A stretch of 64,000 bases of DNA from Gammaproteobacteria bacterium (GTDB lineage: Bacteria; Pseudomonadota; Gammaproteobacteria; Eutrophobiales; Eutrophobiaceae). The notes under the pieces were generated by a model. The model was not told the DNA's origin. It made no database searches and saw nothing but the letters and a program-made list of their open reading frames with translations. Both the position numbers and the translations under genes were made by a program. Within the stretch, counting starts at the first letter, position 1. Each line of letters starts with the position of its first letter. The stretch lies in the NCBI GenBank assembly GCA_965221695.1, contig OZ244905.1, forward strand, positions 320,001 through 384,000. The letters are read 5' to 3'. Positions 1 to 64,000 of this stretch are shown piece by piece.

Positions 1-2
1 AT

Positions 3-260
3 CCGGATCCGGCGCAACTGGAGAGAGGCAAGAGTGAACTCGAACGCTTCGGAACGGTGTTAAACGATCATTTGAAAGATCGGGAAACATTGATAGGCGA
101 CACCGTAACTGTTGCCGATCATGCCATCGTGTCGTGGCTGGTGCATGCGGAACATGCAAGCATCCCGGTTGCTGACTACGCGGAAATTACGCGCTGGTCA
201 GGAAACATCCTGGGTTCATCAGCCTGGCAGCAAGCGCTTGCGACAATACCCAGCGGCTGA
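3..260 (+). CDS. Glutathione S-transferase family protein, C-terminal part (truncated by window start)
   Basis: Frame open from position 3; LNDHLKDRETLIGDTVTVADHAI matches the GST C-terminal helix and N-capping box. Confidence 0.75.
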   Translation, partial: PDPAQLERGKSELERFGTVLNDHLKDRETLIGDTVTVADHAIVSWLVHAEHASIPVADYAEITRWSGNILGSSAWQQALATIPSG

Positions 261-281
261 GTAACCACCTGCGCCCGGCGC

Positions 282-1649
282 TTAGCTTGCCAGGCGCTGC
301 CCGGTCATATGCAGGTATTCTTCCTCGAAGAAGAACTGCTCCGCGCCGAACGCCGGTTTCAGATCATCCAGCCAGGTTGCGCGCGCGTCGAATTCAGCAA
401 AGAATGGTTGCTGTGTCCAGGTTTCATTGCGGCCTTGCAGAAAACGCAGTAGAAATACCTTTTGGTTGTTGATTTCTGTCACACCTTGCACCTGTACCTT
501 GCCTGGCGAGGCGCTCATGGAAGGGCCGCGCACAGTACGGGCAAGCCCGGACACGGACTGGTATGCTTTTTGGTAAACTTCGAGCGCCCGAGCTAAAGGC
601 GCTTCAAAGTAACGCCTGGCGCCGGTATCCCGTTCGACAAACATGTAATAAGGTATCATCCCAAGTCGCACCTGCTCCTGCCACATCCTCGCCCAGACTG
701 CCGGGTCATTATTGATTTTGTCCAGCAACGGTCCCTGACAGCGGATTTCTGCCCCGGTGTTGCGAATTCTCTGGATGGCGCGTCGGGTCATATTGGATTC
801 CAGCTCCCGCCAATGATTGAAATGAGCCATGAAGGCCACATGTTTGCCTGACCGCACTACTTTTTCCAGCAGGCGCAACAGATCATCGGCATCTTCATCG
901 GTGACAAAACGATGCGGCCAATAGGTCAGGGCTTTGCTGCCTATTCGCAAAGTTTGAACATGCTGAAGTGAGTGATCAAACAGCGGTTCGATATAAAACT
1001 TCAGGTGATGGGTTTTCATCACCATCGGATCGCCTCCGGTAAGCAACAGGTCGGAGACTTCCCTATGCCGTTTCAGATACGCGTACAGTCCATCCGCTTC
1101 GCTGGCTGAGAAGCGGATTGATTTGTCTCCGACAAATTGCGCCCAGCGAAAACAGAAAGTGCAATAAGAATGGCAAACCTGGCCCTGTGATGGAAAAAAC
1201 AGGACGGTTTCGTGGTATTTGTGCTGCATGCCACCTAAAGTCTCACCATTAAGTATTGGCACGTTCAACTCCATTTGACCGGCAGGATGGGGATTGAGAT
1301 CCATGCGAATCTGAGTCGCCAAGGCATGGACTTTCTTGGGGTCGGCGTCGGAACTTAACAGTTTTGCCATTTGCTCAAAAGCTTCCGGTTCCAGCATATC
1401 TCTTTGGGGAAAAGTGAGCAGGAACATGGGATCAGTCTCGGCGCGATCCCAATCGATAAGCGTGTCAAGAACATAGCGATTGACCCGAAAGGGCAATACC
1501 TTTGCTACTACCTGGATATCATGGTGTAACTGTTCTGGAAGTTGGTAGAGTTGGCTTATCTGGTGAAGGTTTTTCTCTGTGTAGACTTTGAACTTTGTGC
1601 TCGGAACAAGTTCAGGTTTTCTGGCAAATGCAGCATAATTCAATGACAC
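282..1649 (-). CDS. KamA-family radical SAM protein (lysine 2,3-aminomutase-like)
   Basis: HKYHETVL..CHSYCTFCFR CxxxCxxC motif; LLTGGDP; 455 aa. Confidence 0.85.
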   Translation of the reverse strand: MSLNYAAFARKPELVPSTKFKVYTEKNLHQISQLYQLPEQLHHDIQVVAKVLPFRVNRYVLDTLIDWDRAETDPMFLLTFPQRDMLEPEAFEQMAKLLSSDADPKKVHALATQIRMDLNPHPAGQMELNVPILNGETLGGMQHKYHETVLFFPSQGQVCHSYCTFCFRWAQFVGDKSIRFSASEADGLYAYLKRHREVSDLLLTGGDPMVMKTHHLKFYIEPLFDHSLQHVQTLRIGSKALTYWPHRFVTDEDADDLLRLLEKVVRSGKHVAFMAHFNHWRELESNMTRRAIQRIRNTGAEIRCQGPLLDKINNDPAVWARMWQEQVRLGMIPYYMFVERDTGARRYFEAPLARALEVYQKAYQSVSGLARTVRGPSMSASPGKVQVQGVTEINNQKVFLLRFLQGRNETWTQQPFFAEFDARATWLDDLKPAFGAEQFFFEEEYLHMTGQRLAS

Positions 1650-1855
1650 TCTCCCTATATTTTTTGGGCCCTTTGCTTTTAGTATCTGCCCAGCGAGTTA
1701 TTCAGTTTTATTTGTGAGTTGAAAAAGTATAACAGGGTTTCAGGGCCATAGCAATATCGATGTCGGGCGCAGTTAATGTTATCTACCGTTTGCCATTGAT
1801 GGTTTACGCCGCGATAATGATCCTGTTTTTATTGCGATCGCTGGCGTTGAGAGCC

Positions 1856-2497
1856 ATGCTGCTTAACACAAACAAAACGAAAATGCCCGATATGAATAGC
1901 GCCTTACCAGGGCGCGTCACAGTTCTGCCCACTGCAGAGAGCCATTATGTCCATGGCCGACCCCTGAAACCGCCATTCCCGGAAAAGACGTTGCCGGCTT
2001 TGTTTGGTCTGGGTTGTTTTTGGGGAGCGGAGAGAAAATTCTGGCTGCTTGACGGTGTTTACACTACCGCGGTCGGCTATGCCGGAGGCTATACGCCTAA
2101 CCCCACTTATCGCGAAGTATGCAGTGGAATGACAGGCCATAATGAAGTGGTTTTGGCTGCTTATGATCCTGAGACGATCTCCTACCAGGAATTGCTGCGT
2201 GTATTTTGGGAATCCCATGACCCGACCCAAGGCATGCGCCAGGGCAACGATCTGGGAACGCAGTATCGCTCCGGCATTTATACGTTCAACGATGAGCAAA
2301 TGAAGGATGCCCGGGAATCAAGAGAGAGTTACCAACTGGCTCTGGCAGGTAACGGTTACGGCAGTATCACCACCGAGATAAAAGATGCGCCGACATTTTA
2401 TTATGCGGAAGATTACCACCAGCAATACCTGGCAAAGAACCCCGGTGGTTATTGTGGATTGGGTGGAACTGGTGTCTGCTTTGCGAGTCCAGGGTGA
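1856..2497 (+). CDS. msrA: Peptide-methionine (S)-S-oxide reductase MsrA
   Basis: GCFWG active site, [12 protein letters not shown]-terminal [11 protein letters not shown]; ATG 1856 preferred over 1760. Confidence 0.95.
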
Positions 2498-2511
2498 ATA
2501 TCGCTTTCGGG

Positions 2512-3024
2512 TCAGTTGCCGGGCACGCCAGCGGCATATTTGCTGATCCATTCTTCCGCCGCGTCTTCCCGGTTGATAATGAACGGACCCTCGCGAAATT
2601 TCTTTTCCTTGATATATTCCTCAATATAGCAGGTCTGTTCCACTATACGCGCGCGGCTGGCCTCCGCCTGATGCCCAAGCCATAGGCCAATCTCGTAATA
2701 ATCGCCCCGGTCGCGCACCATCACGACTTTGCCGCGGATTTTCTCCGTCCCGCCTTTCAAGGTGATTGTCGCTTCAATAGCCGTTCCGGGTTCCAGATAT
2801 TTGTCAGACTCGAACAACAGTCCGGCGTTACCCCGGTTATCTTGTGACTGCTCTTCTTCATTAGCTGGTGAAAGTCGTTTGCATTCCAGGGGAAAACCGC
2901 GCCGATGTTGTATAAACCCGGTTTTGATGTCGGTAATAGGGACATCGCTGATATCCTTCAGGCAAGTCCTGCGCTTGTCGCGGGAACGTCTATTTATGAT
3001 TCTGCTTACTTTTTCAAATAACAT
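2512..3024 (-). CDS. PilZ-like domain protein
   Basis: FIQHRRGFP ... GKVVMVR ... YEIGL ... RARIVEQTCYIEEY ... AAEEWISKYA pattern of stand-alone gammaproteobacterial PilZ proteins. Confidence 0.6.
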   Translation of the reverse strand: MLFEKVSRIINRRSRDKRRTCLKDISDVPITDIKTGFIQHRRGFPLECKRLSPANEEEQSQDNRGNAGLLFESDKYLEPGTAIEATITLKGGTEKIRGKVVMVRDRGDYYEIGLWLGHQAEASRARIVEQTCYIEEYIKEKKFREGPFIINREDAAEEWISKYAAGVPGN

Positions 3025-3149
3025 CGACTCTTACCTGGTTGCAATTGCCGACTGTAGTTTATATTCTATGCATATTTTAAGTCAAGTATTTTTTGTAAAT
3101 CATAAAGTTAAACGATTTATATCAGATCACACATTAGAAACTGTCGATT

Positions 3150-3632
3150 GTGGATAGAAATATCGTTTTTTGCGCTGTAATACTGATCGCAGTCGCAACG
3201 GCCTACTCGTTTCTGGGCATCGACCGCATGGCAACAATGGATGAAGTTGTGTCTGACGATCTTGGAGCCAGCCAGATGAGGCCGCTTGCGCAAGCGGAAA
3301 TGGTTTCTGCGCAAACTGCAGAACAACAACGCAAGGCAACATTGCGCGCTGAGTATGAGAAACTGGAACAGGCCCGGGAAGGGGTCAGGAAACAGCTTGG
3401 ATTGCTCAAGTTCCGGTTATGGAAATTGCGCGTGTCGCCTGAACAGTCCAGAGCAATACAGGAACAGATGCAGCAAGGTTATACTGCGCTGAAAAATCCT
3501 CCGTTGCTAGGCGCATTCTCAAGTGTGGATGAAATTGCCCGCGAAATAGAAAAGATGAGCGGGATCAGCGTCAACCTGAAAACTCTGGAGATGAAAGTGG
3601 AGAACCAGCTCGCTGGCCAGAATCCCCGCTAA
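3150..3632 (+). CDS. Hypothetical membrane-anchored coiled-coil protein
   Basis: 160 aa ORF with N-terminal hydrophobic helix followed by a heptad-rich E/Q/K region. Confidence 0.6.
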   Translation: MDRNIVFCAVILIAVATAYSFLGIDRMATMDEVVSDDLGASQMRPLAQAEMVSAQTAEQQRKATLRAEYEKLEQAREGVRKQLGLLKFRLWKLRVSPEQSRAIQEQMQQGYTALKNPPLLGAFSSVDEIAREIEKMSGISVNLKTLEMKVENQLAGQNPR

Positions 3633-4920
3633 GCTCCGCGTCAGCCACCAGCGCCCCGGCGCTTTCGTTATACTGCTTGACCAGCACAGTCATTATGCTG
3701 TTGGGACGGTGAGATTCGCCCGAAACCGCGATGGCTGTGCGCAAGTAATTTGGGGAGTAGCCGAAACGGACCTTTTTTCCGTTAATTTCTCCTGTATTGC
3801 TTTCAACCAGGATCTCGAAGCGCCGGCCCACATAGCCGCGCATATAGTCATGTTTCATCTGCGCAGCCAACTGCAGCAATTGCGCGCAACGTTGTTTCCT
3901 TAGCTGGCGCGGCAGTTGTCCCGGCAACAGGGCTGCCCGTGCGCCGGCGCGGGCTGAGTATGGAAAAACATGGATATGTGGAAACCCGATTTCCCGACAA
4001 AAATCCATGGTTTGCCGCCATTCTTGTTCGGTTTCGCCAGGAAACCCGGCGATAATGTCCGTGCTGATGTTCAAGTCAGGAACCCGTTGTCTGAGCCGCT
4101 CAACCAGCTTGATAAACTGCTTAGGTTTGCAACGCCGGCCCATGCGCCGCAATACGCTGTCACAACCGCTTTGCATGGGCAGATGCAAGTGAGGCATAAA
4201 TCCAGGTTCATTGAACAGTTCAAAAAAGTCTTCACCGATATCCCAAGGCTCCAGCGAACCTAGTCGTAATCTGGGAATCTTGGTTTCAGCGAGGACCGTT
4301 TTGATCAATGCCGGCAGGTTGGTTCCCAAGTCATGTCCATAACCGCCGATATGCACGCCGGTCAGAACTGCTTCCTGGATCTGATATGAGTGTAATGCAT
4401 TGATCTCCTCAACTATCTGCCTGATTGTCCGGCTGCGCTCCGCGCCCCGGGCCAGCGTGACAACGCAGAATGCGCATCGATGCCGGCAGCCGTCCTGTAT
4501 CTTGATGAATGCCCGGTTGCGCCCCCGGCTGAACAGGGCAGTTGTTCCCGGTTCTGTGGTTGCATTCGGCATGGTCTTCAAGTCCAGCCGTTGTGTTACG
4601 ATATCCGTCAGGCGATCCTTGTCCTGGTTGTCCACGACCAGGTCTATGCCCGGCAATTGTTTGACTGCGTCCGGATGCAGGCTCGAATAACAACCGCTGA
4701 CCACCAGCTTGGATTGTTTGTTGCTTCGCCGGATGCGCCGAATCAACTGCCTGGATTTTTTCGCCGCCTCACAAGTTACCGCGCAGGTATTGACGACTAT
4801 CAGGTCGGCATCTTCCGTGCCTGTGGTCAACTGGTTTCCCTGCGCCTGGAAAGCCGATGCCCAGCGTTCCAGTTCGGCCTCGTTCAGGCGGCACCCCAGC
4901 GCTTTAAGCGCAACTTTCAT
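3571..4920 (-). CDS. mtaB: tRNA t6A37 methylthiotransferase MtaB
   Basis: [26 protein letters not shown] radical SAM motif, HVFPYSAR. Confidence 0.9.
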
Positions 4921-6070
4921 AGTTCTCGATGGTCGCGCGCGCGATGATCAGCTTCTGTATCTCGGAGGCGCCTTCATAGATGCGTAGCGCGCGTATTTCA
5001 CGATACAGTTCTTCCACTTTTTCGCCTCGCGTTACGCCACGCCCGCCGAATAATTGGACCGCCTGATCTATGACCTGCTGCGCGGCTTCGGTTGCATGCA
5101 ATTTTGCTATGGCGGCTTCCCGCGTGATACGTTCCACCACGCAGTCCCGGGTCCAGGCGGCACGGTACACCAGCAGCGCGCTGGCATCGATAGCCACAGC
5201 CATGTCGGCAAGCTTGCCCCGGGTCATCTGCATATCTGCAAGAGTTTTGCCAAAGAGCTGCCGTGTGTTGGTGTGTCTGAGCGTTTCTTCCAGCGCACGC
5301 CGGGCGAAACCCAGCGCCGCAGCGCCAACGGTTGAGCGAAACATGTCTAAAGTGTCCATGGCTACTTTGAAACCCTCTCCGGGGCTGCCCAGCAGGTTTG
5401 TACTGGGAACCCTGCAATCCTTGAATTCAAGCCGGGCCAGGGGGTGGGGCGCAATCACTTCGATGCGCTCAGCGATTTCCAGGCCCTGTGTGCCGGCATC
5501 GACAATGAAGGCGCTGAGGCCCGCTGCGCCGCTTTCCTCACCGGTTCGGACAAACAGGGTATAAAAATCGGCGATACCGCCATTGGACACCCATGTCTTC
5601 TCGCCATTGATGATGTAGTCGTCGCCATCCGGCGTGGCTGTGGCGCTCAGCGCCGCGACATCGGAACCGGCCGCGGGTTCGGACAAGGCAAATGCAGAAA
5701 TCTTCTCGCCTTTGCGGACCGCAGGAAGGCGAGCGTTTTTTTGTTCCTGGTTCCCAAACAGCGCGATAGCGCCGCTGCCCAGTCCTTGCATTGCAAAAAC
5801 AAAATCAGCAAGACCGGAATGGCGCGCCAGGATCTCACGGATAAGACATAATGATCTGACATCCGGAGAGTTGTCGGAGTCGGGCGCCGGCGCGGCATGA
5901 TTGAGCCAGCCGCCGTCAGCCAGGAGTTTTACCAGTCTCTTGCAGGTCTGATCGACATTATCCGGATGCCGGCCGTTCAGTGCGCGCCTGGCCCACTCAT
6001 CCAGTTCAGTCGCCAGCAGTCTATGCTGATCCGTAAAAAAAGGCCAATCAAGAAAACTGTGGTCAATCAC
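4904..6070 (-). CDS. Acyl-CoA dehydrogenase (abm-cluster type)
   Basis: [32 protein letters not shown]; FLDWPFF N-terminus typical of those linked to anthraniloyl-CoA monooxygenase. Confidence 0.9.
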
Positions 6071-6872
6071 CTTTGAATTCCGCTTGGCTCTTATTCATAA
6101 AAGCCATGTAGGCGCGCCGGAAATCCTCCGTCTGCATGCAGATTGCCTGGGCCTGGGCCTCAGCTTCAAGAGCTTGATCCGGCGCCATATTCCATTCCTG
6201 ACGCAACATGGTTTTGGTGACGCCATGGGCAAATGTCGGTCCGTTTGAAAGCCGTTCGGCCAGTTTGCGCGCCTCAAGCGCCAACTCGTCTGTCGTTGCC
6301 AGAAAGTTATAAAATCCCCAACGATGGCCTTCTTCCGCGCTCATGCTGCGACCGCTGTAGAGCAGTTCCGAAGCGCGTCCGTGGCCGATAATCCTGGGCA
6401 GAATGGCGCAGGCTCCCATATCGCATCCGGCTAGTCCGACGCGGGTGAAAAGAAACGCGGTTTTTGCTTCCGGCGTGGCGATGCGCATATCGCTGGCCAT
6501 CGCGATACAGGCGCCGGCGCCCACGCAAACGCCGTCCACTGCAGCAATGAGCGGTTGCGGGCAGTAGAGCATGGCCTTGATGAGGTCGCCGGTCATTCGG
6601 GTAAACGCCAGCAGGTCTTTCATATTCATTTTCGTCAATGGCCCAATGATGTCGCGCACATCGCCACCGGAACAAAAATTCCCCTGCGCGCCGGCAATGA
6701 TCACAACTTTAACGTCATTGGCATCGGACAGGAGACGGAATGTATCACGCAATTCCGCGTAGGAGTCAAATGTCAGAGGATTCTTTTTCTCAGGACGGTT
6801 AAGGGTCAGTGTGGCTATGCCGTCGGAACAGGACCAGGAAAAATGTTGTGGGCGATGATCTTGCATATTCAT
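6063..6872 (-). CDS. Enoyl-CoA hydratase/crotonase family protein (abm-cluster type)
   Basis: [36 protein letters not shown]; start at 6872 avoids overlap with the SDR. Confidence 0.9.
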
Positions 6873-6898
6873 TTGGTTTACCAGGCTCGTTATCGGGC

Positions 6899-7663
6899 TT
6901 ACATGACCTCGCCGCCGGCTATCGGAATGGACTGGCCGGTAATCGATTCGCTGCCAGGCAGGCATAACCACGCGACTGCCGTAGCCACTTCCTGCGGTTC
7001 AATAAACCGATGTTGCGGATTCATTGATTTCAGGCGTGTCTCTGCGTCCTCTCGTGTCATACCGGTCTTGTCCATAATCCTGGATATCGCTTCCGTGATC
7101 AGGTCCGTATTGGTATAGCCGGGACAGATCGCGTTGACAGTCACGCCGGTATTGGCCAGTTCCAGCGCCAGGGACCGGGTCAGGCCGATCATACCGTGCT
7201 TGGCCGCGCAATAGGCGGATACGTAAGCATATCCAGTCAGTCCGGCTGTGCTTGCAATATTGACGATACGACCCCAATCGGCCTCCAGCATTCCATCAAG
7301 CGCTTGCTTGCTGCAATAAAACGCGCCGTTCAAGTTCACAGCCAGAGTCTGTTCCCAGTTCTTGCCGTCAATACGCGCAAATGGATTACTGTAAACTGCG
7401 CCGGCATTGTTCACCAGGATGTCGACCGGACCAAAAATGGTTATCGCCCGGTCAAACCCGGTTCGCACGGCGCTTTCGTCGGTCACGTCAACCTGTATTG
7501 AGTTAGCCCGTTTCAGTTTTTTCTCATGGGCATGCAAAACGCTTTGTGTCCGACCCATGAGGGTAATCCTGGCGCCCAAACGGTCCAGTTCGGCAGCGAT
7601 GGCGGCTCCTATGCCTTTGCCTCCACCTGTAACCACTACATGTTTATCGCTGAGCGCGGTCAT
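6899..7663 (-). CDS. SDR oxidoreductase (3-hydroxyacyl-CoA dehydrogenase-like, abm-cluster type)
   Basis: [18 protein letters not shown]-terminal GGEVM. Confidence 0.9.
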
Positions 7664-7709
7664 TTATATCTGTTCCCGGCGTGGACCAGAATACGACAAC
7701 CCGGGTCAA

Positions 7710-8867
7710 TCAACGATTAACCGTGTGGCCGCAGGCCATGCCGGCAATGATCATCTTCTGTATGTTGGATGTCCCTTCCACTACTTGCAGAGATTTGGCG
7801 TCGCGGTAAAACCGTTCCGCAGGATATTCAGTGGAATAGCCATAGGAACCGAAGATCTTCATGCACTCGTTCGCGCTGTGCACGGCCGCCTCGGATGCCG
7901 CCAGTTTAGCCATGGAGGTCTCATACTGATTGGGCTTGCCTTGGTCTTTCAGCCAGGCAGCCTTGTACACCAGCAAACGCGCGGCCTCGTGTTCTACTGT
8001 CATTTCAGCGATCTGGGACTGGATCATCTGATGCCGAGAAATGGGCTGGCCGAATTGTGTGCGTTCATTGGCATAGTCTATCGCAAGTTGCAGCGCGCCA
8101 CCGGCCACGCCCAAGGCGCCGGCCGCGCAACCGAGACGGGTATTATTCAACTGCCACATGCACATCCTGAAACCATTATTCAGCTCTCCGAGCAGGGCGC
8201 TACGGGGGATGCGCGCGCCCTCAAACACGAATTCGCCTGTTGGAGAACAGTGCAGGCCCAGTTTGGTCTCTATCGGCCGCGCCACGCAACCCTCCAGTTC
8301 CTTAGGTTCTATGATAAAGCAACTGATGCCCTTGTTGCCTTTTTCCCTGTCCGTGTAGGCATAGAGCAGCCCGGCATCGCCGATGTGAGCGTTGGAAATC
8401 CAGATCTTGCTGCCGTGTAATTCAAAATAATCGCCCTTGTCAATAGCATAGGTCTTCATGCTGGCAACATCGGAACCCGTATCCGGCTCAGTCATGGCGA
8501 AGAAGCCGATTTTTGTGCCGCTGATCCAGCCCGGGATATATTTCTCCTGTTGCTCCCTGGAGCCGAACTTTGCTATGGAAAGCGGTGGGCCGAGGTTTTG
8601 CATATTGAACGGCAAGCGCCAGGAAGCCGACACCCGGGCAATCTGTTCCGCCATCAGCGCTGATTCCAAAAAGCCCATCCCGTTTCCGCCAAGTTGTTCC
8701 GGCAGGGCGCAGGAAAAAAAACCAAGATCACCCATTTGCGCCACGCGTTCCTGTTTAAATTCCCGATTTTTTTCCTCTTCCTCCAGGGTAGGGGCTATCT
8801 CTTCCAAGGCGAAGCGTCTGGCGGTGTCCTGCACCAGTTGCTGTTCTTCAGTTAACTCAAAAAACAT
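7710..8867 (-). CDS. Acyl-CoA dehydrogenase, probably non-decarboxylating glutaryl-CoA dehydrogenase
   Basis: ACAD motifs; YAYTD..G..GISCFIIEP, KLGLHCSPTGE, YGYSTEYP..RFYRDA, VVEG resemble Desulfococcus Acd as I recall it; adjacent to gcd genes. Confidence 0.75.
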   Translation of the reverse strand: MFFELTEEQQLVQDTARRFALEEIAPTLEEEEKNREFKQERVAQMGDLGFFSCALPEQLGGNGMGFLESALMAEQIARVSASWRLPFNMQNLGPPLSIAKFGSREQQEKYIPGWISGTKIGFFAMTEPDTGSDVASMKTYAIDKGDYFELHGSKIWISNAHIGDAGLLYAYTDREKGNKGISCFIIEPKELEGCVARPIETKLGLHCSPTGEFVFEGARIPRSALLGELNNGFRMCMWQLNNTRLGCAAGALGVAGGALQLAIDYANERTQFGQPISRHQMIQSQIAEMTVEHEAARLLVYKAAWLKDQGKPNQYETSMAKLAASEAAVHSANECMKIFGSYGYSTEYPAERFYRDAKSLQVVEGTSNIQKMIIAGMACGHTVNR

Positions 8868-8880
8868 CGTAGTCTCTCAC

Positions 8881-9102
8881 TTATTCGGTCTTGATAGACA
8901 TCAAGGGTTGATCTTCCTCTACCGCATCCCCTTCCTTGACGTATATTTCTTTGACTGTACCGTCACAGGGCGCATATACTGGCGTTTCCATCTTTAATGC
9001 CTCAATAATAAGTATCTCGTCATCTTCTTCGACTTTTTCATCCACAGTCACCGAGATTTTCCAGATAGCGCCGGAGAGAGGCGCCAACACTTCTTCCGTC
9101 AT
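8881..9102 (-). CDS. gcdC: Biotin carboxyl carrier subunit of glutaconyl-CoA decarboxylase
   Basis: APLSGAIWK ... IEALKMET biotinyl-lysine motif; 73 aa; operon context. Confidence 0.8.
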   Translation of the reverse strand: MTEEVLAPLSGAIWKISVTVDEKVEEDDEILIIEALKMETPVYAPCDGTVKEIYVKEGDAVEEDQPLMSIKTE

Positions 9103-9119
9103 TATTATCCTCCAAGCAG

Positions 9120-10223
9120 TTATTTCAATATAGTCAGAAATATGCCGGCCGCAATCACGGTTCCGATCACACCGGCAATATTGGGTCCCATCGCAAACAT
9201 AAGCAAATAATTCTTTCTATCCGCTTCTGAACCGACTTTCTGTGCGACACGGGCCGCCATCGGCACCGCCGATACGCCCGCGGCGCCTATCAGCGGATTG
9301 ATTTTATGCGCCGTGAAGACATTGATCAGTTTAGCCAGTAATACACCACTTGCCGTGCTGATCATGAATGCGAACAGGCCGAGCAGGAAAACCAGGATAA
9401 CATCGGCATGTAAAAAGCGGTCTGCGCTCATGGTGGCGCCGATACTGACGCCCAGGAAAATGGTCGCGATATTCATCAGGGAATTGCGCGCGGCATCCGT
9501 CAGACGCTCGACCACCTTTGATTCCCGGAACAGGTTGCCCAGCATAAACATAGAGATCAACGGAGCCGACGCGGGCACTATCAGGATAATCACCAGCGTG
9601 GCAACGATGGGAAACAGCAGTTTTTCTTTTGCCCCGACCTTGCGCCCTTTGCGCATGCGAATCTTCCGTTCATCTTCCGTGGTCAACAGGCGCATTATCG
9701 GCGGCTGGATGATGGGCACCATGGCCATGTAGGAATAGGCGGCGACGGCGCAGGCTCCCAGCAGGTGCGGCGCCAGTTCAGCCGCCAGAAAGATGGTTGT
9801 GGGTCCGTCTGCGCCGCCGATAATACTGATAGTAGCCGCGTCCTGCAGATCGAAACCCATCCACCAGGCAAGAAAAAACGTCAGGTATACCCCGACCTGC
9901 GCGCCGGCGCCAAGAAAGATAAGGCGGGGTTGCGCAAGCAGCGGGCCAAAATCTGTGAGCGCGCCCAGTCCGAGGAAGATCAGGGGAGGTATGATGCGCC
10001 ACTCGATTCCGTGGTGATAGAAGCGCCACAGCAGCCCGTCTCCAGGGTCCATTAACCCGGTCAGGGGCAGATTGGCTAGCAGAATGCCAAATCCTATCGG
10101 CAACAACAGTAGTGGTTCATATTGTTTGGCTATGGCCAGGTAGATTAATGCCAGTCCTATCAGCCACATTGCCAGCAATTCGCCGGTGACCGCGAAAATG
10201 CCCATGTTTTCTATAAATGCCAT
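9120..10223 (-). CDS. gcdB: Na+-translocating decarboxylase beta subunit
   Basis: EPLLLLPIGFG, TDFGPL, IIGGADGPT, AAYSYMA, GVSAVPMAARV, AMGPNIAG. Confidence 0.93.
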   Translation of the reverse strand: MAFIENMGIFAVTGELLAMWLIGLALIYLAIAKQYEPLLLLPIGFGILLANLPLTGLMDPGDGLLWRFYHHGIEWRIIPPLIFLGLGALTDFGPLLAQPRLIFLGAGAQVGVYLTFFLAWWMGFDLQDAATISIIGGADGPTTIFLAAELAPHLLGACAVAAYSYMAMVPIIQPPIMRLLTTEDERKIRMRKGRKVGAKEKLLFPIVATLVIILIVPASAPLISMFMLGNLFRESKVVERLTDAARNSLMNIATIFLGVSIGATMSADRFLHADVILVFLLGLFAFMISTASGVLLAKLINVFTAHKINPLIGAAGVSAVPMAARVAQKVGSEADRKNYLLMFAMGPNIAGVIGTVIAAGIFLTILK

Positions 10224-10231
10224 GAATCGAG

Positions 10232-10360
10232 CTACTCGTCCTGTTCAGTATCCTTGCTGTCCGGCGTCAGCGCCAGCAGTTTAATGATCACATACAACAT
10301 CCCCATACCGGCTGCCACGCCGCCGATACCGTTAAAGAAAACTTCCAATACTTGTTCCAT
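10232..10360 (-). CDS. gcdD: Small single-TM membrane subunit of the Na+-decarboxylase (GcdD/OadG-like), not in the ORF track
   Basis: Hand translation MEQVLEVFFNGIGGVAAGMGMLYVIIKLLALTPDSKDTEQDE* (42 aa); fills the gcdA-gcdB gap. Confidence 0.75.
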   Translation of the reverse strand: MEQVLEVFFNGIGGVAAGMGMLYVIIKLLALTPDSKDTEQDE

Positions 10361-10375
10361 AAGTCGAATTCTATA

Positions 10376-12109
10376 CTATCTTCTGATGATCCTGGGCAGC
10401 ATCATCTGGTGTCTTGGACAGATTGAGCGAGGATTCTGGTGCGCGGCGCCGGCAAACGCCGTGAGATAATTTCTGAGTTCAACCAGGTCCACGATTTCGT
10501 CGACGAGGCCGTAACGCGCGCAATATTCAGGGTTGGAATGTTGCCGATATTGCTCGGCCAGGGCGTTCATCTTGTCAGCCACCTCATCCAACGGTTTACC
10601 CGCGTCTTTTTGTTTGACTGCGCGTCTTGAGTACATGGCAACCGCCGCGGTTTCTCCATGCATGACCGCAATCTCGGTAGCCGGGGTGCCTAGCGTGAAC
10701 GCATTGTGGCGATTCGCGGTCGGTCCACCCATCAGGTAATGGGCCGCGGCCGTGCCTTTGCGCAGAACGACAAGCATCATGGGAATGTCGGTTTGCTGTA
10801 TAGAATAAATCAGGGACTGGCCCAGACCCAGCAACTCGGCTTTCTCTGCCAGCTCGCCAACGTCTATGCCTGAAGTATCCTGGAACCAGACAATCGGAAC
10901 CCGGTCTCGACCGCAGTGAGTGACAAACTCGTTCATCTTGATCAGCCCCTGGCGATACAGTTTCCCTCCCATACCCGGATAGTCTGCATACTCCGGATAG
11001 CCTTTGCCGAGGTAACCGGAACGATTTCCGATACATCCAACCACGAAACCGTCCAGTCTGCACAACCCCGTATAAACCTCCGGGCCATAGTCGGGACGGA
11101 ATTCCATATGTTCACTGGCATCTACTAACCGGGCCAGAATTTCGTCGAATGAATACACTTCTTTCTGGTTGGAGGGCAGCAGGCAATACAAATCTTCAGT
11201 CGCGTAGGCTGGCTCAGCAGGCTCTGCTACCCGAAAAAAACGGGGTTTATAAGCGGGTATGGCCTCCATGTAGTCTCTGATGCCATCCAGCACCTCGGTC
11301 TCTTCCTCGAAGACCTCGGTAAAGAAGCCCGTCTCATGGTAATGAGTCTCGACCCGTCCAGGTGGTTTGGCGCTGAATGAACGGGTCATTTCAACCAGTT
11401 CTTCCAGGGCCTCAGCGCTGAATCCACCTTTCGGGGACATACCCGAGACGATGCCAACGCCACCAACAGCTATGTTCGCGTTCTTGTGAGCCAGGAGAAT
11501 AGTGGGACTGATGCCATGGTAGCCGCCGCCGGCAGGATTTGTGCCGTAGATGCCGGCAAGCACGGGGATACCAAGCTGGTTCAATTCCGCATGGCGAAAG
11601 AATGTGGCGCCCGATCCGCGCCGGTTGGCATAGAACTTTTCCTGCTCATCCAGTTTCACACCACTGCAGTTAACCAGCCAGATCAAGGGCACATTAAGTC
11701 GCTTGGCCAAGTCGGTAACACGTAAGATGTTCTCCGATTGGCCCGGCAACCAGGCGCCGGCCAGCACCTTGTTGTCAAAACCGATCACCACTGCCCAACG
11801 TCCCGCCACCCTGGCAAGCCCGTCTACCACATTGGTTGAACCGTTGGCATTGTCTGAAGGATTGTACAAACTGTGCAAAGGCCGCCAGGAACCCGGATCG
11901 ATGAGATGTTCCAGGCGTTGCCAGACAGTCATTGTGCCGCGCTGGTTGATCTGTTCGGTGGAGAAACCCGCCTGCTCGATATCTTTTCTGCATTGCGCAA
12001 TGTCCGCTTCCACCTGTTTAAGCTGTTCGATGCTTGCGGCAGCGCGCTTGATCCGGCCGGACTTCAACTGTTTGCCAAATCGTTGCATGTTCTCGAAATA
12101 AGATTTCAT
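10376..12109 (-). CDS. gcdA: Glutaconyl-CoA decarboxylase alpha (carboxyltransferase) subunit
   Basis: YFENM..GK.L, DNKVLAGAW.PGQ, NCSGVK.DEQEK, GIYGTNPAGGGY, GGKLYRQGLIKMNEFVT match GcdA. Confidence 0.92.
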   Translation of the reverse strand: MKSYFENMQRFGKQLKSGRIKRAAASIEQLKQVEADIAQCRKDIEQAGFSTEQINQRGTMTVWQRLEHLIDPGSWRPLHSLYNPSDNANGSTNVVDGLARVAGRWAVVIGFDNKVLAGAWLPGQSENILRVTDLAKRLNVPLIWLVNCSGVKLDEQEKFYANRRGSGATFFRHAELNQLGIPVLAGIYGTNPAGGGYHGISPTILLAHKNANIAVGGVGIVSGMSPKGGFSAEALEELVEMTRSFSAKPPGRVETHYHETGFFTEVFEEETEVLDGIRDYMEAIPAYKPRFFRVAEPAEPAYATEDLYCLLPSNQKEVYSFDEILARLVDASEHMEFRPDYGPEVYTGLCRLDGFVVGCIGNRSGYLGKGYPEYADYPGMGGKLYRQGLIKMNEFVTHCGRDRVPIVWFQDTSGIDVGELAEKAELLGLGQSLIYSIQQTDIPMMLVVLRKGTAAAHYLMGGPTANRHNAFTLGTPATEIAVMHGETAAVAMYSRRAVKQKDAGKPLDEVADKMNALAEQYRQHSNPEYCARYGLVDEIVDLVELRNYLTAFAGAAHQNPRSICPRHQMMLPRIIRR

Positions 12110-12234
12110 TATGACTTTTTCCTCAACCAGGAACGAGTAATGTTAGCAGGTCTTAATAATGCGGGTAGCAGGCATTATAAATCAGGAACAAGAAACTGGA
12201 TACCCGCTGTTGGGAGAATGGTATAGTAGTTTCC

Positions 12235-12633
12235 ATGTCTATGCGGATATTACAACCACCCGGCTGGCCATATCCCCGAGGTTACTCCAATGGCATCATG
12301 GCGCGTGGCAGGATGATCTTCATCGCCGGACAAATCGGTTGGGATGAAACAAATATCATACAAAGCGACCGCCTCGCTGACCAAGTTCGCCAGGCCCTGA
12401 AAAATACCCTTGCAGTGCTGAGCGAAGCGAATGCCGGACCTGAACATGTCGCCAGGATGACCTGGTATGTCGTTGATAAACAGGAATATTTGTCGTCCCT
12501 GAAAGAAATCGGAAAAGCGTACCGGGATGTTATGGGCAACAACTACCCGGCAATGGCATTGTTAGAGGTGTCCGGATTACTTGAGGACAGGGCAAAAGTG
12601 GAAATCGAAACCACAGCCGTCCTACCAGATTGA
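12235..12633 (+). CDS. RidA/YjgF family enamine/imine deaminase
   Basis: LQPPGWP.PRGYSNG, AGQIGW, YPAM, VEIETTA. Confidence 0.9.
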   Translation: MSMRILQPPGWPYPRGYSNGIMARGRMIFIAGQIGWDETNIIQSDRLADQVRQALKNTLAVLSEANAGPEHVARMTWYVVDKQEYLSSLKEIGKAYRDVMGNNYPAMALLEVSGLLEDRAKVEIETTAVLPD

Positions 12634-12800
12634 GCCCGCTGAAAGTCAATGGGACCTAAAGTCAGCTAAAGGCCGCTTAACTGTTTTGACGCATTGCTCC
12701 TGACCAGCCAAACACGACGGCGCGGACGAGATCATATCTTAGTACAGTATCAGGGCAGGGACGCTGGCCGTCGTCAGACTGGGTATAGCAGACATGGATA

Positions 12801-12829
12801 TTGACACTAAAATAATTTGCGCTTAAAAT
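12801..12829 (+). promoter_or_regulatory. sigma70 promoter for rplM-rpsI
   Basis: TTGACA (12801-06), 17 nt spacer, TAAAAT (12824-29). Confidence 0.8.
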
Positions 12830-12861
12830 TCATCTTTTTAACGCGCATTTACTGAATCTTC

Positions 12862-13290
12862 ATGAAAACCTACACCGCCACGCCGGCAGACATCAAACCT
12901 GAGTGGCATCTTGTTGATGCCAAGGGAAAAGTCCTTGGCAGGCTTGCTACAGAAATTGCCAGGCGCTTGCGTGGAAAACACAAGCCGGAATATACCCCGC
13001 ACATGGATACCGGCGATTATGTGATCGTCATCAACGCAAAAGATGTCCAGGTAACGGGAAACAAGGCAAGCAGCAAAACTTATTATCGCCACACCGGCTA
13101 CCCAGGCGGCATCAGGTCTATCACTTTCGATAAGTTGATCCGCTCAAAGCCGGAACGGGTCATTGAAAAAGCAGTCAAAGGCATGTTGCCCAAAGGCCCC
13201 CTGGGCCGGGATATGTTTCGCAAGCTGCGGGTTTATCCCGACAGCAATCATCGCCATGACGCGCAACAACCTAAACCGCTGGAATTATAA
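12862..13290 (+). CDS. rplM: 50S ribosomal protein L13
   Basis: LGRLAT..A..LRGKHKP.YTPH.DTGD; [10 protein letters not shown]. Confidence 0.98.
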
Positions 13291-13318
13291 CGGCGCACAC
13301 TACTACTCGGACACAGAT

Positions 13319-13711
13319 ATGGCAGACGGGATTTATTACAGCACCGGGCGCAGAAAAAGCGCCAGCGCGCGCGTATTTCTGAAGAAAGGCGAGGGGAATA
13401 TCGTCATCAATAATCGCACTATGGAACAATATTTCGGCAGGGAAACCGGTAGGATGATCGTACGGCAGCCATTGGAAAAGCTCGATATGCTGGAAAACTT
13501 CGATATCAATGTCACTGTCAGTGGTGGCGGGATTTCCGGCCAGGCCGGCGCAATCAGGCATGGGATCACTCGGGCGTTGATCAGATATGATGAAGGTCTA
13601 CGCAAAACACTGCGCCAGGCAGGGTTCGTGACTCGTGACGCACGCGCAGTCGAACGCAAGAAGGTCGGCCTGCACAAAGCCAGGAAACGTCCGCAATACA
13701 GTAAACGCTAG
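13319..13711 (+). CDS. rpsI: 30S ribosomal protein S9
   Basis: [39 protein letters not shown]; start ATG 13319. Confidence 0.98.
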
Positions 13712-13900
13712 CCCGGATAACCGCTCTTGCTCTGCGCCAACCGGCGCCGAACGGCAAGCGCATGAATGGTAATCCCGGAACACGCTGTGATGTCCGGGGT
13801 CTCATTTTTATGGGAGCTGAGAGTCAATTTGCGGGGGCAAGACGCACGCAAACCCGTGAAGCGCATACGCTGATTTGCTCGGCGAAACGCGCGCGATCCG

Positions 13901-16294
13901 ATGAGTAACGGTCTTAAAATAATCTGTCTTGGCGGGGGGCCGGCATCGCTTTATTTCTCCCTGCTGATGAAAAAAGCAAATCCCGCTCATAATATTCAAG
14001 TCATTGAACGGGGTCCCTCCGATGCTACCTGGGGTTTCGGCGTGGTGTTTTCCGATGACACCTTACGTGGGTTTATGGAAGCCGACCCGCCTAGTTACAA
14101 ACGCATCGTGGAACAATTCGCCTACTGGGACCGGATAGAGACCCGCATACACGGCGCAAGCGTGGTGAGTGGCGGGCACGGATTCTGCGGATTGTCGCGG
14201 CTTAAGCTGTTGAATGCGTTGCATGATCGTTGTGAGGAACTGGGTGTAGCCCTGAAATTCAACACCGATATTACCGACCTGGCGCAGCTTGAGATCGATA
14301 AACACGATCTGGTCATAGCCGGAGACGGCATCACTTCTATGCTCCGCAGCGCCTATGCGGAGGCATTCGGCGTCAGCATGGACTGGCGGTCCAATCGTTT
14401 CTGCTGGCTGGCGACTACCTTGCCGTTGGATAATTTTACTTTTACTTTTCGGAAAAACGAACATGGCTGGTGGTGGACACACGGCTATCGCTACGAACAA
14501 GGCATGTCTACCTGGATCGTGGAATGCAACCGGCAGACCTGGTTGAACGCAGGAATGGATGCGTTCTCGGAACAAGACACCCGCGCTTATATCGAGGAGG
14601 TGTTCAGGGAAGACCTGCGCGGCCATCCTGTCATCACCAACCGCTCGGTCTGGCGCGAATTCCCTGTTGTGCGCAATGCCAGGCTCTACCACAGGAACAT
14701 CGTGTTGTTGGGTGATGCCGGGCGATCGGCCCATTTTTCTGTCGGTTCCGGCACCAAGCTTGCCATGGAGGACGCGATTACACTGGCCGGCATATTCCGG
14801 GATCAGGGCGATTGCGTCCCGTCCGCGCTAAAGGCATACCAGCAAATCCGTAAACCAGAGGCGGATCGTCTGCAACGCGCTGCGGTGACCAGTTTGCGCT
14901 GGTTTGAGAATGTGGAGCGCTATGCCGGCCAGGATCCATTGCAGTTCACATTCAACATGCTTGCCCGCTCCAAGCGGGTCACCTATGACAACCTGAGACT
15001 GCGTGATCCCTCATTTATTCGCGCCACAGACCAGTGGTTTGCAACCAATACTCAGGCGTTGACCGGTTTCGACGACATCGATACGGAAAACCCTGTTGCG
15101 CCGATGTTTCAACCGTTCAGAATAGGGCGGATGCGAGTGGAAAACCGCGTTCAGCTCTCCGCTATGTGCCAGTATTGCGCGTCAGACGGGGTGCCTGGTG
15201 AATGGCATTTTGTGCATTACGGCTCACGGGGAGTGGGCGGAGTCGGCCTGGTGAATACGGAAATGTTGTGCGTGTCGGCAGACGCTCGAATCACCCATGG
15301 CTGCGCCGGATTATGGAATGCGGAGCAAACAGAGCAATGGCGGCGTATCTGCGTGTTTATCCATCAGCACAGTAGGGCAAAAGTCTGCGCGCAAATCGGT
15401 CATGCCGGCCGCAAAGGCGCGACCTGCATCCCTTGGCAAGGCGGGATCGATCAACCACTGCCGTCTGAGGACTGGGAGATCATGGCGCCGTCGCCGTTGC
15501 CGTACCTGGAGCATAGCCGGGTCCCGCGGGAGATGACCGGCGCGGATATGGAGCGAGTGGAACAAGATTTCGTGAACGCAACGAAAAACGCGATTGCCGC
15601 CGGTTTTGATATGCTGGAGTTGCATATGGCGCACGGTTACCTGCTGTCGTCCTTCATTAGCCCTTGCGCCAACCTGCGCCGGGACGAACATGGCGGGGAC
15701 ATCAATGGCCGGGCTCGTTTCCCGTTGCGAATCTTGCGCGCCGTGCGCCGGATCTGGCCCGTAGAGCGTCCTTTGTCGGCGCGCATCTCAGCTACTGACT
15801 GGACTGGCGACGGGCTCTCCGAACAGGATCTGCTGACTTTCGTCCGATTGTTAAAAGACAACGGCGTCGACCTCATCAATGTCTCCACCGGACAGGTGGT
15901 CAGCTACGAAGAACCTGTCTATGGGCGAATGTACCAGGCTCCGTTTTCTGACCTGATCCGCAACGAGGTAGGGATTGCGACCGTGGTAGCCGGCAATATT
16001 ACCAATGCCGATCAAGTCAATACGCTGATCGCCGCAGGCAGAACCGACCTGGTGGCGCTGGCGCGCCCGCTTATGAACGAACCCCAGTTCGTGCTGAATG
16101 CTGCGGCCCGTTACGGATATCGCGCGCAGCGCTGGCCGGAACAGTACGCCGCGGGCAAATTCGCGGCCGAGTTGATTGCTGAGCGGGAGCGTAGCGAAGA
16201 GATCGAGCTGAAAATCAGCGCAAAACCCCCGAACCCACAGGAAATACTGGCCGTCGCGATCGCCAGGGGTGAAGTGTTTCTGGAGAAACCCTGA
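13901..16294 (+). CDS. abmA: Bifunctional 2-aminobenzoyl-CoA monooxygenase/reductase (salicylyl-CoA 5-hydroxylase family)
   Basis: N-terminal FAD monooxygenase (GGGPA, GFGVVFSD, HFSVGSGTKLAMED) fused to an OYE-type reductase (MCQY, HAGRKG, ELHMAHGYLLSSFISP). Confidence 0.88.
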   Translation: MSNGLKIICLGGGPASLYFSLLMKKANPAHNIQVIERGPSDATWGFGVVFSDDTLRGFMEADPPSYKRIVEQFAYWDRIETRIHGASVVSGGHGFCGLSRLKLLNALHDRCEELGVALKFNTDITDLAQLEIDKHDLVIAGDGITSMLRSAYAEAFGVSMDWRSNRFCWLATTLPLDNFTFTFRKNEHGWWWTHGYRYEQGMSTWIVECNRQTWLNAGMDAFSEQDTRAYIEEVFREDLRGHPVITNRSVWREFPVVRNARLYHRNIVLLGDAGRSAHFSVGSGTKLAMEDAITLAGIFRDQGDCVPSALKAYQQIRKPEADRLQRAAVTSLRWFENVERYAGQDPLQFTFNMLARSKRVTYDNLRLRDPSFIRATDQWFATNTQALTGFDDIDTENPVAPMFQPFRIGRMRVENRVQLSAMCQYCASDGVPGEWHFVHYGSRGVGGVGLVNTEMLCVSADARITHGCAGLWNAEQTEQWRRICVFIHQHSRAKVCAQIGHAGRKGATCIPWQGGIDQPLPSEDWEIMAPSPLPYLEHSRVPREMTGADMERVEQDFVNATKNAIAAGFDMLELHMAHGYLLSSFISPCANLRRDEHGGDINGRARFPLRILRAVRRIWPVERPLSARISATDWTGDGLSEQDLLTFVRLLKDNGVDLINVSTGQVVSYEEPVYGRMYQAPFSDLIRNEVGIATVVAGNITNADQVNTLIAAGRTDLVALARPLMNEPQFVLNAAARYGYRAQRWPEQYAAGKFAAELIAERERSEEIELKISAKPPNPQEILAVAIARGEVFLEKP

Positions 16295-16350
16295 TTCAAC
16301 CGCTTCCCGACCCGCTGCTCAGGTCAAAATTAACTTGAAAGAGTACTAAG

Positions 16351-16501
16351 GGAAACTCTGAACAAGTCCATCCTGGACTTATCAGAGCACGAAAAACAAA
16401 AATGCGATTTTTGTTTTCCTCACAATATCAATGCTTTACAGTCATTGATATTGACGATACATCCTTGTATCGTAGGAACCTCTGACTTAATCAGAGGTTC
16501 C
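16351..16501. mobile_element. Multi-hairpin MITE-like element, full copy 1 (151 bp)
   Basis: Terminal IRs GGAAACTCTGA/TCAGAGGTTCC, flanking TAAG direct repeat, five tandem hairpins; inverted homolog at 62598-62820. Confidence 0.85.
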
Positions 16502-16570
16502 TAAGGTTAATCATGGGTTATACTGTTCCGAAAATCTGATGCTGAAGGCGGTCATAGCAGGAGAGAGAAC

Positions 16571-17884
16571 ATGAAACAATACTCAAATGACGAGTTGTCG
16601 GGCCTGGTAAAAGAAGATTCGGTTCATAAAAAAGTCTATACGGACCCTGAAATCTTTGACCTGGAAATGGAGCGCATCTGGAACAAGTCCTGGATATATG
16701 TGGGACATGACAGCCAGGTCAAACAGCCGGGCGATTATTTTGCCACAAGCATCGGCAAGCAACCGGTTGTCATGACCCGACACCGGGATGGCAAGGTGCA
16801 TGTGCTGTTCAACCGTTGCAGTCACAAAGGCGCTCAAGTTGTGGGAGACACTTGCGGAAACCTGCCGCAACTGCGTTGCAGTTACCATGGTTACGTGTTC
16901 GATACCGATGGGACATTGCTCCACATCCCCAGGGAAGAAGGCTATAGCGGGGTTGGATTTGGCAAAGGCAGCGCCGAATCCAACATGCAACAAGCGCCGC
17001 GTGTCGACAGTTATCACGGACTGGTGTTCGCCAGTCTGACAAGCAACGGGCCGGATTTACAAACATGGTTAAGCGGCGCCGCGGCATCCATCGATAACTT
17101 GGTGGAACGCTCTCCTGAAGGGCGCATTGAAATTGCCGGCGGTTGTTTCCGCTACCTGCATGATTCCAACTGGAAGATGTTTGTGGAAAACCTGAACGAC
17201 GCCATGCACCCCATGGTTGTGCACCAGTCTTCCAGCGGCACCGCAAAGCGAGTATTTGATGAACGCTTGAAAGAAGGCGATCCGGTCCCGTTTGAACTGG
17301 AGATGCTGGCGCCGTTTACTAACAACTACGAGTTCTTTGAAAAAATGGGACTCACGGCCTGGGATTACGGGCATAGCGTCACCGGTGGAAAATTCAGCAT
17401 TCACTCAGCCTATTCGCCCATACCCGGTTACATGGACGCTTTGATCGATAAATACGGCGAACAGAAGGCCAAGGAAATCCTCGCGGTAAACCGCCACAAT
17501 ACCGTTGTCTACCCCAGTTTTACCTTGAAAGGCGCCATCACTTCGATCCGTGTCGTCAAGCCGGTGGCGGTAGATAAGACGGTTATCGAGTCATGGGTGT
17601 TCAAGCAGGTGGGCGCTCCTGAGGAACTGTTCCGGCGATCCATCACCTATTGCAACCTGATCAATTCCCATGCCAATCTGGTTGGCCCGGATGACTATGA
17701 AGCCTATCACCGCTTGCAGCATGGCTTGCAGACAGAAGACGGCAATGAATGGGTGAGTCAGCATCGTTATCTAGGCAAGGACGAAGTGGATGAGGATGGC
17801 GCCCGGCACGCGGCGGGCACCTCCGATATGGTCTTTCGCCACCAGTTCCAGACCTGGAAGAACTACATGGTTGGCCTTCAATGA
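16571..17884 (+). CDS. Rieske non-heme iron oxygenase alpha subunit (IadD-like)
   Basis: CSH..CSYH Rieske ligands; ENLNDAMHPMVVH and DDYE mononuclear-Fe ligands. Confidence 0.9.
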   Translation: MKQYSNDELSGLVKEDSVHKKVYTDPEIFDLEMERIWNKSWIYVGHDSQVKQPGDYFATSIGKQPVVMTRHRDGKVHVLFNRCSHKGAQVVGDTCGNLPQLRCSYHGYVFDTDGTLLHIPREEGYSGVGFGKGSAESNMQQAPRVDSYHGLVFASLTSNGPDLQTWLSGAAASIDNLVERSPEGRIEIAGGCFRYLHDSNWKMFVENLNDAMHPMVVHQSSSGTAKRVFDERLKEGDPVPFELEMLAPFTNNYEFFEKMGLTAWDYGHSVTGGKFSIHSAYSPIPGYMDALIDKYGEQKAKEILAVNRHNTVVYPSFTLKGAITSIRVVKPVAVDKTVIESWVFKQVGAPEELFRRSITYCNLINSHANLVGPDDYEAYHRLQHGLQTEDGNEWVSQHRYLGKDEVDEDGARHAAGTSDMVFRHQFQTWKNYMVGLQ

Positions 17885-17965
17885 CGCCATTGTCAATGCT
17901 TCGGACAATCAACATAGCCAGAGCTTTTCTGCGCTCTTCTTTTTTTAGAACAGGACTGAATTCTC

Positions 17966-18466
17966 ATGCAGACCCCGCAGCAAACCAACCCGCCTGATCT
18001 CCGATCATTGGAACAATTTCTGTATCACGAAGCGCGCCTGCTGGATGAACAACGCTGGGAGGAATGGAATGCCCTATACCTTGAAGACGCTGAATACTGG
18101 GCGCCGGCGGCGCCGGACCAGGAGGATCCGCACAACCATGTCTCGCTTATCTATGAAACGGGGCTGCTCAGGGCCGTGCGCATCAAACGTTACAGGCACC
18201 CCAATGCTTTTTCCCTGCAACCTCAACCCCGTAGCGCGCACCTGGTAAGCAATGTCATGCTGGACAGCTTTGATGAGAATACCCTGGAGTGCCAGGTCAA
18301 TTCCCGTTTCATCATGTTGCAGTATCGGCGCGAGAAACAGGATGTGTTTGCCGGGACCTACCAGCACAAACTGCGCATTGAGGGGAATGAATTCAGGATC
18401 GCCGCCAAGCGTATCGACTTGCTCAACTGCGACGCGCCGCTGGAAAATATACTCATATATTTCTAA
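17966..18466 (+). CDS. Ring-hydroxylating oxygenase beta subunit
   Basis: FLYHEARLLDE, HLVSNV, KRIDLLNCD. Confidence 0.92.
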   Translation: MQTPQQTNPPDLRSLEQFLYHEARLLDEQRWEEWNALYLEDAEYWAPAAPDQEDPHNHVSLIYETGLLRAVRIKRYRHPNAFSLQPQPRSAHLVSNVMLDSFDENTLECQVNSRFIMLQYRREKQDVFAGTYQHKLRIEGNEFRIAAKRIDLLNCDAPLENILIYF

Positions 18467-18766
18467 ATGCCCTCCGCACAAGGGAAATCCACTGATTCCG
18501 CCGCGTACCGGAAATTCAGGCGCATTCACAACAGATTGTCCTGGATACTGATCACCGCGCTGGTCGGCCTGGCGCTGGCATTTGATCTGTTCAACGTCTA
18601 CGCAAAAAAGCTCATGGGCGCTCCGCTGGTAGAACACAGCGTGATTTCCATCGGCATGTTCATTGCGCTGTTGATCATCCTGATTATTCTTGCCGCCGCA
18701 GTGTATTACACACTCAGGATCAATGCCGCTTACCTGGAGCTGCGCGAGTCCCAGGACGATGACTGA
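18467..18766 (+). CDS. DUF485 (YjcH-like) small membrane protein
   Basis: Two TM helices; directly precedes the ActP-type symporter. Confidence 0.75.
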   Translation: MPSAQGKSTDSAAYRKFRRIHNRLSWILITALVGLALAFDLFNVYAKKLMGAPLVEHSVISIGMFIALLIILIILAAAVYYTLRINAAYLELRESQDDD

Positions 18767-20318
18767 CCTGAATTATCCTGCGATTGCGTCGTTTGTACTG
18801 TTTATTATCGCCACATTGTTTATCACCGTGTATGCCGCGCGCCGCACACGTTCCAGAAAAGACTTCTACGTGGCAGGCAACGCCATCGGGGGCATACAGA
18901 ACGGCATCGCCATTTCCGGGGATTATATGTCCGCCGCTTCTTTCCTGGGCCTGGTGGGGCTTTTTTTTCTTGGCGGCTATGACACCATCTATTTTATCGT
19001 AAACCTGATTCTGAGTTGGGCGGTGGTGCTGTTTCTAATCGCCGAAAAGCTGCGCAACCTGGGCTCCTATACCTTTGCGGACGCGGTGTCGGTCAGGCTG
19101 GCGACACGACCGATACGGATACTCGCAGCTACCGTCACCCTGGCTGTAGCCATCCCGTACATGCTGGCGCAGATGGTCGCCGCCGGCGCTTTGTTCGAAT
19201 CTCTGTTCGGCCTCAGTTTCAGCCAAGGTGTGCTGGCAGTTGGCGTTCTGATGACTATTTATATCACTTTCGGCGGTATGATCGCGACCACCTGGGTGCA
19301 GATCATCAAGGCCGCGCTGCTGGTTGGCGGCGGCACCGTTCTTACAGTGGGGGTGCTTGCCAGTTTCAACTTTGACGTCAACAGATTGGCCGAACTGGCC
19401 GTGGCGGCGCACCCGCAAGGCATAGCCATCATGCAGCCGGGACTACTCTACCCGGACCTTATTTCCGTAGTTTCCCTGAGCCTCGCGTTTATCGGCGGCA
19501 CTGCGGGATTGCCCCATGTCCTGATGCGTTTTTTTACCGTGCCGGACGGTGTACAAGCCCGGCGTTCGGCTGCCTGGGCCATGGGAATCATCAGCTATTT
19601 CCAATTGCTGGTACTGTTCATCGGCCTTGGAGCGATAGTATTGTTGACGAACAATCCTGAATTCAGCGCCGGCGGTCTGCAGTTGCGTGGCGGCAGCAAT
19701 ATGGCGGCGATACACCTTTCGCAAATCATTGGCGGCAATATCTTCATGGGGTTTATCTGCGCGGTCGCATTTGCCACCATTCTCGCAGTAGTGTCAGGTC
19801 TGATGCTGTCCGCCGCCGCCACTATTTCCCACGACCTTTATGCCGGCGTTATCCGCAAAGGAGAATGCGACGAAGCTGAAGAGTTACGCGTGTCTCGATT
19901 GACAGTAGTCGTGTTGAGCGTTATCGGTATCTTGCTTGCCCTGATGTTCGAGGGCCAGAATGTGGCCGTGCTGGCCACCTTGCCTCTGGTAATCGCGGCC
20001 AGCGCCAACTTTCCCATTCTGTTCCTGTTCATGTACTGGAAAGGTTTCACCACCCGTGGCGCGCTGTTCGGCGGTTACACCGGATTGGCTCTGGCTGTCA
20101 GTCTGATCATTCTTGGCCCGACCGTCTGGGTTAACGTACTGGGTTACGAACAAGCGTTGTTTCCCTACACTTATCCGACCTTATTTTCCATGGGCGCTTG
20201 TTTCCTGTTTGCCTGGTTTTTCTCGATCACAGACAACAGCCCGCGCGCCGCCGCGGAAGCCGCCGCGTTTGCCGAACAGCAGCGCCGCTCACATTTGGGC
20301 GAACTGTCGTGCGGCTGA
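18759..20318 (+). CDS. actP: Cation/acetate symporter ActP family (solute:sodium symporter)
   Basis: NGIAISGDYMSAASFLG, GGMIATTWVQIIKA, GTAGLPHVLMRFFTVPD, AFATILAVV. Confidence 0.9.
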   Translation: MTDLNYPAIASFVLFIIATLFITVYAARRTRSRKDFYVAGNAIGGIQNGIAISGDYMSAASFLGLVGLFFLGGYDTIYFIVNLILSWAVVLFLIAEKLRNLGSYTFADAVSVRLATRPIRILAATVTLAVAIPYMLAQMVAAGALFESLFGLSFSQGVLAVGVLMTIYITFGGMIATTWVQIIKAALLVGGGTVLTVGVLASFNFDVNRLAELAVAAHPQGIAIMQPGLLYPDLISVVSLSLAFIGGTAGLPHVLMRFFTVPDGVQARRSAAWAMGIISYFQLLVLFIGLGAIVLLTNNPEFSAGGLQLRGGSNMAAIHLSQIIGGNIFMGFICAVAFATILAVVSGLMLSAAATISHDLYAGVIRKGECDEAEELRVSRLTVVVLSVIGILLALMFEGQNVAVLATLPLVIAASANFPILFLFMYWKGFTTRGALFGGYTGLALAVSLIILGPTVWVNVLGYEQALFPYTYPTLFSMGACFLFAWFFSITDNSPRAAAEAAAFAEQQRRSHLGELSCG

Positions 20319-21968
20319 GTGAAGAATACTATGAGCACGGTATATAAAGAGTTTCTGAAGACAGAGACCAGGGTTTCCGCCCAGGCTTTTCTGCACATCC
20401 CGCGTCAGGCTACCAGGGAATATCACGATCGGTCTGTTGATTATACCTATGCAGAGGCGCTGCAGGCAGTCAATGCCTTAAGCGAGCAATACGCCGAAGC
20501 CGGCTACGGCCACGGCATGCGTGTGGCGCTCATGCTGGACAACCGGGCAGAGTTTTTTCTGCATTTTCTTGCTCTGAACAAACTCGGTATCAGTATTGTG
20601 CCGGTGAATTCCAGTTTTCTGCCTCGGGAAATCGCTTATGTCATCACTCATAGCGACGCCTGCCTGGTTTTGTGTCTGCCCTGTTATCGGGACAAGACGC
20701 GGGCGGCCCTTGCCGCTGAACACACGACCATTCCAATTGCCGATACCGATTCATTGTCCCGGTTGCCTGTCTGCAGCGAGACAAAGAGGTCAGGCGCACC
20801 GCGCAAGAACACGGAGGTGGCAGTGCTGTACACCTCCGGAACCACCGGCACGCCCAAAGGTTGCATGTTGAACAACGAATACTTCACCTGTATGGGAGAA
20901 TGGTATGCCAATATCGATGGTTACTGCCGGCTGGCATACGCAGAGGAGAGGATGCTGACACCGCTGCCACTGGTACACATGAATGCGCTGTGTTCCATGA
21001 TGGCGATGATTATGAGCGGTGGCTGCATAATTCAATTGGATCGTTTTCATGCGTCAAGCTGGTGGGAAACAGTGCGTGAATCCAGGGCGACTTGCCTGCA
21101 TTATCTCGGTGTCATACCGGCAATTCTGTTGAACCAGCCTGAAACAGCGCATGACAACATGGGGCGGCAGATCAAGTTCGGGTTCGGCGCCGGTGTCGAC
21201 CCGAAACATCTGCAACGTTTCGAACAACGCTTCGGTTTTCCCCTGGTGGAAGGTTGGGCCATGACCGAAACCGGCACGTATGTCTGTATCACGGCCAACA
21301 AGGAGCCCCGCCATATCGGTACCCGCTGCATCGGCAAGGCGCCCGATGTGATTGAATATCGCCTGGTGGATGAAGAGGGCAACAATGTGGCCGAAGGCGA
21401 ACCGGGAGAATTATTGATCCGCGCCAGTGGAGACAACCCGCGCAAAGGCTTCTTCTCCGGTTATTACAAGAACCCGGAAGAAACAGCCAAGGTCTGGGAG
21501 GGGGGCTATTTTCATACCGGCGACGTGGTGCGAATCAGCGCGGATGGCTCCTTTCATTTCGTGGATCGGCGCAAGAATATCATCCGGCGCAGCGGTGAAA
21601 ACATCGCCGCAGTGGAAGTTGAGAACGTGCTGTTCCAACACCCTTTGGTCGCCAACTGCGCGGTAGCGCCTGTTTACGATGAGACCCGCGGCGAAGAAGT
21701 AGGCGTCTGCGTCATCCTCGACACATCCTCAGAGGAATATACCGGTTCCGAAACTGAACTGGCCGAAACCTTGTTTGCATTTTGCGCAGAGCGTTTAATC
21801 TACTACAAAGTCCCGGCCTGGTACCTGTTTGTCGCTGAACTGCCTATGACCGCGTCACAGAAACTTCAGCGCGGCGAAATCAAGGCGCTTGTCAACAAAC
21901 TGGTGGAAGAGGGCCGTTGTATCGACTTGAGAGAGCGTAAACGCAGGAAAAAAAATGTTGCCGTATGA
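20319..21968 (+). CDS. AMP-forming acyl-CoA ligase (CaiC-like)
   Basis: YTSGTTGTPKG, GWAMTETG, FHTGD, RRSGENI. Confidence 0.92.
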   Translation: MKNTMSTVYKEFLKTETRVSAQAFLHIPRQATREYHDRSVDYTYAEALQAVNALSEQYAEAGYGHGMRVALMLDNRAEFFLHFLALNKLGISIVPVNSSFLPREIAYVITHSDACLVLCLPCYRDKTRAALAAEHTTIPIADTDSLSRLPVCSETKRSGAPRKNTEVAVLYTSGTTGTPKGCMLNNEYFTCMGEWYANIDGYCRLAYAEERMLTPLPLVHMNALCSMMAMIMSGGCIIQLDRFHASSWWETVRESRATCLHYLGVIPAILLNQPETAHDNMGRQIKFGFGAGVDPKHLQRFEQRFGFPLVEGWAMTETGTYVCITANKEPRHIGTRCIGKAPDVIEYRLVDEEGNNVAEGEPGELLIRASGDNPRKGFFSGYYKNPEETAKVWEGGYFHTGDVVRISADGSFHFVDRRKNIIRRSGENIAAVEVENVLFQHPLVANCAVAPVYDETRGEEVGVCVILDTSSEEYTGSETELAETLFAFCAERLIYYKVPAWYLFVAELPMTASQKLQRGEIKALVNKLVEEGRCIDLRERKRRKKNVAV

Positions 21969-23121
21969 AGATATTGCTCTGGTCGCCGCAACCAGTCTGC
22001 GTTATGTGAAACGTAGCGAACGCAGCGCGGCCTGGTTTATCGGCATGACGTTTGCTCGTATGCTGGAACGCGCCGGATTGCGAAAACACGATGTGGACGG
22101 CCTGGCGATTGCCAGTTTTACCCTGGCGCCAGACAGTGTGGCGAGCATGACTGAATACCTGGATATATCACCGCGTTGGCTGGAACAGATCCCGATGGGC
22201 GGCGCCAGCGGACCAGTCGCCACCAAGCGCGCGGCGCGGGCGGTACAGTCCGGCGATGCCGAGGTCGTGGCGTGCATCGGAGGCGATACCGCATCGGCGG
22301 ACACATTCGTCAATCTGGTGGAGCGCTTCAGCCGGTTTTCGACAGACGCGGTATATCCCTATGGCGCCGGCGGGCCAAATACGGTGTTTGCCATGATTAC
22401 CCGCCATTACATGGAACAGTATGGCGCGCAGCGCGAAGACTTTGGTCGTATCTGTATCGCCCAACGAGAAAATGCCCTGGCTGCGGGTCGCGCAATGTTC
22501 AATACACCGTTATCCATGAAGGATTATTTGGGCGCGCGCCCCATCTGCGATCCCTTGCGTTTGTATGATTGCGTGATGCCCGTTGCCGGCGCTGACGGTT
22601 TTCTGGTAATGCCGGTTGCCCGGGCGGAGGCCCTGGACCTGCCCTATGCCAGGCTGCTGGCCGCGGGAGAGCGGCACAACGCCTGGTCTGACGACGATGT
22701 GCATTTTCGCGCCGGTTGGCGACTCTACCGGGATGAATTGTACGATCAGGCGGGGGTCGATCCAGACAACATTGACTTTTTGCAGACCTACGATGATTAC
22801 CCCGTAATAGCCATGATTCAGATGGAGGACCTCGGATTTTGCGACAAAGGCGGGGCGCCGGATTTTGTGCGCACGCGCGCGCTGACCTGGAACGGTGGAG
22901 GGCTACCGCATAATACCTGCGGCGGGCAATTATCCGCGGGACAGGCCGGCGCTGCCGGCGGTTTTCTTGGCACGGTCGAGGCCATCCGACAACTGACCAC
23001 AACCGGTTTGCCTAACCAGATTCCCGGCGCAAAAACCGGCATGGTAAGTGGCTATGGCATGGTCAACTATGATCGCTGTCTGTGCACCAGCGCCGCGCTT
23101 CTGGGCCGGGGACGGCAATGA
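21955..23121 (+). CDS. Thiolase-superfamily protein lacking the nucleophilic Cys (Ltp2/SCPx-like)
   Basis: MGGASG at the Cys site; PLRLYDC, QTYDDYP, NTCGGQLS. Confidence 0.85.
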   Translation: MLPYEDIALVAATSLRYVKRSERSAAWFIGMTFARMLERAGLRKHDVDGLAIASFTLAPDSVASMTEYLDISPRWLEQIPMGGASGPVATKRAARAVQSGDAEVVACIGGDTASADTFVNLVERFSRFSTDAVYPYGAGGPNTVFAMITRHYMEQYGAQREDFGRICIAQRENALAAGRAMFNTPLSMKDYLGARPICDPLRLYDCVMPVAGADGFLVMPVARAEALDLPYARLLAAGERHNAWSDDDVHFRAGWRLYRDELYDQAGVDPDNIDFLQTYDDYPVIAMIQMEDLGFCDKGGAPDFVRTRALTWNGGGLPHNTCGGQLSAGQAGAAGGFLGTVEAIRQLTTTGLPNQIPGAKTGMVSGYGMVNYDRCLCTSAALLGRGRQ

Positions 23122-23558
23122 AAGACCAATCAGGCCCTCCTGCCGCGCGCTCCCATCTTTGGCAGCGCGTCAACCAGACTGCCGCTGAGGGAACGCTCAG
23201 ACTGCAGGTCTGCAAACACTGCGGCAAGACGCAGTATCCGCCGCAGGAATTCTGCAGTGTTTGTCTGAGCGATGACTTATCGTGGGAACAGGTCAACCCT
23301 TTAGGCAAAACGCTTTCATGGACTACAAGCCATGCCAGCAACAACCGGTTTTTCAAGGATCGATTGCCTCTTCACATTGGAATGATTAAACTGGATTGCG
23401 GTCCTGTTATGATTGCTTATCTGGCAGCGTCCTGTTTACGCGCCGGCAGCAGGACACAAATCTCGGTTTATCCTGATAAATCCGGCCAGGCCGTCTTCCT
23501 TGCCGCGCCGCCGGGCTCAGATCCTGCGCCTGAATTCAGCAACATACTGATTGAATAA
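23118..23558 (+). CDS. DUF35 Zn-ribbon/OB-fold protein
   Basis: LQVCKHCG..QYPP..FCSVC; ATGA overlap with the thiolase stop. Confidence 0.88.
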   Translation: MKDQSGPPAARSHLWQRVNQTAAEGTLRLQVCKHCGKTQYPPQEFCSVCLSDDLSWEQVNPLGKTLSWTTSHASNNRFFKDRLPLHIGMIKLDCGPVMIAYLAASCLRAGSRTQISVYPDKSGQAVFLAAPPGSDPAPEFSNILIE

Positions 23559-23632
23559 TCGCTAACCTGCAAACACTGGCCGTTTCGGATACCCGTTTGC
23601 TCAGGAGCCGACGCTGCCACAGGAGATGAAAT

Positions 23633-24364
23633 ATGATAAAAAAAAATCAAGTAGTGGTCGTTACCGGCGGCAACCGGGGTATCGGCGCGGATATTACCCG
23701 GCGCTTTCTCAACAGCGGCTACCTCGTCGTCAATATATCCAGGCAGCCCCCTGAGTTTGCGCATGAACGCCTGATCAATTATACCGCTGACCTGGCGAAT
23801 CAACAGGCAACACGGGAAGTCGGCATGGAGATAGCGAAACAGCATGAGGTTACGAACTTCATTCACAATGCCGGCGTCATCCGTCCCGATTTGCTTGAAA
23901 ATGTCAGTCTTGAAGACCTGGATTACTTAACCCAACTGCACTTGGGCAGCGCGATCACTTTGGCGCAACAGTTTGTGCCGGCAATGCGCGCGGCGCAGTT
24001 CGGCAGGATCATCCTCATCTCATCCCGCGGCGTGCTGGGCTTGGTGACTCGTACCAATTATGCGGCTACCAAGGCCGGACAGATTGGCATCACGCGCACC
24101 TGGGCATTGGAATTGGCAAAAGACGGGATTACGGTGAATTGTGTGGCGCCCGGGCCGATTGTGACGGATATGTTCCATGAGCTGGTTCCGGACGACAGCG
24201 AACAAAAGACACAGATCGCGGAGAGCGTTCCGGTCAAACGCTTGGGTACTCCTCAAGACATCGGGCGCGTGGTTGAATTTTTGTGCGCGCCAGACAGCGG
24301 CTTCATTACCGGACAGACCTGGTATATCTGTGGCGGCGCCAGCCTGGGCTCGCTGGCTTTGTGA
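23633..24364 (+). CDS. SDR oxidoreductase
   Basis: TGGNRGIG, HNAG, YAATK. Confidence 0.9.
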   Translation: MIKKNQVVVVTGGNRGIGADITRRFLNSGYLVVNISRQPPEFAHERLINYTADLANQQATREVGMEIAKQHEVTNFIHNAGVIRPDLLENVSLEDLDYLTQLHLGSAITLAQQFVPAMRAAQFGRIILISSRGVLGLVTRTNYAATKAGQIGITRTWALELAKDGITVNCVAPGPIVTDMFHELVPDDSEQKTQIAESVPVKRLGTPQDIGRVVEFLCAPDSGFITGQTWYICGGASLGSLAL

Positions 24365-24445
24365 TATTGGATAATTCTTATGCTCGCATATCCCTTGTTG
24401 GGCGCGCGGGCGTTAGCCAGCCATACGATTCCAGAGAAACTCAAG

Positions 24446-25690
24446 TCAAATTATGACCAATATCAGATAAAACGCCGCGAATAATGTCAGCGCCCAGACG
24501 CAGACCACACTGTAGCGAGTCAGTCCTGGCGCTGGCTGCATCTTTGCCGGCACATCTTCGGAATGCATGGCGCGGTGAATTAGCCAGGCCAGCGCTGGCG
24601 CAGTCAGAAACGCCAGGGTAGTGGCGATATCGATCAGGGTTTTGAATGATTGAAGGAAAAACATGATGATGGACAGGGAAATCAGGATCATTCCCAGGAT
24701 AGTAGCCAGATAAATCCTGAAGCGCAGCTTCTCCGGCAATGCTTCGTTCCTGAAACAATTAACCAGAGCGCATACAGTGCGTGGGTAGCCATCGTGTATG
24801 ACCAGTACGGTGGATAGCATGACTGCGAATGCGGCAATGGCAATAATTGGCCTGGTCCATTGTCCCAAGAGCGAAGAATAAATGTTGACGAGTTGCGCTG
24901 AAAACTCGGCCGGAGAAGATGAAAACTGCAGGTCGGAACCATGCATCACCGCAGCCCCCAGCATCAGAAAGCAGAGCGCGGTCACGATAGTCGAGCAATA
25001 CCCGACGTGATAATCCAGTTTTACCTCTGCGGCGGACAGCTTGTTCTGTTTGTTCTTTTCCAGGACCCACAACGATTGCCAGATGCAGGTTTCGAATGGC
25101 GCCGGCATAAAGCCGATCAATGCCGCCAGAAACAAAATCGATGACCTGTTGAATACGTCAGGTGTGAGAATATCGGCCTGCCCCCAGTCGATCAAGGGCA
25201 TGGAGAGTGACGTTGCCGCCAGGGTAGAGACAAACAGGATCAGGAGCAGGATTTTTGTAATACTGTCCAACCAGTGGTACTGGCCGGCTATCAGGCAGAT
25301 GCCGGAAAAAGCACAGATACAAGCAGCCACCACGGCGATAGGCAGGTTCAGGTTAAAACTGATCACTGCCAGACCGCTCGTCACCAACACCACTGCTGCA
25401 AACCCGGTAAACATCACACAAAATATCACCAGCGCGCACAGCCATACGGCCCAGCTTCCCTGACGGCGAAAACCGGTCAGCAAGTGTTGCCCGGTGGCGT
25501 AAGCGTATTCATGTCCGAAACGGAAGATCGGGTATTTCATAGCAAAAGCCAGCAGGATGAACAACAACAAGTCCATCCCGTAAAGGGCGCCGGCGCGGGT
25601 TGCCTGCACCAGGTGGGATACCCCGATAGCCGCGGCAGCCATCAACAGTCCGGGACCAAGAACTGTGAACAGCCTGTATTTCCATTTCAT
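24446..25690 (-). CDS. NRAMP-related (APC-fold) transporter
   Basis: LGPGLLMAAAAIGVSHLVQATRAGA.YG; many TM helices; start moved to ATG 25690. Confidence 0.75.
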   Translation of the reverse strand: MKWKYRLFTVLGPGLLMAAAAIGVSHLVQATRAGALYGMDLLLFILLAFAMKYPIFRFGHEYAYATGQHLLTGFRRQGSWAVWLCALVIFCVMFTGFAAVVLVTSGLAVISFNLNLPIAVVAACICAFSGICLIAGQYHWLDSITKILLLILFVSTLAATSLSMPLIDWGQADILTPDVFNRSSILFLAALIGFMPAPFETCIWQSLWVLEKNKQNKLSAAEVKLDYHVGYCSTIVTALCFLMLGAAVMHGSDLQFSSSPAEFSAQLVNIYSSLLGQWTRPIIAIAAFAVMLSTVLVIHDGYPRTVCALVNCFRNEALPEKLRFRIYLATILGMILISLSIIMFFLQSFKTLIDIATTLAFLTAPALAWLIHRAMHSEDVPAKMQPAPGLTRYSVVCVWALTLFAAFYLILVII

Positions 25691-25755
25691 CAGAGCATGA
25701 TAACCACGGTTTGCGCATTTGACCACCATAACAACGCCTCCCCGCCTGGATACGC

Positions 25756-25793
25756 GCTCTGACAAGTCCAGAATGGATTTATCAGATCTTTCC
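25756..25793. repeat. Degenerate terminal hairpin of the MITE family
   Basis: GCTCTGACAAGTCCAGAATGGATTTATCAGATCTTTCC compared with 62783-62820. Confidence 0.7.
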
Positions 25794-25920
25794 AAAATTT
25801 ACACGGCAAAAAACGTATGCCTCTATCTTGACCTGCTTCTCAAGGTTTGGGATAAAGCTCTTGAAACAAAACCGGATTTGATGGATGATGGCAAGATGGT
25901 AAAAAACACTTAGGTTTCCC

Positions 25921-27165
25921 ATGGATGCTATTCCGATTCCCTGGAGTAAGATACGTATTTATTTTTTGCTTCTCCTCTTTCTGACAGGTTGTGACGCGCA
26001 ACAACCGGCGGATGAATCTGCGCCGGTTGCTATCTCATCCGGCGAGAAGGATACGTATGTGGACACCAGCAAGGGACCTCTGTCCAAGGACATTTTTGGT
26101 AAGGTTGCCAGTTTGCCGGAAACGCCGCATCCCCACTGGGTCTGGATTTATGATATCGCCGCCAGTTCAATGCCGGACGGGCGCGCCTATCTGTATGATG
26201 GAAACAGCGCACGGTTGCTGGGCATGCTCAATACCGGATATTCCTTCAATGCGTTGAATATTCCCAGCCATTACCGGGAAGTCTATTCGGCTGAAACATA
26301 TTATGCCAGAACAACCCGCGGGGCACGCGCCGATGTGGTCAGTATTTACGACCCGTTCACGCTATTACCGGTAACTGAAATAGCGATCCCTGCAAAACGC
26401 GTGTCCACCCTGCCCAGGCTGGCAGATTCTGCATTGACCGACGATGATCGTTTTATGGCTGTTTTCAACCTGACGCCGGCGGCGTCATTGAGCATTGTGG
26501 ATCTGACGCAGCGCCGATTTGCCGGAGAAGTTATGATCCCCGGCTGCGCAATGGCTTATGGCGCCGGCGACAGACGTTTCTTCGCACTGTGCAGCGACGG
26601 GACGCTGCTGCTGATCGACCTGACAGAAGAGGGCGGGCAGGCCACATCGCAAAGAAGCGAGCCTTTTTTCAACGCGCTTGAGGATCCGATCCTGGAGACC
26701 GGCGCCCGTCAAGGCAACGTTTGGTATTTCATGTCGGTTCTGGGAAAAGTCCATCCGGTGGAAATCGCTGCCGGCGGACCGGATTTTCCCGATACCTGGT
26801 GGTACCTGGATGAGCAGGATCGAGACAACAACTGGCGCATAGGAGGAATACAGGCCGTCGCCCTGCATAAGGCGACTGAACAGCTCTACCTGTTGATGCA
26901 TCAGGGTGATTTCTATTCCTACGAAGCGCCCGGACCGGAAATCTGGGTTTATGATCTGGCCACCCGCGCGCGCCTGAAAAAAATCAGGACCAGACATCCC
27001 AGCATATCGATCGCAGTGAGTCAGGATGACAGTCCGCTGCTATACACGATAACCGAAGATTTGAAGAGATTGGAAATCTATGACGCAATTAACGGTGAAT
27101 ACCTGCGCTCAGCCGGAGAACTGGGTATCACGCCGTTTTTAATTGAGCCGTTGCCGTTGCTATAG
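25921..27165 (+). CDS. aauB: TTQ amine dehydrogenase large subunit (AauB/MauB family), predicted lipoprotein
   Basis: LLFLTGC lipobox; YSAETYYARTTRG.R.DVV, FNLTPAAS, LCSDG, LYLLMH, EIWVYD. Confidence 0.8.
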   Translation: MDAIPIPWSKIRIYFLLLLFLTGCDAQQPADESAPVAISSGEKDTYVDTSKGPLSKDIFGKVASLPETPHPHWVWIYDIAASSMPDGRAYLYDGNSARLLGMLNTGYSFNALNIPSHYREVYSAETYYARTTRGARADVVSIYDPFTLLPVTEIAIPAKRVSTLPRLADSALTDDDRFMAVFNLTPAASLSIVDLTQRRFAGEVMIPGCAMAYGAGDRRFFALCSDGTLLLIDLTEEGGQATSQRSEPFFNALEDPILETGARQGNVWYFMSVLGKVHPVEIAAGGPDFPDTWWYLDEQDRDNNWRIGGIQAVALHKATEQLYLLMHQGDFYSYEAPGPEIWVYDLATRARLKKIRTRHPSISIAVSQDDSPLLYTITEDLKRLEIYDAINGEYLRSAGELGITPFLIEPLPLL

Positions 27166-27221
27166 AGCAAGATTCAAACATTCATATCAATTTATTCCGC
27201 CGATGATTGTGAGGGTAAAAC

Positions 27222-27740
27222 ATGAGGTTTTTTGATCGCTGGTTCCAAGATAGGAGCCGCTCCCTGGCGCTCCGCACATCGCGCCGGAGCTTTTTGCAGA
27301 AAGCCGGTATCCTGTTGGTTGGCGCCGGCGCTGTGCCGTTGCTGCCCGTCGCCAGGGCGAATACGGCGCCGGAGGACAGCTCGATTGCCGGACCTGAAGG
27401 CGATCCGGAAAAATGCGAGTACTGGCGCAACTGCGGTATGGATGGTTTTCTTTGCTCTTGTTGCGGCGGCAGCCACATCAGTTGCCCGCCTGGCACAGAG
27501 ATGGCGCCCATGACCTGGGTAGGCACCTGTAAAAACCCTGCGGACGGGCGCGACTATATTATTGCCTACAATGACTGCTGCGGCAAAAGCACCTGCAATC
27601 GCTGCATGTGCAATCGCAACGAGGGCGACCTGCCTAATTATTTCCCATCCAAGAGCAATGATATCAACTGGTGTATGGGCTCCAGTAACAATGTCTATCA
27701 CTGTACGACCACTATATTGCTGGGATTGGCGGTGAGCTGA
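27222..27740 (+). CDS. aauA: TTQ amine dehydrogenase small subunit (aromatic amine dehydrogenase-like)
   Basis: Tat signal SRRSFL; CEYWRNC..DGFLCSCCGG, TWVGTC, DCCG, NDINWCM; both TTQ tryptophans present. Confidence 0.85.
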   Translation: MRFFDRWFQDRSRSLALRTSRRSFLQKAGILLVGAGAVPLLPVARANTAPEDSSIAGPEGDPEKCEYWRNCGMDGFLCSCCGGSHISCPPGTEMAPMTWVGTCKNPADGRDYIIAYNDCCGKSTCNRCMCNRNEGDLPNYFPSKSNDINWCMGSSNNVYHCTTTILLGLAVS

Positions 27741-27755
27741 CCTTAGGTTGGTCCG

Positions 27756-29075
27756 ATGGGCATATCTATCTGCAATGATGAGATAGCTTCACTGGTTCAG
27801 CCGGACCGGGTGCATAAACGGGTTTACACGGACCCGGCCATATTCGACCTGGAGATGGAACGCATATGGGGCAATGCCTGGATCTATATCGGCCACGAGA
27901 GCCAGGTGAAACGCCCTGGAGACTTCTTTACCACTACGCTGGGCAAACAATCGGTTATCGTCACCCGGCATAGCGATAACCGGATCTATGTGCTGTATAA
28001 CCGCTGCGCTCATAAGGGCGCTCAGTTGATCGCGCAACCCTGCGGTCACGCGCGGCAACTACGTTGCGCGTATCATGGCTATGTATTCGATACGGCCGGC
28101 GTCCTCACGCATATCCCCCGGGAGGAAGGATACAAAGATACGGACTTCGCGCGTGCTACGACTCTGACCGGCATCCGCCAAGTAGCCAGGGTCGAGACGT
28201 ATCGCGGCTTTATTTTTGCCAACCAGGCGCCGCATGGAGCCGATTTGGCAAGCTGGTTGGGACTGGCCACCACTTCCCTTGATAATGCCGTCGACAGGTC
28301 GCCTACTGGCGAGATCGAGATGACCGGCGGTGTATTGCGTTATCTGCATGACGCCAACTGGAAGATCCTGTTGGAAAACGTATCTGACAATATGCATCCT
28401 GCGGTCACTCACCAGTCTGCGTGGCAACCGGCAAAACGTCTCGCCAGTGAATATCCGGAAGATCAGAAGCCTTTGCCGCTTGCCATGCTGGAACCTTTCG
28501 GTTCAAGTTACGAGTTTTTCGACAAGATAGCAATGACCACTTGCGGCAACGGCCACACCTGGTCCGGCGGCAATGCAACAATCCATATCGGTTATCCGCG
28601 TGAATCGAAATACGTGCGCGACCTGGTGGCAGTCCACGGAGAGGAGCAGACCAAGCGCATACTTTCCATGCAACGGCAGAATACCATCATCTATCCCAGT
28701 ATCGCGTTCAAGAGCGCATTACAGACGATCCGGGTTTATCGCCCCATAGCTGTCGACAAGACAATACAGGAGACCTGGACGTACAAGCTGGGCGGGGTAT
28801 CAGACGATGTGTTGCATACTTCGACGCTTTACAACCAGTTGATCTTCTCGCCGTTTTCCATAGCCGGCCATGATGATTATGAAGCTTACCACCGCATCCA
28901 GCACGGACTGCAGGCAGACGCTTCCGAGTGGGTGAGTCAGCACCGCCATTATGGCCGCGACCAGCGCAATGATGACGGGACCGTACAGGCACGCGGCACC
29001 AGCGATATCGTATTCCGACACGAGTTTGAAGCCTGGAAGAACTACATGACATTATCGCATGTGGAAGCCTCCTGA
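27756..29075 (+). CDS. Second Rieske oxygenase alpha subunit, paralog of 16571-17884
   Basis: CAH..CAYH; ENVSDNMHPAVTH; DDYEAYHR.QHGLQ shared with the first copy. Confidence 0.9.
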   Translation: MGISICNDEIASLVQPDRVHKRVYTDPAIFDLEMERIWGNAWIYIGHESQVKRPGDFFTTTLGKQSVIVTRHSDNRIYVLYNRCAHKGAQLIAQPCGHARQLRCAYHGYVFDTAGVLTHIPREEGYKDTDFARATTLTGIRQVARVETYRGFIFANQAPHGADLASWLGLATTSLDNAVDRSPTGEIEMTGGVLRYLHDANWKILLENVSDNMHPAVTHQSAWQPAKRLASEYPEDQKPLPLAMLEPFGSSYEFFDKIAMTTCGNGHTWSGGNATIHIGYPRESKYVRDLVAVHGEEQTKRILSMQRQNTIIYPSIAFKSALQTIRVYRPIAVDKTIQETWTYKLGGVSDDVLHTSTLYNQLIFSPFSIAGHDDYEAYHRIQHGLQADASEWVSQHRHYGRDQRNDDGTVQARGTSDIVFRHEFEAWKNYMTLSHVEAS

Positions 29076-30579
29076 AAGAATAAAGCACAAACCGCATCCT
29101 GGACAAAGCCCGACAGCAGAGGAAGCCGGTCGAGCTTTGATGTTCAAGCCAATCAAACTCGGGGCTCTCACCCTGGAGCAGCGCACCTGGGTGCCGGCGA
29201 TGGTGCCATGGCGCTCCAACGAGGACGGTTTCGTCACCGATGACGTGCTGGACTGGTATCAGCGTTTCGCTCAAGGACAACCAGGGGCCATCGTCATCGA
29301 GGCAACTGGCATTCGGGATATTCCCAGCGGGCCGTTGTTGCGTATCGGCGATGATCGATTTATACCGGGATTGAGGGAGCTGGTGGATGTAGTGAAATCA
29401 GCAAGCAACGGAAAAACCCGCCTGTTGATACAAGTGATCGACTTTCTGACTATACGCCGACGGCCGGATCCGGCTAAATATTTCTCCCGTTTTCTGGTTA
29501 TTACAGACCGTCACAGGGCAATACTGAACGCCCATGATTGGCCGGAAGAACGCGTTAGGACACACTTGGCCGAGTTGCAGGATGAGGAGCTTGACGGGAT
29601 TTTAACTGAAAGGGAACTGGAGACGCTGCGTATGGGATATCGGGAGCGGGTCACTGACCTGCATCTGCCTCATATCAGAAACCTACCCCAGACAATGCCT
29701 GAGCTGTTTGCCCAGGCCGCGCGGCGCGCGATGGAAGCAGGAATCGATGGCGTAGAACTCCATTACGCCCACGCCTACACAATGGCGTCATTTCTGTCCG
29801 CAACCAATTCCCGTAATGACGGTTACGGCGGCAACCGGGAACAACGCGCGCGCCTGCCCCTGAAAACCTTCCGACATGTGCGCAATATGGTTGGCTCCGA
29901 TTATTGTGTGGGCTGTCGCTTTCTTTCCGATGAATGCATCGAAGGAGGCAGTGACGTCGACGATGCCGTGTATTACGCGGTGGAATTTGCGCGGGCAGGC
30001 ATGGATTTTATTTCTCTCTCCCGGGGCGGCAAATTCGACGATGCCAAACAACCGCAAATTGGTTGGGCTGCCTATCCTTATACGGGGCGCAGCGGCTATG
30101 AATGCATGCCTGGCTACATCTCCGATAAAAAAGGTCCTTTTGGCAGAAACATTGAGCCGGTTGCCCGCATCAAACTAGCCATCAATAACGCGGGATATGC
30201 CACTCCCGTAGTCGTCATCGGCGGTTTGCACGGATTTCAACAGGCTGAGACGCTACTGCGCGAGGGAAAGGCGGATATTATCGGCGCCGCCCGTCAGAGC
30301 CTTGCCGACCCTGACTGGTATCTCAAGCTCAAGTTAGGCAAGGGCGACCAGATAAGAGTGTGCGAATATACCAATTACTGCGAAGGGCTGGATACAAAAC
30401 ACAAGCAGGTCACCTGCCAGTTATGGGACCGGTTGTATTTTAATGAGCCAGGGGTTAAATTATCGATTGACGGGCGCCGCCGGCTGCTCGCTCCTGAATG
30501 GGCAGACCTGCCTGATGCGCTTCCGAGCGCCCGGCAAGCGTCCGCAAAAGACGCGCCGGCAAAGACATTCGGCAAATAG
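29059..30579 (+). CDS. NADH:flavin oxidoreductase (old yellow enzyme family)
   Basis: RTWVPAMVPWR, ELHYAHAYTMASFLS..N.R.DGYGG, ARQSLADPDW; alternative start 29140. Confidence 0.85.
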   Translation: MWKPPERIKHKPHPGQSPTAEEAGRALMFKPIKLGALTLEQRTWVPAMVPWRSNEDGFVTDDVLDWYQRFAQGQPGAIVIEATGIRDIPSGPLLRIGDDRFIPGLRELVDVVKSASNGKTRLLIQVIDFLTIRRRPDPAKYFSRFLVITDRHRAILNAHDWPEERVRTHLAELQDEELDGILTERELETLRMGYRERVTDLHLPHIRNLPQTMPELFAQAARRAMEAGIDGVELHYAHAYTMASFLSATNSRNDGYGGNREQRARLPLKTFRHVRNMVGSDYCVGCRFLSDECIEGGSDVDDAVYYAVEFARAGMDFISLSRGGKFDDAKQPQIGWAAYPYTGRSGYECMPGYISDKKGPFGRNIEPVARIKLAINNAGYATPVVVIGGLHGFQQAETLLREGKADIIGAARQSLADPDWYLKLKLGKGDQIRVCEYTNYCEGLDTKHKQVTCQLWDRLYFNEPGVKLSIDGRRRLLAPEWADLPDALPSARQASAKDAPAKTFGK

Positions 30580-30589
30580 ATACCTGTGG

Positions 30590-31024
30590 TTAGCCCATCT
30601 GGCGTTCCTTTATTTCGTCCAGGGTTTTACAATCAATACACAGGGTTGCCGTCGGTCTTGCTTCAAGGCGTTGAATGCCGATCTCCCCACCGCAAACTTC
30701 GCAATAGCCGTAATCGCCTGCATCCAACATCATCAGCGATTCATTGATTTTTTTGATAAGTTTTCGCTCGCGATCACGCGTCCTTAGTTCGAGCGCAAAC
30801 TCCTCTTCCTGGGTGGCCCGATCGTTGGGATCGGGAAAGTTTGAGGCTTCGTCCTGCATATGATGCACGGTTCGCTCCACTTCCTCCATCAGAGCCTGCT
30901 TCCAATCAGTCAACATTTTGCGAAAGCGTTCAACCTGGGCTGGATTCATGTACTCTTCCGCCACAGTCTTGCCGCTCGTCTGTTTTGTCTTGGAGGATTT
31001 TTTCCCCGTTGCGACTTTTTTCAT
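30590..31024 (-). CDS. dksA: RNA polymerase-binding factor DksA
   Basis: DPNDRATQEEE tip; CEVC..CIDC zinc finger. Confidence 0.97.
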   Translation of the reverse strand: MKKVATGKKSSKTKQTSGKTVAEEYMNPAQVERFRKMLTDWKQALMEEVERTVHHMQDEASNFPDPNDRATQEEEFALELRTRDRERKLIKKINESLMMLDAGDYGYCEVCGGEIGIQRLEARPTATLCIDCKTLDEIKERQMG

Positions 31025-31085
31025 CTTAGATTTACACCGAAATGCATTTCAACACATGCCCTTGGACGATACCACAAAGGTTCTG

Positions 31086-31150
31086 GGAAACTCTGAATCA
31101 AGCTATTTCCGCATTTGGCGCGGTACAGACTGCAGGCATATCAGAGCTTC
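31086..31150. repeat. Short MITE-family variant (both termini, different interior)
   Basis: GGAAACTCTGAAT ... ATCAGAGCTTC. Confidence 0.55.
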
Positions 31151-31398
31151 TTCGTCATGTTCATTTGATATCATTCTGTATTTGATGTCAATGGAAATGC
31201 AAGCGCGTTCCGGCGACAGGCATTTTCCAATGTCAATGTTAGAGCCATGATTTGCATCTTGCCAGGGTGTCTGCGCGCAATGCGTATCCTATTCAAGGCA
31301 GCGTGGCCATTTCAGGGTAGCTGCCCTGTAATGTGGTTATGCGCTCTCCTCTGTATGCCACTTGTTTCCTGGCGCGTGAAAAGGTATGGTGATAACTC

Positions 31399-34300
31399 AT
31401 GCGGCTTCGCAAAATCAAACTCGCCGGCTTCAAGTCCTTTGTTGATCCTGTCACGCTGCAGGTATCCGATAATCTGGTCGGCATAGTCGGGCCGAACGGT
31501 TGTGGCAAGTCCAATATTATCGACGCAGTCATCTGGGTGATGGGTGAGAGTTCCGCCAAGCATCTGCGCGGTAATTCGTTGACGGACGTAATATTTAACG
31601 GATCCGGCGCCAGACACCCGGTCGGCCAGGCTTCGGTGGAGCTTGTGTTTGATAATTCTGACGGCAAACTGGGCGGTCCCTATGCCGGATATTCTGAGGT
31701 TTCCATCAAGCGGCAGTTGAGCAGGGATGCGATATCCACATATTTTCTCAATGGCACACGTTGCCGGCGCAAGGATATTCAGAGCATCTTCCTCGGAACC
31801 GGGATCGGGCCGCGCAGCTATTCGATCATTGAGCAGGGTGTGATATCCAGGTTGATCGAAGCCCGGCCTGAGGATTTGCGTGTATTTCTAGAAGAGGCGG
31901 CAGGCATATCAAAATTCAGAGAACGCCGTCGTGAAACAGAAAACCGGATCAAGCACACGCGCGAGAATATCAGCAGACTGACGGATATTCTGGAAGAACT
32001 GGAAAAACAGATGGAACGCCTGCAACGCCAGGCCAAGGCAGCAGAACGCTTCAAATTGCTGAAGGAGGAAGAACGCCAGTTCAAATCTGAATTATTGGCG
32101 CTGGAGTGGAGGGAGTTGTCCGAGCAGGCGGAGGAAAAAAATAAGACTGTCAGCTTCCATGAAACCCGGGTAGAGGAGGGGCTGGCCAGGCTGCGCGGGG
32201 TGGAGGCGGATATTGAAATACAAAGGGATGACTATACTGCGGCAAATGAAACTTTCAACAAGACCCAGGCCGACTTTTATCAGGTCGGTAGTGACATATC
32301 TCACACAGAACAACGGATTAGCCATGTCCAGGAGCGTATCAATACGCTGAGGTCGGAAATGCGCAAATCAAGCGAGGATGAACAGACATTGCAACAGCAG
32401 CTTGCAGAGGATAACAAAGATTTGGATCAGGCCATAAATCAATCACGATCACTGGAGCCGAGCCTGAAGACTGCGAAAACAGCAAGTGAAAACGCCTATC
32501 ACAAGCTGCGTCAGGCAGAGGATTCCTGGCAGAGACTGCAGGCAGAGTGGGATGAGTTGAACCGATCCGCCTCAGGAATCGATAAGCGCATCGAGGTTAA
32601 TACGGCTCGTAATGAGTTACTGCTATCCGGCGTGACCACCCTGGAACAGCAGATGAAGAGTCTGAGGGAAGAATCAGACGCCCTTGCTCCGCTCTCAATG
32701 GAAGGAGAAATAGCGCAATTGTCTGCAGCCAGCTCGGAGAGCGAAAAGCTGCTGGATTTGGATAAGCAGGAATTCAGCGAGACGGCCAATGATCTGCAAC
32801 ATTTTCGCGCCGAGTTAACGCGCATCAATGCGCATATCCTGGATTTGCGCACGACTTGCCAAAAGCGCGAGAGCAGAATCGCCTACCTGGAAACGTTGCG
32901 GCAGGAGGATGACAGTGAGCCTCTGGAACAATGGTTGAACTCCCTGGGACTAGCTGATGCCAATCGGTTGATTGACCAGCTCAGCGTTGAACCGGGCTGG
33001 GAAGCCGCGCTTGAGGCTGTTGCCGGTCAGCGGTTGCAGGATCTCAGCGTCGCCGACCTGCATGCTCCGGGTGGCGCGGCGCAAGCGCTGGATGCCGGTA
33101 GAACCGGTCTGTTGCTCGATAATGCCGGCAATATCGCCTATACGCCCAGAAACTGGCCGCGACTTGTTGACAAGCTCTCCTCTGAGGTTCCGCTGGACGC
33201 GCTGCTGAACAGGATCTACCTGGCGGAAAATGTGGAACAGGCCCGGGAAATCTGCAAGGAATTGGATGAAACCGAATCGGTGGTCACAAGAGACGCGGTT
33301 TGGATGAACAACTATTGGATGAGAATTTATCGAACCGCAACGGATGACCCGGGGCCGCTGGCGCGGGAACAGGAGCTATCCGCTCTGAAAGATGCCAGAG
33401 AGAAGCTTGAAAATGAAATCAGCCTGTTGGAGGACAGCGCGGTGGAACATAACGGGCTTATCGATCAGGCGGAACAACGCGCAAACCTATTGCTGGAGCA
33501 GTTGAATAACAGGCAGGAAGCTTCGGCGGCAACCAGGGAGCAATTTACGGAATTAAGGACCCGATTCGCGCAGGCTCAGGACAGACAACGCCAAATTCAA
33601 CAAGAACTGCAGAAACTGTCCCAGCAAGCAGAACAAGACCAGGCCGAGATAACAGGGCTCTACGCGCAGTTGCAGCAGGACGACGGCGCCAAGCGGGAAT
33701 TATCGGCAAAACGGGAACGCCTTGAAGCGAAGAGAGCTAATCAAGACAACCTGTTGGCCGAGACCCGCGCGCGCTGGCGTGAGGCAAATGACGAAAGCCA
33801 TTCGCTTGCGCTGCGGCTGGAGGCGGCCAGGGCGAAAAAAACATCTGTCGAACACTCGATCAAGCGCTGTGAAGCACAGCTTTCGGCAACCCGGGAGCGT
33901 ATGCGCGAACTTGAAACCACAGAAGACTCGCAGCATAAACCGATGAATGAACTGCGTGAATCCCTGGACCGCAAACTGTCAGATAAACTTGCGTTGGAGA
34001 CAGCGTTGAGCGCGGCCAGAGAAAGCGTTCTGCATCAGGAGAAACTGTTCAGAGACAAAGAGCAGACTCGGGCAGAGTGTGAACTGGCATTACAGGAACT
34101 GCGCGCGGACCTGGAGCAGGCCCGAATCCAGCGCCAGGAAATCATTGTCAGAGTACAGACGCTGGAGGAACGACTGGAGGCTGCGGGACAGACTCCGGCG
34201 GCATTGTTGAACGGACTGGATGAACAGGCTGACAAGCAGTTGTGGCAGAAAAAGATCGATGCTGTTGAAAACCGGATACAAGGTCTGGGCGCCATAAACC

Positions 34301-34902
34301 TGGCGGCAATCGATGAATTCGAGCAGATCAGCGAGCGTAAAAACTATCTTGATAGTCAATACACTGATTTAAACACTGCACTGGAGACCCTTGAAAGCGC
34401 TATTCATAAAATTGACAAGGAGACGCGTTCCCGTTTCAAGGATACATTTAACCGGTTGAACGCGAACCTGAAAGAGAATTTTCCCTTGTTGTTTGGCGGC
34501 GGCCATGCCTACCTGGAAATGACCGCCCCGGATTTGCTGGAGACCGGTGTCACCATCATGGCCAGACCTCCTGGCAAGAAGAACAGCAACATCCATCTCT
34601 TATCAGGCGGGGAAAAAGCCCTGACTGCAGTAGCGTTGGTATTTTCCATCTTCAAGCTGAATCCAGCGCCGTTTTGTATTCTGGACGAGGTCGATGCGCC
34701 GCTTGACGATAATAACGTAAGAAGGTTCAGTGACATGGTGCAAACAATGTCGAAAGATGTGCAATTCATTATCATTACCCATAACAAGATTACCATGGAG
34801 ATTACCCGCCAGTTGCTAGGTGTGACCATGCATGAAGCTGGCGTATCCCGATTGGTTTCGGTTGATATCGATGAAGCGGTGGAAATGGCTGCTTCCGCAT
34901 AA
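31399..34902 (+). CDS. smc: Chromosome segregation protein SMC
   Basis: GPNGCGKSN, long coiled coils, LSGGEK, ILDEVDAPLD. Confidence 0.97.
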   Translation: MRLRKIKLAGFKSFVDPVTLQVSDNLVGIVGPNGCGKSNIIDAVIWVMGESSAKHLRGNSLTDVIFNGSGARHPVGQASVELVFDNSDGKLGGPYAGYSEVSIKRQLSRDAISTYFLNGTRCRRKDIQSIFLGTGIGPRSYSIIEQGVISRLIEARPEDLRVFLEEAAGISKFRERRRETENRIKHTRENISRLTDILEELEKQMERLQRQAKAAERFKLLKEEERQFKSELLALEWRELSEQAEEKNKTVSFHETRVEEGLARLRGVEADIEIQRDDYTAANETFNKTQADFYQVGSDISHTEQRISHVQERINTLRSEMRKSSEDEQTLQQQLAEDNKDLDQAINQSRSLEPSLKTAKTASENAYHKLRQAEDSWQRLQAEWDELNRSASGIDKRIEVNTARNELLLSGVTTLEQQMKSLREESDALAPLSMEGEIAQLSAASSESEKLLDLDKQEFSETANDLQHFRAELTRINAHILDLRTTCQKRESRIAYLETLRQEDDSEPLEQWLNSLGLADANRLIDQLSVEPGWEAALEAVAGQRLQDLSVADLHAPGGAAQALDAGRTGLLLDNAGNIAYTPRNWPRLVDKLSSEVPLDALLNRIYLAENVEQAREICKELDETESVVTRDAVWMNNYWMRIYRTATDDPGPLAREQELSALKDAREKLENEISLLEDSAVEHNGLIDQAEQRANLLLEQLNNRQEASAATREQFTELRTRFAQAQDRQRQIQQELQKLSQQAEQDQAEITGLYAQLQQDDGAKRELSAKRERLEAKRANQDNLLAETRARWREANDESHSLALRLEAARAKKTSVEHSIKRCEAQLSATRERMRELETTEDSQHKPMNELRESLDRKLSDKLALETALSAARESVLHQEKLFRDKEQTRAECELALQELRADLEQARIQRQEIIVRVQTLEERLEAAGQTPAALLNGLDEQADKQLWQKKIDAVENRIQGLGAINLAAIDEFEQISERKNYLDSQYTDLNTALETLESAIHKIDKETRSRFKDTFNRLNANLKENFPLLFGGGHAYLEMTAPDLLETGVTIMARPPGKKNSNIHLLSGGEKALTAVALVFSIFKLNPAPFCILDEVDAPLDDNNVRRFSDMVQTMSKDVQFIIITHNKITMEITRQLLGVTMHEAGVSRLVSVDIDEAVEMAASA

Positions 34903-36942
<2,040 letters not shown>

Positions 36943-36964
36943 TCGAGGGCGCGCCGTTGATTTA

Positions 36965-38548
36965 CTAATCCGGCGCAAGCGCGATATTGCGGCCCCGCGA
37001 GGATGGATGGGCGGTCGGATAGTCAAGAGAATAATGCAAGCCCCGGCTCTCTTTACGACGCAGAGCCGACTCGATAATAAGCTTTGCTGTCAGGGACAGG
37101 TTGCGCAATTCTATCAGGTCGTTATTGATGCGAAAATTGCCGTAATATTCATAGATCTCATCCTGGAGCAGATTGATCCGATGTTTGGCTCGTTGCAAAC
37201 GTTTGTTGGTGCGCACAATACCGACATAGTCCCACATGAAACGGCGTAGCTCATCCCAATTGTGGGATACGACAACTTCCTCATCCGAATCAGTCACCTG
37301 GCTTTCATCCCATTCCGGCAGCGCAGTGAGACGGGTTGACCGATCAAGCTGGTGGCGAATATCCTTGTAAGCGGCATGGGCAAACACCACACATTCCAAC
37401 AAGGAGTTGCTTGCCATACGGTTTGCGCCGTGGAGCCCTGAACAGGACACTTCGCCGATCGCGTACAGCGCTTTGATATCGGCGCGGCCGTTTTTATCAA
37501 TCACTATACCGCCACAAGTGTAGTGCGCGGCAGGCACCACCGGCACGGGCTCCCTGGTGAGGTCGAAACCGTACTGAACACAACGGGCATGTATCGTCGG
37601 AAAATGGTCGATAATGAAATCCTTGTCCCGGTGGCTGATATCGAGATAGACGCATTCGCTGCCCAGGCGTTTCATCTCATGGTCGATCGCCCGCGCCACG
37701 ATATCTCGGGGCGCCAGTTCGCCTCGCGGGTCGAATTTTTCCATGAAGCGGGAGCCGTCCGGCAGCAACAGCTTTGCCCCCTCGCCGCGCAACGCCTCAG
37801 AGATCAAAAATGATTTTGCCTGCTCGTGATACAAACAGGTGGGATGAAACTGGACAAACTCCATGTTGGCAATCCTGCAGCCCGCGCGCCAGGCCATGGC
37901 AATGCCATCGCCGGTGCAGATATCCGGGTTGCTGGTATACAGGTAAACCTTGCCGGCGCCGCCTGTGGCCAGCACGGTAAATCTGGACCTGAACACCTTA
38001 ACCCGGTCCTGTTTCTGGTCATAGACGTAAGCCCCGGCACATCGACCGTCTTTGACGATAAGATCAAGACTGGTATGGAATTCAAACAGCTCAATGTTTT
38101 CATGCGCGCGCGCGCAATACTCAAGCACGTTTTCGATTGCTTTGCCGGTTGAGTCTGCCGCATGCAGGACGCGCCGGTGACTGTGGCCGCCTTCCTGGTG
38201 CAGGTGAAACTCCTGTCCGCCAGCATCAGGAAAACGGGTGAAATTGACACCCAGATCAACCAGCCAGCTAACGCTGTTTCTGCCGTTTTCCACGACAAAC
38301 CTGACCACATCCGGATCGCATAATCCACACCCTGTCTCGATAGTATCGTTGATATGAGACTCGACTGAATCCCGCTCGTGCAGAACAGCCGATACGCCTC
38401 CTTGGGCATAAAATGTCGCTCCCTCTTTCAGGTCTGCTTTGGAGACTACCGCGACATGGGCATGCGCGGCAAGTTGCAGCGCCAGGCTTAAGCCGGACGC
38501 GCCGCTGCCGATTATCAACACATCTGACTGTCGCTGGTCGTTACTCAT
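36965..38548 (-). CDS. nadB: L-aspartate oxidase
   Basis: YAQGG, EGGHS.RR.LH, QFHPT, GLHGANRMASNSLLEC; start ATG 38548. Confidence 0.97.
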   Translation of the reverse strand: MSNDQRQSDVLIIGSGASGLSLALQLAAHAHVAVVSKADLKEGATFYAQGGVSAVLHERDSVESHINDTIETGCGLCDPDVVRFVVENGRNSVSWLVDLGVNFTRFPDAGGQEFHLHQEGGHSHRRVLHAADSTGKAIENVLEYCARAHENIELFEFHTSLDLIVKDGRCAGAYVYDQKQDRVKVFRSRFTVLATGGAGKVYLYTSNPDICTGDGIAMAWRAGCRIANMEFVQFHPTCLYHEQAKSFLISEALRGEGAKLLLPDGSRFMEKFDPRGELAPRDIVARAIDHEMKRLGSECVYLDISHRDKDFIIDHFPTIHARCVQYGFDLTREPVPVVPAAHYTCGGIVIDKNGRADIKALYAIGEVSCSGLHGANRMASNSLLECVVFAHAAYKDIRHQLDRSTRLTALPEWDESQVTDSDEEVVVSHNWDELRRFMWDYVGIVRTNKRLQRAKHRINLLQDEIYEYYGNFRINNDLIELRNLSLTAKLIIESALRRKESRGLHYSLDYPTAHPSSRGRNIALAPD

Positions 38549-38667
38549 ACACGTGCAATATACGGGTTGGCACAATATAATAGATGATAAAGCAAGCTCT
38601 GCTTATCTGAAAGGCAAACAAATCAATATTATTTCCCGGAATTTCTTAGTATCCGGCAACTGGCGCG

Positions 38668-39246
38668 ATGGCTGATAATACATCTGACGAAATACTCGTA
38701 GAACGGGTACAGCATGGAGACAAAAAAGCGTTTGACGCGCTCGTATTGAAGTATCAGGGCAGGATCTTGAACCTGATATCCCGTTTTGTACAAGACCCTA
38801 GCGATGCCAGCGATGTGGCTCAGGAAACGTTTATCAGGGCCTATCGCGCCTTGCCTAAGTTTCGTGGCGAGAGCGCATTTTATACCTGGATCTACCGTAT
38901 CGCGGTGAATACGGCAAAAAATTTTCTGACTGCGGGCGGACGCCAGCCCTTCGAAACGAGAGCGGATTTTGACGAAATGGAACAAATCAGCCAGAGCGAC
39001 ACTCTAAAGGATCAAACAACTCCTGAGAGCCTGGCTCTTACTCAAGAACTTCAGGAGACCATAATGCGGGCAATCGAAGCATTGCCCGCTGATCTGCGTT
39101 CGGCGATTGTCTTACGTGAAATAGATGGATTAAGCTATCAGGAAATTGCAGGGGTAATGGAGTGTCCCGTTGGGACGGTGCGCTCACGCATTTTTCGCGC
39201 CAGGGAAGCAGTAGACAAAGAATTGAAACCCTTACTCATTGATTGA
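38668..39246 (+). CDS. rpoE: ECF sigma factor RpoE
   Basis: DVAQETFIRAYRAL..FRGESAFYTW.YRIAVN; CPVGTVRSRIFRAR. Confidence 0.97.
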   Translation: MADNTSDEILVERVQHGDKKAFDALVLKYQGRILNLISRFVQDPSDASDVAQETFIRAYRALPKFRGESAFYTWIYRIAVNTAKNFLTAGGRQPFETRADFDEMEQISQSDTLKDQTTPESLALTQELQETIMRAIEALPADLRSAIVLREIDGLSYQEIAGVMECPVGTVRSRIFRAREAVDKELKPLLID

Positions 39247-39250
39247 TTTT

Positions 39251-39808
39251 ATGAACGAAGCAAAGAAAGAACTTGTGTCTGCTTTCATGGACGATGAAAT
39301 CGACAGTTTGCAAAATAATCAGGTCGAGCAGATACTGAACGACCCCGAACTGATGGGCGCCTGGTCCCGTTATCATTTGATTTCAGACTGTCTCAAGCGT
39401 CACCTTCCCGAACATCAGGACAGGAAGCTTGCCGGCAGAGTTTCCAGGTCGACGGCACAGGAGCCTTCCATTGTCGCCCCAGGCCGTTTATCCCATTCCC
39501 TGATAAAACCCGCCGCCGGATTTGCCATAGCCGCTTCGGTTGCCGCGTTGGCCATATTAGGCATCCAACAGCAACAGCTTGGCTCTTCTTATGTGTTGCC
39601 GCAGGATGCACCGTCACAAGCCGCGCCTGGACCCAACATTAATGGCAGCGTCTATGCGCCGGCGCTCAAGGTAAGCGCGGGCGGTGGTAAACGCATGGCT
39701 GAATGTGAAAACCGTCCAGTAGAGAACGCGCGTTCGGAAGCTGACAGCAGGCAGCAGCGGGTCGAAAATAAGGCCCCTGATGCGCAATCCAGGATAAATT
39801 GTCCATGA
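39251..39808 (+). CDS. rseA: Anti-sigma-E factor RseA/MucA
   Basis: VSAFMDDE, WSRYHLI.D, FAIAASVA TM helix; follows rpoE. Confidence 0.9.
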   Translation: MNEAKKELVSAFMDDEIDSLQNNQVEQILNDPELMGAWSRYHLISDCLKRHLPEHQDRKLAGRVSRSTAQEPSIVAPGRLSHSLIKPAAGFAIAASVAALAILGIQQQQLGSSYVLPQDAPSQAAPGPNINGSVYAPALKVSAGGGKRMAECENRPVENARSEADSRQQRVENKAPDAQSRINCP

Positions 39809-41235
39809 TTGCAACAAAATCCAGTTATATATTCGCGCTGGTCCTGTCTTGTGTTGCCGGAATGGCGGGCGCCGCCACACTACCTGACTTTACCGTCATG
39901 GTCCGGGAGAACTCGGCCGCGGTCGTGAATATCAGCACGACTATCAGAACAGACAATCCACAAGCGCACGGCAGATCGTATATTCCCGATGTGCCTGAGG
40001 ACAGCCCGTTTTATGACTTTTTCCGCAAGTTTTTTGAAGATCAGGCGCCTGACCAGCGCGGGATGCCCAAAAGAGCTGCCTCACTCGGGTCCGGCTTCAT
40101 TATTTCGACCGATGGCTACGTCATCACCAATAACCATGTGGTCGCCGATGCGGATGAAATCGTCGTCAAGTTGAACGACCGCAGGGAGTTTATCGCCGAG
40201 ATGATAGGCGCCGACAAGCGCAGCGATGTGGCCTTGTTAAAGATCGACGGTAATGACTTGCCCGCGGTCAGATTGGGCAGCTCCGCTGATCTGAAAGTCG
40301 GAGAGTGGGTGCTGGCAATAGGCTCGCCGTTTGGGTTTGACTACTCGGTCACACAGGGAATCGTCAGCGCAATCGGGAGAAGTCTGCCCAATGAAAATTA
40401 TATTCCCTTTATCCAGACCGATGTCGCGATCAATCCCGGTAATTCCGGCGGCCCTTTGTTTAACCTCGATGGCGAAGTCATCGGGGTTAATTCACAGATA
40501 TACAGCCGCACCGGCGGATTTATGGGACTGTCGTTCGCCGTACCTGTCGATGTCGTCTTCAACGTCTATCAGCAGTTGCGGGAAAGCGGCTATGTCAGCC
40601 GAGGCTGGCTCGGTGTGTTGATACAGGACGTGACCCGGGAATTGGCTGAATCATTTGCCATGGACAAACCCCATGGCGCCCTGGTGGCAAAAGTACTGAC
40701 CGACAGCCCCGCAGCGGATGCCGGAATTGAAGTGGGCGATATTATTGTCGGGTACGATGGGGTGGAGATTGCTTTTTCATCCGACCTGCCGCCGCTGGTC
40801 GGTAACAGCAGGATTAATGCCAATGCGACGCTGGAAATCATTCGGGGAGGAAAACGAAAAAAGCTGAAAGTCCTGATTGCCGAACTCCCTGAAGAAGACA
40901 CTCTGGCCGGCGCCGGTAATGCCGAGTCTGAAACAATGCCCGCCAACGACATGAAGATCGTGGTGCGGGAACTTACTGCGACGCAGAGAAAACGTTTGGA
41001 ACTGCCTGAGGGTGGGGTGATAGTGGAAGAAGTCATGGAGGGGCCAGGCAGCGAGGCGGGAATTCGCAAAGGCGATGTGTTGCTTATGATGAATAACCAG
41101 GAAGTGGAAAGCGTCGCCCAGTTTGAGGAGCTTCTCACCGAATTGCCACGCGAACGCCCAATACCCCTGTTGATCCAACGCCGCGGCGCCCCAACCTTCC
41201 TGGCCTTCAAACTGGCTGGCGACGATAAAGAATAA
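39805..41235 (+). CDS. degP: Periplasmic Do/DegQ-family serine endoprotease (MucD-like)
   Basis: TNNHV, SDVALLK, GNSGG, two PDZ domains. Confidence 0.92.
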   Translation: MIATKSSYIFALVLSCVAGMAGAATLPDFTVMVRENSAAVVNISTTIRTDNPQAHGRSYIPDVPEDSPFYDFFRKFFEDQAPDQRGMPKRAASLGSGFIISTDGYVITNNHVVADADEIVVKLNDRREFIAEMIGADKRSDVALLKIDGNDLPAVRLGSSADLKVGEWVLAIGSPFGFDYSVTQGIVSAIGRSLPNENYIPFIQTDVAINPGNSGGPLFNLDGEVIGVNSQIYSRTGGFMGLSFAVPVDVVFNVYQQLRESGYVSRGWLGVLIQDVTRELAESFAMDKPHGALVAKVLTDSPAADAGIEVGDIIVGYDGVEIAFSSDLPPLVGNSRINANATLEIIRGGKRKKLKVLIAELPEEDTLAGAGNAESETMPANDMKIVVRELTATQRKRLELPEGGVIVEEVMEGPGSEAGIRKGDVLLMMNNQEVESVAQFEELLTELPRERPIPLLIQRRGAPTFLAFKLAGDDKE

Positions 41236-41240
41236 TACAA

Positions 41241-41267
41241 GGAAACTCTGACTTAATCAGAGGCTCC
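41241..41267. repeat. Solo terminal hairpin of the MITE family
   Basis: GGAAACTCTGA CTTAA TCAGAGGCTCC, 5 bp after the degP stop. Confidence 0.8.
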
Positions 41268-41451
41268 CTGGATAAGCAGAATTGGTTTCACTGATTTCCG
41301 CTTCTTCTCGGCCAATTGGATGAGACTCTGGCGCACAAGCGCTTGTGCTTGCCTCTGTTGGAGAGCTGTGTTATTTTGCTAATCGTATTTGCTGAACACC
41401 CTGCAATAGCGTCAATTCACTCTTTTGGAAACAACCCCCGATTTAGCCCCC

Positions 41452-43248
41452 ATGGAGCGGATCAGAAACTTTTCTATCATCGCGCATATTGACCACGGCA
41501 AATCCACCCTCGCAGATAGGTTCATCCAGACCTGTGGCGGTCTGAGTGAGCGGGAAATGTCCGCGCAGGTGTTGGATTCCATGGACCTTGAGAAGGAACG
41601 CGGGATCACCATCAAATCTCAAAGCGTGCGCCTGAATTATTCGCACCATGACGGCAATGTGTACCAGTTCAATATAATTGATACGCCCGGTCATGTCGAT
41701 TTCAGCTATGAGGTTTCCCGTTCCCTGTCTGCTTGCGAAGGCGCGCTGCTGGTTGTGGATTGTTCCCAGAGTGTTGAGGCACAAACGGTGGCCAATTGTT
41801 TCTCAGCCATTGATAACGGCCTCGAAGTCCTACCGGTGTTGAACAAGATCGACCTGCCGGCGGCAGACCCGGACAAGGTCATGCTGGACATAGAGGAATT
41901 GATCGGGATCGATGCAAAAGACGCCGTTAAAGTCAGCGCCAAGACCGGATACGGACTAGACGCCTTGCTCAGCGCAATTATCGATCGCATACCCCCTCCT
42001 GCGGGCGATCCGGATGCCCCGTTGACGGCCTTGATCATCGATTCCTGGTTTGACAATTATCTTGGAGTCGTTTCCCTGACGCGCGTTATCGCAGGCAGTC
42101 TGGGCGTAGGAGACCGGATCAGAATATTCTCAACCGGGCAGGATTACGTGGTTGACGCAGTCGGCGCATTCACTCCCAAAAGAACACCGGCAAACAGACT
42201 TGCCACCGGTGAGGTCGGCTATGTAGTCGCAGGAATAAAGGAAATCCTGGGGGCGCCGGTCGGAGACACCATTACCTTGAGCAAACGCCCTGCAGCGCGG
42301 CCGCTGCCAGGCTTCCAAGCTGCCAAGCCGCGCGTGTTTGCCGGTATGTTTCCCATCGATTCCGGTGATTTTGAAGACTTCCGCGAGGCGCTTGCCAAAC
42401 TGAAGTTGAATGACGCCGCGCTCTATTTCGAGCCTGAAACCTCCCAGGCCCTGGGATTCGGCTTCCGTTGCGGGTTCCTCGGCATGTTGCACATGGAGAT
42501 TGTCCAGGAACGGCTTGAACGCGAGTATAATATGAATCTGATCATCACGGCTCCCACGGTAGTGTATGAAGTCGATACCACTTCCGGCTCAAGAGTATAT
42601 CTGGACAATCCGGCAGACCTGCCGGGAGCGGACAAGTTGGCCGTGATACGGGAACCCATCGTTCAGGCTGATATACTGACGCCGCAGCAGTACCTGGGCA
42701 ATGTCATTTCCCTTTGTATCGAGAAAAGAGGGCAGCAGAAAAAATTGCACTATGCAGGGCGTCAGGTAGCTATTTCGTTTGAATTGCCACTGAGTGAGAT
42801 TGTCGTGGATTTTTTTGACAGGTTAAAATCGGTCAGCAAAGGTTATGCATCCTTTGATTATCATTTTGCGCGCTATCAGGAAGCGCCTCTGGTCAAACTG
42901 GATGTGTTGATCAATGGCGACAAGGTTGATGCCTTGTCCTGTATCGTGCATAGGGATCTTGCGCAACGACGCGGGCGGGAGTTAGCGGCCAGAATGAAAC
43001 AACTTGTGCCAAGGCAGATGTATGAGGTGGCCATACAAGCGGCTATTGGCTCTAAAATTATTGCCAGAGAGTCTGTCAAAGCCTTGCGCAAGAATGTAAC
43101 AGCCAAGTGCTATGGCGGTGATGTCACGCGCAAGAGAAAATTGCTTGAGAAACAAAAAGCCGGAAAAAAAAGAATGAAGCAATTGGGTTCTGTGGAGATC
43201 CCGCAATCCGCATTCATGGCCATTCTGCAGGTGCGGGGAGAACAATGA
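41452..43248 (+). CDS. lepA: Elongation factor 4 LepA
   Basis: [20 protein letters not shown]; [23 protein letters not shown]. Confidence 0.98.
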
Positions 43249-44048
43249 CCTTTGATTTTGCCGCTTTGCTGGTATTACTAACCGCCGTCAGCGGTATTAT
43301 CTGGGCCATAGACGCGCTGTATTTTGCCCGCCAGAGGCAATCTTCCTCTGGCGCGGGCCGTACTGAACCGCTGATCGTCGATTATGCCCGATCACTATTT
43401 CCCGTTTTTCTCATCGTTTTGATCCTGCGTTCCTTTATTGTCGAACCCTTCCGCATTCCATCCGCATCCATGATGCCGACATTGTTGCGAGGTGATTTCA
43501 TCCTGGTCAATAAGTACAATTATGGTATCCGTCTGCCGGCTTTGAACACCAAGGTGTACGGCAATGGACAGCCCAAACGGGGAGATGTTATCGTGTTTCG
43601 TTATCCAGAGGACCCGACAGTGCCCTTTATCAAGCGGGTAGTGGGTGTGCCGGGCGATCGTCTGCAGTACAAAGACAAACAACTGATCATAAACGGCGCG
43701 CTAATCGAACTTGACTTCAAAGAGGTTTACCACAGCAATGGAGTAGGCAGTAGAGAGAACGGTTCCTATCTCATGGAAGAACAACTGGGTGAGATTAGAC
43801 ACGATTTACTGATTAACCCACTACAACCATCAGCGATGGAGATAGATCTGAAAATACCGGAGGGGCATTATTTTGTGCTCGGGGACAACCGTGACAATAG
43901 CAGAGACAGTCGCTACTGGGGGTTGGTGCCGGACGAAAATCTCGTGGGCAGAGCTTTTTATATTTGGATGAATTGGAGCAGCGACGGCATCCTCGACTTA
44001 GGCAGTTGGGATATGGATTGGGAGCGTATCGGGTCTGCGATAGAGTAA
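43245..44048 (+). CDS. lepB: Signal peptidase I
   Basis: [33 protein letters not shown]. Confidence 0.97.
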
Positions 44049-44061
44049 CCCGCCAACCCTA

Positions 44062-44763
44062 ATGACACACGCTGAGTTGGATACAGATTTGCACCGGCAT
44101 ATCAGCAATGTCCTGGGATATAGTTTTCACGATGCTGAGTTGCTTAACCGGGCATTGACACACCGCAGTTTCAGCAGGAATCACAATGAAAGGTTTGAAT
44201 TTCTTGGCGATGCGCTGCTCGGGATGTTCATTGCCGATGTATTGTTTGTCAAATTTCCCGAGGCTGCTGAAAACGAGCTGACCCGTTTGCGCGCATCCCT
44301 GGTCAATAAGGAAACCCTTGCGCGTCTCGCGCGAGAACTGGATCTTGGCAGGTATATCAAATTTGGCATCGGCGAACAGAAAAGCAGGGGTTGGCAAAAA
44401 AAATCGCTTCTTTCCAACGCCATGGAGGCATTAGTCGGAGCCGTTTACCTGGATTCCGACCTGGAAAACTGCCGCCAGTTTATCCGGATATTGTATGCTC
44501 GCTTGCTGGATGACTTGAGCGCAGAGAATATACCGAAAGATCCGAAATCCAAATTACAGGAATACCTGCAAGCCAATAAACAAACGTTGCCGGCCTATCA
44601 GGTCATTGCAGAGGAAGGTGACCCGCACAGTAAGATGTTTACCATCGAATGCTGTATCGACAACTTTGCCGGGCCGATAGTGGGAAAAGGCCGAAACAAG
44701 CGGGATGCGGAACAGGCGGCGGCAGAGGCGGCGTTGAAAATAATAGCTCCTGATGCGGGTTAA
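44062..44763 (+). CDS. rnc: Ribonuclease III
   Basis: ALTHRS, NERFEFLGD, dsRBD DPKSKLQE..AEQAAA. Confidence 0.96.
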   Translation: MTHAELDTDLHRHISNVLGYSFHDAELLNRALTHRSFSRNHNERFEFLGDALLGMFIADVLFVKFPEAAENELTRLRASLVNKETLARLARELDLGRYIKFGIGEQKSRGWQKKSLLSNAMEALVGAVYLDSDLENCRQFIRILYARLLDDLSAENIPKDPKSKLQEYLQANKQTLPAYQVIAEEGDPHSKMFTIECCIDNFAGPIVGKGRNKRDAEQAAAEAALKIIAPDAG

Positions 44764-45652
44764 CGATCCGGAATTCAAGGCCGGATACGTAGCTATCGTC
44801 GGCCGTCCCAATGTTGGCAAATCGACACTGTTAAACCGGTTGATTGAACATAAGGTCAGTATTGTCACTCGCAAGCCGCAGACGACGCGCTGGCGGATTA
44901 GAGGAATTAAATCAACACCGGAATATCAGATAGTCTATACCGACACGCCTGGTTACCAGGATACCCACCACAACGCGATGAATCGTTATATGAACAAAGA
45001 GGCAGTCAACTCATTGTTCCATATCGATCTGGTTTTGTTTGTTGTTGAAGCGCGCAAGTGGGAGCACAACGATGCGCTGGTTGCCAATGTGTTAAAGGAA
45101 GTCAGCGCGCCGTTGATACTGGTCATCAATAAGATGGATTTGCTGAAAGAGCGCACAATCCTGTTGCCATATATTGATATCCTGAAAGAAAAGCTGTCAT
45201 TTGCGGAGATTGTGCCGCTCAGCGCCCGACGCCGGAAAGATACAGAGCGATTGGAACGCAAAATCGTAGCCATGCTGCCGCCAGGAGATCCGTTGTTTCC
45301 TGCCGACCAGGTCAGCGATCGCAGCGCTCGTTTTCTGGCGGCCGAATATATAAGAGAAAAAGTGATGGAGCGTTTGGGCGATGAGCTGCCTTACCGAACA
45401 ACTGTGACGATTGATATCTTCGAAGATGAACCGACGCTGTTGAGGCTATGCGCCACCATCTGGGTAGAACGCCGCTCACAGCGCGCTATCCTTATCGGAG
45501 AAAGTGGCAAGATGCTTAAATCGATAGGCGCCGACGCGCGTATTGAGTTGGAAAAATTCTTCACAAAGAAGGTATATCTGCAAACCTGGGTAAAAACAAA
45601 AAAGAACTGGACCGAGGACCTCAAGGCGTTGAAGATGTTGGGATATGACTGA
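44753..45652 (+). CDS. era: GTPase Era
   Basis: GRPNVGKS, PQTTR, DTPG, NKMD, ELPY. Confidence 0.97.
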   Translation: MRVNDPEFKAGYVAIVGRPNVGKSTLLNRLIEHKVSIVTRKPQTTRWRIRGIKSTPEYQIVYTDTPGYQDTHHNAMNRYMNKEAVNSLFHIDLVLFVVEARKWEHNDALVANVLKEVSAPLILVINKMDLLKERTILLPYIDILKEKLSFAEIVPLSARRRKDTERLERKIVAMLPPGDPLFPADQVSDRSARFLAAEYIREKVMERLGDELPYRTTVTIDIFEDEPTLLRLCATIWVERRSQRAILIGESGKMLKSIGADARIELEKFFTKKVYLQTWVKTKKNWTEDLKALKMLGYD

Positions 45653-45694
45653 GGAGTCCTGGAGTTTATTGGAAATAACAGGCAATGAAATATC

Positions 45695-46408
45695 ATGAGG
45701 ATTGAACTGAATCCCTGCTATATCCTGCACAGCCGCAACTATCGGGAAACAAGCCTGTTGCTGGACGTGTTTTCGCGACAATACGGCAGGATCAGTCTGG
45801 TGGCAAAAGGTGTCAGAGGACAGAAATCAGATAAACGGGCGTTGCTCCAACCGGGAAGGAGGGTCAATATTGCCTGGACCATGCGTACAGAACTTGGAAC
45901 GCTGACTCGCGCAGAGCCTAGCCACGACAATCCAGCGCGGGGCACAGGCGGACTGTTAACTGTATTTTACATCAACGAATTGCTGACCAGATTGCTGCAC
46001 AGACATGAGCCGCACCCGGAACTGTTTGACTCGTATGCGGAAACGCTGGTGAAATTAACGGATAGCGCGACCGAGCAGGTTACCCTCAGGATATTTGAAA
46101 AACGCTTGCTTGAAGCGCTAGGCTACGGATTGACTCTTAACGCAGATACCAGTGGGAATGTCATCAGACAAGATGATGATTATAATTATCTGCTGGAACG
46201 CGGCCCGGAGCCTGCGCCGCCATCCGGCGCCGGCGAGCTAGCCATATCAGGACGGACATTGCTGGCGTTGGCGGAAGAAAAACTTGACGATAAGCTGGCG
46301 CTGGCAGAAGCCAAACAATTGATGCGCAAGGCGCTGGGCAGACTGTTAGGCAACAAACCCCTGGTCAGCCGGGAGCTTTATCATTTCAGTAATACGATGC
46401 AACACTAA
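45695..46408 (+). CDS. recO: DNA repair protein RecO
   Basis: YILHSR.YRETSLL, YINELL.RLL, LRIFE..LL..LGYG. Confidence 0.95.
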   Translation: MRIELNPCYILHSRNYRETSLLLDVFSRQYGRISLVAKGVRGQKSDKRALLQPGRRVNIAWTMRTELGTLTRAEPSHDNPARGTGGLLTVFYINELLTRLLHRHEPHPELFDSYAETLVKLTDSATEQVTLRIFEKRLLEALGYGLTLNADTSGNVIRQDDDYNYLLERGPEPAPPSGAGELAISGRTLLALAEEKLDDKLALAEAKQLMRKALGRLLGNKPLVSRELYHFSNTMQH

Positions 46409-46416
46409 CAGAAGCC

Positions 46417-47148
46417 ATGAAGCCAATAAAACTGGGCGTTAATATCGATCACGTGGCAACCTTGCGTCAGGCCAGGCTGACCCGTTACCCTGAGCCGGTA
46501 TATGCTGCCATGTTAGCCGAGCAGGCCGGCGCCGACTCCATTACAGTACACTTGCGCGAGGACCGTCGCCATATCCAGGAAAGAGACGTGGCAATGCTCA
46601 AAGATGTGTTGACGGTCCCGGTCAACCTTGAAATGGCGGTTACGGACAAGATGCTGGCGCTGGCGGAAAAACTGCGACCCGAGTACTGCTGTTTTGTGCC
46701 GGAACGACGCGCAGAGCTGACCACCGAAGGAGGATTGGAAGTGGCCGGCCAGTCGAACAGAATACGCGCTGCCTGCGCCAGACTGCAGGCAAATGGTTTC
46801 AAAGTATCATTGTTTATCGATGCGGAAGCCAGCCAGATAGACGCAGCGGTTGAGGCAGGCGCGGACATGATAGAAATCCATACAGGTCACTATGCGGACG
46901 CCCGGAACCCCGACACGCGTGACCTTGAATTCAATAAAATTGTTCGGGCGGTAGAACATGCTTCCGGATCATCTTTGCAGATCAATGCCGGACATGGATT
47001 GCACTACCACAATGTCCAACCGATCGCTTCGCTTGAGCCGGTTGCCGAACTCAATATAGGTCATTCCATTATCGCCAGGGCCGTGTTTTCCGGTCTCTAC
47101 CAGGCGGTCAAGGATATGAGGGCCTTGATGGACGAGACGAGACAGTGA
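46417..47148 (+). CDS. pdxJ: Pyridoxine 5'-phosphate synthase
   Basis: LGVNIDHVATLRQAR, HLREDRRHIQ, ELNIGHSI. Confidence 0.97.
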   Translation: MKPIKLGVNIDHVATLRQARLTRYPEPVYAAMLAEQAGADSITVHLREDRRHIQERDVAMLKDVLTVPVNLEMAVTDKMLALAEKLRPEYCCFVPERRAELTTEGGLEVAGQSNRIRAACARLQANGFKVSLFIDAEASQIDAAVEAGADMIEIHTGHYADARNPDTRDLEFNKIVRAVEHASGSSLQINAGHGLHYHNVQPIASLEPVAELNIGHSIIARAVFSGLYQAVKDMRALMDETRQ

Positions 47149-48091
47149 GATGGGCTAACAACCCCTCAAGGTCTGACGGTAATGGCGCGCTAAACTGATA
47201 CGCTCCGCTTGCCTGCAATACAGGCACGGAGATCTTGCTCGCATGCAAAAACATTCGCTTAAGGCCCAAGGCGCGTAATTGCCTGTTGAACTCCCGGTCT
47301 CCATATTTTTTATCGCCGGCAAGCGGATGGCCGATGAAATCGGCATGGACTCTGATTTGATGGGTTCGTCCGGTGCCGGTCCTGACCTTGACGCGGGTCG
47401 CATCGCGGAAAAAGCCCACCGCTTCAAACTCTGATAGAGCAGTCTTCCCATATTCATCAGGTCGCACTTTGCCTTCTCCATAATAGCTCCTGTAACGCTG
47501 CAAAGGACTATCTACTTTGATCAAGGATTTGCGCAACTGTCCATGCAGCAAAGCATCATATTCTTTCCGGACTTTTCCGGATTTCAACGACAGGTTGATC
47601 CGGCGCAGGACCGGCATTTTTTTTGCTACCAGCAAGCAACCGGATGTTTCCTTATCCAGCCGATGGATCAAATGCATACTATCCTCATCACGGTATGCCT
47701 CACGCAGTAGTTCTATCACGCCGAAAAGACTGCCGGTGCCCGCGTGCGCGGGGAGTCCGGCAGGCTTATTGATGACAAGCAGCCTTTCATCCTCGTGCAG
47801 GACACATTTTTTGATCATGTCAACCATATCTACGGGCGGCGCATGTCCGGTTCCTGTCTTTTGCTCAAATACCGGCGGGATACGAATTTCATCCGCTGTT
47901 TGCAATCGGTAATCAGGCTTGACCCGGCTTGCGTTAACTCTGACTTCTCCACGTCGTAACATCTGATAAATTCTACTTTTTGGCATTTTTTGTAGACGGG
48001 AAAGCAGGAAATTGTCAATGCGCCGGCCGGCCTGGTCAGCATCAATGATAATGTTTTCGACTTTGCTTTTTTTAAGATTAATTTGTGACAT
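47108..48091 (-). CDS. rluC: 23S rRNA pseudouridine synthase RluC
   Basis: S4 domain GRRIDNFL..GEVRVN; HRLDKETSG; TGRTHQIRVH. Confidence 0.93.
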   Translation of the reverse strand: MSQINLKKSKVENIIIDADQAGRRIDNFLLSRLQKMPKSRIYQMLRRGEVRVNASRVKPDYRLQTADEIRIPPVFEQKTGTGHAPPVDMVDMIKKCVLHEDERLLVINKPAGLPAHAGTGSLFGVIELLREAYRDEDSMHLIHRLDKETSGCLLVAKKMPVLRRINLSLKSGKVRKEYDALLHGQLRKSLIKVDSPLQRYRSYYGEGKVRPDEYGKTALSEFEAVGFFRDATRVKVRTGTGRTHQIRVHADFIGHPLAGDKKYGDREFNRQLRALGLKRMFLHASKISVPVLQASGAYQFSAPLPSDLEGLLAHLTVSSRPSRPSYP

Positions 48092-48544
48092 GTCGCATAT
48101 ATTTGCCGTAATGACTTAAGTTTGTTATAGTGTTCTTGCTAAAGCAGATAATGAGATAGCCTGCAAAAATAAGCCATAATATGGCAACTGTCCTCCATGG
48201 GTCCAGAATTTGAGATCAGGAGGCCGATCCTGAACGGATCAGAATACTGTGCTCCTGACCAGACAGCGATGTTCTGATGGAGCATCAAATCTTATGCAGG
48301 AAAACATATTACCAGGTTTCAGCCCACCAGGGATGGAACCGAGCAAACAATATGCATTGAAAACCCGGGCGCAGAATTCAGCCAGGCATGAAGATACGCT
48401 CGTAATGGCAAGCCCGGGATTAACTCGTCGCTGCGTAACCGTAGCGCGATAAGAGATTAACATGGTTCCCGGCATGCGACTGAGGTAAGTGGTCGTTGAC
48501 GGCAGGTCGTAGTTGCGCGAGCCATTGCGTAAAGGACATTTACA
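48092..48544 (+). promoter_or_regulatory. Divergent rluC/rne promoter region and probable long rne 5' leader
   Basis: 453 bp with no credible ORF; long autoregulatory rne leaders are established in gammaproteobacteria. Confidence 0.5.
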
Positions 48545-50563
48545 ATGAAAAGAATGTTGATTAACGCAACTCAGCCGGAAGAGTTGCGTGTGGCGCTAGT
48601 GGATGGCCAACGTCTGTATGATCTTGATATCGAGGCAACAGGCAGAGAACAAAAGAAGTCAAATATCTATAAATGCCGGATAGTCAGGATCGAGCCCAGT
48701 CTTGAAGCTGCTTTCGTCGATTTCGGCGCTGACCGGCATGGATTCCTTCCATTCAAGGAAATCGCCCGCTCCCTGCTGAAACCCAGAAATAACAATGACC
48801 AACGTGGCCGCATCGTCATCAAGGATTCGCTGGAGGTGGGGCAGGAATACATTGTCCAGGTAGAAAAGGAAGAGCGCGGCAACAAAGGCGCCGCGCTGAC
48901 TACGTTTATCAGTCTGGCCGGACGCTATCTGGTGCTTATGCCGAATAATCCCAGAGCAGGGGGCGTTTCCAGGCAAATCGAAGGCAACGACCGCAGCGAC
49001 GCCCGCGAAGCTATGAGCGCGCTGGAAATCCCTCAGGGCATGGGCCTGATACTGCGCACCGCCGGTGTGGGCAAAAGCGCTGAAGAATTGCAATGGGACC
49101 TGGACTACCTGAACGTCCTATGGGATTCCATCAAGACAAGCGCCAAGGATAAATCCGCGCCGTTCCTTATTTACCAGGAAAGCGAGGTCATAATCAGAGC
49201 AATCCGTGATTACCTCAGGAACGATATAGCTGAGATATGGATCGATGATAATGACATTTTCCACCGGGCGCGTGACTTTATGCAACAGGTCATGCCTCAT
49301 AATCTGCAAAAACTGAAGCTCTATTCAGGTAGCGATCCTTTATTCAGCCGCTACCAGATCGAAGGGCAGATTGAAACCGCCTTTGCCCGGGAGGTTCAAC
49401 TTCCGTCCGGTGGCGCGCTAATCATCGACCACACGGAGGCGCTCACATCGATTGACATCAACTCGGCGCGCGCGACCAAAGGCGAAGATATTGAAGAAAC
49501 GGCCTTTACCACTAACCTGGAAGCAGCGGATGAAATCGCGCGGCAGTTGCGACTGCGCGATCTTGGCGGGCTGTTTGTCATAGACTTTATTGACATGACC
49601 AATAACAGAAATCAACGTGAAGTTGAAATTCGTTTGAGAGAGGGGCTGAAGGTGGACCGCGCCAGGGTGCAAACAGGACGTATTTCACGCTTCGGCCTGC
49701 TCGAAATGTCACGCCAGCGATTGCGACCCTCACTGGGAGAATCAAGTCATATTCCTTGCCCGCGCTGCGATGGGCAGGGGACCATTCGCGGGATAAAATC
49801 CCTCTCTCTCTCTGTGCTTCGAATTATTCAGGAAGAGGCGATGAAAGAGTTGACTGCAAAGGTGGTGGCCAAACTGCCGGTTGAAGCCGCCACGTTTCTG
49901 CTGAATGAAAAACGCCAGGCTATTCGCGAAATAGAGCAGCGGCTTGATGTGGAAATAATAATAAGTCCCAATCCGACGATGGAAACGCCTCAATATCTGA
50001 TACAGCGCGTAAACCTGTCAGAGTCTGAGTCCGTTTCATTCCAGAAAGAGAGCTACAAGTTTACTGAGACAAAACAGGATAATGTTGCCGGTAACATCCC
50101 CGATGAGAGCCGAAAAATACCGGAAAAGCCTGCCTTGACTCAGATTATGCCGGACCGGCCCGCGCCAACGTCTAATCCGGAAACAGAGAAAGGACTAGTG
50201 GGTAGGCTATTCAAAAAGTTGTTCGGCGATGACAAAACGCCTGAAAAAAAGGAAGCGCCGGTTAAACCCGGAAAACCTCAGGCTTCGCGCAGCAGGAGTA
50301 GAAACAGGCCTTCCGGTAATAACGCCAGCCGGCAGCCACAACGCAGAGGCGCCAGAAAAAGTGAAGCATCATCGGGCAACGGACAACGCAGACAGGGAAA
50401 CCGTGATCAAGGAAGCAGCGAGAACAGGCAAAACCGTTCCGGCTCAAGAAACAGGAATTCGCGTGAGAGAAGAAAGCCAAGCGCAACCACTGGCGTCAGC
50501 GCTTCGCCTGAGCGCGTAGCGAATAAAATGGAAGCGCCTGTCACAACCACATCGGAAGAGTGA
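48545..50563 (+). CDS. rne: Ribonuclease E (short C-terminal scaffold)
   Basis: [21 protein letters not shown]; IDINSARAT; CPRC.G; Arg-rich tail; 672 aa. Confidence 0.97.
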
Positions 50564-50591
50564 CTGCCAATTGTTGCAGGCAAACACCGGC

Positions 50592-51563
50592 ATGAACGAT
50601 CCCTGGCAAGACGATACCGAAGAAAAGGAACAGCGCTTCGAGCAAACGCTGGTAAACCGGCTGGCAAGAGAGTTTCTTGCCGAACAACGCCGCGCCAGAC
50701 GCTGGAATATCGCCTTCAAACTATTTTTTACCGCGCTCATGGCAATCTTCCTGGCGGTCTACCTGGTTGGCAAATCGGATATTTCCCCGGGTAGCCTGAA
50801 GGTCGGCAAACATACTGCGCTGATTGACGTACAAGGCATTATTGCTGACAGCGAATACAGCGGCGCCAATTTTGTCTTAGCAGGATTACGCGCGGCTTAC
50901 GAAGACAGCAATACCGCAGGCATCATTATCCGCATCAACAGTCCCGGCGGCAGCCCGGTTCAGGCAGGCTATATCAATGATGAGATAACTCGCCTGAAAA
51001 ATGAATATTCCAATATTCCGGTGTATGCGGTGATCGGCGACCTCTGCGCTTCCGGCGGTTATTATATCGCGGCAGCAGCAGATAGAATCTATGCCGACAA
51101 AGCCAGCCTGGTTGGCTCAATCGGTGTTGTTATGGCCAGTTTTGGTTTTGTCGACGCGCTAAACAAGCTGGGAATAGAGCGACGTATTTACCATGCTGGC
51201 GAACATAAGGCATTTCTGGATCCATTTTCGCCCCAACGGGGTGAAGAACTGGAACATCTTGATCAGCTCTTGTACGATATTTATCAGCAATTTGTAGATA
51301 CCGTCAAAGCAGGACGTGGAGAGCGCCTTGCCGATGATGAAAGAATCTTCTCCGGATTGATATGGACTGGCGAACAATCCGTTGAGTTGGGCTTGGTGGA
51401 CGAGCTTGGCAACGCCGAATATGTTGCCCGGGAGGTTATCGGCGCTGAAGAGATAGTGGACTTCACATACCAGGATACCTGGTTGGAACAATTCTCCCGC
51501 GGACTGGGATCATTCTTTCGCAACCGGGCTAATCTGGCAAATACTCCGTACAGGATGTATTGA
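50592..51563 (+). CDS. sppA: S49 family signal peptide peptidase
   Basis: INSPGGSPVQ, CASGGYYIA, SLVGSIGV. Confidence 0.9.
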   Translation: MNDPWQDDTEEKEQRFEQTLVNRLAREFLAEQRRARRWNIAFKLFFTALMAIFLAVYLVGKSDISPGSLKVGKHTALIDVQGIIADSEYSGANFVLAGLRAAYEDSNTAGIIIRINSPGGSPVQAGYINDEITRLKNEYSNIPVYAVIGDLCASGGYYIAAAADRIYADKASLVGSIGVVMASFGFVDALNKLGIERRIYHAGEHKAFLDPFSPQRGEELEHLDQLLYDIYQQFVDTVKAGRGERLADDERIFSGLIWTGEQSVELGLVDELGNAEYVAREVIGAEEIVDFTYQDTWLEQFSRGLGSFFRNRANLANTPYRMY

Positions 51564-51581
51564 GAAAGGAGCAAGAATTAA

Positions 51582-51629
51582 GGAACTTCTGATTCATTTA
51601 TAAATTGATAAATATTTTATTTATCAATT
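51582..51629. repeat. MITE-family end followed by an AT-rich palindrome between convergent sppA and maf
   Basis: TTAA|GGAACTTCTGATT then AATTGATAAATA-TTT-TATTTATCAATT (51603-51629). Confidence 0.55.
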
Positions 51630-51644
51630 ATTTATATAATACTA

Positions 51645-52232
51645 TTAAGGTATATTATAACCTTCAATCCGCAACATTCTTTGCAGGCTTATCAACGGCA
51701 GTCCCAGCAGCGCTGTGTTGTCATCACAGCTTATTTTGTCAACAAGGGTAATTCCTCCAGCCTCCGATCTGAAACTTCCGGCACAATCATATGGCTTGTC
51801 CCGGTTCAGATACCGATGAATCTCGGAATCGGTTAGCTCCCGGAAGTGGACCTGTACGGAGACCATGTCAAGTTGGCGGCGTCCACTTCTGCTGTTGACC
51901 AGGCAGACGCCTGTGTAAAATACCACAATTTGCCCGGACATCATTCTGAGTTGGCTGACTGCGTCCGTGTGCCCATCTGGTTTGCTCACGATTTGTCCGT
52001 TTGTCGCAGCGACCTCGTCTGAACCGATAACGAGGGCATTCGGGTAGCGTTTTGCCACTTTCAGGGCCTTGGCGAGCGCTAATCGCTCCACCAGAGCGGC
52101 AGGCGCTTCATCCTTCTTGACGCTTTCATCTATGTTGGGCGGATGACTTCGGAAGGGCAGTTGCAACCGTTCGAGCAAAGCAATGCGATTAACCGAGGAG
52201 GAGGCCAAAATAAGTTCACGTGGCGCAGACAT
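51645..52232 (-). CDS. maf: Maf family nucleoside triphosphate pyrophosphatase (YceF type)
   Basis: LILASSS..R, RLA..KA, IGSD, PYDCAGSF.SE, LLGLPLI. Confidence 0.92.
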   Translation of the reverse strand: MSAPRELILASSSVNRIALLERLQLPFRSHPPNIDESVKKDEAPAALVERLALAKALKVAKRYPNALVIGSDEVAATNGQIVSKPDGHTDAVSQLRMMSGQIVVFYTGVCLVNSRSGRRQLDMVSVQVHFRELTDSEIHRYLNRDKPYDCAGSFRSEAGGITLVDKISCDDNTALLGLPLISLQRMLRIEGYNIP

Positions 52233-52272
52233 TGTTACATAATGATCGCTAACCTGCTGTCAAGTCAATAGT

Positions 52273-52301
52273 TTGACAGCAGGTTGGACAATCGCTAAAC
52301 T
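52273..52301 (+). promoter_or_regulatory. sigma70 promoter of the yceD-rpmF-plsX-fab operon
   Basis: TTGACA, 17 nt, TAAACT. Confidence 0.7.
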
Positions 52302-52311
52302 TCCATTTTTG

Positions 52312-52395
52312 ATGTTGTCGAATCTGCCTCAATACATTGCTTCCTTGCGGCATGTAAAAGAAGATGCCCACTTGCCAGGGCAGGCAGCATTGTAG
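52312..52395 (+). pseudogene. yceD: Probable N-terminal remnant of yceD (DUF177)
   Basis: MLSNLPQYIASLRHVKEDAHLPGQAAL* at the syntenic yceD position, resembling the LP..IDP.R....LEG start of YceD. Confidence 0.5.
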
Positions 52396-52438
52396 AAAAC
52401 AAGATTAACAAGGTCATAACGTTGCCGATATATGTCTT

Positions 52439-52466
52439 AGAAACCTCTGATTAAGTCAGAGCTTCT
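52439..52466. repeat. Solo terminal hairpin of the MITE family
   Basis: AGAAACCTCTGA TTAAG TCAGAGCTTCT. Confidence 0.75.
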
Positions 52467-52499
52467 CTTAACATCGGAATAAACAGGAGAATCTGAATT

Positions 52500-52691
52500 A
52501 TGGCTGTACAACAAAGAAAGAAATCAACCGCAAAACGGGACTCACGCCGCGCCCATGACTCGTTATCGCCACCCTGTTTATCAATTGAACCCACGACAGG
52601 CGAGGTGCATCGACGTCATCATGTCAGCGCTGAAGGGTATTATAGGGGTCAAAAAGTACTTGATGCGGAGGATGAGGATGAAGCGGTATAA
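52500..52691 (+). CDS. rpmF: 50S ribosomal protein L32
   Basis: MAVQQ.KK...KR..RRAHD; [14 protein letters not shown]. Confidence 0.96.
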
Positions 52692-52717
52692 CCAATTCGG
52701 GTCAATATTGATCTGAA

Positions 52718-53731
52718 ATGGGATACTGTCTTGCGCTTGATGCCATGGGCGGGGATCATGGCCCTGATGAGATTGTCCCCGCAGCAATATACTCACTGAA
52801 AAAACATCGCGAGCTTGAACTCCTGCTGGCAGGGCCGGAACATATCATCAAACCCAGGCTTGCTCACCTTAGCGATGATCTGGCCGTCCGTATTCAGGTG
52901 ATTCATGCGCCTGAGGTGATAACAATGGATGAGGCCCCTTCCGCGGCGCTGCGCAACAAGAAAAAATCATCGATGCGGCTCGCCATCGAACAAGTGCAAC
53001 AGGGACGAGCGCATGCCTGTGTCAGCGCCGGAAACACCGGCGCGTTGATGGCGATCTCACGCTATATTCTCAAGATGTTGCCAGGCATAGACAGGCCAGC
53101 CATTTGTACAATCATCCCGGGCATTGACAGCGACACCCATATACTCGATCTGGGCGCAAACGTCGATTCCGGCCCGGAACAACTGTTTCAGTTTGCTGTG
53201 ATGGGGGCGGAGTTGAGCGAGGCGGTTGAAAATATTAGCGCGCCTAAAGTAGCTTTGTTGAATGTTGGCACAGAAGATAACAAGGGAAATGATCGCGTTA
53301 AAAAGGCAAAAGTACTGTTGGAAAAAAGTCACATCAATTTCATTGGGTTTGTTGAAGGCAACCATATTTACTCCGGCGATGCGAATGTGATTGTGTGTGA
53401 CGGGTTTGTCGGCAATATCGCGTTGAAGGCCAGCGAGGGAGTGGCTGAATTTTTCCTGCATCATGTAGACAACAGTTTTCGCCAGAATCTCTATGCCAAA
53501 CTTGTCGCTCTGTTATCAATACCGATTCTCAAGTCTATCCACAGAAAAACCGACCCCAGACGCCATAATGGAGCCAGCCTGCTCGGACTACGCGGGATCG
53601 TCATCAAAAGTCATGGCAGGGCTGACCGGCTATCATTTGCTCATGCTATCGAAGAGGCAATCCTTGAGGTCGAGAAAAACATACCCGCGCGTATCACCTC
53701 ACGACTGGAAACGCTATTAACCAGGAGTTGA
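52718..53731 (+). CDS. plsX: Phosphate acyltransferase PlsX
   Basis: DAMGGDHGP, SAGNTGALM, DLGAN, KSHG. Confidence 0.96.
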   Translation: MGYCLALDAMGGDHGPDEIVPAAIYSLKKHRELELLLAGPEHIIKPRLAHLSDDLAVRIQVIHAPEVITMDEAPSAALRNKKKSSMRLAIEQVQQGRAHACVSAGNTGALMAISRYILKMLPGIDRPAICTIIPGIDSDTHILDLGANVDSGPEQLFQFAVMGAELSEAVENISAPKVALLNVGTEDNKGNDRVKKAKVLLEKSHINFIGFVEGNHIYSGDANVIVCDGFVGNIALKASEGVAEFFLHHVDNSFRQNLYAKLVALLSIPILKSIHRKTDPRRHNGASLLGLRGIVIKSHGRADRLSFAHAIEEAILEVEKNIPARITSRLETLLTRS

Positions 53732-53734
53732 GTT

Positions 53735-54691
53735 GTGTCTTATACTCAAATCATTGGTTGCGGTGGCTATCTTCCTGAACGGGTGATGTCCAACGCGGAG
53801 TTGGAAAACCTGGTGGAGACAACAGATGAATGGATCCGGTCAAGAACAGGCATAACACAGCGACACATTGCCAGGGAAGATGAAACCACTTCTGACATGG
53901 CTCACAGCGCATCGTTGCGCGCCATAGAGATGGCCGACATCAATCCTGACACTATCGAACTGATCATCGTCGCCACCTCCACATCCGACCTGATTTACCC
54001 CAGCGCCGCTTGCCTATTGCAAAAAAAACTGGGTTTGCGCAACTGTTCTGCGGCATTTGACGTGCAGGCCGTATGTTCCGGTTTTATTTATGCATTGAGC
54101 ATTGCGGATCAGTTTATCCGCAACGGACAGACACAACGCGCGCTTGTCGTTGGCGCAGACATGAACTCCCGGATCCTGGACTGGACCGACCGTTCCACCT
54201 GTGTGCTGTTCGGAGATGGCGCCGGCGCGGTAGTCCTCAACAACAGCGATTGCCCCGGCATCTACAAAACATTGTTGCATGCCGACGGCGCTTACAGTGA
54301 TTATCTTAAAGTGCCTTCAGGGGTGTCAGCGCCGACAGCAGATCCGTTCATCCGAATGCGCGGCAATGAAGTGTTTAAATTTGCCGTTCAGACAATGGAT
54401 GAGATCGTTACTCAAACGCTGGCAGGGACCGAGTTGGAAAAAAAAGATATAAACTGGCTTGTGCCCCACCAAGCCAACCAGCGCATCATTGTCGCCACGG
54501 TAAAGAAGCTAGGCATGAGTATGGATAACGTAATTATGACTGTAACAAAACATGGCAACACCTCAGCCGCCTCCATACCTCTGGCCTTGGACACCGGCGT
54601 TCGGGATGGACGCATCAAGCGGGGGGATATCATATTAATGGAAGCCGTAGGTGGAGGCTTCACCTGGGGGTCAGCGCTGTTTCGGTATTAA
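53735..54691 (+). CDS. fabH: beta-ketoacyl-ACP synthase III
   Basis: AVCSGF, PHQAN, GNTSAAS, GGGFTWG. Confidence 0.96.
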
Positions 54692-54736
54692 CCCGCCTCT
54701 CTTACAAGCTCCCCCGGAGGCAGATTGAGAGTTTAT

Positions 54737-54762
54737 GATGCTCTGAATTAATCAGAGGTTCC
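54737..54762. repeat. Solo terminal hairpin of the MITE family over the fabD initiation region
   Basis: GATGCTCTGA ATTAA TCAGAGGTTCC|TTAA, ending 6 bp before the fabD ATG. Confidence 0.75.
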
Positions 54763-54768
54763 TTAAAT

Positions 54769-55701
54769 ATGACTGACAATATTGCATTTGTATTTCCCGG
54801 ACAAGGTTCCCAGCGCGTAGGTATGTTCTCTGAGCTGGCGGCTAACTACCCGGTGGTAGCGAACACATTTGCCGAAGCATCGGCGATACTAGGTTATGAC
54901 CTGCTCGACCTGTGCCAGAACGGACCTGAAGAGACACTGAATCAGACCGAACACACCCAACCCGCGCTATTAACGGCGAGTTATGCTGCCTGGCGTATCT
55001 GGCAGGAGAAAGGAGGATACACTCCGAAGTATATGGCGGGGCATAGTCTGGGGGAGTATTCCGCTCTGGTTTGCGCCGGAGTCCTCAGCTTCAGCGACGC
55101 AGTCAGCTTGGTGGCCGCACGGGGCAGGTTTATGCAGGAAGCCGTGCCCAGAGGAACAGGCGCCATGGCTGCCGTTTCCGGCCTTGATGATGAGACGGTC
55201 ATCGAAGTTTGTGCCAAAGCTGCGCAGGGCGAGGTAGTTTCTGCGGCGAATTTCAATTTTCCAGGACAGGTGGTCATTGCCGGAGATGCGCGCGCGGTAG
55301 ATCGCGCCGGCAAACTGGCCAAGGCGTCCGGCGCGCGCAGAATCACACCTTTGCCGGTCAGCGCGCCATCGCATTGCCGATTGATGGAGCCTGCCGCACA
55401 CAAGTTGCAATCCCTGATGAACAGGATTACGTTTGCGCCTGCCGCGATTCCGGTTATCCAGAATGCCGATGCCTGTTTACGGACCGATCCGGAGGAGATC
55501 AAACAGTCTCTTGTTCTGCAGTTACATCAATCCGTGCTATGGTCAAAGTGCGTAGCCGTGATGCGACAGTTGGAAGTAACAAGAATGATAGAGTGTGGTC
55601 CCGGCAATGTGCTTGGCGGCTTGATCAGACGCATCGATAAAAATATTATCTGCGCCGGCATTGCAGATATGGAATCCCTGAACGCCGCATTATTGGTATA
55701 A
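54769..55701 (+). CDS. fabD: Malonyl-CoA:ACP transacylase
   Basis: FPGQGSQ, GHSLGEY, TQPAL. Confidence 0.97.
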   Translation: MTDNIAFVFPGQGSQRVGMFSELAANYPVVANTFAEASAILGYDLLDLCQNGPEETLNQTEHTQPALLTASYAAWRIWQEKGGYTPKYMAGHSLGEYSALVCAGVLSFSDAVSLVAARGRFMQEAVPRGTGAMAAVSGLDDETVIEVCAKAAQGEVVSAANFNFPGQVVIAGDARAVDRAGKLAKASGARRITPLPVSAPSHCRLMEPAAHKLQSLMNRITFAPAAIPVIQNADACLRTDPEEIKQSLVLQLHQSVLWSKCVAVMRQLEVTRMIECGPGNVLGGLIRRIDKNIICAGIADMESLNAALLV

Positions 55702-55709
55702 TTGCGTAT

Positions 55710-56459
55710 ATGGAGACGCATCTCAAACAGCAGGTTGCCCTGGTGACGGGCGCGAGCAGAGGAATCGGCAAAGCAATCGCCGAGCGGCTTGGGCGCGCCG
55801 GCGCATTTGTTGCAGGCACGGCCACGACAGAGATCGGCGCCGCGGGCATTGATGATTTTTTCAAGGAAACGGGAATAGACGGCAAAGGCTACGCGCTGGA
55901 CATCAGTTCAGAGGCTTCGGTCGCTCGGTTGGATGAAGGATTCAAAGCAAAGGAGATAGCGCCGTCAATCCTGGTAAATAATGCAGGCATCACCCGTGAC
56001 AACCTGATGCTGAGGATGAAGCAACAGGAATGGGATGAAGTCATTAACACCAACCTGAATGCGGTTTTTCGCCTGAGTAAACTGTGTCTGCGCAATATGA
56101 TCCGGTCGCGCTTTGGCCGGATAATCAACGTCACCTCCGTTGTGGCCCTTTCGGGGAATCCAGGACAAGCCAATTACGCTGCTGCCAAATCGGGCATCAT
56201 TGGCTTTACCCGCGCGCTGGCCAAGGAAACCGGTAGCCGCGGCGTCACTGTCAACTGCGTTGCGCCGGGTTTTATTGACACCGACATGACGACAAACATC
56301 GCAGGGGCGCAGCGCGAAAAACTAATCGAACAAATCCCTCTGGGACGTCTTGGTCTTGCCGATGATGTCGCTTATGCTGTTGAATTTATCGCTTCGCCCG
56401 CTGCCGGTTACATTACAGGCGAGGTGTTGAATGTAAATGGAGGCATGTATATGGCATAA
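55710..56459 (+). CDS. fabG: 3-oxoacyl-ACP reductase
   Basis: TGASRGIG, NNAGITRD, GQANYAAAK, NGGMYM. Confidence 0.97.
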   Translation: METHLKQQVALVTGASRGIGKAIAERLGRAGAFVAGTATTEIGAAGIDDFFKETGIDGKGYALDISSEASVARLDEGFKAKEIAPSILVNNAGITRDNLMLRMKQQEWDEVINTNLNAVFRLSKLCLRNMIRSRFGRIINVTSVVALSGNPGQANYAAAKSGIIGFTRALAKETGSRGVTVNCVAPGFIDTDMTTNIAGAQREKLIEQIPLGRLGLADDVAYAVEFIASPAAGYITGEVLNVNGGMYMA

Positions 56460-56674
56460 GGAATGATTGCGCGCGCCTGCAGGCCGACACAAAATCTTCC
56501 TGCCGGCTTACAGTGGGGTTATAATGGATATAATTGAAAGGAAACACAATCATACTGTTTCTTTGTTGTATAGATGTTCTTTGTATTACCAAAAAAACAA
56601 CTTGAAAGCAGGGATAATTTGGCTTATCGTACATCGGCTTTTGGTCTTAGTACCGTAGAAGGAGGTTAGATCAC

Positions 56675-56911
56675 ATGAGTAACGTTGAAGAACGAGTGGT
56701 AAAAATCATTGTAGAGCAACTGGGGGTTAAAGAGGAGGAAGTAACTAGTGAAGCATCTTTTGTTGATGATCTCGGGGCTGACTCGCTTGATACAGTAGAA
56801 TTAGTGATGGCGCTGGAAGAAGAATTTAAAATCGAAATACCCGATGAAGATGCGGAAAAAATAACAACTGTACAACAGGCAATTGACTATATTGACACGC
56901 ATCTTGAATGA
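56675..56911 (+). CDS. acpP: Acyl carrier protein
   Basis: [20 protein letters not shown]; strong SD GAAGGAGG. Confidence 0.98.
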
Positions 56912-56933
56912 CTGCCGCAACTAAGTCCCTGAT

Positions 56934-56971
56934 AAGGCCGCTTCACTGGTTGACCGAGAGCGGCCTTTTTT
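56934..56971 (+). terminator. Intrinsic terminator after acpP
   Basis: AAGGCCGCT...AGCGGCCTT stem followed by a T run. Confidence 0.8.
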
Positions 56972-56998
56972 CATATATACCATTAATATTTTCCGAAA

Positions 56999-58237
56999 GT
57001 GAATAAACGAAGGGTTGTCATCACCGGCCTTGGTCTGGTTACTCCAGTAGGAAACACCGTCGCAGAAGCCTGGGAGAATGTACTGGCGGGCAGCAGCGGG
57101 ATTTCTACGATTTCTCACTTTGATGCCGATGGGTATCCTGTGAGAATAGCCGGGTTGATAAAAAACTTTGATCTGGATGCTTATGTATCCAGAAAAGAAC
57201 AAAAAAAGATGGGCGCCTTCGTGCATTATGGTATGGCGGCGGGTATTCAGGCGGTCAATGATGCCGGGATAGATGCGGATGGCGTTGACCCGCACCGAGT
57301 CGGGGTCGTCATCGGCTCAGGCATAGGCGGTATATCAGGCATAGAAAAAGGGACTGAAACCATCCTGAGCAGTGGTCCGAAAAGAATTTCGCCGTTCTTT
57401 GTGCCCGCCAATATTATCAATATGATTTCCGGCAATCTGTCTATCCGATATGGTTTCAAGGGACCCAATTTCTGCATTGTGACTGCCTGCGCAACCGGCG
57501 CCCACAACATCAGCGAAGCAGCCCGGCTTATTCAGTATGACGAGGCGGATGTAATGGTGGCCGGTGGGGCCGAATTTGCGTCATCTCGCACATCCATGGC
57601 TGGATTTGCCAATGCAAAAGCATTGTCTACGCGCAATGACGAACCGCAAAAAGCAAGCAGACCCTGGGACCGGGACAGGGATGGGTTTGTGTTGAGTGAT
57701 GGCGCCGGCGTCATAGTTCTGGAAGAGTTTGAACACGCCAGAGCCCGTGGCGCCACGATCTATGCCGAAATCATCGGTTTTGCCATGAATGGGGATGCTT
57801 ATCATATGACCGCCCCCTCGCAAGATGGAGACGGGGCAATACGGTGTATACAACTGGCTCTGAAGAATGCAGGTATCGATAGATCCGATATCGATTACAT
57901 TAATGCCCACGGCACCTCCACACCAGCAGGCGATGTCATCGAGAGCAATGCTGTAAAAGCAGTGTTTGGCGATCATGCAAGACGTTTTGCGATCAGTTCC
58001 ACAAAATCCATGACCGGTCATATGCTCGGGGCTGCCGGCAGTGTGGAGACCTTGTTCTGCGCTTTGGCATTACGGGATCAGGTGGCGCCACCTACTATCA
58101 ATCTGGATAATCCCGACCCCGACTGCGATCTGGATTATGTGCCCCACGCGGCGCGTGATATGAAATTAGACCATGTGTTATGCAATTCCTTCGGTTTCGG
58201 TGGCACCAACGGGTGCCTTATTTTGAAGCGCGTATAA
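56999..58237 (+). CDS. fabF: beta-ketoacyl-ACP synthase II
   Basis: TACATG, NAHGTST, KSMTGHMLGA, NSFGFGGTN. Confidence 0.97.
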   Translation: MNKRRVVITGLGLVTPVGNTVAEAWENVLAGSSGISTISHFDADGYPVRIAGLIKNFDLDAYVSRKEQKKMGAFVHYGMAAGIQAVNDAGIDADGVDPHRVGVVIGSGIGGISGIEKGTETILSSGPKRISPFFVPANIINMISGNLSIRYGFKGPNFCIVTACATGAHNISEAARLIQYDEADVMVAGGAEFASSRTSMAGFANAKALSTRNDEPQKASRPWDRDRDGFVLSDGAGVIVLEEFEHARARGATIYAEIIGFAMNGDAYHMTAPSQDGDGAIRCIQLALKNAGIDRSDIDYINAHGTSTPAGDVIESNAVKAVFGDHARRFAISSTKSMTGHMLGAAGSVETLFCALALRDQVAPPTINLDNPDPDCDLDYVPHAARDMKLDHVLCNSFGFGGTNGCLILKRV

Positions 58238-58268
58238 AAAGCCGAACAAGTTCGTCCGGTTTATTCAC

Positions 58269-59099
58269 GTGATCGAGACGCTGGTTAATGGCGAACCCGG
58301 CAGCGTCATATCCGTCCATGATCGCGGTCTTCAGTTCGGTGATGGCGTATTTGAGACAATCGCGGTCCAGTCGGGTGAGATGCTGTGCTACGAGGCGCAT
58401 TTTGCGAGGCTGGAAGCGGGTTGCCGGCATTTGTCGATTGTCTGCCCGCATCGAGGACTGCTTGAAGAAGAAGCCTATCGGCTGTGCCGGCCGTTTGCCT
58501 CGGCAACATTGAAGATAGTAGTCACCCGTGGCACGGGGAGGCGCGGTTACGGGTATCCTGAAGATATCAGTCCCAACAGGATACTGACAGTGCATGAGCG
58601 TCCGAGCTATCCGGCAGCCTATTATCGGGAAGGCGTCCCGTCGTACATATGTTCACGGCGTCTTACCCAGCAGCCGCACCTGGCAGGAATTAAACACCTG
58701 AACCGACTTGAACAGGTCCAGTTACGCGCGGAAATAGCCGCCACGCCTTATCCGGAAGGCGTCGCGCTGGATCAGGACGGCAATGTCATAGAAGGATCCA
58801 TGAGCAACCTGTTCATGGTAAAACAAGGCAAACTGATTACTCCCGATGTTTCTCGTTGTGGTGTCAAAGGCGTGATAAGACAATTAATCATTGAGCAAAA
58901 TAAAGCCGCGGGGATTGAAACTACTATTCGGGATATTAAACCGGAAGAATTATATGAGGCAGATGAAGTATTCTATTGCAACAGCTTGATTGGTATATGG
59001 CCGGTGAGGAGCATCGGCAATAAAGACTTCGGAAGGTTTGATACAATCCAGGAAATTATGAGGAAACTAACGACCGAAAATATTATCGCTACCGTCTGA
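58269..59099 (+). CDS. pabC: Aminodeoxychorismate lyase
   Basis: DRGLQFGDGVFET, GIKHLNRLEQV; synteny. Confidence 0.95.
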   Translation: MIETLVNGEPGSVISVHDRGLQFGDGVFETIAVQSGEMLCYEAHFARLEAGCRHLSIVCPHRGLLEEEAYRLCRPFASATLKIVVTRGTGRRGYGYPEDISPNRILTVHERPSYPAAYYREGVPSYICSRRLTQQPHLAGIKHLNRLEQVQLRAEIAATPYPEGVALDQDGNVIEGSMSNLFMVKQGKLITPDVSRCGVKGVIRQLIIEQNKAAGIETTIRDIKPEELYEADEVFYCNSLIGIWPVRSIGNKDFGRFDTIQEIMRKLTTENIIATV

Positions 59100-60091
59100 T
59101 GAAGAAATTCTTATTCATCCCCGGCCTGGTTGGCATACTGGTCGGATGGTGGTTTTATCAGGATATGCAGGCACAGTTGAGCGCTCCTCTCAAGCTCGAC
59201 CGCCCTGAATATTTCACCATTGAGACCGGTATGTCTTTGTTCGCCATTGCCGCTGAGTTGGAGAAACGGGGCTGGTTTGAAGAACCGCTCTATCTGCAGC
59301 TCGAAGGCAAGTTGCGTGGGGTGGATGGTTTGATAAAAGCAGGTCAGTACCAGGTTGACCCCGGCGCCAGCGCACTTTTCCTGCTCGAGATGATCGTGGC
59401 GGGAAAGGTAACCCAACACGCATTGACGATACCGGAAGGTTGGCTGTTCAGGCAAATCGTGACTGCGCTACACCAGCATCCACATATCAGAAAGACATTG
59501 GTTTCAACAGACCCGGATCGTATCATGGCCGACATAGGTTATCCCGGATATTCTGCTGAGGGGCGTTTTTTCCCGGACACCTATTATTTTCCCGCCGATA
59601 CCGCTGACGTCGATTTTCTGCGTCGCGCGTTCAAACGGATGGAGTCCGTGTTAAACGAGGAATGGGAGAGACGCATGACCGGCTTGCCGTACCGATCGCC
59701 TTATCAGGCGCTGATCATGGCCTCGCTGATAGAAAAAGAGACCGCAGCGCCTAGCGAACGTGAAAAGATTGCCAGCGTGTTCATCCGCCGGCTCGAAAGA
59801 AACATGAAACTGCAAACAGACCCTACCATAATCTATGCCCTGGGAGAAAGCTATGATGGAGATATCAAGCATAAAGACCTGAACCTGGATTCTCCCTTCA
59901 ATACCTATCGTTACAAAGGCTTGCCGCCTACGCCAATCGCCGCGCCCGGAAGGGCTTCCATACGCGCGGCGCTACAGCCTGAACCTGGAGATGCCTTATA
60001 TTTTGTTGCTACCGGAGACAACGGGCGTCATCACTTTTCCACAACTTTGGATGAGCACAACAGGGCGGTAGCAAAGTACCAACTTAAATAA
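59099..60091 (+). CDS. mltG: Endolytic transglycosylase MltG
   Basis: EGRFFPDTY, ASLIEKET, LQTDPT, GLPPTPI. Confidence 0.95.
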   Translation: MKKFLFIPGLVGILVGWWFYQDMQAQLSAPLKLDRPEYFTIETGMSLFAIAAELEKRGWFEEPLYLQLEGKLRGVDGLIKAGQYQVDPGASALFLLEMIVAGKVTQHALTIPEGWLFRQIVTALHQHPHIRKTLVSTDPDRIMADIGYPGYSAEGRFFPDTYYFPADTADVDFLRRAFKRMESVLNEEWERRMTGLPYRSPYQALIMASLIEKETAAPSEREKIASVFIRRLERNMKLQTDPTIIYALGESYDGDIKHKDLNLDSPFNTYRYKGLPPTPIAAPGRASIRAALQPEPGDALYFVATGDNGRHHFSTTLDEHNRAVAKYQLK

Positions 60092-60709
60092 ATGTTCATC
60101 ACGTTTGAAGGCATAGAAGGCGTAGGCAAAACCACTCAGGCAAAAGCGGCCTTTGAGCTGCTTGATACAATACACCCTGGCAAGGTTATTCTCACCAGAG
60201 AACCAGGCGGCACCGGTATTGGCGAGACCATCCGTAACATCATGTTACAGGCCGGCAAACACGATATCGACGGGATAACAGAAATGCTCCTGGTATTTAC
60301 GGCTCGCCGCCAGCACCTGTGCGAGATTATTAAACCATCTTTGGAGAATGGAAAAATCGTCTTGTGCGACAGGTTTACCGATGCGACATTTGCCTACCAG
60401 GGAGGGGGGCGCGGCGTCGATAGTAACTTGATAATTCAACTGCAGGATATCGTGCAGGATAACCTCAGGCCGGATCTCACCCTGCTGCTTGACGCGCCGG
60501 TTGAGATGGGGCTTGCGCGCATGAGCTCCCGCAATCAACCTGATAGGATGGAGGCTGAGACAATAAGTTTTTTTCAGCGGGTCCGGCGCAAATACCTGGA
60601 TTTGTCCGAGCAACATTCAGAGAGAATCCACGTCATCAATGCATCGAGAGAGGCTGAACATGTCACAGGGGAAATACGGCGAATACTTGAGACAAAGGGT
60701 TTATGCTGA
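60092..60709 (+). CDS. tmk: Thymidylate kinase
   Basis: FITFEGIEGVGKTT, TREPGG, CDRFTDATFAYQG. Confidence 0.97.
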   Translation: MFITFEGIEGVGKTTQAKAAFELLDTIHPGKVILTREPGGTGIGETIRNIMLQAGKHDIDGITEMLLVFTARRQHLCEIIKPSLENGKIVLCDRFTDATFAYQGGGRGVDSNLIIQLQDIVQDNLRPDLTLLLDAPVEMGLARMSSRNQPDRMEAETISFFQRVRRKYLDLSEQHSERIHVINASREAEHVTGEIRRILETKGLC

Positions 60710-60740
60710 ACGCGCCTGCATTCCCGACCCACAGGGCTGA

Positions 60741-61742
60741 TTGACTGCGATGCCTTACCCTTGGCAGATGAAACAATGGGAACAGCTCAGCCTTGCTGTA
60801 GATCAGAACAGGTTGGCGCATGCATTGTTGCTAAACGGCGCCGAAGGCAGCGGTATGGGCCAGTTTGCCAGGGATTTTTCACGCTACCTCTTGTGTGAAG
60901 CGCCGCCGCAGGGAGCGGCTTGTGAAACATGCCGATCCTGTATTTTGTTTAATGCCGGCAATCATCCGGACGTCAGGACGCTTAGCCCGGAAGATAATGG
61001 GGCCCAAATCAAGGTGGATGTGGTGCGTGAACTCATCGCCCACCTGCAACTCAGCGTCCAGTATGGCAAGCGTAAAATCGCGCTCTTAGAACCGGCCGAA
61101 GGGATGAATTGGCGCTCCGCTAACAGCTTATTGAAAACCCTGGAGGAGCCGACATCATCGACAATATTGATACTGGTTTCTTATCAGCCTGCCAGATTGC
61201 CCGCCACAATACGCAGCCGTTGCCAGAAGATCAATTTTAACCGGACTGACCGGCAGACAGCCACTGAGTGGCTGCGTGCGCGCATTGATCAACCCGCCCA
61301 AGTTGATGAATTGCTTGAACTTGCCGGCGGCGCGCCGCTCAAGGCGCTGGACCTGTATGAAGCTGATGCGCTACAAAACAGGGAGGAAATGCTGGATGAT
61401 TTGCAGCAAGCGGCCCAGTTGCATACAGCCCCCATCCATATTGCAGAAAAATGGCAGAAACATGATATAGTTGAAGCGCTGAATCGGTTACTTTTCCTGT
61501 TCAGCAAAATGGCGACGTTGCGCGCCGTGGGGAAAGGAGAGGCTGCCGAGCAATCCGATTTTGATAGCAGACTATGCCGCATTGCAAGCACAATCCCAGT
61601 CTCGGGACTGGTCGAATGTTACGATTTGTCCTTGAAGAACTACTGTCTGTTGACTGGCGAGACCAACCTTAACAAGCAAAGCCTGCTGGAAGAAATTATC
61701 GTGTTCTGGCAATCCTTGCACAGGCGAGCCTGGGCCGGCTAG
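60741..61742 (+). CDS. holB: DNA polymerase III delta-prime subunit
   Basis: YPWQ, Cys4 Zn motif, ANSLLKTLEEP, TIRSRCQ. Confidence 0.95.
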   Translation: MTAMPYPWQMKQWEQLSLAVDQNRLAHALLLNGAEGSGMGQFARDFSRYLLCEAPPQGAACETCRSCILFNAGNHPDVRTLSPEDNGAQIKVDVVRELIAHLQLSVQYGKRKIALLEPAEGMNWRSANSLLKTLEEPTSSTILILVSYQPARLPATIRSRCQKINFNRTDRQTATEWLRARIDQPAQVDELLELAGGAPLKALDLYEADALQNREEMLDDLQQAAQLHTAPIHIAEKWQKHDIVEALNRLLFLFSKMATLRAVGKGEAAEQSDFDSRLCRIASTIPVSGLVECYDLSLKNYCLLTGETNLNKQSLLEEIIVFWQSLHRRAWAG

Positions 61743-61757
61743 CTGCAAATTATAATC

Positions 61758-62546
61758 ATGGCAAGTTCTTATCTAGTCGATTCCCATTGTCATATTCCGC
61801 TGGTAGAGATGGAAGGCGGAACTGATGCCGTCATCAGCGCGGCGCAGAAGGCCGGGGTAGGGCATATGCTTTGTGTTTCTATCGACCTTGAATCCTATGC
61901 TGAAATCAAACATCTGATCGATTCCAACACATGTGTATCCGCTTCAGTTGGTGTGCATCCCAATTCAGCAAAGGAGATCGAACTGTCCGAACAAAACCTG
62001 CTGGACCTTGCCGATGATGCCAAGGTGATTGCTATCGGTGAAACCGGTCTGGATTATTACCGAAGCCAAGGCGACCTGACGTGGCAAAGACAGCGTTTCC
62101 GCACCCATATTCGGGCCGCCAGACAGATTGGCAAACCTCTTGTTATCCATAGCCGTGAAGCTCGCAGAGATGTCATAAATATCCTCAGAGAAGAAGGCGC
62201 AGATGATGTGGGTGGGGTGATGCACTGCTTCGTTGATGATATTGAAACGGCAAAACAGGCCATGGATCTGAATTTTTATATTTCATTTTCCGGCATCGTC
62301 ACTTTTCGCAATGCACAAGATTTGCAGCAGGTGGCGCGGCAACTTCCTTTGGAGCGGATCCTGGTTGAAACCGATGCCCCCTATCTGGCGCCGGTACCTT
62401 ACCGCGGCAAACAGAACCAGCCGGCATATGTTCGCCATGTCGCGGAAAAAATCGCTGAATTACAAGAAGTTGATTTGGAAGAAGTAATTTTCACGACTAC
62501 CCGCAATTTTGAAAACCTGTTTTCAGTGGCGCTGATGTCTGGCTGA
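61758..62546 (+). CDS. tatD: TatD-family nuclease (YcfH type)
   Basis: DSHCH, GVHP, IGETGLDY, HCF, ETDAPYLAP. Confidence 0.93.
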   Translation: MASSYLVDSHCHIPLVEMEGGTDAVISAAQKAGVGHMLCVSIDLESYAEIKHLIDSNTCVSASVGVHPNSAKEIELSEQNLLDLADDAKVIAIGETGLDYYRSQGDLTWQRQRFRTHIRAARQIGKPLVIHSREARRDVINILREEGADDVGGVMHCFVDDIETAKQAMDLNFYISFSGIVTFRNAQDLQQVARQLPLERILVETDAPYLAPVPYRGKQNQPAYVRHVAEKIAELQEVDLEEVIFTTTRNFENLFSVALMSG

Positions 62547-62597
62547 AAACAGGATCTTTTTGTTTTTTTGCCATGTAAGTTGTGCCAACTAACCTAA

Positions 62598-62820
62598 GGG
62601 ACCTCTGATTAAGTCAGAGGTTCCTGCGATACAGGGATGTATCGCCACAAATCCGCCTGGAGCGGATTTGGACATCCGAAGGATGCCCGAAGGGTGTGCG
62701 CCATGGAAGGTGCACATCAAATTCAATGATGATAAGTCATTGAATTTGAGAGCAAAACAAAAATCGCATTTTTGTTTTGCGTGCTCTGACAAGTCCAGGA
62801 TGGTCTTGTTCAGAGCTTCC
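62598..62820. mobile_element. Multi-hairpin MITE-like element, full copy 2 (223 bp, inverted, with extra internal module)
   Basis: GGGACCTCTGA...TCAGAGCTTCC flanked by a CTAA direct repeat (62594-97 and 62821-24). Confidence 0.85.
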
Positions 62821-62834
62821 CTAAGTGGCATACC

Positions 62835-62946
62835 ATTCCCGTGCAAACGGGAATCCAGTGAAACAAAGGGGTCGCCCCCGTTTTTCGGGGGCACGTTCTA
62901 CGGGCGACACAATATTCCGCTGGACTCTCGCTGTTGCGGCGCCGAC
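62835..62946. repeat. dRS3-like/REP-type doublet (ATTCCC-N8-GGGAAT) with a degenerate inverted partner
   Basis: ATTCCCGTGCAAACGGGAATCCAG ... CTGGACTCTCGCTGTTGCGG; nested hairpin GCCCCCG-TTTTT-CGGGGGC. Confidence 0.65.
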
Positions 62947-63011
62947 ACAGAAAACACCCTGGCTTGTGCCAACAGTTATATGGTTTTTAGAATCCTAAAT
63001 ATTAATAATTA

Positions 63012-64000
63012 TCAAATAAATGAACTTAAAATATCAAGTGATTTATCAATTTGTGTCACGCTGTTATAGTAATGGGGAGAAAATCGGATTGCGCCGCCGC
63101 GTAGAGCGCAGATGACCTGATTCTGCATTAGCTGTTGATATAATATTTGTGGAGTTGTCCCGATGACATTAAAAGCGACAATGCCTGCTCTTTGGCGCGG
63201 ATGCGCGGGCGTAATGAGACGAACATTGCCAAGTTCTGTCAGTCTTTGCATCAGGTAGGAAACCTTGTGTTGCAGCTCTCGCTCGATCCAGTCTATGCCC
63301 AACTCTTCGATCAGGCTCAGACTAGCAGACAGGGCAAAGATGCCCAACAGGTTGTTTGAGCCCGGTTCAAAGCGTCGGGCGGTTTCTGAGGGCTGCCAGG
63401 CGCTGATATCGAAATCATCCGGCGTTGTGGTCATGTGCCAGCCGTACTGGCACAAGCTCAATTGGTCCCGAACCGTCTCATTGCAATAAAACAAGGCAAT
63501 GCCTTCCGGCCCCAACATCCATTTGTGGCCGTCAGCCATAACGAAGTCAGCCCGAATCTTCCGCACATCGATGGCATGCGCGCCGATACTCTGGATGGCG
63601 TCGACACAAAACAGGATCTCGTTGGCTTTGCAAAATTCTCCCAAACGTTCCAGGTCCAGCCGAATACCACTGCTGAATTGCACCGAACTAACGCTGAGCA
63701 ACCGGGTGCGGTCATCACATGCCTCGATCAATGCCTGTTCCGGAGGTCGCTTGCGGATATTCACCTTTTTCAGAATGACACCGTGTTTCTTTTGCGCGTC
63801 CCAGGGTATCCAGTTGGAAGGAAATTCCTCGGCGGACGTTACCACGTTATCACCTTGCTTCCAACTGATGCCTGACGCCACGACTGATAAGGCTTCCGAG
63901 GTGTTTTTCAGCAAAGCGATATCATCCGTTGACGGCGCGTTGATAAGTTCTTTGATCTGGCCGCGCAAGCGGTTTTCTTTTTCACTGAACAAGTGGTACC
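63012..64000 (-). CDS. Class V PLP-dependent aminotransferase (cysteine desulfurase-like), truncated by window end
   Basis: NTSEAL, EFPSN, VDAIQS.G, ADGHKWMLGPEG, IRFSPHYYN. Confidence 0.88.
   Translation of the reverse strand, partial: YHLFSEKENRLRGQIKELINAPSTDDIALLKNTSEALSVVASGISWKQGDNVVTSAEEFPSNWIPWDAQKKHGVILKKVNIRKRPPEQALIEACDDRTRLLSVSSVQFSSGIRLDLERLGEFCKANEILFCVDAIQSIGAHAIDVRKIRADFVMADGHKWMLGPEGIALFYCNETVRDQLSLCQYGWHMTTTPDDFDISAWQPSETARRFEPGSNNLLGIFALSASLSLIEELGIDWIERELQHKVSYLMQRLTELGNVRLITPAHPRQRAGIVAFNVIGTTPQILYQQLMQNQVICALRGGAIRFSPHYYNSVTQIDKSLDILSSFI

Follow-up and report, generated by a model that had tools for sequence, protein, structure and literature searches.

A 64,000-nucleotide stretch of the genome of an uncultured gammaproteobacterium (the window) contains an operon that we consider likely to encode a complete and intact two-step route from glutaryl-CoA to crotonyl-CoA, which would replace the decarboxylating glutaryl-CoA dehydrogenase (GcdH), conserve energy as a Na+ gradient in a cell that respires O2, and have been gained once, before the genus of the host diversified. 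This reading is built on the identities of the genes and the signature residues of their products, on a genome with respiratory genes and no GcdH, and on the distribution of the block and the phylogenetic trees.

Organization of the operon

The original prediction described a tight operon of gcdA, a small transmembrane subunit, gcdB, a biotin carrier and an Acd-like dehydrogenase, and all five genes are found at 7710–12109 on the minus strand, in this order and with intergenic gaps, calculated from the coordinates, of 15, 8, 17 and 13 nt. The first gene, gcdA (10376–12109; 577 aa), encodes the carboxyltransferase subunit of glutaconyl-CoA decarboxylase and matches PF01039 (Carboxyl_trans) with 323.8 bits. 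It is followed by the gene of a putative GcdD-like small membrane subunit (10232–10360; 42 aa) with one hydrophobic helix, by gcdB (9120–10223; 367 aa; PF03977, OAD_beta, 518 bits), coding for the Na+-translocating carboxybiotin decarboxylase subunit, and by gcdC (8881–9102; 73 aa; PF00364, Biotin_lipoyl, 62.2 bits), whose product contains the biotinyl domain only. The last of the five, acd (7710–8867; 385 aa), encodes an acyl-CoA dehydrogenase (ACAD) with four ACAD domains, a putative non-decarboxylating glutaryl-CoA dehydrogenase.

The operon runs past these coordinates on the same strand. The next gene, sdr (6899–7663; 254 aa; adh_short, 202.7 bits), encodes a 3-hydroxyacyl-CoA/3-hydroxybutyrate dehydrogenase-like SDR, the best NCBIfam match of which, PRK12429 (3-hydroxybutyrate dehydrogenase), reaches 231.9 bits, under the cut-off of 258. 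It precedes ech (6063–6872; 269 aa), of the enoyl-CoA hydratase family (NF006107, 468.9 bits, cut-off 330; ECH_1, 153.8 bits), for which the start was set at the in-frame ATG at 6872, 26 nt past the sdr stop, the listed ORF beginning at 6971. The second acyl-CoA dehydrogenase gene, acad2 (4904–6070; 388 aa), overlaps ech by 8 nt; its product has ACAD domains and matches no NCBIfam model above its cut-off, lacks the carboxylate-binding Arg and has Tyr-Glu-Gly in the alignment, and falls outside both the Acd and the GcdH clades in the tree. Finally, an mtaB-like radical-SAM methylthiotransferase gene (3571–4920; TIGR01579, 387.3 bits, cut-off 357) is probably co-transcribed with acad2, because the two overlap by 17 nt, and is no part of the pathway. 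All frames of the operon are open. On its other side, gcdA has a divergent neighbour of the RidA family (12235–12633, plus strand; PF01042, 77.6 bits).

Subunits of the decarboxylase

The product of gcdA aligns over residues 1–576 with the solved structures 1PIX (743.3 bits) and 3GF3 (703.5 bits), the next PDB match reaching 142 bits, and scores 127 bits on the mmdA model, for which the cut-off is 998.8. These scores identify it as a GcdA-type carboxyltransferase, distinct from the methylmalonyl-, propionyl- and methylcrotonyl-CoA enzymes. The gcdB product scores 493.4 bits on TIGR01109 (cut-off 190.6) and 389 bits to OadB (6IVA). The ten functionally tested OadB residues that were mapped, Na+-site residues included, are all kept: E36, D139, Y165, R240, N247, N309, G313, S318, R325 and N348 of GcdB align with E40, D203, Y229, R304, N311, N373, G377, S382, R389 and N412 of OadB, respectively (their roles are described in PMC7274780). 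The position of OadB S419 is occupied by Thr. No other OAD_beta gene is found in the genome.

GcdC is a biotin carrier with the biotinyl-lysine motif EALKM, and it is predicted to be biotinylated. Its homologues in the fetched loci have EALKM in 39 of 59 cases and EAMKM in the other 20, the classical biotin motif being MKM in the portion of PMC7145394 that deals with it, and BirA is encoded in the genome. The 42-aa peptide matches no NCBIfam family. Other loci, from both lineages described below, have a weakly similar ORF of ~41–48 aa in the corresponding place, and the peptide is, by position and analogy, a putative GcdD-like small subunit.

A putative non-decarboxylating dehydrogenase

The best PDB match of the acd product is 3MPI (349.9 bits, the next reaching 302.8 bits), and its top NCBIfam match is NF045552, with 429.7 bits. 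Since this score lies under the equivalog cut-off of 470, Acd was filed as a sister clade of NF045552 and not under the model itself; five other proteins of its own lineage (clade B, see below) score 420–462 bits, and three Desulfo-type proteins 761–791 bits. The alignment of active-site residues places R84 and V363-E364 of Acd at R87 and V366-E367 of 3MPI, so that the non-decarboxylating signature expected in the original prediction is present. A Tyr-to-Val rule, with the Arg and Val positions decisive for the non-decarboxylating type, was reportedly put forward by Wischgoll et al. in 2010. Arg and Val-Glu-Gly are found in 45 of 45 clade-B rows and in 10 of 10 Desulfo-type rows (55 gcdA-linked ACADs), whereas three GcdH rows, one of which scores 750 bits to solved GcdH, combine the Arg with Tyr-Glu-Gly-Thr.

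In an ACAD tree of 33 rows, where only six own-genome paralogues (~380–406 aa) and nine GcdH serve as outgroups, the 18 gcdA-linked ACADs all fall into a single clade (support 99/97) that includes the Desulfococcus-type enzymes. The nine GcdH rows constitute a clade apart (100/100), and none of the six own-genome ACADs falls inside it. The lineage of the window Acd has its own support of 100/100 and is the sister clade of the Desulfococcus-type Acd, in agreement with the expectation that the enzyme would group with these and not with other ACADs. The window Acd itself is 80–89% identical to clade-B proteins, 48% to the Desulfococcus-type Acd of locus L086, and 32% to the GcdH whose match to solved structures reaches 750 bits. 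The assignment of Acd as a decarboxylating GcdH was rejected on the grounds of Val-Glu-Gly, the 32% identity and its location outside the GcdH clade. From these sequence features, Acd is a putative non-decarboxylating glutaryl-CoA dehydrogenase in the broad sense, with glutaconyl-CoA as the predicted product; no assayed member of its clade was found in literature searches. The enzyme identities first proposed are thus upheld by the PDB scores of GcdA, the OadB residues in GcdB, and the residues and tree position of Acd.

Alternatively, the physiological substrate of this machinery might be not glutaryl-CoA but a dicarboxylyl-CoA related to it, such as an analogue with a methyl branch or a longer chain, in a pathway that is served by the genus-specific sdr, ech and acad2. 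This would agree with an Acd that scores under the equivalog cut-off and shares 48% identity with the characterised type, with the extra beta-oxidation genes of the operon, and with the fact that no source of glutaryl-CoA was identified. We nevertheless regard it as unlikely, given that GcdA is by far nearest to the solved glutaconyl-CoA decarboxylases (743 versus 142 bits), that Arg and Val-Glu-Gly are invariant in the 55 gcdA-linked ACADs, that the core found outside the genus consists of gcdABCD and acd, without sdr, ech and acad2, and that GcdH is absent where the block is present. Glutaryl-CoA remains the more probable substrate.

GcdH, respiration and Na+ in the host genome

The check for gcdH suggested in the original prediction found none, as none of the 11 ACADs of the genome is a GcdH. 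A GcdH query against the 22 genomes of the genus found no orthologue, the best match in each being 32–35% identical, and a sister genus (G024) has a GcdH orthologue with 68% identity and no GcdA. The genome encodes aerobic respiration, with four genes of haem-copper oxidase subunit I (COX1), and also ETF-QO and the alpha and beta subunits of ETF. The O2-dependent neighbours that had been pointed out are real as well: an FAD-monooxygenase/OYE fusion at 13901–16294 and Rieske dioxygenase subunits at 16571–18466. The genome search returned no BamA/Oah above cut-off, and the supply of glutaryl-CoA, for which no source was identified, is presumed here. Likewise, no Nqr was found above cut-off in the genome. 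As for consumers of a Na+ gradient, none was established beyond Na+/solute symporters, such as the product of the ActP-like gene at 18690–20318.

Distribution and origin of the block

Every one of the 22 genomes of the genus carries the block, and 11 of the 12 long-flank loci from the genus have the five genes from gcdA to acd complete. Two members of the genus have altered loci: in one (L028) neither gcdC nor acd is seen within 8 kb past gcdB, and the other (L043) contains gcdA, gcdC and acd, without gcdB and the small peptide. Such loci are what would be expected if the genes were intact but silent, or decaying, relics without present function. This is very improbable for the operon of the window, where no frame is interrupted and the functional residues are conserved, in a genus whose 22 species have GcdA sequences 79–91% identical and which contains no alternative GcdH; an operon in use is the preferred reading.

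The block was not found in four genomes from other genera of this family, and a class-wide sample of 399 other genomes contained it once. It also occurs in Woeseiaceae, other gammaproteobacterial MAGs, Alpha- and Betaproteobacteria, and Vicinamibacteria. On the proviso of the original prediction that the module might be already common in aerobic Gammaproteobacteria the evidence is mixed: it is seldom seen in the class sample, yet several uncultured gammaproteobacterial lineages have it, as do other oxidase-bearing phyla. Five clade-B hosts from four other lineages all have COX1 (5/5) and no GcdH orthologue (0/5), and such a lack of GcdH in block-bearing genomes fits a functional replacement. 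An Acd-type ACAD adjoins gcdA at 61 of 80 fetched GcdA loci. Outside the genus only gcdABCD and acd are conserved, sdr, ech and acad2 being absent; an sdr gene past acd is found only at own-genus loci, mtaB lies 3' of the block at seven of these, and the RidA-family gene adjoins gcdA at own-genus loci and at L046.

Both GcdA and Acd lie in a Pseudomonadota/Acidobacteriota lineage (clade B), separated by starred branches from a Desulfobacterales/Myxococcota/Fibrobacterota lineage. In the GcdA tree the split has a support of 97*/97*, with the window GcdA on the Pseudomonadota/Acidobacteriota side and all 12 Thermodesulfobacteriota rows on the other, and the separate Acd clade co-varies with the separate GcdA clade. 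The block has a GC content of 0.54, versus 0.55 for the genome. The claim of a horizontal acquisition of an anaerobe-type module finds no support, as written, in these trees, the occurrence throughout the genus and the matching GC. Read as a recent import of a strict-anaerobe module of the Desulfococcus/Syntrophus type into one oxygenase-using gammaproteobacterium, it would agree with the single find in the class sample (1/399) and with the lack of finds in other genera of the family (0/4). We give it hardly any credence, as the block is found across the genus (22/22, with the five genes at 11/12 long-flank loci), there is no GC anomaly, GcdA is split from every Thermodesulfobacteriota row, and Acd is 80–89% identical to clade-B proteins versus 48% to the Desulfococcus type. 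With the block found in 0/4 genomes from the other genera and in 1/399 of the class sample, the most economical reading is an old acquisition at the base of the genus, with a donor within the same lineage and not a strict anaerobe. The block would most likely have been gained once, before the genus diversified, from the Pseudomonadota/Acidobacteriota lineage of the module.

Proposed pathway and its implications

In the pathway that we propose, Acd, an FAD enzyme, would oxidise glutaryl-CoA to glutaconyl-CoA without releasing CO2, its electrons passing through ETF and ETF-QO to the quinone pool and on to O2. GcdA would move the free carboxyl group onto the biotin of GcdC, and GcdB, anchored together with the GcdD-like peptide, would decarboxylate the carboxybiotin and export Na+. 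The co-transcribed ech and sdr products, in the genus, probably take crotonyl-CoA on to acetoacetyl-CoA. The block would take the place of the decarboxylating GcdH, absent from the genome and from the whole genus, so that a cell respiring O2 would store the free energy of the decarboxylation in a Na+ gradient.

Reverse operation of Gcd has been discussed for Syntrophus, and the block could conceivably run backwards or have a non-energetic role, either in a Na+-driven carboxylation of crotonyl-CoA to glutaconyl- or glutaryl-CoA for biosynthesis or with a pump devoted mainly to Na+ extrusion. A biosynthetic use for glutaryl-CoA is at hand, as it serves the BioZ route as a precursor of biotin, according to PMC8024396. 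Such a role is nonetheless highly unlikely: an ETF-linked ACAD feeding ETF-QO and oxidases favours the oxidative direction, and a distribution complementary to that of the catabolic GcdH points to catabolism. The oxidative, Na+-exporting direction is thus retained.

In passages of PMC5852087 and PMC13416013, which deal with the breakdown of aromatics and amino acids, the acd and gcd pair serves as a marker to tell obligate anaerobes apart from the facultative anaerobes and aerobes to which GcdH is ascribed. In the window the pair is complete and, judging from its genes, apparently functional, and the genome, with its four haem-copper oxidase genes, has no other glutaryl-CoA route; five more hosts, spread over four other lineages, likewise have oxidases and no GcdH. 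If enzyme assays confirm these assignments, the marker could not be used for inferring anaerobic physiology from metagenomes, the curated Acd model would have to be extended to the sister clade, and aerobes in some habitats would find worth saving as a Na+ gradient the ~30 kJ/mol that a part of PMC7145394 assigns to glutaconyl-CoA decarboxylation. A broader reading, on which our judgement is evenly balanced, is that an old and distinct lineage of Acd with GcdABCD replaced GcdH in many O2-respiring bacteria, comprising the genus, Woeseiaceae, other gammaproteobacterial MAGs, Vicinamibacteria and some Alpha- and Betaproteobacteria. If it is true, a non-decarboxylating dehydrogenase coupled to a Na+ pump would represent Na+-based energy thrift in aerobes too and no marker of obligate anaerobiosis, and the block could be a main primary Na+ pump here (no Nqr being found above cut-off), feeding Na+-coupled uptake.

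Comparison with known systems

The closest characterised counterpart is the Acd/GDH-Des enzyme of Desulfococcus multivorans and Syntrophus aciditrophicus (3MPI/3MPJ, NF045552), which shares with the window Acd the Arg and the Val-Glu-Gly at the catalytic base, the clade (99/97) and the adjoining gcdA, gcdB and gcdC genes. Both lineages also have a short GcdC of ~71–73 aa and a small peptide of ~41–48 aa. They differ in sequence, the window Acd being 48% identical and scoring 429.7 bits on NF045552 versus 761–791 bits for the Desulfo-type, and in their hosts, as those of the window type have haem-copper oxidases and no GcdH, whereas sections of PMC5852087 and PMC13416013 tie the route formed by Acd and Gcd to obligate anaerobes.

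The Gcd of Firmicutes (Acidaminococcus fermentans, 1PIX; Clostridium symbiosum, 3GF3) has the four-subunit layout proposed here, GcdA/GcdB/GcdC/GcdD, and its GcdA is homologous to that of the window over the full length (743 and 703 bits). Fermenting Firmicutes obtain glutaconyl-CoA from the 2-hydroxyglutarate fermentation of glutamate, whereas in the window the proposed source is the adjacent ACAD. The two half-reactions of Gcd described in a portion of PMC7145394 would be expected here too. The same source describes a clostridial GcdC of 14–15 kDa, anchored at its N terminus and containing an Ala/Pro linker, and a GcdD of 10 kDa; in contrast, the GcdC of the window consists of a 73-aa biotinyl domain and nothing else, and the small subunit is 42 aa long.

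GcdH (3D6B, 3GNC, 1SIQ) acts on the substrate proposed for Acd and shares with it the ACAD fold and the carboxylate-binding Arg column, but has Tyr-Glu-Gly-Thr instead of Val-Glu-Gly and forms a separate clade (100/100). Finally, the beta subunit of OadGAB (Salmonella, Klebsiella, Vibrio; 6IVA/6IWW) is homologous to GcdB (389 bits), with the Na+-site and essential residues kept, and the biotin-dependent Na+ pump is already a familiar principle in Gammaproteobacteria. The window system departs from OadGAB in that its carboxyltransferase is the crotonase-fold GcdA, acting on a CoA thioester, and not the TIM-barrel OadA, and in that its biotin domain is a separate protein.

Organization of the gcd gene string

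The ORF calls in the window define a single close-packed gene string on the minus strand, at 3571-12109. It starts with gcdA (10376-12109), whose product matches solved GcdA structures, followed by a gene for a hydrophobic 42-residue peptide (10232-10360), gcdB, of the OAD_beta family (9120-10223), gcdC, encoding a biotinyl-domain protein of 73 residues (8881-9102), and acd, an acyl-CoA dehydrogenase (ACAD) gene whose product has PDB entry 3MPI as its best match (7710-8867). The gaps from gcdA to acd are 15, 8, 17 and 13 nt, and the interval 7710-12109 covers precisely the five genes listed in the original prediction. The string continues with an SDR gene (6899-7663), an enoyl-CoA hydratase gene (6063-6872), whose likely start is an in-frame ATG 26 nt past the SDR stop, a second ACAD gene (4904-6070) and a gene for an MtaB-type tRNA methylthiotransferase (3571-4920; 387.3 bits, cut-off 357). 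Overlaps of 8 and 17 nt join the last three genes, the longer one lying between the last catabolic gene and mtaB. This is apparently a catabolic operon with a housekeeping tRNA-modification gene at its tail; mtaB also follows the block in seven loci of the same genus. A consensus scan of 3300-12900 was uninformative on the operon limits, giving 6 promoter-like sites (7.0 ± 2.9 by chance) and 16 terminator-like sites (9.8 ± 3.2 by chance).

Two own-genus loci differ in layout. L028 contains gcdA, the small peptide gene and gcdB, with no gcdC or acd within 8 kb and an Acd-like match about 15 kb off, and L043 (G017:C252) reads gcdA-gcdC-acd-mtaB and lacks gcdB, the small peptide gene, sdr, ech and the second ACAD gene. 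The block is therefore not uniform inside the genus.

A RidA-family gene (12235-12633) is divergent from gcdA, and the same neighbor is found in own-genus loci and in one other gammaproteobacterial locus, L046. Further along, the region 13901-24364 begins straight after rplM-rpsI with a 797-residue fusion of an FAD monooxygenase and an OYE-family reductase, which reaches 1031.7 bits on the “salicylyl-CoA 5-hydroxylase/oxidoreductase” model, a little short of the cut-off of 1078; in 7 of the 12 own-genus loci with long flanks, the fusion gene is found upstream of the gcd block. It is followed by Rieske dioxygenase alpha and beta subunits, an ActP-like cation/acetate symporter, an acyl-CoA ligase, a thiolase-like protein, a 158-residue ORF without a match and an SDR. 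The region looks like a CoA-dependent aerobic aromatic-acid pathway. Beyond it, 25921-30579 holds a methylamine dehydrogenase heavy chain-like protein (PF06433, 171 bits), a second Rieske ring-hydroxylating alpha subunit (27756-29075) and a second OYE-family protein (29059-30579).

The decarboxylase subunits

GcdA aligns end to end with the enzymes of Acidaminococcus fermentans (1PIX, 743.3 bits) and Clostridium symbiosum (3GF3, 703.5 bits), all other carboxyltransferases in the PDB scoring at most 142 bits; on the methylmalonyl-CoA decarboxylase model it reaches 127 bits, against a cut-off of 998.8. GcdB, the sole OAD_beta protein of the genome, scores 518 bits on that family, 493 bits on TIGR01109 (cut-off 190.6) and 389 bits against Salmonella OadB (6IVA). 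According to PMC7274780, residues D203, S382, N412, E40, R304 and N311 of OadB are Na+-binding or essential, and in the alignment to 6IVA the counterparts of all six are kept in GcdB. Y229, N373, G377 and R389, taken from the same paper, are retained as well, and S419 is replaced by Thr. The biotinyl motif of GcdC is EALKM, a form present in 39 of the 59 gcdC homologues of the fetched loci, the other 20 carrying EAMKM, and the genome encodes BirA. The 42-residue peptide has no family match; its position and hydrophobic helix make it a putative GcdD-like subunit.

Identity of the dehydrogenase

Against the PDB, the acd product scores highest with 3MPI, the Desulfococcus multivorans glutaryl-CoA dehydrogenase of the non-decarboxylating type (349.9 bits), followed by short-chain and butyryl-CoA dehydrogenases at about 302 bits. 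Its top NCBIfam match is the Acd equivalog NF045552, at 429.7 bits and under the cut-off of 470. In the alignment, R84 corresponds to R87 of 3MPI and V363-E364 to V366-E367, positions at which the butyryl-CoA dehydrogenase 4L1F has no Arg and reads Tyr-Glu-Gly. In work by Wischgoll et al. in 2010, a Tyr-to-Val exchange beside the catalytic Glu, together with a conserved Arg, reportedly decided between promoting and preventing decarboxylation. Arg with Val-Glu-Gly was found in a 64-row ACAD alignment in all 45 rows of the window’s clade (the Pseudomonadota/Acidobacteriota lineage) and all 10 rows of the Desulfobacterales type, and in none of six other ACADs of the same genome. Three ACADs of betaproteobacterial loci combine Arg with Tyr-Glu-Gly-Thr, one of them scoring 750 bits to solved structures of GcdH, the decarboxylating one-enzyme alternative.

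A careful tree was built from 33 rows, hand-picked from this alignment and supplemented with six GcdH of relatives: 12 from the window’s clade, 6 of the Desulfobacterales type, 9 GcdH and 6 paralogues from the same genome. All 18 gcdA-linked ACADs form one clade (99/97), inside which there are two fully supported sister clades, and GcdH forms a clade of its own (100/100). The window Acd shares 48% identity with the one encoded in a Desulfococcus sp. locus, and the latter scores 791 bits on NF045552. Judged by its sequence, the window enzyme is a sister lineage of the characterized non-decarboxylating enzyme, outside the curated equivalog. [quoted passage not shown] In one locus, L072, the ACAD of the window’s type is split into two neighboring pieces (356 and 326 bits), perhaps through a frameshift or an error of assembly; this ACAD was omitted from the trees.

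GcdH and respiration in the genome

A single contig of 3,539,060 bases makes up the genome; phmmer, with both window ACADs as queries, found 11 ACADs in it. No GcdH model was among the NCBIfam matches, and GcdH was sought by PDB searches and with the verified GcdH of the betaproteobacterial locus L083 as query. Comparison of three of the 11 with the PDB identified an ACAD11-like protein and two generic short-/medium-chain enzymes, the latter two having no GcdH among their strong matches. On NCBIfam the remaining ACADs are short-chain types or long and FadE-like by appearance. None of the six own-genome ACADs placed in the tree (about 380-406 residues, four long FadE-like proteins being left out) joined the GcdH clade, and the best match of the L083 query was the operon’s own ACAD, at 32% identity. 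The check for gcdH that accompanied the original prediction thus returned no GcdH among the 11 ACADs.

Four proteins of the COX1 family are encoded in the genome (top scores 530.5 and 407.9 bits), as well as ETF-QO and ETF alpha and beta, which together provide a plain path for ACAD electrons to oxygen. No NqrB was found over the cut-off, and there is one RnfD-like match (132.5 bits). The anaerobic benzoyl-CoA route was rejected as the source of glutaryl-CoA, because no BamA/Oah was found in the genome over the cut-off (best 76.9 bits, against 464).

Distribution and origin of the block

Each of the other 22 genomes in the genus encodes GcdA, with 79-91% identity. A set of 18 genomes from outside the genus, 2 from its own family and 16 from different families, yielded no GcdA. 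In an even sample of the class it was detected at E ≤ 1e-150 in 1 of 399 other genomes, one genome being unscorable; two further genera of the family within this sample had no GcdA at that threshold. The GcdH query gave only paralogue-level matches (32-35% identity) in the 22 own-genus genomes and matches at 48-69% identity in 8 of the 18 others, including the sister genus (G024), which has a 68% match to GcdH and no GcdA. Since the genus has GcdA without GcdH and its sister genus GcdH without GcdA, the two routes are mutually exclusive within the family.

Among species-representative genomes, at least 539 stretches encode a GcdA relative. The best 80 of these were used, a set biased to close relatives of the query and consisting, by record titles, entirely of MAGs. 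The hosts among these 80 are uncultured Gammaproteobacteria, including Woeseiaceae, Lysobacterales and Pseudomonadales; Acidobacteriota (Vicinamibacterales and “Ca. Marinacidobacterales”); Alphaproteobacteria (Undibacter); Betaproteobacteria (Sterolibacterium, Comamonadaceae and Burkholderiales); and Myxococcota, Fibrobacterota and Desulfobacterales. An Acd-type ACAD lies inside the fetched flanks in 61 of the 80 loci, some of the other 19 being on short contigs; 51 of these ACADs are of the window’s type (656-834 bits) and 10 of the Desulfobacterales type (355-377 bits). In a sample of the class around one Vicinamibacterales host, GcdA was found in 14 of 151 genomes, two previously identified hosts included.

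A quick GcdA tree of 71 rows, from which eight own-genus loci were omitted to thin the genus, has two sides with starred support: one of Thermodesulfobacteriota, Myxococcota and Fibrobacterota (24 rows), the other of Pseudomonadota and Acidobacteriota (47 rows), the latter containing the window with its genus. The ACAD trees show the same two-way split, and gcdA and acd have therefore travelled together. On the Pseudomonadota/Acidobacteriota side the groups are in only rough agreement with class and phylum. The GcdA and ACAD trees place the genus differently and with weak support, so that no donor can be named. The GC content of the block (0.54) gives no compositional sign of transfer against that of the genome (0.55).

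The original prediction was of an anaerobe-type module imported into an aerobe. The aerobe with the block and without GcdH stands; the presence of GcdA throughout the genus, the trees and the GC content together contradict a recent import from a strict anaerobe. The most economical reading is that the block was acquired once, long before the present diversity of the genus arose, from a source within the Pseudomonadota/Acidobacteriota lineage, gcdH being lost or absent.

Comparison with known systems

In PMC5852087 and PMC13416013, the decarboxylating enzyme is assigned to facultative anaerobes, and the non-decarboxylating enzyme with a Na+-pumping decarboxylase to obligate or strict anaerobes. 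No description of the module in aerobes or in a sponge context was found in the literature, as represented mostly by titles and abstract openings. In JGI many proteins 79-85% identical to Acd are named “glutaryl-CoA dehydrogenase (non-decarboxylating)”, such relatives are mostly “acyl-CoA dehydrogenase family protein” at NCBI, and GcdA relatives are often annotated as glutaconyl-CoA decarboxylase; the literature lags behind automatic annotation for this module.

Five host genomes of other lineages were inspected: Marinacidobacterales (L047), Woeseia (L058), Undibacter (L061), Vicinamibacterales (L065) and another gammaproteobacterial MAG (L035). COX1 is over the cut-off in all five, and none of these genomes, of unstated completeness, yielded a GcdH orthologue at E ≤ 1e-80 with the same query that detected GcdH elsewhere. 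Both routes occur side by side in three betaproteobacterial MAG loci (L066, L083 and L091), where GcdH is encoded on the strand opposite to acd-gcdA, a few kb away; the L083 GcdH scores 750 bits to solved GcdH. Compared with the window GcdB, gcdB-like genes score about 150-360 bits in alpha- and betaproteobacterial loci and about 600-740 bits in gammaproteobacterial and acidobacterial ones. The account of an import should be replaced by one in which several O2-respiring groups natively carry the block, a sister lineage of the module, in place of GcdH. Its presence in O2-respiring hosts undercuts a rule widely used for reading physiology from genomes.

PMC7145394 describes clostridial GcdC as a 14-15 kDa protein that has both an anchor and an Ala/Pro linker, and gives 10 kDa for GcdD; by comparison, GcdC and the GcdD-like subunit of the window are both minimal. 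The Desulfobacterales-type loci likewise encode a GcdC of about 71-73 residues and a small peptide of about 41-48 residues. The short subunits are accordingly no oddity of the window operon and are common to both lineages.
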